37,817 nucleotides of DNA from an uncultured Candidatus Saccharibacteria bacterium (GTDB taxonomy: Bacteria; Patescibacteriota; WWE3; CAZQQZ01). The first letter of the stretch is position 1, and the number at the start of each line of letters is the position of its first letter. The stretch is from assembly GCA_964595755.1 (NCBI GenBank), contig CAZQQZ010000002.1, positions 1-37,817 of the forward strand, written 5' to 3'. Below the pieces are notes generated by a model. The model did not search any database. It was given only the letters and a program-made list of their open reading frames with translations, and was not told where the DNA came from. Below, piece after piece: positions 1 through 37,817 of this stretch. Both the position numbers and the translations under genes were made by a program.

Positions 1-22
1 TCTATTATAACATTTGCATATT

Positions 23-98
23 TGGTGGACCCGAGGGGATTCGAACCCCTGACCCCTGCAATGCGAATGCAGTGCTCTACCAACTGAGCTACAGGCCC
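23..98 (-). tRNA. tRNA-Ala (anticodon CGC), CCA encoded
   Basis: The reverse complement reads GGGCCTG TA GCTC AGTTGGTA GAGC A CTGCA TTCGCAT TGCAG GGGTC AGGGG TTCGAAT CCCCT CGGGTCC A CCA. It forms a full cloverleaf with a G3:U70 Ala identity pair and the anticodon loop TT-CGC-AT. Confidence 0.93.
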
Positions 99-111
99 AA
101 AATAATCCAAA

Positions 112-205
112 ATCTAACCCGCCCACCTCGCAAGCGAGAGCGTTGCGGGCAGGCCAACTGACCCGCTTCGACCCGCGCCTTCGCGAGGCTAGACTACAGG
201 CCCAC
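112..205 (-). ncRNA. GC-rich structured leader/unknown RNA element immediately upstream of tRNA-Ala on the same strand
   Basis: The minus strand reads GTGGGCCTGTAGTCTAGCCTCGCGAAGGCGCGGGTCGAAGCGGGTCAGTTGGCCTGCCCGCAACGCTCTCGCTTGCGAGGTGGGCGGGTTAGATTTTGG. It has nested complementary segments CCTCGC/GCGAGG, GCGGG-CAG/CTG-CCCGC and GTCTAG/TTAGAT. It is a GC-rich island in an AT-rich spacer, and I did not recognise a known family. Confidence 0.3.
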
Positions 206-211
206 AAACTA

Positions 212-240
212 ACACTAAATGTTAAAGATTAATATCTCAA
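212..240 (-). promoter_or_regulatory. putative sigma70-type promoter for the leader plus tRNA-Ala transcript
   Basis: On the minus strand there is TTGAGA (240..235), a 17-nt spacer and TAGTGT (217..212). The predicted start near 205 coincides with the first G of the GC-rich element. Confidence 0.4.
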
Positions 241-319
241 CACTCTTTTTATATTTTTACCTACTTCACAATACTCCCTTATCACATATTGATAATTAAT
301 ATCATTATAACACTAACAA

Positions 320-347
320 TTGTACTAAGGTTTAAACCTCTGTACAA
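320..347. promoter_or_regulatory. 28-bp imperfect palindrome, operator candidate overlapping the promoter of the TrpR-like gene
   Basis: The sequence is TTGTACTAAGGTTTAAACCTCTGTACAA. It is a near copy of the perfect palindrome at 921..948 and lies 33 nt upstream of the ATG at 380. Confidence 0.6.
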
Positions 348-379
348 ATTAATAAATAGAGAATAGTATTCAAATTACA

Positions 380-907
380 ATGGGAACAGTTAAATTAAAC
401 AAATTTAAAGGACTATCAACCGAGGATCAAAAGGATCTTGTGTTTGATTTGATTAACGCCTTTTCTTCTGTTAAAGGACCTTTTGATACATTGTTAATTC
501 TGCAAGACTTATTAACTGCTTACGAAATAAAAAACTTAAGTAAGAGACTTAGAATCGCGAAAATGATAATCGCGGGAGAAGGATACGATAATATATGTAA
601 GCGTCTAAAAACCAGTAAGGCAACAATAGCAACAGTCAAAGTGTGGCTCAGCGAATCCGGCGAAGGTTTTAGAAGAATAATCTCTAGATTACCAAAAAGA
701 AAAGAAAAGTACGTTGCAAAACCATTCAAAAGTAAAGGGGGAATGTTTTATGATCCTTTCGACCTGGGTTTATCTTTGATCCTGAATAAACTTGAAAAAG
801 ACGAGCAAAAGATACTTTCAGATTTTCTTACAAACATGGAATCCAAAGAATTTAACACTCAGCTAATCCGTGAAAATAACGAAGAAGAGTTTAAAAAGCA
901 CATATAA
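380..907 (+). CDS. TrpR-related YerC/YecD-family DNA-binding protein with a C-terminal extension
   Basis: This is a 175-aa ORF. The segment LLTAYEIKNLSKRLRIAKMIIAGEGYDNICKRLKTSKATIATVKVWL matches, from memory, the YerC/TrpR helix-turn-helix pattern (E..R..vA..L..g.sY..I...tg.S.aTIsRV). Confidence 0.75.
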   Translation: MGTVKLNKFKGLSTEDQKDLVFDLINAFSSVKGPFDTLLILQDLLTAYEIKNLSKRLRIAKMIIAGEGYDNICKRLKTSKATIATVKVWLSESGEGFRRIISRLPKRKEKYVAKPFKSKGGMFYDPFDLGLSLILNKLEKDEQKILSDFLTNMESKEFNTQLIRENNEEEFKKHI

Positions 908-920
908 CTATAAACAACAT

Positions 921-948
921 TTGTACTAAGGTTTAAACCTTAGTACAA
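921..948. promoter_or_regulatory. perfect 28-bp palindrome, operator candidate upstream of the helicase gene
   Basis: TTGTACTAAGGTTTAAACCTTAGTACAA equals its own reverse complement. It lies 46 nt upstream of the ATG at 994. Confidence 0.65.
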
Positions 949-993
949 AATATTTACTACTAATGTTCTTCCTAATGGTTTATTATCTTTCCC

Positions 994-3012
994 ATGTCAT
1001 TCATTCTAAATCTAGAACAATACTTAAATAAATCCCAAATCGAAGCGGCGACAATTAAAGACGGACCTGTTCTTGTGATCGCCGGGGCGGGAACCGGTAA
1101 AACCAGAGTGCTTGAATTTAGAACTTCCTTCTTAGTTGATAGCGGAATACCCGACAACCAGATCCTCCTTCTAACATTCGCGAGAAAAGCGGCGGCAGAG
1201 ATGTTAAGACGAGCGGCTGAAAGAAATGAGAATTGCCGTAACATTCAAGGGGGAACTTTTCACTCCTTCGCCGCAAGTCTCCTTCGGAAACACGCCAGCC
1301 TATTGAATTTCCCCAACGATTTTACAATTCTTGATAAAGGTGACAGTGAAGACCTAATTAATGTTATAAGGGGCGAATTGAATCTGGGGGAGGGAAGTAA
1401 GAGATTTCCAAAAAAAGGAACCATTATGAATATCATAAGTAGCGCCCAAAACCGAGAAATGTCACTCGAAACGATAGTAGAGGCAGAGTATCCCCATTTT
1501 GAAGACGATCTTAAAGCATTGACCCAAATAGCACACAATTACAAGGCAAGAAAACAAAAATCAGGACTTATGGATTATAATGACTTGCTTATTTATTTAA
1601 ATTTATTATTAATCTCATTCCCTAAAGTTAAAGAGGGAGTTCAAGATATGTATCGATACATAATGGTAGATGAATACCAAGATACCAACGCGGTGCAAGG
1701 GGATATCGTCAAGAATTTGGCTGATCAACACCGAAATATTCTCGCGGTAGGGGATGATATGCAAAGCATTTATAAGTTCCGTGGAGCAACTTTTAAAAAC
1801 ATCATTCGATTTCCCAAAGATTTTCCCGAAACAAGAATTATTAAACTTGAACAAAATTATCGAAGTGTTCAACCAATTCTTGACGCCTCAAATCGCGTAA
1901 TTGATCAAGTTAAAGGGGAGCATTTTGCCAAAAGTCTTTTTACAAGGGAATCGTCCGGCGAAAAACCTCTTTTTATTGAGTTTCCTGATCCGATGGAAGA
2001 AGCTTCTTGGATTGCCCGAAAAGTGCTAGAGCTCAGAGAAACTGGAATCCAACTAAATCAAATAGCGATTTTGTTTAGGGCTTCCTTTACTTCAAACGAA
2101 CTAGAAGTAGAATTACAATCACGAGGAATTCCTTATGTTAAATACGGAGGGTTGAAGTTTATGGAAGCCTCCCATGTTAAGGATTTAATTTCCATAATAA
2201 AAGCCTCACAAAACTTTAAAGACGAATTATCTTGGATAAGAACTGCCCAACTTCTGCCAAAAGTTGGTCCCGCAAAAGCTAATCAGATATTTCTTTCCGT
2301 TTCCGAAAAGGGGGCGGAAGAGGGCCTTAAGCCATACGCTTCAGGAAATCCCGCTGGCGGCGCAGTTGAGGAGCTTCTTTATATAATTAATTTATCAAGA
2401 GAAGAGGGCGTCACACCAAAGGAGGTAATGGATGAGGCGGTTAAAATGTATCGCCCACTACTGCAAGAGAATTATGACGACTGGGACAAGCGGGGGGAAG
2501 ACCTTACCTCTTTGATTGAAATATCTAAGAAATATAAAACCATCACCGCGCTCCTCGAAGACCTAGCTCTTGAACCACCAAACGAATCCGTTTCCGGAGT
2601 AAACGCCGACCACGAAGATGAGACGCGGCTTATTCTTTCGACCATCCATTCTGCCAAAGGGCTTGAGTGGAATACTGTCTTTGTCCTTGGGGCGCAAGAA
2701 GGAGTATTACCCCACTATAAAGCGGTAGAGGATCCGGAGGAACTAGAGGAAGAAAGAAGAATGTTTTATGTAGCGATCACACGGGCTAAAAAAAGGCTTT
2801 ATCTAACAATGTCGCACGGGCACTCGACCAATCCAAGAGGCTGGGGGCTAGAGCTACCTTCTCGTTTTGTCCTTCCGCTTCTTGATAGTGGGGAAGTGGA
2901 AATGCAGGAGGAAGAAAAAAATCAAGGAAGAACTTTTGGAAAACGATTGGATTATGTCAAAGATGAAGATTCTTATGACCTAGAAACCGACCGCTCCAAT
3001 TGGCAGATTTAG
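994..3012 (+). CDS. uvrD: UvrD/PcrA-family superfamily-1 ATP-dependent DNA helicase
   Basis: This is a 672-aa ORF. It has a Walker A motif (AGAGTGKTRV), DEYQDTN, VGDDMQSIYKFRGA, LEQNYRS, TIHSAKGLEW and YVAITRAKKRLYL. Confidence 0.9.
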   Translation: MSFILNLEQYLNKSQIEAATIKDGPVLVIAGAGTGKTRVLEFRTSFLVDSGIPDNQILLLTFARKAAAEMLRRAAERNENCRNIQGGTFHSFAASLLRKHASLLNFPNDFTILDKGDSEDLINVIRGELNLGEGSKRFPKKGTIMNIISSAQNREMSLETIVEAEYPHFEDDLKALTQIAHNYKARKQKSGLMDYNDLLIYLNLLLISFPKVKEGVQDMYRYIMVDEYQDTNAVQGDIVKNLADQHRNILAVGDDMQSIYKFRGATFKNIIRFPKDFPETRIIKLEQNYRSVQPILDASNRVIDQVKGEHFAKSLFTRESSGEKPLFIEFPDPMEEASWIARKVLELRETGIQLNQIAILFRASFTSNELEVELQSRGIPYVKYGGLKFMEASHVKDLISIIKASQNFKDELSWIRTAQLLPKVGPAKANQIFLSVSEKGAEEGLKPYASGNPAGGAVEELLYIINLSREEGVTPKEVMDEAVKMYRPLLQENYDDWDKRGEDLTSLIEISKKYKTITALLEDLALEPPNESVSGVNADHEDETRLILSTIHSAKGLEWNTVFVLGAQEGVLPHYKAVEDPEELEEERRMFYVAITRAKKRLYLTMSHGHSTNPRGWGLELPSRFVLPLLDSGEVEMQEEEKNQGRTFGKRLDYVKDEDSYDLETDRSNWQI

Positions 3013-3068
3013 TTAAGATGGAGGCGGAAAGGCCTCCGCTACAATCTTTAGATCGCCATCCTGCGTAT

Positions 3069-4310
3069 TCATTTCCCAAAAGCAATCCTATCAATTATCT
3101 TTTTATCCATCTCCATCATACTAGCCGGAGCGACGACAAACTCTCCATAACGATCATTTATTTTATCTAACGCGTCGGATAAATGTCTTTCTTCTAGAAG
3201 ATTATCAAAAAGGTACTGTTGAGCGGGAAAATTTGGCTTTAAATCAAAACAAGAAACTGCTAAAAGCCGAACGGGCAGAAGTTTAGTGGAAAAAAGTATC
3301 CGTCGAGATTCTTTATAAAGAGATTGAGTGGAATAAAGATTGGTAGAAACTTTTTCGCCGTGATGAAAAAAGCTTTCATCAAAATTACAAGCAACGTGAA
3401 TCCCTCCCGCAGAAAGACCAGATTCGCGCAAGCGCCGTCCCATTTTTTCACAAAGTTTAAGAAGAAGTCTAGAAAGCTCAATCTCATCATTTGTTGCTTT
3501 AGGGAGAGCGTAAGATTGGCCAAAACTACGACGGGGAAAATTAACTTTATCGATTTCATATCCACGCAAACGTAAATACCAATAGTAACCACATATTCCG
3601 CCGAAGGCGCCGCGGAGAGTGATTAAATCGGCGTGTAGAAAATCAAGGGGAGTAAAAACGTTAACTAAATTTAAGCGTTCTTCCAACCGAAAGTTAATTC
3701 CACAAAGATCTCGAAGTTTAAATTGAGAAAAAGCTTCTTCCAAATTCAAATGGTTAATCTCGTCCAACCCATCCGGTTTATGCCAAGAGGCGGCCGTTTT
3801 GGCTAAGAAGCGGTTGGGACCAATGCCAACATTAACAATCAAATAATCACCAATCTCACTTTTAATCCTTTCCTTAATTTCATAACCCACATTGTGTAAT
3901 TTTTGGCCAGAAACAAGACGGGCGACATAAGATGTCGCCCCTGCATTGGAAACACCAAAAAAATCCAAAACCGCCTCATCCACTGATTTCTGAACACAAT
4001 CCGGGGAGTACTCTCTAAAAAGCGCCATCATCTTTTGCGAGATGTATCGATACAATGGTGGGTCTGGTTCTTTGACAATTAGGGTAGGGCAAAGGGCACG
4101 TCCTTCAAAAACCCGCGTTCCTGTTTTAACTCCAAAAGCTTTTGCTTCGTAAGAAGAGGCAAGAATACAACCACCAGGCGAGACGTAAGCCGCCACCGCG
4201 ACTGGTTTATGACGGATTAGCGGGTTTGCCTGCTGTTCGCAAGAAGCAAAGCAGGAATTTAGGTCAATGTGCATTACGATAGAGTCGGAATTGTTAAACG
4301 GTAGCGTCAT
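3069..4310 (-). CDS. dinB: Y-family DNA polymerase IV with catalytic residues present
   Basis: This is a 413-aa ORF. The N-terminus MHIDLNSCFASCEQ matches the DLDxFFASVE motif type, and an SVDEAVLD acidic motif is present. The ORF ends in TGA. Confidence 0.88.
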   Translation of the reverse strand: MTLPFNNSDSIVMHIDLNSCFASCEQQANPLIRHKPVAVAAYVSPGGCILASSYEAKAFGVKTGTRVFEGRALCPTLIVKEPDPPLYRYISQKMMALFREYSPDCVQKSVDEAVLDFFGVSNAGATSYVARLVSGQKLHNVGYEIKERIKSEIGDYLIVNVGIGPNRFLAKTAASWHKPDGLDEINHLNLEEAFSQFKLRDLCGINFRLEERLNLVNVFTPLDFLHADLITLRGAFGGICGYYWYLRLRGYEIDKVNFPRRSFGQSYALPKATNDEIELSRLLLKLCEKMGRRLRESGLSAGGIHVACNFDESFFHHGEKVSTNLYSTQSLYKESRRILFSTKLLPVRLLAVSCFDLKPNFPAQQYLFDNLLEERHLSDALDKINDRYGEFVVAPASMMEMDKKIIDRIAFGK

Positions 4311-4339
4311 AATAAAACAAACTATACTTAAAGTTCATG

Positions 4340-4444
4340 TCAAAGCTCAAAGCTCAAAAATCAAAGCGCAAAACCACAACTAAAAACTAGCTAACTTTAT
4401 TTTGTTCTAAGTTTTGAGCTATGGTTTTGACATTTGAGTTTTTA
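4340..4444. repeat. inverted arrays of 7-nt repeats between the small ORF and dinB
   Basis: The left array at 4340..4374 reads TCAAAGC TCAAAGC TCAAAAA TCAAAGC GCAAAAC. The right array at 4411..4444 reads GTTTTGA GCTATG GTTTTGA CATTTGA GTTTTTA and is its approximate reverse complement. Confidence 0.6.
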
Positions 4445-4445
4445 G

Positions 4446-4688
4446 TTAAGAATCCATCTGAGTAAGAACCCAAACCAAACCTTCCGTCCCAAACTCAAGC
4501 TGAAAGAAGTTCCCATTTGCTATCAAAGAAAACACATGAATAAGCTCCCTCCCTCGCCTTAAAGTATGGTGCATTCCAATTTTTTCCACTGGATAATCAC
4601 GGTTCCGCCAAACGATTTTTGTCGGCGTGAGCGCTTTTGTCTTCTCATCACAAGTTGTCTCTACGGAAACTTTCTCGTTTATAGTCAT
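4446..4688 (-). CDS. small hypothetical protein (80 aa) in an apparent operon with dinB
   Basis: The ORF has its own upstream promoter and is co-oriented with dinB. The pattern IVWRNRDYPVEKI...FQLEF...LVWVL resembles, from memory, small DUF6504-like proteins that accompany Y-family polymerases. Confidence 0.55.
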   Translation of the reverse strand: MTINEKVSVETTCDEKTKALTPTKIVWRNRDYPVEKIGMHHTLRRGRELIHVFSLIANGNFFQLEFGTEGLVWVLTQMDS

Positions 4689-4739
4689 AAATTTACCCCG
4701 AGTATGTCGAGGGGCCCGAATAAAACCCGAAACTCTTTA

Positions 4740-4768
4740 GTTATAAAAATTTATGGAGAAGATGTCAA
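4740..4768 (-). promoter_or_regulatory. putative promoter of the small-ORF/dinB operon
   Basis: On the minus strand there is TTGACA (4768..4763), a 17-nt spacer and TATAAC (4745..4740). This leaves a leader of about 45 nt containing the hairpin CCCCTCGA-CATAC-TCGGGG. Confidence 0.55.
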
Positions 4769-4779
4769 GAGGGAAAAAA

Positions 4780-6984
4780 TCAAGGAATTTCGCGCCAGCT
4801 AACACGACGCTTAGTGGCGAATGAAGGAGCATAAGTTATAAAAAACGGCTGATATTCAAAGGATTCGACTGAATCCAAATTTTCATCAATTCGATAACGA
4901 TCCCTTGGGAGATTAAGACCATTTTCCGCGTAAATCATCCCCCTAATCTTTATTTTCCTGTCTCTTTGCCTAAAAGAGGGGTTATCAAAATTTGTGATCT
5001 CAAATCTGCCCCCGGCGGGGGAACCGTCGTCTAAAACAATAATGCTCGCGTCAATTTTATCGTCAGAACTAAACGGATTTCCAATACTATCCACCGTAAC
5101 GGAGCCCTTAACAATAAGTAAAATGTGAGAGTTGGGCGGAGACCAACTTGCTTTCTCAATGCTTCGTATAGTTACATCCCCCTCCGCCAAAAAAACCGCC
5201 ACGCCCGGAGCATCAAGAGAATATATTGGATGAAAAGAACCACCAAAAACCTTCCCGCTCAATTTCTTGGCTTGCCCGGGAGGAAGACCTTGCCAAATCA
5301 GAGGATCCGCGCCGGCGCTGGCAAAAAGACTATCAAAATCTATTTGCAGGGCTTCTTTGAAAGAAATTCCAAAATCATAATTGGATTGATACCAATCGTG
5401 AGGCGCGGGAGAAACCTCACGGTTATTAAGATCGATCTGATTACCGGCAGTGACGACCCCAAAGCCGTGACTTGGATCTCCATCGGGCCCTTGGATCAGA
5501 TACGGGGGATCGGCAGAAGAGTGAACAAAAGAAAATAGAACTCCCCCCGCCTGAATGTCACCTTCAGTTACCCTAAACCAAGCAGCCGGTTCTTGTTTTA
5601 AACCAAAATTAACCACCGCGTCTTCATCAAAAGAATCTATGCCGGCGCAATTTCCGATTAATGATTTTGAAGCGCAATAGGTCCGCCAACCATCCCAAGG
5701 AGTAACACAAACTTCAAGACCTCCAGGATTAAGTGGGACGTTGGAAATAGTATAATGTCCACTGGAATCGCTCGTTACACAAATTCCACTTCCAGTCGCA
5801 CAAACCAAACGAATAAGTCCGTTTGATCCGCCATCGGCACAGCTAGGATTCGAACCGCCGGTATTATTCCAAACCCTTCCGGTAACTGCGCCTCCCCCAA
5901 TGACACCAAACCAAGCTTGGGTAATTTCTTGGGAATGAATGGCAATAGAGAGGGGGTTGCTAGTAGAGGAGGCATAGCCAACAGGTAAAGAAATAGAAAC
6001 CAAATAATTTCCCGGAGGAAGACTTGCCTGAAAATACGGATTTGGATCACAAGCGTTTACCGTGGTCGAGCCGCTTTCCACGCCTGTCCAAGATACTGTT
6101 ATATCAAGTACCGAAGCGCCGACACAAGAAATTCCCGTATATTCAGTATAATTATCAGTCCCCGAGTCATAAGAACCATTCCGGTCAACGTCCATATAAA
6201 CTCGCCCCCGTAAAGTTCCCAGGCACGAACTATCGGAAACGCAACGATACATGGTATCACACGAAACCGGGTTGCAATATTCCATGCGCTCACCAGTATC
6301 ACAAGATCCCTCCCCGCAATTAGCGCTAACCCAACTCTCAACAGGGCAGACGCAACACTCTAGATCGCTCGCGCAAGTATTTGCTCCAGAACCAACCACA
6401 GAAACACAAGAAGTTGCCTGGCATTCAGTATGAGTTTCTTGAGAACATTCCAAGCAAGTTTGACCGACGAAACTGTTATAAATTGCCGTATCAGTTTCAT
6501 CAACCGCCCCATCTTGATCAACATCCCCCTCCGAAAAAGGTCCTGCGCAGGCAGTTTTTTTGCCCATATCGTCCCGAATTACTTCCAAATCCGATTCATT
6601 TACCAAACAATCACCAGTCACATCGGCTTCCTCACAAGTACAAGCATCGGTTGTCGCCGTAAATGTCCCAAGACCGCCATTATCAGATTCAATTATAAAA
6701 AAGACGCTTGCCCCGCAAGGAAGAATCTCCCCCGAACTAAACGTAGTTAAATCACCAACGTCATTCGGCCCCTCGACGCAAGTTCCCGTTAATCCACCGG
6801 TGTAATCATAATAAACCGTATATGAGATTGCTTCGGGGTAGCTTTCCCAAGAAATATCCACGGAATGACTGGTTAAGGAAATTAAATTTATCGAAATATC
6901 TCCAGCAGAGACCCTCTCTGAGAGGATTAACGGCAACATCAGCAACAAAAGAAGAAAAAATTTTACTTTGGGCAGGAGTCGCAT
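4780..6984 (-). CDS. large secreted/cell-surface protein with a signal peptide, FN3-like N-domain, dockerin-like double EF-hand module, Cys-rich region and SdrD-B/Cna-B-like repeats
   Basis: The tracked ORF is 4780..7005 with a TTG start. I prefer the ATG at 6984 (MRLLPKVKFFLLLLLMLPLILSERVSA). Supporting segments are DVTGDCLVNESD and DVDQDGAVDETD, and GRVYMDVDRNGSYDSGTDN. Confidence 0.8.
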   Translation of the reverse strand: MRLLPKVKFFLLLLLMLPLILSERVSAGDISINLISLTSHSVDISWESYPEAISYTVYYDYTGGLTGTCVEGPNDVGDLTTFSSGEILPCGASVFFIIESDNGGLGTFTATTDACTCEEADVTGDCLVNESDLEVIRDDMGKKTACAGPFSEGDVDQDGAVDETDTAIYNSFVGQTCLECSQETHTECQATSCVSVVGSGANTCASDLECCVCPVESWVSANCGEGSCDTGERMEYCNPVSCDTMYRCVSDSSCLGTLRGRVYMDVDRNGSYDSGTDNYTEYTGISCVGASVLDITVSWTGVESGSTTVNACDPNPYFQASLPPGNYLVSISLPVGYASSTSNPLSIAIHSQEITQAWFGVIGGGAVTGRVWNNTGGSNPSCADGGSNGLIRLVCATGSGICVTSDSSGHYTISNVPLNPGGLEVCVTPWDGWRTYCASKSLIGNCAGIDSFDEDAVVNFGLKQEPAAWFRVTEGDIQAGGVLFSFVHSSADPPYLIQGPDGDPSHGFGVVTAGNQIDLNNREVSPAPHDWYQSNYDFGISFKEALQIDFDSLFASAGADPLIWQGLPPGQAKKLSGKVFGGSFHPIYSLDAPGVAVFLAEGDVTIRSIEKASWSPPNSHILLIVKGSVTVDSIGNPFSSDDKIDASIIVLDDGSPAGGRFEITNFDNPSFRQRDRKIKIRGMIYAENGLNLPRDRYRIDENLDSVESFEYQPFFITYAPSFATKRRVSWREIP

Positions 6985-7006
6985 AGACAACAAAACTTCG
7001 GGCAAA

Positions 7007-7990
7007 CTAATGTTTAAACTTAGCCTTAAGCCTTAAGAAAAACCAGGCAATTTTGTACCCAATCGTAAATAGGTGATAAACCGGTCTATTTATAACAAAA
7101 TCGTATGAGTCGATAAACCTGACAATCTCTCCCCCAAACCCAGTTTTAAAACGAGTAAAACCATACCAAGGGTCCTTTGGGTCGTCTGGATTATCGGCCA
7201 CCCCCCACATATCAAAAAGATCGCAACCCAATTTTTTACCAAGCCTTATTGCTTCCCACATCAAAAGACCGCTGGCCATTAAATCTCGATAACGATAATC
7301 AGACCCGCCATACGGATAGTATAAAACTTTTTGATAGGAGAAGAGCATCCATCCGGCAATCGGAATTTCTTGATTTGTTTCCGAATCTTTAATTTTCGCA
7401 AGAAGAATGTAAGCAAGTCCCTTAGGCGCTAAAGTCTCCCATAAAACACGGTAGTAATTACTCGGGTGAACATAAAAACCTTGTCTTTTAGCGGTGTCTT
7501 GCTGTAAACGAATAAAATCTTCCAAATCCGTTTCTTCTTTTCCGACGACGATAAAAACACCTCTCTTAACAGCAATTTTGATGTTATATCGAGTTTTCTG
7601 GTGCATTCCCGCAAGAAGTTCTTCTTCTGATTTTGAAATATCTAGTAGTGCGGTATTTTTAGCGAAAGTATTTTTTTCGAATTTGATTCCGTACTTCTCA
7701 AAAACGCCCGCCGCCTCATCTGCCGTCTTTGTACCTTTAATAAAGTTAGGGCAGTCAAAGCGGATGACGACGCAGCGATTCTTTTTGCCCGCCTCTTTAA
7801 GTTTCTCGAAATCGATATTTTTTACATTATTTACTTTTGGAGCGTAGCCAACAAAGAAAGGAAGAAGAGGGATTTTGTGGAGGGTAAACTGAACTTCACC
7901 GGCGGAAACGAGAAAATTACCCATCTTTTCCTTAAATTCCCCCCAAGGTCGGGATTGAACAATGTGTTGAGGAAGGTTCGAAAAATCCAT
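7007..7990 (-). CDS. FemAB-family (FemX/MurM-like) aminoacyl-tRNA-dependent peptidoglycan bridge peptidyltransferase
   Basis: This is a 327-aa ORF. The N-terminus QSRPWGEFKEKMG and overall FemAB-like length and pattern support the call, which is made from family memory rather than an alignment. Confidence 0.75.
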   Translation of the reverse strand: MDFSNLPQHIVQSRPWGEFKEKMGNFLVSAGEVQFTLHKIPLLPFFVGYAPKVNNVKNIDFEKLKEAGKKNRCVVIRFDCPNFIKGTKTADEAAGVFEKYGIKFEKNTFAKNTALLDISKSEEELLAGMHQKTRYNIKIAVKRGVFIVVGKEETDLEDFIRLQQDTAKRQGFYVHPSNYYRVLWETLAPKGLAYILLAKIKDSETNQEIPIAGWMLFSYQKVLYYPYGGSDYRYRDLMASGLLMWEAIRLGKKLGCDLFDMWGVADNPDDPKDPWYGFTRFKTGFGGEIVRFIDSYDFVINRPVYHLFTIGYKIAWFFLRLKAKFKH

Positions 7991-7998
7991 AGGAAAGA

Positions 7999-9024
7999 CT
8001 ATTTTAAGATTGAAGGATAATCAAGGTGCATTGCTCGACGAACATTTTCCACGGTATTTTTTGCAATCTCTCGCGCGTATTTTGTGCCATCAGAAAGATA
8101 TTTCCCCAAAGGCAATTTTTCCGCTTCTTTTCTTCGTTCCCTAATGGGGGAGAGAAATTCGTTAAGGCTTTTTGCAAGATCCGACTTACATTCGACACAC
8201 CCAAGCTCTCCGCTTCGGCAACGGGAAGCTCTATCCTCAAGAGTTCCTAAATCCCCAAAGACCTGATGATAATAATATGCCGGGCAATTTTCGGGATGTC
8301 CCGGGTCGCCTTTTCTAGGTTTTGTCGGGTCAGTATACATTGAGCGAGCTTTTTCGTTAACAACTTCTTCTGAATCACTTAAAAAAATCGCGTTACCTAA
8401 GGATTTACTCATCTTTTCCGCCCCATCAATCCCCGGTAACCTAGAAAAATGACTTAATTTGGGTTTACACTCCAAGAACAATTCCCCGTATTTTTTGTTA
8501 AAAGCGCGCGCCACCCGATTGGTTTCTTCAAGATGGGGAACTTGATCCGCTCCCACCGGAACTAGGAGTTCATCCTTTTCCTTAAAAGGTATCGGGGAAC
8601 AGAAAAGAATATCCGCCGCCTGACTAATAGGATAAATCATAAAACCAGCAGTAGGGGAGAATTTAAGGGTTAAACGCTCTGCTTTAATAGTTGGGTTTCT
8701 TTCAAGTTCCGAAAAAGGAACTAGCATAGTAAAGTAGTTTAGTAGCTCAGAAAGTTCGGGGATGCCGCTTTGGAGGATAAAGTGTACGTTTTCACGGCGT
8801 GGGTCAAGTCCTGCGGCAAAAAAATCAAGAAGAACCTCCCTAACAGAATTTTCAATTAATTCGGGGCTGTCCGCGTGAGTAGTTAAGGCCTGAAGATCGG
8901 CAATCATAAAAAAACACTCATAATCTTTCTGAAGTTCCGCCCACATCTTTAACGCCCCCGCGTAATGCCCTAGGTGTAGAGGACCCGTCGGCCGAATTCC
9001 AGTTAAAATTCTTTTTACTGCCAT
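7999..9024 (-). CDS. trpS: tryptophan--tRNA ligase
   Basis: This is a 341-aa ORF with GIRPTGPLHLGHYAG (HIGH region) and KMSKS present. Confidence 0.93.
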   Translation of the reverse strand: MAVKRILTGIRPTGPLHLGHYAGALKMWAELQKDYECFFMIADLQALTTHADSPELIENSVREVLLDFFAAGLDPRRENVHFILQSGIPELSELLNYFTMLVPFSELERNPTIKAERLTLKFSPTAGFMIYPISQAADILFCSPIPFKEKDELLVPVGADQVPHLEETNRVARAFNKKYGELFLECKPKLSHFSRLPGIDGAEKMSKSLGNAIFLSDSEEVVNEKARSMYTDPTKPRKGDPGHPENCPAYYYHQVFGDLGTLEDRASRCRSGELGCVECKSDLAKSLNEFLSPIRERRKEAEKLPLGKYLSDGTKYAREIAKNTVENVRRAMHLDYPSILK

Positions 9025-9054
9025 TGGCTTCTACTCTACAACAGAAGAGGAAGC

Positions 9055-9083
9055 TTGACAAGTTGGTACAGTTCGCGTACGGT
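9055..9083 (+). promoter_or_regulatory. putative promoter of the tRNA-like RNA unit
   Basis: It consists of TTGACA (9055..9060), a 17-nt spacer and TACGGT (9078..9083). It lies about 10 nt upstream of the first tRNA-like module. Confidence 0.45.
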
Positions 9084-9093
9084 AGAGGGTAAG

Positions 9094-9183
9094 GGAGACG
9101 TGTCTCAATGGGGACGCCTCATGGGAAGACACCCACGCGCCGTAAACGCGAGAGGGGTGAAGGTTCAAGTCCTTCCGTCTCCA
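9094..9183 (+). tRNA. non-canonical tRNA-like module presenting GUA (Tyr-type) in an anticodon-like loop
   Basis: It has a 7-bp acceptor (GGAGACG/CGTCTCC), a T arm (GAAGG-TTCAAGT-CCTTC), discriminator A, and the hairpin (A)CGCG-CCGTAAA-CGCG(A). About 31 nt (helix TGTCT/AGACA plus hairpin ATGGGG-ACG-CCTCAT) replace a normal D arm, and C sits where U33 should be. A second possible 5' acceptor strand, GGGGACG, starts at 9110. CCA is not encoded. Confidence 0.5.
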
Positions 9184-9184
9184 C

Positions 9185-9276
9185 TTGGGCGGGCGCGCGA
9201 ATAAAAAGGCAACGAGGAGGCAAACTTCGAGGCTCTCGCATTCGAGAGGGGAAAAAACGCCCCCGCGCCCGCCCAA
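9185..9276 (+). ncRNA. 92-nt GC-rich hairpin element between the two tRNA-like modules (unknown class)
   Basis: A perfect 13-bp closing helix (TTGGGCGGGCGCG at 9185..9197 with CGCGCCCGCCCAA at 9264..9276) encloses the inner hairpin CTCTCG-CATT-CGAGAG. Confidence 0.4.
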
Positions 9277-9284
9277 ACTTAAAT

Positions 9285-9368
9285 TGGCACGTAGCTCAAT
9301 TTGGAAGAGCATCCCGCGACAGTATCACAAACCGGGAAAATGTGCGTTCAAGTCGCGCCGTGCCAACC
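9285..9368 (+). tRNA. non-canonical tRNA-like module with a 16-nt anticodon loop; no anticodon assignable
   Basis: It has a TGGCACG/CGTGCCA acceptor, a canonical D arm (TAGCTCAATTTGGAAGAGCA), the stem TCCCG/CGGGA and a T arm (GTGCG-TTCAAGT-CGCGC), followed by discriminator A and then CC. The loop between the anticodon-stem strands is CGACAGTATCACAAAC. Confidence 0.45.
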
Positions 9369-9371
9369 TAG

Positions 9372-9417
9372 AAAGGATCACAGACTTCGCGTCTTTGATC
9401 CTTTTTCTTTTCTTTTA
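9372..9417 (+). terminator. rho-independent terminator of the tRNA-like unit
   Basis: The stem-loop AAAGGATCA-C-AGAC TTCGC GTCT-T-TGATCCTTT is followed by TTCTTTTCTTTT. Confidence 0.8.
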
Positions 9418-9439
9418 ATTTTTGATGTAGAATAGACAT

Positions 9440-10660
9440 ATGAATGTTTACGACACCCTCAAAGAAAGGGGCTATATTCAAAAAACCTCGAATGATGACG
9501 GAATCAAGAAATTACTAGAAAACCCACCCGTCACAATTTATGAAGGCTTTGACCCAACCGCCAAAAGCCTTCACATCGGGCAACTTAGTAATATTATCGT
9601 CTTAAAATATCTTCAGGACGCCGGTCACAAAATTATATTTTTAGTTGGCGGGGGAACAGGACTAATAGGAGATCCGACGGATAAAGCCCAAACCCGACCG
9701 ATGCTTTCACTTGACGAATTAAATACTAACGCAGAAGCTTTAAAGAAACAGGCAGAAAAATTACTTTTGCGATTCGACGGCGAAAATCCCGCAATAATTT
9801 TAAATAACGCTGACTGGATAGCAAACGCCAATGTTAAAGATTACCTTAGAAATATTACTTCTAAAATAAGCGCAAACTTTTTACTCACCCTCGAAACTTT
9901 CAAAAAACGCCTTGTTGCCAACCAACACCTATCTTTAATGGAATTTTTATACCCATCTCTTCAAGCCTGGGACTATCTTCATTTATTTGAAAAATATAAC
10001 TGCAAACTCCAGGTTGGCGGCTCTGATCAGTGGGCGAATATTCTAACTGGCGTGAATCTTGTCCAATCAGTTCATCAAGAGGAAGTTTTTGCCCTCACCT
10101 GGCCCCTGGTTACCGACTCCGCGGGGGTTAAGATAGGCAAAACTTCAGAAGGGGAGAAGGTTTGGCTAGATCCTGAAATGTCGTCCGCTTTTGATTGCTA
10201 CCAATTTTTACAAAGCATAGACGACGCCTCCGTTGAAGACTTGCTGAAAAGGTTGACTTTTTTACCCTTAACAGAGATCGCTGAAATAATTAAAGATAAG
10301 AGGAAAGCGCAAAGAAGACTGGCGTATGAAGTTACGAAGCTCGTTCACGGAGAAGAAAAAGCAAAAGGAGCAGAAAATAAATCAGAATCCGTTTTCGGAA
10401 ATGAAGGTTCTCCTGATGTATCGATACATATTAAAGATTTGGGCTTAAGCGAAGATGGCCTGATAGAAGATCTCCTAATCAAGAGTCAAATAGTCACCTC
10501 AAAAAGCGAACTTAAAAGACTAATCGATCAAAAAGGAATTTCAATCAACGGCATTACCCTTACAAACCAAGACAAAAAACTTGCAGAATTTTTTGACGGG
10601 AAGGAATTTATCAAAATTCAAAAAGGCAAAAGGAAAGCAGTGCTTTTGAAAAAAGAATAG
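9440..10660 (+). CDS. tyrS: tyrosine--tRNA ligase with a C-terminal S4-like domain
   Basis: This is a 406-aa ORF with YEGFDPTAKSLHIGQL (HIGH-type) and KIGKTSEG (KMSKS-type) motifs. Confidence 0.93.
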   Translation: MNVYDTLKERGYIQKTSNDDGIKKLLENPPVTIYEGFDPTAKSLHIGQLSNIIVLKYLQDAGHKIIFLVGGGTGLIGDPTDKAQTRPMLSLDELNTNAEALKKQAEKLLLRFDGENPAIILNNADWIANANVKDYLRNITSKISANFLLTLETFKKRLVANQHLSLMEFLYPSLQAWDYLHLFEKYNCKLQVGGSDQWANILTGVNLVQSVHQEEVFALTWPLVTDSAGVKIGKTSEGEKVWLDPEMSSAFDCYQFLQSIDDASVEDLLKRLTFLPLTEIAEIIKDKRKAQRRLAYEVTKLVHGEEKAKGAENKSESVFGNEGSPDVSIHIKDLGLSEDGLIEDLLIKSQIVTSKSELKRLIDQKGISINGITLTNQDKKLAEFFDGKEFIKIQKGKRKAVLLKKE

Positions 10661-10666
10661 GAAATC

Positions 10667-11179
10667 ATGACCAAAAAACTTGCCCTCCTAACCGGTATAG
10701 CCTCCTTAACAATCGCCGGATCAACCGGAGCCCTTGTTTATGGCCTTTCTCAAAAAACCGCTAACACCAAAATTGCCGCCCGGGAAGAACGGCAGACAAT
10801 TCTTTTCTCGTGGCCGAAAGAAGCAAAGATTAAAGTAGGAGAAAGCTTGCTCATAAAAATTAATGCTAACACCTTTTCCCAAGAAACAAACGGGGGAGAG
10901 ATTGCCCTAAAATTTGATCCCCTGAAACTTGAATTTTTAAGGACCGATCCGGAAAATCCAAGTTTAAATTCTAAGGAAATCAACGAAAGGGGAGAAGTTC
11001 TAATGACATTAGAAAAAAGAATAAAAGGCGAAGATGAGCTCGCAAAACTGATTTTCTTAGGTAAAAGTGAAGGCAATTGCGAGATTTTTTTCTCGGAAAA
11101 CAGCAACCTTCCAGAAGTGGGTGGGGGAGGGAACACGATAAAAACAAAAATTGGGAGTGAGGTTGCTATTGAAAAATAA
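10667..11179 (+). CDS. membrane-anchored protein with a cohesin-like beta-sandwich domain
   Basis: This is a 170-aa ORF with an N-terminal TM segment (LALLTGIASLTIAGSTGALVYGL). The segment KVGESLLIKINANTF...NGGEIALKFDPLKLEFL resembles the cohesin pattern (G..f.v.v....v.g.d..l.yDp..L). This is a weak, by-eye call. Confidence 0.55.
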   Translation: MTKKLALLTGIASLTIAGSTGALVYGLSQKTANTKIAAREERQTILFSWPKEAKIKVGESLLIKINANTFSQETNGGEIALKFDPLKLEFLRTDPENPSLNSKEINERGEVLMTLEKRIKGEDELAKLIFLGKSEGNCEIFFSENSNLPEVGGGGNTIKTKIGSEVAIEK

Positions 11180-11235
11180 ATCGTAACGGTGGGGCCCGCG
11201 TCGCCGCGAGGCGCGTTTACCTCCGCCGCCAAAAA

Positions 11236-12048
11236 TCACTTCTGCAAATTTCCTCCCGAGAACAAAACATAATCAAACATTGACGGGGCCGCCGGCTGGC
11301 CAACGCTTACTTCCGCCTTCCTGATGGAACTTCCTTTTTTTCCGGTCGATGTAATTCGATAACCTTGACCAGGTAGATTCGCGGCGCTTACCCAAAAAGA
11401 AATGGCTCCGGTGTTATACATTGACCTTATTCTTAGGGCAACTGGCGTCTTACCAACCGGGGTAGCAAATGTTTGACCGTAACTGTAGGTCACCCCATCA
11501 TAAGAGCTTGACCCGATACTAGGAACGGCAAAACCATTATTAACCCGTCTAGAAGCATTCGGATCAACCGCGTATTTTATGATTTCATAATCTGTACCAT
11601 CAAGATAAAGCAAAGTTATCACCATCGCCGCGTCTTCCTCTGAATCAGCACTCCAATAAACTGTCCCTGAACCTGAACCGGCAACTAAATTTACTTGCTG
11701 AACCAAGTCACGATTAAGAAAAGAGACGAAGTTTCCTGTAGAGCCTGCCAAAGAAACGGTGTAGCTACAATCAGTAGCCACCCCATCCTCATCAATATCA
11801 CCCATATCATGATCTCCCATATGGGTAGAAAGATCAGCTACTGCTAAGGCGGTTTCTAAACCGGATTCCGCAAAGCTTAACGCCTGGGCCGATTGATAAG
11901 TTTGAGTAACTCGTCGTAAAGAAGAAGTTGCCCGAGTAGAGACAGCGAGACCGACGGACAGGGAAATGACCATTATCACCATCACTATTATTAGTGTTTG
12001 TCCGGATCTTCTCTTTAATTTTGATCTTTGATCTTTGATCTTTGACAT
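11236..12048 (-). CDS. PilX-like minor pilin/pilus assembly protein
   Basis: The tracked ORF is 11236..12129, but its first 27 codons overlap the upstream gene. The ATG at 12048 (MSKIKDQRSKLKRRSGQTLIIVMVIMVISLSVGLAV) gives a 4-nt gap instead. The hydrophobic N-terminus is PilX_N-like. Confidence 0.65.
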   Translation of the reverse strand: MSKIKDQRSKLKRRSGQTLIIVMVIMVISLSVGLAVSTRATSSLRRVTQTYQSAQALSFAESGLETALAVADLSTHMGDHDMGDIDEDGVATDCSYTVSLAGSTGNFVSFLNRDLVQQVNLVAGSGSGTVYWSADSEEDAAMVITLLYLDGTDYEIIKYAVDPNASRRVNNGFAVPSIGSSSYDGVTYSYGQTFATPVGKTPVALRIRSMYNTGAISFWVSAANLPGQGYRITSTGKKGSSIRKAEVSVGQPAAPSMFDYVLFSGGNLQK

Positions 12049-12052
12049 AATC

Positions 12053-12580
12053 TCAGTTGTACCCCCCTCTAACAACCACCGTCGTTTTAAGACTAGCCGT
12101 TCCCGTAAAGTCTTTCTTATCTGAAGCATTTTCCCCTTGCTGAACGTCTAATGTAATTGTAACAGTTTTTGGATCTGAGGAATATACATTGAACGTGCAA
12201 GCAACCACGCTTATGCCGCTAACCGGATTCTGATTCGTCATTGGCGTTTTTTCCGCTCCTTTGTAAAGATATCCATTCGCCCCATTTTCCGGCACCTGAA
12301 ACCCATAAATTATCGTAGTTCCTGTTTGCGGTTCTATCCAAATCTCATTACCATGAACAGAAACATCTTTCGCATTCCTAATCTGCTGTTCCAAGATAGA
12401 AAGGACGTAATTTCCGTTTTGCTCTAGCTCTGCCGTAACCTGAGTCTTATTATAAGAGCGGATTACAGAAGAAAAAATTACCCCCGAAACCGCTCCAAAA
12501 ATCCCGATTATCGAAATCGCGATCAGAACCTCAATCAGAGTAAACCCCAGTCTCTTTTTAGAAAAAAACTCGTGCGCCAT
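12053..12580 (-). CDS. prepilin-type N-terminal domain protein (minor pilin)
   Basis: This is a 175-aa ORF. It has KKRLGFTLIEVLIAISIIGIF, which carries the G/FTLIE prepilin cleavage motif with E5. Confidence 0.78.
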   Translation of the reverse strand: MAHEFFSKKRLGFTLIEVLIAISIIGIFGAVSGVIFSSVIRSYNKTQVTAELEQNGNYVLSILEQQIRNAKDVSVHGNEIWIEPQTGTTIIYGFQVPENGANGYLYKGAEKTPMTNQNPVSGISVVACTFNVYSSDPKTVTITLDVQQGENASDKKDFTGTASLKTTVVVRGGYN

Positions 12581-12590
12581 AGTCTTCTCC

Positions 12591-13019
12591 TCACTGCCAA
12601 TCAGTCAAAACCGTTTGCAAAGTAATCGGCTTGGGCGCGCCAAAAAAAACGTTGACTACTACTCTTTTGCCTGTTCCGAAGTTAGCAAAATCAACACAAC
12701 GCTTAAAAATTCCGGTTACCTCACAGTCGTTGTTTTGAGAAATTGACCAAGAATCACCACTCCAACTTAAAGCGTAGTGCGGCCCAGAAGTGGCTACCCC
12801 AATCGGCGTCCAACCAGCGTCTCGAATACTTCTGACTGCCTCAATTCCTTCAACCGCCATTTTTTCTGCTTTTATCCTGTCTCTTGCGGAACGGGATTCT
12901 TTAACGGCGATAACCGCCAAATTAACCAAGGCGCCAATAATAATCACCGCCACAGAAACTGCCAATAAAGTTTCTACAATTGATTGCCCTCGTCTATTTT
13001 TCATTGAAAATTTTGTCAT
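12591..13019 (-). CDS. pilin-like protein with a variant leader (RRGQ/SIVETLL)
   Basis: This is a 142-aa ORF with an alternative start at 13004 (MKNRRGQS...). It has Gly at -1, Glu at +5 and a hydrophobic helix. Both candidate ATGs lie inside CATTGAAAATT repeat units. Confidence 0.6.
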   Translation of the reverse strand: MTKFSMKNRRGQSIVETLLAVSVAVIIIGALVNLAVIAVKESRSARDRIKAEKMAVEGIEAVRSIRDAGWTPIGVATSGPHYALSWSGDSWSISQNNDCEVTGIFKRCVDFANFGTGKRVVVNVFFGAPKPITLQTVLTDWQ

Positions 13020-13060
13020 TGAAAATTCATTGAAAATTGAAAATTGTTAAATTGAAAATT
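13002..13060. repeat. AT-rich tandem repeats (CATTGAAAATT x3, then GAAAATT units)
   Basis: The sequence is cattgaaaatt ttgt cattgaaaatt cattgaaaatt gaaaatt gttaaatt gaaaatt. It spans an intercistronic gap in the pilin genes and the start of the ORF at 12591..13019. Confidence 0.6.
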
Positions 13061-13503
13061 TACTCGATCTTCCCCGCCGAATTTACCGTAATTGTTTTAA
13101 GCGTCTCAGAAGTGCCTTCATCAGAAAAATTTACAGTTATGGTATACTGACCATCAACCGGTAAACCAGTAAGCTTTGTAAAACGAGCAGTTTGAGAAGC
13201 GCTGGTCACCACAACCCCATTTACCATCGCCACTGAAGTACAAGATACACAAGGCAAAACACTACACTGACAAACCTGATAAGTACCCGAGTTTTGAGTA
13301 AGAACCAACCCCCAACCAACTCCGTCCACCGCATTGACCGATCGACTTTGAGCGCTTCGCAAGTCGTCTCTTAACTTAAGCCAAGCTTGTTTCAAATTCT
13401 GATTCTTCGAGAAAGTCGAAAACTGCGGGATCATTATCGCGGACAAGATCCCAATCATCGCAATAACCACGATCAATTCAATCAATGTAAAACCAGTCTT
13501 CAT
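13060..13503 (-). CDS. type IV pilin-like protein (GspH/FimT-like minor pilin)
   Basis: This is a 147-aa ORF beginning MKTGFTLIELIVVIAMIGIL. Confidence 0.8.
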   Translation of the reverse strand: MKTGFTLIELIVVIAMIGILSAIMIPQFSTFSKNQNLKQAWLKLRDDLRSAQSRSVNAVDGVGWGLVLTQNSGTYQVCQCSVLPCVSCTSVAMVNGVVVTSASQTARFTKLTGLPVDGQYTITVNFSDEGTSETLKTITVNSAGKIE

Positions 13504-13521
13504 ATTATGCTTCCCAAATTG

Positions 13522-13890
13522 CTAAAAAGGATTATGGACACAGTAACTTCCACTTGGCTCCAAAGTGGCGCAAAGATCATAACCTGCTCCCGAACCGGTT
13601 TGAGTGTAACTGTAAGCTACCGCTGTTTTTGGATCCACCGGAACTGTCGTCAGATAACCAGTCCAGGTACCGGAAGGAATACTTGCCGGATAAAGATTTT
13701 GATCGCTATAGTACATTTCCAAAGCTGACTGAATCACCCCAAGGTCCGCCTTTCTGGCGGCGTTTCTCGCCCGACCTTGAAGATAACCGGGATTCAAAAT
13801 TCCAATTAAAATTCCCGATAGAATTCCAATTACAGAAATTACGACGAGCAGTTCTATTAAAGTAAACGCTGAGCGAATTTTAGTAGTCAT
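13522..13890 (-). CDS. type IV pilin
   Basis: The tracked ORF is 13522..13902. The ATG at 13890 (MTTKIRSAFTLIELLVVISVIGIL) avoids overlap with the upstream stop. It has an EMYYSDQNLYP motif and a C-terminal Cys pair. Confidence 0.8.
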   Translation of the reverse strand: MTTKIRSAFTLIELLVVISVIGILSGILIGILNPGYLQGRARNAARKADLGVIQSALEMYYSDQNLYPASIPSGTWTGYLTTVPVDPKTAVAYSYTQTGSGAGYDLCATLEPSGSYCVHNPF

Positions 13891-13892
13891 AA

Positions 13893-14315
13893 TTACGGGC
13901 AATTGGTAACATTTGAACTGATAATATTACTCGAATAACCGGCGGGACGATTAGAAACATACTTAAGATAAGTTCTACCGCATTGAGAACATTGGGTATA
14001 AACGCAAAACTTAACACTGCTGGTGTCAGATCCAAGCACGTAAGTATTTCCAGTTCTCGGCACATCGACCGGCCAAGTAGAATTTTTAAGATAAGGCGTC
14101 AAAAGAGAAGTAGACGTTGGGTATGAACCGATCTCCGCGTAATAAGATTCGGCGGCAGTACCAATATCACTCAAAACCGCGCTTCTACGGGCATCAAAGG
14201 CCCTTCCCTGAAAAAGACTAGGGTTTAAAATACTAATAAGCACCCCAGTTAAAATGCCAATTACCGAGATAACTATCAATAGTTCAATTAGGGTAAACCC
14301 TTTTTTAATTTTCAT
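13893..14315 (-). CDS. type IV pilin
   Basis: This is a 140-aa ORF beginning MKIKKGFTLIELLIVISVIGIL, with an ESYYAEIGSYP motif and C-terminal cysteines. Confidence 0.82.
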   Translation of the reverse strand: MKIKKGFTLIELLIVISVIGILTGVLISILNPSLFQGRAFDARRSAVLSDIGTAAESYYAEIGSYPTSTSLLTPYLKNSTWPVDVPRTGNTYVLGSDTSSVKFCVYTQCSQCGRTYLKYVSNRPAGYSSNIISSNVTNCP

Positions 14316-14392
14316 ATTTATTATATGTATTTCTTTGTATTTCCAAATGTTGTCTTTCTAACTACTCACTACCAATTACTAAGTACTCTATT

Positions 14393-14791
14393 TCAGCAAC
14401 CACTCGGCGCGTAATCCGCCTTTCCTGATTCAGAGGAGTACCTCCAGTAAGGAAAGGCTGGATACGGAGGAGCCTCAAGGAGGACCGAGACACAACCATC
14501 AGCCGCAAGAACAACCTCAGATATGGCCGTCTGCAAAAATCCTCCTTGGATAAGCTCACCCTGCTCATCACAGTACGTGTAGCTCTCGTTACTCTTTGTA
14601 AAGCAGGCTTCCATTGATAACACCAACTTACTAAGATCCTGCTTCTTCCGTGAATCCTTGGCTTCTTGAACATAACGCAACGGGTTTGTTGCGATAATAA
14701 CGGAAAAAACAACCCCAATCACTGCAATCACAACAAGCAGTTCGATTAAAGTGAATCCATTCTTAATTTTCTTGGCACTCGACTGATTCAT
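14393..14791 (-). CDS. type IV pilin
   Basis: This is a 132-aa ORF with KKIKNGFTLIELLVVIAVIGV, a C-terminal Cys pair and a WRYSS motif shared with the next pilin. Confidence 0.82.
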   Translation of the reverse strand: MNQSSAKKIKNGFTLIELLVVIAVIGVVFSVIIATNPLRYVQEAKDSRKKQDLSKLVLSMEACFTKSNESYTYCDEQGELIQGGFLQTAISEVVLAADGCVSVLLEAPPYPAFPYWRYSSESGKADYAPSGC

Positions 14792-14839
14792 AAACTCTCC
14801 CCGCCTTAAAAAGATAGTAAAACTAGACTAAACTAAATA

Positions 14840-15232
14840 TCAAGTTGCGGAACAAGCTGCTCTACCTGCGGCAGATGTATACCTCCAAAATCCACAACCA
14901 GTTCCACCGTTTTCTAGCGTGTAGGCAATGTTAACCCCATCGGTCCCTACCGCCGCCATGCTAAATGTAGTGTAGGAGCCAGTAGGATCTTGCTTTAGGT
15001 AACCATCAGTCACAAGTTCCGTAACTGAGTCACAAGTCGTGTTAACTGCAACATTTTTAACAATGCAAGCCTCTGCTGCAGCCGCAACGGTAGCCACTAT
15101 TTGCTTTTTGTTGGAATCCCTTGCGTCTTGAAGTCTTTTGGTTGGGTTGATGGAAACAATAACCGCTGCCATCATAACGCCGATAATTGCGATGACTACG
15201 AGAAGTTCAATAAGTGTAAAACCTTTTTTCAT
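14840..15232 (-). CDS. type IV pilin; candidate major pilin because of its strong SD
   Basis: The tracked ORF starts with GTG at 15241. The ATG at 15232 (MKKGFTLIELLVVIAIIGV) is preceded by AAAGGAGGTGA and an 8-nt spacer. There is a C-terminal Cys pair. Confidence 0.82.
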   Translation of the reverse strand: MKKGFTLIELLVVIAIIGVMMAAVIVSINPTKRLQDARDSNKKQIVATVAAAAEACIVKNVAVNTTCDSVTELVTDGYLKQDPTGSYTTFSMAAVGTDGVNIAYTLENGGTGCGFWRYTSAAGRAACSAT

Positions 15233-15275
15233 TACTTTCACCTCCTTTCAGGCAAGAGCTAAATGATTTTTTAGG

Positions 15276-16046
15276 TCATTTAACAAAAGGAAATGTCCAA
15301 AAATTAATAGCGTCTTTAAAAAAGATCAAAGCAAGATACGCCCCCGCAATAAGAAAAGGTCCAAAAGCGATCTCGGATTTCATCTTTTTCCTTCCTAACA
15401 ATATAAGTATCACCCCTACTAAGCTGCCTGTCAAGAAGGCAATTAATAATGCAACCAAAATGACAGGGTATCCAGTTAGTAAGCCAATGAAAATGGCAAT
15501 CAAAATGTCTCCCTCACCCATTCCTTTTCCTTTTGTTACGGCCCAAAGAAACCAAAAAAATAATCCTGCCAAAAGACTCCCTAAAACATTGTTTAAAATT
15601 ATTCGGGGATCTTGCAGATTATTAAAAATAGTGTAACCTAGGGCAAAAAAAATCGCCGGGTAGGAAAGCGCGTCCAAAACCAAACTGTATTTAAGGTCAA
15701 TCATAAAAATCGCCACCGATAAAGAAATAATTATTAGAGCAAGAACATAAGAGGTAATCGAAAAGTAATAATGAAAAGAGAATAAAAACAAAAGTCCGGT
15801 CGTGAGCTCGACCAAAGGATATTGAATATTTATCTTTTTGCCACAGAATCGACATTTTCCAAAAAGGAATAGATAACTAAAAACAGGGATCAAATCAATG
15901 GGGGAAAGAATTTTGTGGCAATGATCACAAACTGATCGTCGATTAATAAATTTTTTATCAAAAGGCAAACAATCGATTAAAACATTAAGAAAGGAACCAA
16001 CTGCGCTTCCTAGTAAAAAAAGAATCATGTAAACTAAATAGTTCAT
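15276..16046 (-). CDS. pilD: prepilin peptidase (A24 family)
   Basis: This is a 256-aa polytopic membrane protein with an N-terminal CxxC...CxxC (CDHCHK...CRFCGK) and a GEGD-type acidic motif. Confidence 0.9.
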   Translation of the reverse strand: MNYLVYMILFLLGSAVGSFLNVLIDCLPFDKKFINRRSVCDHCHKILSPIDLIPVFSYLFLFGKCRFCGKKINIQYPLVELTTGLLFLFSFHYYFSITSYVLALIIISLSVAIFMIDLKYSLVLDALSYPAIFFALGYTIFNNLQDPRIILNNVLGSLLAGLFFWFLWAVTKGKGMGEGDILIAIFIGLLTGYPVILVALLIAFLTGSLVGVILILLGRKKMKSEIAFGPFLIAGAYLALIFFKDAINFWTFPFVK

Positions 16047-16510
16047 TTTGTGCAGTAATAACAGTTAGCCAAATTAATATCGCAATCAGCAAGTTTCTTA
16101 AACTCTTTTGATTTTGGAACAAAACAAATTTCAAATGCCCTGCCTTCTGAGATAGGACGTAACTGCAAATGTGATAGGGTAGGGGAGTCTAAAAATTTTT
16201 GTTCCAAAAAACCGGAAGAAACAAGGATATTTAGCGAAAGTAAGGGGTCGTCGGCAGAGATAGAAGTACCGGAAAAAGTCCCCTCCGGCCAAGGCCAGGT
16301 CCTTTTTTGCTTGTAATATTGTTTGAGGGAGAAAGCAAGACCAGTCGATTCCGATTCAAGATCCACATCATCCGCCCTAGCAATTTGTTCAAGCGGGTCC
16401 CGAGAAACGAAAACAGTTAAACCTAACGCCCCGAAAAGGGCAACGTACATCAGAAGCTCAACCAAATCTAATTTCCTTAGAAACCTAATTTTCAATTTAC
16501 AAATTTTCAA
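16043..16510 (-). CDS. pilin paralog with a degenerate prepilin cleavage site
   Basis: This is a 155-aa ORF with a TTG start. It has LDLVELLMYVALFGAL, which is pilin-helix-like with E5 but has Lys rather than Gly at -1. It shares the KQYYKQKRTWPWP pilin motif, and its 3' end overlaps the pilD start by 4 nt. The start codon is uncertain; alternatives are at 16495 and 16450. Confidence 0.5.
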   Translation of the reverse strand: MKICKLKIRFLRKLDLVELLMYVALFGALGLTVFVSRDPLEQIARADDVDLESESTGLAFSLKQYYKQKRTWPWPEGTFSGTSISADDPLLSLNILVSSGFLEQKFLDSPTLSHLQLRPISEGRAFEICFVPKSKEFKKLADCDINLANCYYCTK

Positions 16511-16600
16511 TTTTCAATCAATTTTTAATGACGAAATTTACAATTTGAAAATTAATACATTGTAAATTCATTGAAAATTGTTACTTGAAACTTGAAAATT
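16487..16600. repeat. inverted arrays of AT-rich 7-11-nt repeats (AATTTTC.. versus ..GAAAATT)
   Basis: The left part reads aattttcaatttacaaattttcaattttcaatcaattttt. The right part reads aatttgaaaattaatacattgtaaattcattgaaaattgttacttgaaacttgaaaatt. The two arms are approximate reverse complements. Confidence 0.55.
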
Positions 16601-16608
16601 CTCCCGAG

Positions 16609-17817
16609 TTAAAATTGACTAGTCAAATTATAAATCGGCGTAATGACAGATAGCATAAGCAAAGCCACCATCCCCCCAAGGGCAATCATAATAATTGGCT
16701 CAATCGCGGTGGAAAGGTTCTTGATCGACATTTCCGATTCGCTTTCGTAATAGGCAGAAAGTTTCATCAAAACTTCATCCACTTTACCGGTTTGCTCACC
16801 CACCGAAACCATTTGGGAAACAAGTGGGGGGAAATATGCGTTTTCTTTAAGAGGAATAGATAGAGGCTCACCTTTCCTGACCCTTTCGGCAGCGCTAGCG
16901 ATTCCTTCTTGGTAGATAACATTTGTCATCGATTCCGCGGCAATAGTTAATGATTCAAGAATTGGCACCCCAGAAGAGGCAAGAAGGCCGAGAGTTCTAG
17001 TAAATTCCGCCAGCTGGGTCTGCTTGGAAATTACTCCCACAATTGGCAATTTAAAAGTAATTCTTGCAAGCTGATGCTTCCCAACATCAGTCTTTTTATA
17101 TTTTCTAAAACCCAAAAATGCCCCGACTATAGCTAAAATAAGAAGATACCATCTTTTAACAAAAAAATCGGAGGTGCCCATTAGCACTTTGGTAATCATA
17201 GGAAGTTCCGCTCCCATATTTTCGTACATATCGGAAAGTTTGGGCATTACAAAAAGCATCATTAGGGCAAAAACACCGGCCATCGCCACCATAATTACAA
17301 TCGGATACACCATCGCCCCTTTAGTTTTCGACTGAAAATCTCGTTGCCGCTCCATTGTTTCCGCCAAACGAAGTAACGTTTTATCTAAGCCCCCAGATGC
17401 TTCACCCGCCTTGACTAAAGAAATAAAAACATTAGGAAAAATATTGGGGTGTCTCTCAAGCGCCTTTGAGAAAGAACTCCCCCCACGAATATCGCCAACC
17501 AGCTCGCCGACAACTTCTTTCATTCTTGCATTTGAGGTTTGTTCCTCAAGCACTTCCAGCGATTGCGCCAGAGGTAAACCGGCGTTTATCATCGTCGAAA
17601 GCTGTCTCGTAAAATCGACCTTTACGGAAAGGGGGATTTTGGAAAATCTTTTGAGAATGCTCTCGATGGTTAGTTGCTTTTCGGTAAGCATCAGAGAGGT
17701 TACCGTCACATTTTCTGCCGAAAGAGCCATAAGCGCCACTTTTTCAGTTGGGGCATCAATTGTGCCGTTTTTATCATTCCCTTGAGAATCTTTTCCGTTA
17801 TAACTATAAACTGGCAT
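16609..17817 (-). CDS. pilC: type IV pilus platform protein (GspF/PilC family)
   Basis: This is a 402-aa ORF with two T2SSF-type repeats and three TM segments. It follows pilT. Confidence 0.9.
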   Translation of the reverse strand: MPVYSYNGKDSQGNDKNGTIDAPTEKVALMALSAENVTVTSLMLTEKQLTIESILKRFSKIPLSVKVDFTRQLSTMINAGLPLAQSLEVLEEQTSNARMKEVVGELVGDIRGGSSFSKALERHPNIFPNVFISLVKAGEASGGLDKTLLRLAETMERQRDFQSKTKGAMVYPIVIMVAMAGVFALMMLFVMPKLSDMYENMGAELPMITKVLMGTSDFFVKRWYLLILAIVGAFLGFRKYKKTDVGKHQLARITFKLPIVGVISKQTQLAEFTRTLGLLASSGVPILESLTIAAESMTNVIYQEGIASAAERVRKGEPLSIPLKENAYFPPLVSQMVSVGEQTGKVDEVLMKLSAYYESESEMSIKNLSTAIEPIIMIALGGMVALLMLSVITPIYNLTSQF

Positions 17818-17822
17818 ATAAA

Positions 17823-18878
17823 TTAAACTTTAGAAACCAATCGGGAAACCTCTTCTGGCCTAAGGGTGTAGCCTTTAGCTACCTCGCTTGAAATTTTGTT
17901 TTCTTTAACTAGAGTTGCCAACGAGCGCTCAAGACTAATCATCCCCAAGTCGTAACTTGTGGCGATTACATTATCAATTTGATGAGTCTTACCCTCACGG
18001 ATAATGTTTCTTATCGCGGAATTCGCCAGAAGTATTTCGGTTGCCGGAACCCGTCTTCCATCAAGAGAAGGCACCAACCTTTGGGAAATTATTCCTTCAA
18101 TAATTGAAGCTAGTTGAATTCTAATTTGGCGCTGCTGATTTTCCGGAAAAACATCAATAATTCTGTCCACCGTTTGCGCGGCTGAATTAGTGTGCAAAGT
18201 AGCAAAAACAAGATGTCCGGTTTCTGCGATCGTAACCGCCGCAGAAACGGTCTCGAAATCGCGCATTTCCCCAATCAAAACGATATCCGGATCTTCCCGA
18301 AGGACTGAACGAAGGGCAATCTCCCAAGAATGGGTATCTTGGTGAACTTCCCGCTGATCAATTATCGAAAGCTTTGGTTCAAAAACATACTCGATCGGGT
18401 CCTCAACCGTGACTATATGAACGCTTCTCTCCCGATTGATCGACTCAAGCATTGCCGCAATGGTCGTAGATTTACCTTCTCCTGTTGGTCCGGTTATTAA
18501 TACAAACCCTTGAGGGAGTTTGCAAAAATCGGAAAGTACAGGAGGCAGCCCAAGCTCCTCAATTGTCGGAATTTCAAAAGGAATCAAGCGAAGGGCAACC
18601 CCCATAAAACCGCGCTGATGGTACACATTAACCCGAAAACGAGTATCCTTATAAGCATAAGAAAGATCAAATTCTTTACTTGCCAAAAATATCTCTTTTT
18701 GAGTCGGGGTCAGCAGTTCAAGCACCATTTCTTTGGCCACCTCGGCGGTGACTACTTCCGTCCCGGGAACAGGGGAAAGCTCCCCCTCAATTCTTAAGGT
18801 GGGAGGAGAGCCGACATTGATGTGAATGTCAGAAGCGTGGGAAGATATTGCTTTTTCTAAAATATCTTTAATTGTCAT
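17823..18878 (-). CDS. pilT: twitching-motility retraction ATPase
   Basis: This is a 351-aa ORF with a Walker A motif (GPTGEGKST) and the PilT signature AIRNIIREGK. Confidence 0.92.
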   Translation of the reverse strand: MTIKDILEKAISSHASDIHINVGSPPTLRIEGELSPVPGTEVVTAEVAKEMVLELLTPTQKEIFLASKEFDLSYAYKDTRFRVNVYHQRGFMGVALRLIPFEIPTIEELGLPPVLSDFCKLPQGFVLITGPTGEGKSTTIAAMLESINRERSVHIVTVEDPIEYVFEPKLSIIDQREVHQDTHSWEIALRSVLREDPDIVLIGEMRDFETVSAAVTIAETGHLVFATLHTNSAAQTVDRIIDVFPENQQRQIRIQLASIIEGIISQRLVPSLDGRRVPATEILLANSAIRNIIREGKTHQIDNVIATSYDLGMISLERSLATLVKENKISSEVAKGYTLRPEEVSRLVSKV

Positions 18879-18881
18879 AGT

Positions 18882-20639
18882 CTACCCCTGCGTTACCCTC
18901 ATCACATCTTCAATCGTAGTTTGCCCTTCCAAAACCTTCAAAAATCCATCCTGGAGCAAGGTGATCATTCCTTCTTCAACTGCCACTTTGGTCATTTCAT
19001 CTTCGCTTCGACGCTCGATAATCATCTTATTAATCCGATCAGAAGCGGCCATTACTTCAAAAATACCGGTTCTGCCTAAATACCCCGTCTTTCCACATTT
19101 ATCACAACCTTTTCCACGATAAAGCATCAGTTTTCCATCCTTTCTCTTTGGTTCCACATTTTTATAAAGGTCCCCCAAAGTAGAGACTATCTGATCCTCA
19201 ATCTCCTTTGGCACCGGGTATTCCTCCTTACAATTGTCACAAATCTTTCGGACTAGACGTTGGGCGAGAACAAGTTCAAGAGTAGAGGCAAGAAGGAAAG
19301 ACTCTACTTTCATATCAAGAAGTCGAGGAATCGCGCCGGTGGCGGAATTAGTGTGGAGAGTTGAAAGAACCACGTGTCCGGTTAGCGCCGCCTGAATAGC
19401 CAGACTGGCAGTTTCATCGTCTCGAATTTCTCCTACCATTATAATATTGGGGTCTTGACGAAGGATAGAACGAAGTCCGGAGGAGAAAGTCAGCCCCGCC
19501 CCCGGATTTATTTGCACTTGATTTGCCCCTTCAATCCTAATTTCAACCGGGTCCTCGAGAGTGATAATGTTCACTCTAACCGTATTTATTTTCGAGAGAG
19601 CTGAAGCTAAAGTAACCGTTTTTCCAGAACCCGTCGGTCCAGTTACCAAAATAATACCGTCGTGAACAAGAAGCGCTTTCTCTAATTTTTTAAGACCAGG
19701 GCCCACTAACCCAAGATCCCTAAGCTGTATGACCGTGCTTTCTTTTCTAAGAAGTCTAATAACCACTTTTTCCCCGTTTGATGTAGGGAGGGTTGACACA
19801 CGAAGATCAGTTTCCATTTTACCCACTTTGATCTTAAATCGACCATCTTGAGGCACTCTTTTTTCATCAATTTTTAAGTTTGAAAGAATCTTTATACGAG
19901 CAATAATTGAGTCGTGGGCGTCGTGGGGGATAGTTTTGATTCTCTCTTGCAAAACTCCATCGATTCTAAACCGAACTCTGGTAAAATCTTCTTGAGGCTC
20001 AACGTGAATATCGGACGCCCGGGATTTGTAGGCATACTCAAGAATCATCGATACAATCCTGGCAACCGGGGCCACCCGAATCCGTTCTTCTGCTTCTTCT
20101 AGTTGGTCTATCTCCTCCTTAATTTCCGCTGTTTTTATACCCGCCTCGGCAAGCGCCTCATTTACATCTTCGCCGATTTCCCCCCCAAATTGCTCACTAA
20201 GAACTTTGTTAAGCTCTTCTTCATCAACCGCAAAAGGCTCTACCTGTTTCCCGCTCTTCTTTTCCACAAATTGAATCGCCTCAAGATCCAAGGGGTCTGC
20301 CATGGCGACTTGAATTTTGTTACGGGAAATCTCGAAAGGAAAAATTCTATACTTTCTGGCGATTTGCTCGGAGATTACACCACTAACTTCTTGAGAAGGG
20401 GTCTTGTCCTTGAGGGAAACGAAAGGATAACCGTAAAGTTCACCCTTCACTTCGGCAATCTGTTTAGAGTTCATTATCCCGCTACTTCTGATAATATCCA
20501 AAAGAGGCTTACCTGTATTGGCACTTTCAAACTTTACTTGGGCTACTTGATCTTGGGTCAAAAAACCCTTACTGACGACGATTTCCTCAAATTTTTTAGG
20601 TGTGTTAGGCTTTTCCATGGGCAGATATATAAACTCCAT
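18882..20639 (-). CDS. pilB: type IV pilus assembly ATPase (GspE/PilB family)
   Basis: This is a 585-aa ORF with an N-terminal T2SSE_N-type domain, a Walker A motif (GPTGSGKT) and the tetracysteine CDNC...CDKC. An alternative start is at 20618. Confidence 0.92.
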   Translation of the reverse strand: MEFIYLPMEKPNTPKKFEEIVVSKGFLTQDQVAQVKFESANTGKPLLDIIRSSGIMNSKQIAEVKGELYGYPFVSLKDKTPSQEVSGVISEQIARKYRIFPFEISRNKIQVAMADPLDLEAIQFVEKKSGKQVEPFAVDEEELNKVLSEQFGGEIGEDVNEALAEAGIKTAEIKEEIDQLEEAEERIRVAPVARIVSMILEYAYKSRASDIHVEPQEDFTRVRFRIDGVLQERIKTIPHDAHDSIIARIKILSNLKIDEKRVPQDGRFKIKVGKMETDLRVSTLPTSNGEKVVIRLLRKESTVIQLRDLGLVGPGLKKLEKALLVHDGIILVTGPTGSGKTVTLASALSKINTVRVNIITLEDPVEIRIEGANQVQINPGAGLTFSSGLRSILRQDPNIIMVGEIRDDETASLAIQAALTGHVVLSTLHTNSATGAIPRLLDMKVESFLLASTLELVLAQRLVRKICDNCKEEYPVPKEIEDQIVSTLGDLYKNVEPKRKDGKLMLYRGKGCDKCGKTGYLGRTGIFEVMAASDRINKMIIERRSEDEMTKVAVEEGMITLLQDGFLKVLEGQTTIEDVMRVTQG

Positions 20640-20723
20640 AAAGTATCACACGCCAAAAACTCCGTGTCAACATTCCTTTTTCCCCCTTGAAACCTATTGC
20701 CCTGTTATGGTACTATGGAGACC

Positions 20724-21005
20724 ATGCAAAAATACGAAGTGGTCACAATTTTAATAGGAAACTTAACTGAAACGGAAGCAAAAAAGATAGAGGCCGAAAT
20801 TAAGGAGAATATTAACAAAAATGGTAAAATACTTACCGAAGAAACTTGGGGAAAAAGAAGGCTGGCCTACAAAGTCGCAAAGCAAACTGAGGGCTTCTAC
20901 TATTTCTACACGTTGGAAACAGACCGTGCCAAAGTCACTTTAATTAAAGATTATTTAAGAAGAAATGTCAAAATTGTCCGTTTTTTATTCATTAAGCTTT
21001 CTTAA
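20724..21005 (+). CDS. rpsF: 30S ribosomal protein S6
   Basis: The tracked ORF starts with TTG at 20697. The S6-typical N-terminus MQKYEVVTIL begins at the ATG at 20724. Confidence 0.9.
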   Translation: MQKYEVVTILIGNLTETEAKKIEAEIKENINKNGKILTEETWGKRRLAYKVAKQTEGFYYFYTLETDRAKVTLIKDYLRRNVKIVRFLFIKLS

Positions 21006-21023
21006 AAGCTAACAATATTAATT

Positions 21024-21470
21024 ATGTCTCGTTCACTAAATAGGGCGGAAATAATTGGGAATATGACCCGCGACCCGGAGATGAAATATACTCCGAGGGG
21101 CGACGCGGTCACTAATTTTTCGGTGGCGACGAACCGCCAGTGGGTAACTGACGGAGAAACCAAGGAAGAAGTGGAATTTCATAATGTGGTTGCTTGGACG
21201 AAGTTAGCCGAACTTTGTGCTCAACTTTTGAAAAAGGGCTCTAAAGTTTACATTTCTGGCAGATTAAGGACCAGAAACTGGGATGACGCTCAAGGAGTAA
21301 AACATTATCGAACAGAGATTGTTGCCGATGACATGGTTGTTCTAAGTCGTCCTGATGGGGCGGGAAGAGCACCTGAAGTAAAAACAGGAGAACCAGAAAG
21401 CGCGCCAACTAAGAAAGAAACAGTTACAGAGGAAGTTACAGAAGAAGATACTAAAGATATGCCATTTTGA
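21024..21470 (+). CDS. ssb: single-stranded DNA-binding protein
   Basis: This is a 148-aa ORF with an OB-fold N-terminus (LNRAEIIGNMTRDPE) and an acidic tail ending in DMPF. Confidence 0.92.
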   Translation: MSRSLNRAEIIGNMTRDPEMKYTPRGDAVTNFSVATNRQWVTDGETKEEVEFHNVVAWTKLAELCAQLLKKGSKVYISGRLRTRNWDDAQGVKHYRTEIVADDMVVLSRPDGAGRAPEVKTGEPESAPTKKETVTEEVTEEDTKDMPF

Positions 21471-21472
21471 TT

Positions 21473-21541
21473 GGTTGCTTAGCGAGATTTTTGAGCTTAG
21501 CAACCATCAATCCCTCCGAAGCTCCAAAGGAGCGAAGGGGG
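21473..21541 (+). promoter_or_regulatory. two adjacent hairpins between ssb and rpsR
   Basis: Hairpin 1 pairs GGTTGCTTAGC (21473..21483) with GCTTAGCAACC (21495..21505), with one T-T mismatch. Hairpin 2 at 21512..21541 reads CCCTCC GAA GCTCC AAA GGAGC GAA GGGGG, with symmetric GAA/GAA internal loops. Confidence 0.35.
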
Positions 21542-21545
21542 ATAT

Positions 21546-21824
21546 GTGAGTGATTTACTATTTACTATGCCAAAAAAGGAAAAAAGAAAACCGTCTCTAA
21601 TTAAAAAAGTTCGTAAGCCCGGCTTCTGCGCTATTTGCAAAGAAGGGGCGGAAGTGTCGTACAAAGATATTCTTCTTCTCAAGAGATTTACCACAACGAG
21701 AGGAAAAATCATCCCCCGCAAAGTTTCCGGAATTTGCGCGTCCCATCAAAGAAAACTCGGCGGAGAAATTAAAATTGCTAGATTTTTGGCACTGTTGCCG
21801 TTTACCGAGCGTCATGCAATCTAA
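21546..21824 (+). CDS. rpsR: 30S ribosomal protein S18
   Basis: This is a 92-aa ORF with YKDILLLKRFTTTRGKIIPRKVSG and HQRKL. An alternative start is at 21567 (MPKKEKRK). Confidence 0.9.
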   Translation: MSDLLFTMPKKEKRKPSLIKKVRKPGFCAICKEGAEVSYKDILLLKRFTTTRGKIIPRKVSGICASHQRKLGGEIKIARFLALLPFTERHAI

Positions 21825-21845
21825 ATTTTATTATTTTCTGCCTAG

Positions 21846-23075
21846 ATGGAAGAACAAATCCCCAAAAACCAAAGGTTGAAGTTCCTGCCCCTCATTCCGC
21901 TTATTTTTTTAGCGATAATTTTTTTGCTTTCCGGCTATTATTTTGGACGACGTGGATATACCGCCGAGATCAAAAATTTCCGCCCCAAAGTAACGGTTTA
22001 TAACAAAAAAGATACTTACGACAATGTAGATTTTACAAATTTTTGGCAGGTTTGGGATCTAATCAATGAGAAATATATCACTAAGCAGGACAGCAAAACC
22101 CTTTTGTATGGCGCAATTGAAGGCCTGACAAAAGCAACCGGCGACCCATATACCTCCTTTTTAACCCCAGACCAAAACGACTCTTTTAGCCAAGGGCTTG
22201 CCGGTGAGTATGAAGGAGTAGGCATCGAGCTTGGTATGAAAAATGAAAGTCTTTTGATAATTGCCCCATTAGAGGGATCCCCCGCCGAAAAATCGGGAAT
22301 CCAGGCGGGAGATTTGATTCAAAAGATTAACGATAAAGAAACTGCCGGGATGAGCCTAACTAACGCGGTGAGCATAATTAGGGGAAAGGAAGGAACAAAA
22401 ATTACCCTCACCCTTCTCCACGAAGGAGAAAAAGAATACAAAGATTACGAGATAACTAGGGCCAAAATTCTGGTCCCCTCGGTCACTTGGAAAGATGCCG
22501 GAGAAGGAATAGTCCAATTAAGACTATCTCGTTTCGGCGACACCACCAATAGAGAATGGCGCGATACGGTAGATGAAATTTTACAAAAAAGACCAGGGTT
22601 AAAAGGAATTGTTCTTGATCTTCGGGGAAACCCTGGCGGATACTTATCTGGAAGTGTTTTTGTTGTCTCGGAATTCGTCTCGGCCGGAAAAACAGTTCTA
22701 ATAGAAGAATTTGCTGACATGACGAGGAAAGAGGTAAAAACGGAATTTTCAGGAAAACTCCTAAATGTACCAACAGTTATTCTCATTGATGGCGGAAGCG
22801 CCTCCTCGTCAGAGATTGTCGCCGCCGCTCTTCGAAATTTAAAAAAATTTAAAGTGGTCGGGGTAAACTCATTCGGAAAAGGAACCATTCAAGACGCGGA
22901 AGATTTTTCTGACGGATCAGGAATCCACATCACCGTGGCCAAATGGCTCGACCCAGACGGAAATTGGTATCACGAAATAGGAATCGAACCGGATGTGGCA
23001 GTTGAAGTTGACAAGGCTAAAAAAGAAGAGGGCATTGATAATCAACTTGAAAAAGCGGTTGAACGGTTGAAATAA
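21846..23075 (+). CDS. ctpA: S41-family carboxy-terminal processing protease with a PDZ domain
   Basis: This is a 409-aa ORF with an N-terminal TM segment, a PDZ domain (GSPAEKSGIQAGDLI), LDLRGNPGG and GGSASSSEI. Confidence 0.88.
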   Translation: MEEQIPKNQRLKFLPLIPLIFLAIIFLLSGYYFGRRGYTAEIKNFRPKVTVYNKKDTYDNVDFTNFWQVWDLINEKYITKQDSKTLLYGAIEGLTKATGDPYTSFLTPDQNDSFSQGLAGEYEGVGIELGMKNESLLIIAPLEGSPAEKSGIQAGDLIQKINDKETAGMSLTNAVSIIRGKEGTKITLTLLHEGEKEYKDYEITRAKILVPSVTWKDAGEGIVQLRLSRFGDTTNREWRDTVDEILQKRPGLKGIVLDLRGNPGGYLSGSVFVVSEFVSAGKTVLIEEFADMTRKEVKTEFSGKLLNVPTVILIDGGSASSSEIVAAALRNLKKFKVVGVNSFGKGTIQDAEDFSDGSGIHITVAKWLDPDGNWYHEIGIEPDVAVEVDKAKKEEGIDNQLEKAVERLK

Positions 23076-23077
23076 TC

Positions 23078-23117
23078 AATTGTTTAATTGTTAAATTGCT
23101 GAATTGTTGAATTGCTA
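23078..23117. repeat. five tandem 8-nt units, AATTG(T/C)TN
   Basis: The units are AATTGTTT AATTGTTA AATTGCTG AATTGTTG AATTGCTA. They begin directly after the ctpA stop codon. Confidence 0.6.
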
Positions 23118-23184
23118 AAACCCAAGAGATAATCAGGTGAGAGTCTTAAGTTAATTTTAAGTTAGCCTGTTTAAAAATGTAGTT

Positions 23185-24303
23185 ATGAAAAAAACTACCC
23201 TTATCCTCATAATCTCAATTCTTGTTCTTATCGGGAGCGCTTTGTTTACACGCTCCTACATTGGAGTTGACAGTAAAATCAAGGACTTTTTCGGTAATAT
23301 CACAGAGAAGGTGGTAAAAGTAGACCAACAAGTGGTCACTAGAAGAACTGTGATTAGCGAAGAGGACGCAGTTATCGAAATGGTTGCGAAAGCCTCTCCT
23401 TCGGTCGTTTCCATCGTCGCCAAAAGAACCTCCTTCGATCCCTTCCGGGGTCCAATGGTCCAAGAATCTGGGATTGGAACCGGATTTGTGATTGACAAAA
23501 AAGGTACTATTTTAACCAATAAACACGTTGTTTCTGATACTGGAACCAAATTTACCGTCTTATCAAAAGATGGAAAAACTTACAATGTTTTGCAAATCAA
23601 CCTCGACCCTTCAAATGACCTTGCCATTTTAAAAACGGACGCTACAGACCTTGACCCAATTGAACTTGGGGATTCCGATGGCATTAAACTTGGACAGACC
23701 GTAGTAGCGATTGGAAACGCCCTCGGGCGATTTACCAATACCGTTACAAAAGGGGTGGTCTCTGGAATCGGAAGAGGAATCACTGCCTCCGCCAGTCCTT
23801 TTAGCGCCGGAGAAGCTTTGGAAAATGTGATTCAAACCGACGCCGCCCTAAATCCGGGAAATTCAGGCGGACCCCTAATTGATCTTGACGGAAGAGTTAT
23901 TGGCGTAAATGTTGCCATCGCCTCTGGAACAGAGAATATCGGTTTTTCAATCCCCATTAATACAATCAAACCGGTACTTGAAGAGTTTGAGAAAAGTGGA
24001 AAAATCTCCCGACCGTTTATTGGCATCGAATATATTTTGATCTCGAAAGATGTTGCCTTGATGAATAGCGTTCCTGAGGGAGCGTATGTAAAAAGCGTGG
24101 TTACCGGGTCGGCTGCGGAAGAAGCGGGATTACTTTCTGGCGATATTATAACCGAAATCGACGGAGAAAAAGTAAATGACGGAAATCCGTTGGCCAAAAT
24201 CATTCAGAAACACAAAGTCGGGGATAGGATTCAACTTTCGGTTGACAGAAATGGCAACGCAAAAACTCTTTCTGCCACTCTAAAGGAATCAGCTACCGAG
24301 TAA
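23185..24303 (+). CDS. htrA: HtrA/DegP-family serine protease with a PDZ domain
   Basis: This is a 372-aa ORF with TNKHVV (His), NDLAILK (Asp), GNSGGPL (Ser) and a C-terminal PDZ domain (GSAAEEAGLLSGDII). Confidence 0.9.
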   Translation: MKKTTLILIISILVLIGSALFTRSYIGVDSKIKDFFGNITEKVVKVDQQVVTRRTVISEEDAVIEMVAKASPSVVSIVAKRTSFDPFRGPMVQESGIGTGFVIDKKGTILTNKHVVSDTGTKFTVLSKDGKTYNVLQINLDPSNDLAILKTDATDLDPIELGDSDGIKLGQTVVAIGNALGRFTNTVTKGVVSGIGRGITASASPFSAGEALENVIQTDAALNPGNSGGPLIDLDGRVIGVNVAIASGTENIGFSIPINTIKPVLEEFEKSGKISRPFIGIEYILISKDVALMNSVPEGAYVKSVVTGSAAEEAGLLSGDIITEIDGEKVNDGNPLAKIIQKHKVGDRIQLSVDRNGNAKTLSATLKESATE

Positions 24304-24321
24304 TGGCAAAAAAACTATCTG

Positions 24322-24350
24322 TTGACCGAAAAGAAAATTGCGGTTATCAT
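24322..24350 (+). promoter_or_regulatory. putative promoter of the large secreted-protein gene
   Basis: It consists of TTGACC, a 17-nt spacer and TATCAT. The ATG at 24359 lies 8 nt after the -10 box. Confidence 0.5.
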
Positions 24351-24358
24351 TTAAGGTA

Positions 24359-27184
24359 ATGAAAAGCATCCTGCCGAAAAAAATCGCTTTAATCTCCCTC
24401 CTTTTTATTTCTGTAAGCGCTATCGCCATTTCCGGAGTTCTAACCCTTAAGAAGAAAATTCTTCCAGATAAAAGCCAAGCGGCTGAAACATATCCCAAAT
24501 GTCAACATACCACCACCTGTCCAGAAAGAATTGGGACTTCTCCCTCTGGTCTTTACAATAACAACAACACCTTTGAACCAATCATCTATAACATGCACGG
24601 GTTTGGCAATGTTAACTGGCGAGAATGGAAACCAGAGTTTGGTCCAATTGGCGAGTGGTTTTATTTTGGTTGGAGCGAGCTTCAACCAAGTTCAGCTGAT
24701 GATAGCCAATTTACCCCCCTCGAAAACAGGCTCATAAATGTCTGTGGAGACCAGGAATGTTATGTCGAATATCCTCAACAAAATAACGCCAGAACTTATA
24801 AGCCAGTAGCGATTTCCGTGGGAGCGATGTATGAATGTAAGGAAGATTCGCCCCTAAGTATCAACGATCACCTTCTTTGCGACCAAACCCCAAATTGGTT
24901 TTACTCTGGAACAGGAATAACAAGAGTGGAAGTTCCTTTAGTAGAAAACAAAAGCTCCGCAAATTGCCCCGCCCACGCTTATGTGCCACCTTTCGACAAC
25001 AGTGCTTGGCAGCAAGCTTACGCGAATATGGTAACCACCCTCGGGAATAAATATAAAAACGACAGAATTGTGGATTCAGTTTGGATTATGAGTGGTTTTT
25101 ACGGCGAAGCTATCTCCAAAATTTCGTATCGTGATTTTGGCGGGGTCCCCGGGATATGCTATTACGAAACTAACCCGAAATTTGAGCAGTGGGCAAACAC
25201 ATTACCTCAAATCTATCGATCTGCCTTCGGCACAAAACCGATTTTTATGATGATTACTAAGAATGATATGAAGAAGGACCTCATTGAGAATATAATTGCT
25301 AATGGGATCGCCATCAAGACAAACACTCTCGCCCCCGATTCTAACTCAAGTTATCAAACAACTGGACAACTTGGCCTTACCCAACTCATCGAAAAATATA
25401 AAAGAAGCACCCCGATTGCCTACGAACACGCTTATGGGGATAGCGACAGAGACACCTATTGGTCAATACTTTACGCTTTAACTCACGGAGCCTCCTTTAT
25501 CGATCTCGATGGAGATATCGGCGATCGGGATGGGGCGGGCAGTGATTGGGGGGCGGGTGAGCATTTTTTTGGAAGATTAGCCAATGGCGTAATGCCGTGG
25601 GGAGAAAAGCTTTGGGATTTCTACACTCGCCATATAAATCGCGGTCCGGGCAAAGCCCTTCAATCTGATGACGCTTTTATTGTTCTTAGAGATACAATAT
25701 ATCCTTACGAAACAACCGGCGATCGCTCCTATATTTCGGGAGAACCTGGAGATTGGGAATTTCATCTTTATCGACTGGAAAATACCTGTCGGGATACAAC
25801 TTACGCCACTGCTGACATTAAACCAATGGTTAAAAGATCAAACGAAGATGAGTGGTCAGACACTTGTAACGGAATCGCTAACCGAGACGTCGGCGGCGGA
25901 ACTACATATTTAAAAAGCAATCAGGTTGGAGAAGGCGTCATTGGTGGATATGGCGCGAGAAAAATGGTAGACAGCACTCTCTACTTTATGGTTGATCCAA
26001 GCTGGGCGGCGAGGGGATACCCTGATTTTAGTCTTTCTGTTACTTATAAAGGCGGTTCTGGAAGTTTTGGAATCAAATATTGCGATACAGTGGGGCAACA
26101 AAAAACCGCAACTCTTCCAAAAGAAGCGGGGGATTGGGTAACTGGGATCGCTCGTTTAACAGGAGTGGATTTTCGAAAAACCTGTGGCTTAAATGGAGGT
26201 GCGAATTTTGCCATAACAGGAAGTAACGATATTATCCATATGGTCGCCATTGCTCCTGGATTTGATTGGCCGCCAAATCAAGGGCCGGCCCCAAGGCTTT
26301 CCGTTAACCAAAGATCATTTCAGTTTGATCTTGCGGTGGGGGAAGATGCTTCCGAACAAACAGCGGTAATAGGAGGTGACCAAACAAAAGTCATTGACTG
26401 GTCAGCCACGATTTATTCCTCCCAAGATACCTGCGCAAATGCAGGGAAAAACATCAATGTTGAGTTCTCACCGCAAAATGGTAGGACCGATCAATCACGA
26501 ATTTTTATCGTTAATCCGAACACCTCAAGCGTTAGCCAATCCGGAAGTTGCTATAAAACTATTAAAATCACCCCCACGGGAGGGGAAGGATACGAAGATG
26601 TTTCTTCCGTACTTATAAGACTTAATTTTACTTTCACCACACCCAAAAAAGTAAACCCGCAACCTAGGAGCTTAAGTTTTACTGCAAACACAGGAGCAAA
26701 TCCCGCCACGAAAACCCTAACCGTTTCCAAAGATGCCGGCGCGACCGGAGTTGCCTGGGCGGCGACACCAAATACTTCCTGGATTACTGTTTCTTCCGTA
26801 ACGGGAAATTCTTCCTCTCCGACGACGATTACAGTTTCGCTAATTCCGGTTGAGCGCAGCCTAACCGCGGGGACTCACACGGGGAAAATTACTTTTACCT
26901 CAACAGAAGACACCACCATCAGCGAAGAGGTAACTGTCTCTTTAGTCATCGGAAGCGGTACAGGAACGACCGTAAATTTGCACAAAGGTTGGAACAAGGT
27001 TACCTGGTCAAGCGCTTACGGATATTTACGCCCTTCAACCGTGCCAACTACTTGCGTGTTATCAGGAAAATATAGAGGCTGGTTTGGTAACTTTGTCAGA
27101 AACTTTGGGTTAAACATCACCTCTCCCGCCAACGGCGAAGCAATTTATGTAAAATGTACCGGCGACGCCTCTTGGTCAATGTAA
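24359..27184 (+). CDS. large membrane-anchored/secreted hypothetical protein with C-terminal Ig-like (BACON-like) repeats
   Basis: The tracked ORF starts with TTG at 24338. The ATG at 24359 gives MKSILPKKIALISLLFISVSAIAISGVL, a signal or anchor sequence. The C-terminal segments (SLSFTANTGANPATKTLTVS...TSWITVSS...TITVSL) look like Ig-like repeat modules. The central region is unassigned. Confidence 0.72.
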   Translation: MKSILPKKIALISLLFISVSAIAISGVLTLKKKILPDKSQAAETYPKCQHTTTCPERIGTSPSGLYNNNNTFEPIIYNMHGFGNVNWREWKPEFGPIGEWFYFGWSELQPSSADDSQFTPLENRLINVCGDQECYVEYPQQNNARTYKPVAISVGAMYECKEDSPLSINDHLLCDQTPNWFYSGTGITRVEVPLVENKSSANCPAHAYVPPFDNSAWQQAYANMVTTLGNKYKNDRIVDSVWIMSGFYGEAISKISYRDFGGVPGICYYETNPKFEQWANTLPQIYRSAFGTKPIFMMITKNDMKKDLIENIIANGIAIKTNTLAPDSNSSYQTTGQLGLTQLIEKYKRSTPIAYEHAYGDSDRDTYWSILYALTHGASFIDLDGDIGDRDGAGSDWGAGEHFFGRLANGVMPWGEKLWDFYTRHINRGPGKALQSDDAFIVLRDTIYPYETTGDRSYISGEPGDWEFHLYRLENTCRDTTYATADIKPMVKRSNEDEWSDTCNGIANRDVGGGTTYLKSNQVGEGVIGGYGARKMVDSTLYFMVDPSWAARGYPDFSLSVTYKGGSGSFGIKYCDTVGQQKTATLPKEAGDWVTGIARLTGVDFRKTCGLNGGANFAITGSNDIIHMVAIAPGFDWPPNQGPAPRLSVNQRSFQFDLAVGEDASEQTAVIGGDQTKVIDWSATIYSSQDTCANAGKNINVEFSPQNGRTDQSRIFIVNPNTSSVSQSGSCYKTIKITPTGGEGYEDVSSVLIRLNFTFTTPKKVNPQPRSLSFTANTGANPATKTLTVSKDAGATGVAWAATPNTSWITVSSVTGNSSSPTTITVSLIPVERSLTAGTHTGKITFTSTEDTTISEEVTVSLVIGSGTGTTVNLHKGWNKVTWSSAYGYLRPSTVPTTCVLSGKYRGWFGNFVRNFGLNITSPANGEAIYVKCTGDASWSM

Positions 27185-27188
27185 TAAA

Positions 27189-27266
27189 TTAAACATTAAG
27201 CACTTTGTCTAGTTTACCATTCATGATATCTTCCAAATTGGACGTTCGGAGTACCTCGCTACCAAT
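27189..27266 (-). pseudogene. relic 3' end (25 codons plus stop) of a second class-I release-factor gene
   Basis: The minus strand encodes IGSEVLRTSNLEDIMNGKLDKVLNV*. The adjacent RF gene ends ...SWYNLEEVINGKLDKVLGV*. Thirteen of the last 16 residues are identical, with many synonymous nucleotide differences. Confidence 0.55.
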
Positions 27267-27293
27267 TTAGAGTCCTTTGATTTGCAAGCAAGC

Positions 27294-28016
27294 TCAAACA
27301 CCTAAGACCTTATCGAGCTTTCCATTTATTACCTCCTCTAAATTGTACCAGGATTTGTTAATGCGGTGGTCAGTCAAACGGTTTTGGGGAAAATTGTAGG
27401 TTTTTATCTTTTCGCTTCTATCACCACTACCGATTTGATCAGCCCTTAATCCATCAATTGTGCCTTTTTGCTGATCCTGCATCATTTGATAAAGTTTCGC
27501 TTTCAAAATCTCCGTTGCTTTTTTGCGATTTTGCTCTTGAAATCTCTGCTCTTGGCAAGTAACCATAAGCCCTGTCGGGATGTGTAAAATCCTAACCGCC
27601 GTTTCCACCTTTTGCACATTCTGCCCGCCTTTTGAAGAGGAACGGTAAGCTTCAAACTTTAAATCTTGTGGTTTAATCTCAATTTCTACCGGAGAGGAGG
27701 CGGGAAGAACAGAAACAGTCGCGGTTGAGGTATGAATTCGTCCGCTCCGCTCGGTTTCGGGAACTCTTTGGACGCGATGAACTCCCGATTCGTTTTTTAG
27801 TAATTTAAAAGCGTTAAAGCCCTCTATTTCAACCGTGACTGATTTTAAATTTCCAACTCCGCCGTGAGCTTCTTCTAAGATTGAAAACTTCCAGCCTTTA
27901 GAACTAGCATATCTTTGATACATTCTTAAAAGATCAAACGCAAAGATGCCGGCCTCATCTCCGCCAGTGCCCGGTCTAATTTCCAAAATTGCTTTATTTG
28001 GGTTTGTTTCAATCAT
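27294..28016 (-). CDS. prfA: peptide chain release factor 1 homolog lacking the N-terminal domain 1
   Basis: The ORF is 240 aa, whereas typical RF1 is about 360 aa. It has RVQRVPETERSGRIHTS (PxT-type RF1 anticodon motif) and a GGQ motif (SSKGGQNVQKVETAVRI). It starts at the equivalent of the ILEIRxGTGGDEA segment. Confidence 0.85.
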   Translation of the reverse strand: MIETNPNKAILEIRPGTGGDEAGIFAFDLLRMYQRYASSKGWKFSILEEAHGGVGNLKSVTVEIEGFNAFKLLKNESGVHRVQRVPETERSGRIHTSTATVSVLPASSPVEIEIKPQDLKFEAYRSSSKGGQNVQKVETAVRILHIPTGLMVTCQEQRFQEQNRKKATEILKAKLYQMMQDQQKGTIDGLRADQIGSGDRSEKIKTYNFPQNRLTDHRINKSWYNLEEVINGKLDKVLGV

Positions 28017-28029
28017 GGGTCGAGGAAAA

Positions 28030-28341
28030 TCATTTAGCTTCCGTAAGCATTTCTTTAAGGGTTCTTGGCCCGCCCTTTTCCCCTTGTTGATTCTTTTTCT
28101 TTTCGCTAACTTTTTCCGATTTGATTTTTTGGCTGGCTTTAGCCGCTTCCATTTTCTTAACGAATTTATCCACCCTTCTTTCTGTGTCCAAGAAACGCTG
28201 AGTTCCAGTGTAAAATGGGTGACATTTTGAGCAAACGGCGATTTTAATTTCGGGAACAGTAGAACCGACGGTAAATGTGTTACCGCAAGCGCAAGTGACC
28301 ACCGAATCTTTATACCATTTTGGGTGAATGTCTTTCTTCAT
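28030..28341 (-). CDS. rpmE: 50S ribosomal protein L31 (Zn-binding type) with a Lys-rich C-terminal extension of about 35 aa
   Basis: The ORF has [15 protein letters not shown]...[10 protein letters not shown], and then the tail [30 protein letters not shown]... Confidence 0.9.
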
Positions 28342-28417
28342 AGTGACGTTTAGTATTGTATCACAAGCGAAAAGCGCCGTCTAGTCAGCGGTATTACTTT
28401 ATGATAAATTGATTTTA

Positions 28418-29095
28418 ATGGAAATAAAATATCTTGGCCATTCCGCTTTTATAATAAAAACTAAAGAAATCACTATCATCATTGACCCATTTGACCCCGA
28501 AATGGTGGGGGAAAAGTGGGAAAAGCAACCTGCGGACTTAGTCCTTATAACCCACGACCACAAGGATCATAATTATATTGAAGGGATTGAAGGCTCAGAA
28601 AAACCGGAAAATACTATCCCGACAGATTTTCACCGTCCTTTTGTGATAAAAAGCCAAGGAGAGTATGAAGTTTCCGGCGTCCACATATTTGGCTTTTCCG
28701 CCTTCCATGACGGCAAGGGCGGGGCAATCAGGGGAAAGACGACAATTTATCGGATCGAAGCGGACGGCTTCGCTCTCGTCCATCTTGGCGACCTTGGCCA
28801 CAAACTCACCCCCGAACAAGTTGAGGAAATCGGATCGGTTGATATCTTGATGATTCCGGTTGGAGGAAAAGTAACCATCGATCCGGAAATCGCGACGGAA
28901 ATTATTGCGGAGCTTTCTCCCGCTTTTGTCCTTCCCTGCCACTATAAAACGGAAAAATCAAAAATGAGTGATCTATTAGAAGTGTCCAATTTCTTAAAAG
29001 CGATCGGGGGAGAACCGCTCTCGATGGATAAGCTCAATCTAAAAACCCGCGAAGATATACCGGCCGATACCAAAGTTGCCCTTCTAAAAATCTAA
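28418..29095 (+). CDS. MBL-fold metal-dependent hydrolase (UPF0173-like)
   Basis: The tracked ORF starts with TTG at 28409. The ATG at 28418 gives MEIKYLGHSAF. An LITHDHKDH (HxHxDH) motif is present. Confidence 0.8.
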   Translation: MEIKYLGHSAFIIKTKEITIIIDPFDPEMVGEKWEKQPADLVLITHDHKDHNYIEGIEGSEKPENTIPTDFHRPFVIKSQGEYEVSGVHIFGFSAFHDGKGGAIRGKTTIYRIEADGFALVHLGDLGHKLTPEQVEEIGSVDILMIPVGGKVTIDPEIATEIIAELSPAFVLPCHYKTEKSKMSDLLEVSNFLKAIGGEPLSMDKLNLKTREDIPADTKVALLKI

Positions 29096-29097
29096 AT

Positions 29098-30417
29098 ATG
29101 GCAGAAAGACTCCCTCCGCAAAATGTTGACGCCGAGAGATCGGTTCTCGGAGCGCTTCTTATCGACAAAGACGCGATTGTGAAAATCGCCGAGTTTTTGT
29201 CCCCAAAACATTTTTATAACAACAACCACGGATTAATCTATCAGGCGGCCATCAGTCTTTTTGAAAAAGGGCGGCCGATTGATATGGTCACCGTTCCGGC
29301 GGAGCTCAAAAAGGGACGGGCCCTAGAAAGAATTGGGGGAATTTCATACCTTGCGGAACTTGCCAGTTCTATCCCTACCTCTGCTCATATAGAAAGTTAT
29401 GGCTATATGATTAAGGATTCTTGGACCAAAAGAGAACTTATTTCCGTTTCTACAGAAACGGCCGAATCCGGGTTTGACGAATCGACAGATGTTCATGATC
29501 TTCTCGATAAGGCGGAACAAAGCCTTTTTTCGATTGCCCAGGAAGGAATGCGCACCGATTTTGTCCCGATCAAAAAAACCTTGGAAGAATCTTTTGATCG
29601 AATTGAGGAGCTTCATAAAACCGCCGGTAAAGGTTTAAGAGGCGTTCCTACAGGATTTACTAACTTAGATAGTAAACTCTCTGGCCTTCAAAATTCAAAT
29701 TTGATAATTCTGGCCGCCAGACCGTCCGTTGGTAAATCGTCTCTTGCCACCAATATCGCTCAATTTGCCGCCTCCCATCACAAAATTCCGGTCGGTTTAT
29801 TTTCCTTGGAAATGAGTCGGGAGCAACTTATAGACCGTATGCTTTCTGCCCAGGCGGACGTTGACTCATGGAAAATTACCACCGGAAATTTAGAGGATGA
29901 AGATTTTCAAAAATTAGGGCAGGCGATGGGTGAGCTTGCCGAAGCGCCGATTTACATTGACGATACGCCGGGAGCTTCGGTGATGGAAATTCGGGCCAAA
30001 GCAAGAAGACTTAAAATGGACAAAAATGTCGGCCTAATTATCGTTGATTATTTGCAGTTAGTGCGAGGCCGCGGACTGGACAATCGAGTTCAAGAAGTTT
30101 CAGAAATTTCGATGGCGCTTAAAAATATTGCCCGGGAACTTAAAATTCCGGTAGTTGCTTGCTCGCAACTTTCCCGCGCCGTCGAAACCAGAGGTAGTCC
30201 AAAACCGCAATTATCAGATTTGAGGGAGTCGGGCTCCATTGAACAAGATGCTGATTTGGTAATGTTTCTTTACCGACCAGATGAGGAAGATCGATCCAAT
30301 GTCATGCTCTCAATTGCCAAGCACCGAAACGGTCCAACGGCAGAAATTGGACTGTTCTTCCGTGGTGACCGGGTGCGCTTCTTCGAGGCAGAAAATAGGC
30401 AAGAGTCAAACGAATAG
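29098..30417 (+). CDS. dnaB: replicative DNA helicase
   Basis: This is a 439-aa ORF with PPQNVDAERSVLGALL, a Walker A motif (ARPSVGKSS), IIVDYLQL and SQLSR. Confidence 0.93.
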   Translation: MAERLPPQNVDAERSVLGALLIDKDAIVKIAEFLSPKHFYNNNHGLIYQAAISLFEKGRPIDMVTVPAELKKGRALERIGGISYLAELASSIPTSAHIESYGYMIKDSWTKRELISVSTETAESGFDESTDVHDLLDKAEQSLFSIAQEGMRTDFVPIKKTLEESFDRIEELHKTAGKGLRGVPTGFTNLDSKLSGLQNSNLIILAARPSVGKSSLATNIAQFAASHHKIPVGLFSLEMSREQLIDRMLSAQADVDSWKITTGNLEDEDFQKLGQAMGELAEAPIYIDDTPGASVMEIRAKARRLKMDKNVGLIIVDYLQLVRGRGLDNRVQEVSEISMALKNIARELKIPVVACSQLSRAVETRGSPKPQLSDLRESGSIEQDADLVMFLYRPDEEDRSNVMLSIAKHRNGPTAEIGLFFRGDRVRFFEAENRQESNE

Positions 30418-30434
30418 AAAAAGAGGAAAGAAAA

Positions 30435-30466
30435 AGAACTCGGTTCAAAAGATCGAATCGAGTTCT
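30435..30466. terminator. bidirectional intrinsic terminator between the convergent dnaB and NYN genes
   Basis: A 12-bp stem (AGAACTCGGTTC/GAATCGAGTTCT, one G-U pair) has the loop AAAAGATC. It is flanked by AAAAA upstream and TTTGTTG downstream. Confidence 0.65.
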
Positions 30467-30481
30467 TTGTTGTGTGGGAGT

Positions 30482-31084
30482 TCACCACGACCGGTGGCCT
30501 ACATGCGTCGGAGTAACAGGCCTTCCTCTAGAAGCTGACCTCAAGCAGGTAACTTGCTTGGCGAGATCGTCAAGAAAAACAATCCTGGCACCACTCATTC
30601 GCAAATCCCGAGAGAGTCCATACTGGGACGACAAAACGACTACCCGCTTTCCTCGCTCTAGCAGAAATTTTACGCAGGGAAGAAAATCACCGTCGCCGGA
30701 TATTAGTACAGCGGTATCGAACTTATCGGCAAGTTCGACCGCATCCATCATAATCCGACTATCGAGATTCCCCTTACGCTGCCCATCGCTGAACGTCCTC
30801 GTTTCAATCCGCACGATTTTAAATCCCAGAGATTCTAGTACTCTGAAAAACTGCTCCACCCCGGAAGTGTAGTCTCTAGCAGTATAGTAGCGAAGAAAGG
30901 CTACTCGCCCTAAAGACTCCAAAAACACCTTTAGTTTTTGAAAGTCTATCCCACGATGAGCGTCCTCGGTTCCCCCCAATCGTTCAGGCATTCGCGCCGC
31001 ATTCGCCCCATCCACAAACACGCCAACTTGTCCACAATGATCAACAAGCTCAGCCAACCCCACGGTTAACATTTCCCTCTCCAT
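30482..31084 (-). CDS. NYN-domain (LabA/DUF88-like) protein, putative RNase
   Basis: This is a 200-aa ORF with VGVFVDGANA, NLDSRIMMDAVELA and VLISGDGDFLPCV. The exact start and the reality of the C-terminal tail are uncertain. Confidence 0.75.
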   Translation of the reverse strand: MEREMLTVGLAELVDHCGQVGVFVDGANAARMPERLGGTEDAHRGIDFQKLKVFLESLGRVAFLRYYTARDYTSGVEQFFRVLESLGFKIVRIETRTFSDGQRKGNLDSRIMMDAVELADKFDTAVLISGDGDFLPCVKFLLERGKRVVVLSSQYGLSRDLRMSGARIVFLDDLAKQVTCLRSASRGRPVTPTHVGHRSW

Positions 31085-31225
31085 TCTGATTTATCGTATT
31101 TTGGAAATTGTAGCACACTTATGCAAAATTTGTAGTCGCGTCACCAGCCTCGTGGCTAGGCGGGTCCTATGGCGCCAATTTTTCTCTTGAAGTCCGTCCC
31201 TCTAAAATATTCCGCTAAAAAAGAA

Positions 31226-31267
31226 ATATAACAATTTTATATGCGATCGCATACTAATTTGTTATAT
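31226..31267. promoter_or_regulatory. nested palindrome in the divergent NYN/holB intergenic region
   Basis: The outer arms are ATATAACAATT (31226..31236) and AATTTGTTATAT (31256..31267). They enclose a perfect 14-bp palindrome, TATGCGATCGCATA (31240..31253). Confidence 0.45.
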
Positions 31268-31308
31268 AAAAATTCCCCAAAAATAAGAGATGGTGATAAA
31301 CTACATTT

Positions 31309-31983
31309 ATGCACTCAATAGTAATCTCTGGCGGAAACCAGAAAAAAAGACACGGAGAAGCTTTAAAAATTGGCGAGTTGCCAGAGACCTCCCCCGATCT
31401 TAAAATAATTGCTCTTAAAGAAGAAAAAAGAACGATTAGTATTAGCGAAATTAGAGAGCTACAAAAATTTCTAAATCTAAAACCATTTCAAGAGAAAGAA
31501 AAAATTGGAATAATTTTGGAAGCTCAAAATCTAACCGAGGAAGCTCAAAATGCCCTGCTAAAAACCTTGGAAGAACCACCAGAACACTCAAGGATAATCT
31601 TAACCACTGATAATTTTCAAAAACTCCTGCCCACGGTAATCTCAAGGTGTGAGAAAGTAAAACTTCCCCCGATAATTACTTTGGAAAGTGAAGCTAGTAA
31701 AAAGATCGCCCAAGATTTTGTAACTTTGTTAGAAAAAAACATCGGGGAAAGATTAGCCTGGGTGGAGGAAAATAAAGAAAATGCCAAAGACCAAGGAGAA
31801 ATTTTAAAAATTCTTGCCATTTGGGAGAGCACTCTTAGAAATTTAATGCTTAAGAATTTATCTGCGGAGGACCTGAACGAAAAAATAGAAAAAATCAAAA
31901 AAATCGGAGAAACGAGAAGGGAACTAACAGAAACGAGCGTTAATCCAAGAATTGCTTTTGAGGCCCTATTAATCTCCCTTTAA
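31309..31983 (+). CDS. holB: DNA polymerase III delta-prime subunit (short form)
   Basis: This is a 224-aa ORF with EAQNALLKTLEEPPEHSRIILTT and TVISRC. Confidence 0.8.
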   Translation: MHSIVISGGNQKKRHGEALKIGELPETSPDLKIIALKEEKRTISISEIRELQKFLNLKPFQEKEKIGIILEAQNLTEEAQNALLKTLEEPPEHSRIILTTDNFQKLLPTVISRCEKVKLPPIITLESEASKKIAQDFVTLLEKNIGERLAWVEENKENAKDQGEILKILAIWESTLRNLMLKNLSAEDLNEKIEKIKKIGETRRELTETSVNPRIAFEALLISL

Positions 31984-32004
31984 ATCTGCTAAAATGGCGT
32001 TATT

Positions 32005-32559
32005 ATGGACAACAATCACAAAAACGCTGCCTCCGCCTATGGATCTGACTACCTCACTTCCGCTAGAGAAGTCGCCAAAAAAAGAGGGCTAAACATAAAA
32101 ATTGTCAGTTTTACCGAAGATAATGAGAGATTAATTTTTTCTTTAGAAAAAGGGGTGACCCCCGGTCTTGAAGAACTGGCCGATGACTTAAAAACTCTTT
32201 TTGGCAGGCAAATAAATTTTCAAGAAGCGAGTTCCAGGGATAAAGCCGCCGCGATTGGTGGAATCGGTCCCTGTGGTCAAATTCTCTGTTGTAAAAAGTG
32301 GCTTCAGAAACCAATTAATGTTCCCGTTAAAATTCTGGCCGAAGAAAATCTAACCGGAAACCCGGTCGGCTATACTGGCGCTTGCGGAAATTTGATGTGC
32401 TGTCTGACTTACGAAAATGCCAATTTTAAATGTCCGGCAAGGGACCACCTAACCCCGGAAATGAAGGGTGAAAGCGTGGCTGCTACCACAATAACCACCG
32501 AAAATAAACCAAAAGAAGAACATCGGAAAAAAATCCGTAGGTTGATACTTAAGAGGTAA
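32005..32559 (+). CDS. yaaT: PSP1-domain protein (YaaT/RicT-like)
   Basis: This is a 184-aa ORF with the Cys motifs CGQILCC and CGNLMCC. Its position after holB matches the conserved position seen in Firmicutes. Confidence 0.78.
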   Translation: MDNNHKNAASAYGSDYLTSAREVAKKRGLNIKIVSFTEDNERLIFSLEKGVTPGLEELADDLKTLFGRQINFQEASSRDKAAAIGGIGPCGQILCCKKWLQKPINVPVKILAEENLTGNPVGYTGACGNLMCCLTYENANFKCPARDHLTPEMKGESVAATTITTENKPKEEHRKKIRRLILKR

Positions 32560-34590
<2,031 letters not shown>

Positions 34591-34751
34591 GAACAGTTCA
34601 AGAACGCCCTTAAGAATATGCTCACCAAACCACAAAAGCGCCTGCGCACTATTCAGACGCGTTTTATGGTTTATATAATACAAAAAGATCAACATATCCT
34701 AAGGCGACGTTACTGCCGTACACGGCCAAACTATCGCCGTTTATGGCGTAG

Positions 34752-34787
34752 TTACTTCTTTTTGCTCTTCTTCTTCTTTCTGGCCAC
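34752..34787 (-). CDS. candidate 11-codon Lys-rich micro-ORF (MARKKKKSKKK) behind a perfect SD
   Basis: On the minus strand AAGGAGGTGAT (34803..34793) is followed by 6 nt and then GTG GCC AGA AAG AAG AAG AAG AGC AAA AAG AAG TAA (8 nt from the GGAGGT core, the same SD-to-start distance as at the pilin gene). After that comes the hairpin GGCGA...GCCG-TGTA-CGGC...TCGCC. There is no evidence for a protein product. Confidence 0.3.
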   Translation of the reverse strand: MARKKKKSKKK

Positions 34788-34838
34788 AGAGTATCACCTC
34801 CTTCTTAATAAAAATAAACAAAAATCTGATTAAGCATC

Positions 34839-34867
34839 AAAAAAAGCCCTCAAAAACTGCCTGAGGG
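34839..34867 (-). terminator. rho-independent terminator on the minus strand within the gyrB-gyrA spacer
   Basis: The minus strand reads CCCTCA GGCAGTTTT TGAGGG C TTTTTTT. Confidence 0.6.
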
Positions 34868-35201
34868 ATCACGGAATAATATGTTGTTTTAATTTCCAAA
34901 ATGTGGGATCGGGCAGAAAATTTCATCGCAATTAAATTGAAATGGTTATTGATTTATTTGTCAATAGGGGAGTATTTTGGAATGCCGCTGTTACGAGTAA
35001 AAATGGTAAAAAAATGTGTGTAAAAAAATGCAAAAATTATGAAATTTTTTGATTGAATTCCTGAATTAAAAATGTAGCTGAGAGACTTGTCTCGCCAATT
35101 TTATTTAATTAATTCAATTCAAACTAATTGGCGACATAAATGTCGCGGCTACTAAGATATAATTCACACGATGTTAAATTTTTTGTTATAATCTTTTGGT
35201 C

Positions 35202-37802
35202 ATGGAAACAAACGATAATATCGACGCCCCTAAAAAAGAAGAGAAGGTCTCCCAATTCCCGGGAGAAAAGATAATTCCCGCCAATATCAATGACGAAATG
35301 GAAAAGGCTTACCTTGATTACGCGATGAGCGTCATCGTGGCAAGGGCCTTGCCCGCCGTAAATGACGGATTAAAACCAGTGCAAAGACGCATTATTTATG
35401 CGATGCATAAGCAAGGAAACACTCCCACCGCCCGTTATTCAAAATGCGCTTCCGTCGTTGGGGAAACCATGAAAAAATACCACCCTCACGGAGATTTACC
35501 GATTTATGATGCCCTGGTCAGAATGGCTCAAAGTTTCTCAATGCGTTACCTTTTGGTTGACGGGCAGGGAAATTTCGGCTCGGTTGATGGCGACCCGCCG
35601 GCGGCTATGCGTTACACCGAATGTCGTCTTGCTCCCTTATCTTCAGAACTTTTGGAAGATATAGAAAAAGAAACGGTTGATTTTATTCAAAACTACTCTG
35701 GAGATGACGAAGAACCAGTGTTGCTACCAGCGAAACTCCCAAATTTACTGCTAAATGGAGCCGCTGGCATTGCCGTTGGAATGGCTACCAGCATCCCCCC
35801 ACACAACTTAACCGAACTTATTGACGCCATTAATTTCGCCATTGAAAACCCGCTTCCCCCTAAACTAGCCGAAGAAGAATCAGAACAAAAAGAGCCTGAA
35901 GAAAAAACCCAAGCGGAACCTGTTTTTGAATCCGCCGCCACTTTACCTGATTTATTAAAATTTATTAAAGGACCGGATTTTCCAACCGGCGGAACAATCT
36001 ATGACAAAGAAGCAATCGCGGGAATTTACGCCACCGGTCGTGGACCAGTAATAATGAGGGCCAAAACGGAAATTGAGGAAGTCAAAGGAGGGCGGTTTGT
36101 AGTCGCCATTTACGAACTTCCATATCAGGTCAATAAAGCCTTTTTAGTTGCCAAAATCGCCGAGCTAGTTAAGGACAAAAAAGTGGAAGGAATTTCTGAT
36201 CTTAGAGATGAATCGGATCGAAGGGGGATGAAGGTAGTGGTCGAGCTTAAAAGAGACGCCAGACCCCAACAAGTCTTGAACCTCCTTTTTAAACATACGG
36301 AACTGCAAAAAACTTTCAACGCCAATTTTGTCGCTCTCGTTGATGGGGAGCCAAAAACTTTAACCCTAAAAATGATACTTGAGGAATTTATCAGGCATCG
36401 TCAAAATGTGGTTATTCGAAGAACCATTTACTTACTTAAAAAAGCCAAAGAAAGAGAGCACATTCTTCTTGGACTTAAGATTGCCCTTGATCATTTAGAT
36501 GAAGTGATTAGAACTATCCGGGAATCGGCCGACGCGGAAGTGGCAAAGATTAGCTTAATGAAAAAATTTGGCTTAAGCGAAATTCAAGCGGTGGCGATTT
36601 TGGATATGCAGCTTCGAAAACTAGCCGCTCTTGAGAGAAAGAAAATCGAGGAAGAGCTGACGGAACTCCTTGCCCGAATTGCAGATCTTGAAGATTTACT
36701 AAAGTCAAATGACAGAATTCTTGGAATAATCAAAAACGAACTTTCGCAATTGAAGGAAAAATACGGCGACGCTCGAAAAACAAAGGTGATTGCCGGTAAA
36801 ATTGGCGAATTTTCTGAAGAGGAACTGGTGGCCGAGGAAGGAGCGGTGGTCGTTTTAACCGCTGGCGGCTATATCAAACGAACAAATCCCGAGGCTTACC
36901 GATCGCAAGGAAGAGGAGGAAAGGGAGTCTCCGCGGGAACTCTTAAAGAAGAGGATCAAATTTATGACATTGTCAGTTTAAGCACTCACGATAACGTTTT
37001 CTTCTTTACCGATAAAGGTAAGGTTTACAAAGTCAAGGGCTGGGAAATTCCGGAAGCCTCAAGAACAGCCAAGGGTACTCCCATTGTTAATGTGATCGAT
37101 ATTGCTCAAGGAGAGGCCATTCGCGCCATTCTCCCCATTCCTCAAACTAAAGTCGAGGGGTCGTTCCTGTTTATGGTCACAAGGGGCGGAACGGTCAAGA
37201 AAACCGCCCTAAACGAATTTGAAAATATTAGAAAATCAGGAATTATCGCGATCTCGCTTTCAGAAGGGGACGAACTTCGCTGGGTCAAACATACTTTTGG
37301 AAAAAATGAAATTATAATGACCACTTCCTTTGGCCAGTCAATTAGATTTTTTGAAAAAGATGTTAGGTCGATGGGCAGAAACGCCGGAGGGGTGATCGGA
37401 ATGAAACTAGAAAACGGTGACACGGTCGTGGGCACGGATTCCATCAAAGAGGAAGATGTTAAAGATAACAAGACCAAGCTCCTCGTCATCTCTGAAAAGG
37501 GTTATGGCAAAAAAACTTCCTTGTCTGAATATCGAAGCCAAAATCGCGGGGGATCGGGGATTAAAACGATGAACGTGACTGACAAAACGGGGCACTTAGT
37601 CGGCGCCAAGCTTTTGGCAAACGACGAGGCAGAGATTATGGTCACTTCCAAAAATGGCCAAATAATTAAGGTAACCGCCAGCGAATTTTCTAAACTTTCC
37701 CGCGCCACTCAAGGGGTAAGAATTATGAAAGTGGATGAGGGAGATCAAATTGCCGCGCTTGCTTGCTTTGAGGAAGATGCACCCGAACCCGAAAAAGAAT
37801 AG
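35202..37802 (+). CDS. gyrA: DNA gyrase subunit A
   Basis: The tracked ORF starts with TTG at 35196. The ATG at 35202 gives METNDN. It has [29 protein letters not shown], a catalytic-Tyr region (AAMRYTE) and C-terminal beta-pinwheel repeats. Confidence 0.95.
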
Positions 37803-37817
37803 CTGTACATTTCACTA

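Follow-up and report, generated by a model that had tools for sequence, protein, structure and literature searches.

A GC-rich RNA gene sits between trpS and tyrS of an uncultured Patescibacteria (CPR) bacterium. In the stretch of DNA that was analyzed (37,817 nucleotides, hereafter the window), trpS lies at positions 7999–9024 on the minus strand and encodes a TrpRS of 341 aa (Pfam PF00579, E 1e-52), whose homologues in a protein search are Patescibacteria TrpRS. The tyrS gene lies at 9440–10660 on the plus strand and encodes a TyrRS of 406 aa (Pfam PF00579 and PF22421). The RNA unit has housekeeping genes as its neighbours. Downstream of trpS, about 1 kb from the RNA unit, is a FemAB-family gene (7007–7990, minus strand; Pfam PF02388, E 7e-36), which we treat as context only.

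With a GC content of 51.6%, the trpS–tyrS spacer is the sole GC-rich intergenic region in the window. Its RNA part reaches 58%, compared with 22–42% in the 11 other intergenic regions and 42.5% in the window as a whole. A single promoter-like site and a single terminator enclose two tRNA-model matches and a four-way junction, all within 275 nt, and the G-U pairs, the T loops, and the U-tract all match the plus strand. The fold of the whole transcript has a z of −5.1. These features bear out the original prediction: a GC-rich RNA unit with a promoter at one end and a terminator at the other, comprising a stable hairpin and two aberrant modules that resemble tRNAs. Self-blast of the spacer reveals no repeats of it elsewhere in the window or in the closest relative, L001.

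Promoters and terminator

The promoter-like site of the RNA unit (9055–9083, plus strand), as read from the sequence, consists of a −35 box TTGACA at 9055–9060, a 17-nt spacing, and a −10 box TACGGT at 9078–9083. While both boxes are present as had been described, the −10 box matches at only 3/6 positions and falls under the threshold of the promoter scan. A TTGACA −35 box also precedes the tRNA-Trp genes of relatives. Transcription would be expected to start near 9090, 3–4 nt ahead of the first module (M1), and would stop at the terminator. In the case of trpS, the promoter scan detects a promoter-like site (TTGTCA-N17-TAGAGT; 9033–9061, minus strand) 8 nt ahead of the ATG. The −35 boxes of trpS and of the RNA unit overlap within the palindrome CTTGACAAG, and the TAGAGT box is kept in L001.

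Sequence reading places a −10-like box of tyrS, TAGAAT, at 9428–9433 on the plus strand, 6 nt ahead of the ATG at 9440. For both synthetase genes the −10 box is found 6–8 nt before the ATG with no Shine-Dalgarno sequence, as for most genes of the window, and at the equivalent place L001 tyrS has TGaTATTAT followed by 6 nt and ATG. The tyrS −10 box and the lack of a Shine-Dalgarno sequence imply a putative leaderless tyrS mRNA with its own promoter. Since both synthetase genes have this arrangement, the RNA unit is more likely to be autonomous than to be a leader of tyrS.

The unit ends in an intrinsic-terminator-like hairpin 35 nt ahead of tyrS (9371–9416, plus strand), in which 10 pairs, a 1×1 internal loop, 4 pairs, and the loop UUCGC are followed by UUUUUCUUUUCUUUU. 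The hairpin proper spans 9371–9405, with the U-tract after it on the plus strand only, and the z of −5.1 agrees with the strong intrinsic terminator that had been proposed. A simple terminator scan does not list the 9371–9405 hairpin, probably on account of the 1×1 internal loop that interrupts its stem.

Two tRNA-derived modules and a four-way junction

The second module, M2 (9285–9366, plus strand), is a complete tRNA cloverleaf with discriminator A and no encoded CCA. It matches the Rfam tRNA model RF00005 at 47.9 bits (E 3e-9), where the gathering score is 29 bits, and a tRNA-Trp model (R1) at 50.8 bits. The RF00005 match appears in the small-region search only, as it is missed by the Rfam filters in the whole-window scan, and a default ARAGORN run does not detect M2. 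The acceptor (UGGCACG/CGUGCCA), the D arm (GCUC-AAUUUGGAA-GAGC), and the T arm (GUGCG-UUCAAGU-CGCGC) are canonical, as had been claimed; all 21 of the 21 stem pairs are standard, one of them G-U, including 12/12 in the acceptor and T arm, and the cloverleaf lies ≤0.2 kcal/mol from the MFE. The anticodon loop, in line with the same claim, is 16 nt long (CGACAGUAUCACAAAC). No 9-nt excision restores a U33 loop and, given the 16-nt loop, M2 cannot decode. No significant complementary target of this loop is present in the window; one 11-nt match occurs there, no more than chance would give.

The combination of the M2 D arm and T loop is found mostly in tRNA-Trp(CCA) genes (6/12 canonical tRNAs found). 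M2 is like these genes in its D arm (GCUCAAUUUGGAAGAGC), its T loop UUCAAGU, U8, A9, the cloverleaf, and the genomic neighbourhood. Unlike them, it has no CCA anticodon, carries the 16-nt loop, begins with a U1-A72 pair, and is oriented opposite to trpS. Its discriminator is A73, whereas the tRNA-Trp of relatives has G73 in 7/7 cases, and the tRNA-Trp model that gives M2 its 50.8 bits gives real genes 78–96 bits.

M1 (9094–9183, plus strand) is a tRNA-derived four-way junction that matches RF00005 at 33.6 bits and the tRNA-Trp model at 30.6 bits. Its acceptor (GGAGACG/CGUCUCC) and T arm (GAAGG-UUCAAGU-CCUUC) have 12/12 standard pairs, and the discriminator is A. In the MFE fold (−36.4 kcal/mol), the D region is swapped for a GUGUC/GACAC helix bearing the hairpin AUGGGG-ACG-CCUCAU, and an arm of the form CCC-A-CGCG[CCGUAAA]CGCG-AGA-GGG presents GUA in a 7-nt loop, with C33 instead of U33 and a 4-bp stem. 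The alignment to RF00005 has a 38-nt insert in the D arm and no anticodon arm. M1 has neither a D arm nor a long variable arm, and it lacks the elbow between D loop and T loop; it is not a usable decoder. The description of M1 in the original prediction, namely its acceptor, T arm, discriminator A, GUA loop, and C33, holds, as does the T loop UUCAAGU common to both modules, which is of the UUCRANY type. Both modules have a 7/5 acceptor/T configuration and short variable regions. The 5′ end of M1 also appears to be repeated in tandem within the module (GGAGACGUGUCUCAAUGG vs GGGGACGCCUCAUGG).

Two alternative pairings had been pointed out, and both exist in the sequence but have an ensemble probability of approximately zero in the full transcript. 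In M2 this is the complementarity of CGCGAC with GUCGCG. In M1, a second 5′ strand, GGGGACG at 9110, can pair with the acceptor strand CGUCUCC, at −31.1 vs −36.4 kcal/mol, a cost of ∼5 kcal/mol. The resulting acceptor would contain G3-U70 together with A73; G3-U70 is an identity determinant of AlaRS.

The region between the modules (9185–9276, plus strand) is a GC-rich four-way junction. Its closing helix pairs 9185–9197 with 9264–9276 and encloses three hairpins, with the loops AGGCAAA, CAUU, and AAAAAACG. The 13 bp of the predicted helix are confirmed, but it is not a pure GC helix, having 11 G-C and 2 A-U pairs, and the element is not the simple hairpin that had been supposed. The fold of the central element (9185–9279) has a z of −5.4, and 0/200 shuffles are equally stable. 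No Rfam family matches it at E ≤ 10, and a covariance model built from this one sequence (R2) has no match in L001 or in the eight other sources searched.

The Rfam and Infernal checks that had been suggested return tRNA as the only family that fits, and no Rfam family covers the whole unit. T-box, tmRNA, SRP, 6S, RNase P, Y-RNA-like, and other Rfam families give no match at E ≤ 10; the matches within this limit other than tRNA are a terminator-like ctRNA match and antisense tRNA artefacts. The T-box model RF00230 matches neither 8950–9500 nor the L001 spacer at E ≤ 10, and a reading of the sequence brought up no specifier or T-box motif. For tmRNA, the ARAGORN tmRNA mode is empty at a relaxed threshold, as is Rfam. 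In the suggested ARAGORN check, the default run, as described above, misses M2, and it calls M1 a tRNA-Pro (GGG), a call that requires two mismatched anticodon-stem pairs. The calls in its intron and relaxed modes (Pro-GGG, Cys-ACA with a 9-nt “intron”, and Ser-CGA) are mutually inconsistent and were set aside as over-fitting. A split, permuted, or intron-containing tRNA was rejected as well, since the M1 5′ and M2 3′ strands are non-complementary and no contiguous excision gives a canonical tRNA.

Relatives and the history of the site

L001 has the same gene order as the window, including FemAB, with 88% identity in TrpRS, 78% in TyrRS, and 74–78% nucleotide identity in the flanks of the spacer. 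The spacer itself is unalignable to that of the window by direct alignment and blastn, the sole common piece being the trpS −10 box, and the comparison of spacers among relatives that had been recommended fails at the closest one. The L001 spacer gives no tRNA-model match at E ≤ 10, and the tRNA-Trp model is also empty. It holds a different GC-rich structured RNA with a terminator and a near-consensus promoter (TTGACT-N16-TGgTATCAT). A small protein gene in the spacer was considered and rejected, as a tblastx comparison of the two spacers, from the window and from L001, is empty; a concatenated six-frame translation likewise has no match at E ≤ 10 among 5.8 billion proteins.

More distant Patescibacteria relatives, whose TrpRS is 66–68% identical, have an ordinary tRNA-Trp(CCA) just upstream of trpS. 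A normal tRNA-Trp adjoins trpS in L037, L039, L041, L043, and L047, and in Patescibacteria of this group this is a common placement of the gene. The equivalent site of L045/L046 holds a decayed tRNA-Trp that carries C33, has a broken acceptor stem, and scores 35 bits; in the L045 copy the T loop is degenerate and 5 pairs are broken. In the relatives with this tRNA-Trp–trpS arrangement there is no FemAB at the locus, and an unrelated gene follows trpS. The strand of M1 and M2 is opposite to that of the ancestral tRNA-Trp–trpS orientation. In different lineages the site upstream of trpS is in one of three states: the tRNA is intact, it has decayed, or the RNA there is remodelled or replaced.

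No homologue of either module is present in any collection searched, which confines the modules to one species, and it follows that there is neither covariation nor conservation evidence for them. Viral-contig scans with the M2 loop and M1 arm as queries give only chance 16-mer matches in coding DNA, phage and plasmid blastn gives only ∼30-nt matches to tRNA 5′ halves, and a GTDB genome scan with TyrRS gives no close match. The near-identity between close relatives that is expected of an essential tRNA is not seen in L001. Because L001 has the same synthetases without the modules, these are not the lineage’s essential tRNA-Tyr or tRNA-Trp, and because it keeps FemAB–trpS without them, they are not tied to FemAB.

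Interpretation of the RNA unit

We interpret the unit as a species-specific, separately transcribed stable-RNA polycistron of remodelled, non-decoding pseudo-tRNAs, a reading to which we assign a probability of roughly 45%. Both modules keep the top half of a tRNA, that is, an intact acceptor–T minihelix, a canonical T loop, and discriminator A, while the decoding half has been rebuilt by insertions, as the 16-nt open loop in M2 and as extra GC-rich hairpins and the C33-containing GUA loop in M1. Both are tRNA-derived folds unable to decode, as are pseudo-tRNAs of the tRNA-Other type. The tRNA-model scores, well above chance for M2 and M1 (47.9/33.6 bits with RF00005 and 50.8/30.6 bits with the tRNA-Trp model), support this reading, as does the nature of the defects, which are insertions of structured GC-rich sequence and not scattered point mutations or deletions. 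Further support comes from the unbroken helices of M2 and of the M1 acceptor and T arm, in contrast to the L045 copy, from the GC-richness and stable folds of the spacer, from the fit to the plus strand, from the −10 boxes that the two synthetase genes possess themselves, and from the structured, promoter- and terminator-flanked RNA at this site in L001. Counting against it are the absence of homologues in the collections searched, the weak −10 box, and the unalignable spacer of the closest relative, and a recently disabled tRNA would equally retain GC-richness and intact stems.

RNase P, the enzymes of 3′ processing, and the CCA-adding enzyme all act on the acceptor–T minihelix. As it is kept in both modules, RNase P cleavage, 3′ processing, and CCA addition are expected on them, and from these features the transcript is probably expressed and processed like tRNAs. 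Processing would free three stable RNAs of roughly 80–100 nt each. The tRNA scaffold would then provide for processing and stability, with the remodelled lower halves as the working parts. GUA and A73 are the main determinants of bacterial TyrRS, and our best guess at a partner of M1 is TyrRS, on the strength of its GUA and A73. TyrRS binding by M1 is a guess all the same, as bacterial tRNA-Tyr has an elbow and a long variable arm, neither of which is found in M1. In M2, the part to act would be the single-stranded loop of 16 nt on its tRNA scaffold. Local tRNA genes are a plausible origin of the modules, given that relatives have tRNA-Trp adjoining trpS. The original suggestion of a decoy or regulator of the synthetases is neither supported nor excluded by these data. 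Should the modules prove to be expressed and functional, they would show clearly how a CPR bacterium with a reduced genome has rebuilt tRNA genes into non-decoding RNAs, directly beside two synthetase genes, and they would be the counterpart in nature of the engineered “tRNA scaffold”. With one species and no demonstrable conservation, its practical importance is limited on present evidence.

A serious rival, which we consider possible though unlikely, is that the modules are recently inactivated, functionless tRNA pseudogenes. An old tRNA pair at this locus, related to tRNA-Trp and perhaps tRNA-Tyr, would have been disabled, one gene through 9 nt inserted into its anticodon loop and its partner through an insertion or a partial 5′ duplication, and both would be heading for loss, as already happened in L001. 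The history of the site is consistent with this, with five relatives having a normal tRNA-Trp by trpS, L045/L046 having a decayed one, L001 having no detectable tRNA-like module, and the modules confined to one species; the apparent tandem 5′ duplicate in M1 can be read in the same way. It had been stated at the outset that ordinary tRNA genes in relatives alongside decay of this copy without covariation would point to pseudogenes, and the part of this that is observed is the ordinary tRNA-Trp by trpS in distant relatives and a decayed copy in one of them. However, 0/33 checked stem pairs are broken in the modules, and the insertions are GC-rich and self-structured within an AT-rich genome. 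Decay also leaves unexplained the promoter-like site, the terminator, and an elaborate central four-way junction closed by 13 perfect base pairs, and it does not account for a module strand opposite to the ancestral orientation. Moreover, what replaces the modules in L001 is GC-rich, structured, and promoter-driven, not AT-rich junk.

A bolder form of the pseudo-tRNA polycistron reading, which we regard as distinctly unlikely, is that the unit is a natural “tRNA-scaffold” RNA gene, in which the top halves are only handles for processing and stability and the rebuilt lower halves are effectors. M1 might then be a TyrRS-binding decoy or a non-ribosomal aminoacyl carrier, and the 16-nt loop of M2 might serve for base-pairing or protein capture. 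If this were true, new regulatory or carrier RNAs would be arising in a CPR bacterium with a minimal genome, made out of its own tRNA genes beside the cognate synthetases, and the different RNA at the site in L001 would suggest fast turnover of such RNAs between sister species.

That the modules are functional, if aberrant, tRNAs, charged and used on the ribosome (M1 as tRNA-Tyr) or serving as aminoacyl donors for FemAB, had been proposed in both forms, and we now think it very unlikely. M1 does have a 7-nt GUA loop and A73, both modules keep the acceptor–T minihelix needed by the CCA-adding enzyme and some synthetases, and FemAB is ∼1 kb away. The TyrRS of the window and of L001, in addition, is without the S4 Pfam match that is present in ∼50% identical relatives. 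Against ribosomal use, the 16-nt loop of M2 is non-decoding and no 9-nt excision yields a U33 loop, and M1 combines C33 and a 4-bp anticodon stem with the loss of the D arm, elbow, and long variable arm. The alternative M1 acceptor that would create G3-U70 with A73 has almost zero ensemble probability, at its cost of ∼5 kcal/mol. Furthermore, if either module were the only tRNA-Tyr or tRNA-Trp, a nearly identical copy would be expected in L001 at its distance. L001 has the TyrRS, the TrpRS, and the same FemAB without the modules; these are therefore not an essential substrate of TyrRS, TrpRS, or FemAB. A role as Fem donors finds no co-occurrence signal, with FemAB–trpS lacking the modules in L001 and the distant relatives lacking FemAB beside trpS. 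The non-proteinogenic tRNA-Gly species of staphylococci, which are Fem substrates, are otherwise normal tRNAs with proper anticodon loops. The modules resemble them as tRNA-type molecules near FemAB-family transferases, or, in staphylococci only, used by them, but here the decoding arm is destroyed and there is no co-occurrence with FemAB in L001.

Finally, we consider it highly improbable that the unit is a cis-acting leader of tyrS. In this model the tRNA-like modules would form an operator that mimics tRNA; by binding TyrRS (or tRNA) it would govern the terminator, giving protein-dependent attenuation comparable in function to that of T-box leaders or of the thrS operator in E. coli. Synthetase genes are classic targets of tRNA-mimic and tRNA-sensing leaders, and the unit shares several traits with such a leader: it is a tRNA-related RNA upstream of a synthetase gene and co-oriented with it, with a strong terminator at its end and Tyr-like determinants on M1. 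Unlike T-box leaders, it has no match to the T-box or any other leader family at E ≤ 10, there is no evident anti-terminator alternative pairing, and tyrS is apparently leaderless with its own promoter. With the tyrS −10 box 6 nt from the ATG and no Shine-Dalgarno sequence, a layout that is alike in L001, a read-through transcript would carry an internal, poorly translatable start. The modules, besides, are not conserved in L001 although tyrS is.

Returning to a polycistron of non-decoding pseudo-tRNAs, two described systems offer precedents. Polycistrons of irregular tRNAs, together with inactive allo-tRNA-like genes, are found in soil bacteria; they have extra loops and stems, and some of them accept an amino acid in vitro yet take no part in translation (Mukai et al. 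2017, PMC5389517). The likeness, which we draw from the description in that article and not from sequence homology, lies in tandem non-canonical tRNA-like units on one transcript (predicted here), extra stems, and five-stem-like junctions. In those units the acceptor/T configuration is 8/4 or 9/3, the variable arm is long, the anticodon loop is a normal 7 nt, and toxin–antitoxin genes are often adjacent, whereas here we find 7/5, one 16-nt loop, one module without a D arm, an interleaved four-way junction, and synthetase neighbours. The tRNA-Other of B. cereus is a pseudo-tRNA inside a larger regulatory RNA, and the proposal is that regulation has co-opted it as a structural element resembling tRNA (Rogers et al. 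2012, PMC3399842). It flanks a genomic island, is iron/Fur-regulated, and has no sequence relationship to the unit described here, but like the modules it is a tRNA-derived, non-translational element embedded in a longer transcript, which in our case is predicted.

Architecture of the RNA unit between trpS and tyrS

The window carries a FemAB-family gene (7007–7990, − strand), trpS (7999–9024, −) and tyrS (9440–10660, +), all assigned with Pfam, and is elsewhere ordinary chromosome, with UvrD, a DinB-type polymerase, type IV pilus ATPases and a platform protein, proteases, gyrB and gyrA. The 415-nt trpS–tyrS spacer is the sole GC-rich intergenic region in it, at 51.6% GC (58% over 9094–9368) against 22–42% in eleven other spacers and 42.5% in the window as a whole. 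The original prediction placed here a GC-rich RNA unit with two aberrant tRNA-like modules. This unit is real and well above chance, as evidenced by 33.6 bits against the Rfam tRNA model for the first module (M1, 9094–9183, +), 47.9 bits (E 3e-9, local Rfam search) for the second (M2, 9285–9366, +), and a folding z of −5.1 for the predicted transcript relative to shuffled controls. Assignment of the whole region to a known RNA family would have counted against it; in Rfam 15 at E ≤ 10, tRNA is the only family matched, with no T-box, tmRNA or other known family, and ARAGORN finds no tmRNA. The collections searched contain no homologue of the modules. The spacer has no second copy elsewhere in the window, no relatives in viral, phage or plasmid collections, and no conserved peptide by tblastx against the spacer of the closest relative (L001) or by six-frame translation against a protein collection. 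The organism does possess ordinary tRNAs, as a canonical tRNA-Ala(CGC) (23–98, −; 69.8 bits) demonstrates; the T loop of this gene is UUCGAAU, whereas M1 and M2 have UUCAAGU in common. Separately, a long type IV pilus cluster (11236–20639, −) encodes two ATPases, one PilB-like and bearing an MshEN domain, the other PilT-like, together with a PilC-like platform protein, followed downstream on the same strand by many small ORFs of 120–175 aa, one of which has an L001 homologue with an N_methyl pilin signal.

M1 has a flawless acceptor stem, T arm and discriminator A. To fit M1, the Rfam tRNA model must accommodate a 38-nt insert in the D loop, and it aligns no anticodon arm. By minimum energy the module folds instead into a four-way junction, whose arms are the acceptor, a GUGUC/GACAC helix that ends in the hairpin AUGGGG-ACG-CCUCAU, a third arm CCC-A-CGCG[CCGUAAA]CGCG-AGA-GGG that presents the GUA loop, and the T arm. 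Position 33 of the GUA loop is C, and its stem has just 4 continuous pairs. An ARAGORN call of tRNA-Pro(GGG) was rejected, as it depends on a mismatched anticodon stem. At 9094–9125, the initial 18 nt of M1 (GGAGACGUGUCUCAAUGG) and the following 15 nt (GGGGACGCCUCAUGG) have the appearance of a tRNA 5′ end duplicated in tandem and since diverged, spanning the acceptor strand, the D-stem strand and the beginning of the D loop, which hints at the route by which M1 was remodelled. The base directly 5′ of M1, at 9093, is a G (−1).

M2 was missed by the whole-window Rfam scan and by default ARAGORN. It is a textbook cloverleaf, with 21/21 standard pairs, U8, A9 and G18–G19, that lies within 0.2 kcal/mol of the minimum-energy fold, and its anticodon loop is 16 nt long. 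Relaxed and intron-mode ARAGORN calls conflict (Cys-ACA with a 9-nt "intron"; Ser-CGA) and were set aside; on inspection, no single 9-nt excision yields a 7-nt loop with U33. A pattern search of JGI metagenomes for the exact D arm and T loop of M2 retrieved 12 canonical tRNAs. Because six of them are tRNA-Trp(CCA), M2 looks to be derived from tRNA-Trp, from which it differs by A73 in place of G73 and by lacking the CCA anticodon.

The alternative pairings proposed for both modules are present in the sequence, but their modelled ensemble probability is ∼0. In M1, the 5′ strand GGGGACG (9110–9116) can pair with the same 3′ strand (9176–9183) to give G3-U70 with A73, the classical AlaRS determinant; this acceptor is ∼5 kcal/mol less stable, with a predicted occupancy of ∼0. 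The central element (9185–9276, +) does have the 13-bp closing helix ascribed to it, but two of the pairs are A-U (the other 11 are G-C), and rather than a simple hairpin it is, like M1, a four-way junction, with three small hairpins inside the helix (folding z = −5.4).

The terminator hairpin and U-tract have z = −5.1, and every strand-specific feature of the unit (T loops, G-U pairs, U-tract) agrees with the + strand. The promoter-like site has a perfect −35 box and a −10 box matching at 3/6 positions, under the scan threshold. From these sequence features, we infer that the unit is expressed. A palindrome at 9052–9062, CTTGACAAG, supplies the −35 hexamer of both divergent promoters, reading TTGACA on the + strand (RNA unit) and TTGTCA on the − strand (trpS). 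Probably one RNA polymerase at a time could occupy this pair, making promoter competition possible; the overlap is not kept in L001. Both synthetase genes have their own −10 box right before the ATG (trpS, TAGAGT and 8 nt; tyrS, TAGAAT and 6 nt) and therefore look leaderless, with the RNA unit autonomous. Most window genes have no Shine-Dalgarno sequence and a −10-like box a few bases 5′ of the start codon, which suggests that leaderless mRNAs are widespread in this organism. Upstream of ∼33 ORFs surveyed (for example 13893–14315, 18882–20639, 30482–31084 and 35196–37802), many have a TATAAT-like box 5–10 nt before the start codon.

The locus in related genomes

Searches with TrpRS and TyrRS assign the organism to the Patescibacteria (CPR), with Portnoybacteria and WWE3 among the named matches, and yield two close contigs only. 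L002, from JGI, is identical to the window across the trpS–tyrS region, base for base. L001, a Logan assembly (TyrRS 78%, TrpRS 88%), has the same gene order of dockerin-like gene, FemAB, trpS and divergent tyrS; among the genomes compared, the trpS–FemAB linkage is confined to the window and L001. Flanking genes share 74–78% nucleotide identity, while the 540-nt L001 spacer is unalignable with that of the window. It too is GC-rich (52% versus 42%) and structured (z = −4.0): at 4334–4735, a near-consensus promoter with extended −10, TTGACT-N16-TGgTATCAT, precedes a GC-rich RNA of ∼370 nt with a 140-nt irregular hairpin and a terminator-like hairpin. This spacer matches neither tRNA nor any other Rfam family at E ≤ 10, and L001 matches neither our tRNA-Trp covariance model nor the single-sequence central-hairpin model. 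The sole tRNA-like trace is a hairpin resembling a T arm, GUGUG-UUCGAUC-CACAC, which stands alone. RNA genes at this site seem to turn over fast.

Ordinary tRNAs do occur in more distant relatives. At 66–68% in TrpRS, five independent lineages (L037/38, L039/40, L041, L043/44 and L047–49) carry a canonical tRNA-Trp(CCA) 55–65 nt 5′ of trpS and in the same orientation (L037 4874–4946; L039 4872–4946; L041 4888–4960; L043 3860–3937; L047 1898–1975), with one or two TTGACA-type promoters ahead of it. In this Patescibacteria group, the placement of tRNA-Trp directly before the gene for its cognate synthetase seems to be conserved, and it probably reflects the earlier state of the locus. In L045/46 the tRNA-Trp at that site (310–384) is decayed, with 35 bits, four broken acceptor pairs, the loop UCCCAAA and a degenerate T loop, and precedes a TRAP-homologue–trpS pair (449–649 and 692–1714). 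The TRAP (trp RNA-binding attenuation protein) homologue, immediately 5′ of trpS, has 66 aa (PF02081, TrpBP, E 9e-25), and the D-arm region of the tRNA-like element holds several UAG/GAG triplets; we know of no description of TRAP in CPR bacteria. The L050 lineage has no tRNA upstream of trpS. TyrRS relatives (∼50% identity) carry ordinary tRNA genes for Arg, Lys and Glu 5′ of tyrS, on the opposite strand.

Nature of the modules

An essential tRNA would be expected to be near-identical in L001, yet both modules are absent there, so neither M1 nor M2 is the tRNA-Tyr or tRNA-Trp of this lineage. Nor are they obligate partners of TyrRS, TrpRS or FemAB, all of which L001 retains. This weakens the proposals that the modules are functional tRNAs or aminoacyl donors for the Fem transferase, and the strong form of a third, that they are regulators or decoys for TyrRS and TrpRS; overall, the original interpretation is partly supported. 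With these readings weakened and simple decay uncomfortable, we favor, at a probability of roughly 45%, a species-specific polycistron of remodelled pseudo-tRNAs, which would be processed via the intact tRNA top halves of M1 and M2.

The strongest competitor, though we consider it doubtful, is that these are recently disabled tRNA genes, as the decayed tRNA-Trp of L045/46 would illustrate. Against simple decay, 33/33 checked stem pairs in the window modules are intact, the lesions are GC-rich, self-structured insertions restricted to the decoding half, a strongly stabilized non-tRNA junction is interleaved between M1 and M2, the promoter-like site and terminator are retained, and the sister-species locus in L001 holds a promoter-driven structured RNA, not AT-rich filler. 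That the modules are aberrant tRNAs which are truly charged is improbable given their absence from L001, and a tyrS attenuator is slightly less probable still, as the −10 box of tyrS leaves no evident leader, in L001 (with an extended −10 box) as in the window.

Irregular tRNAs bearing additional loops have been described in polycistrons (PMC5389517; reviewed in PMC7609411); these and the tRNA-Other of B. cereus (PMC3399842) are the closest published parallels. The RNA unit belongs with such irregular or pseudo-tRNA clusters, so far in one species only. As partner of M1 in a pseudo-tRNA polycistron, TyrRS would be the best guess. The TyrRS of the window (9440–10660) and of L001 (4833–6050) have no S4 domain (PF01479) match and a weak or absent SYY C-terminal match, both of which are present in relatives at ∼50% identity; this small lineage thus seems to have a diverged tRNA-binding C-terminal domain.
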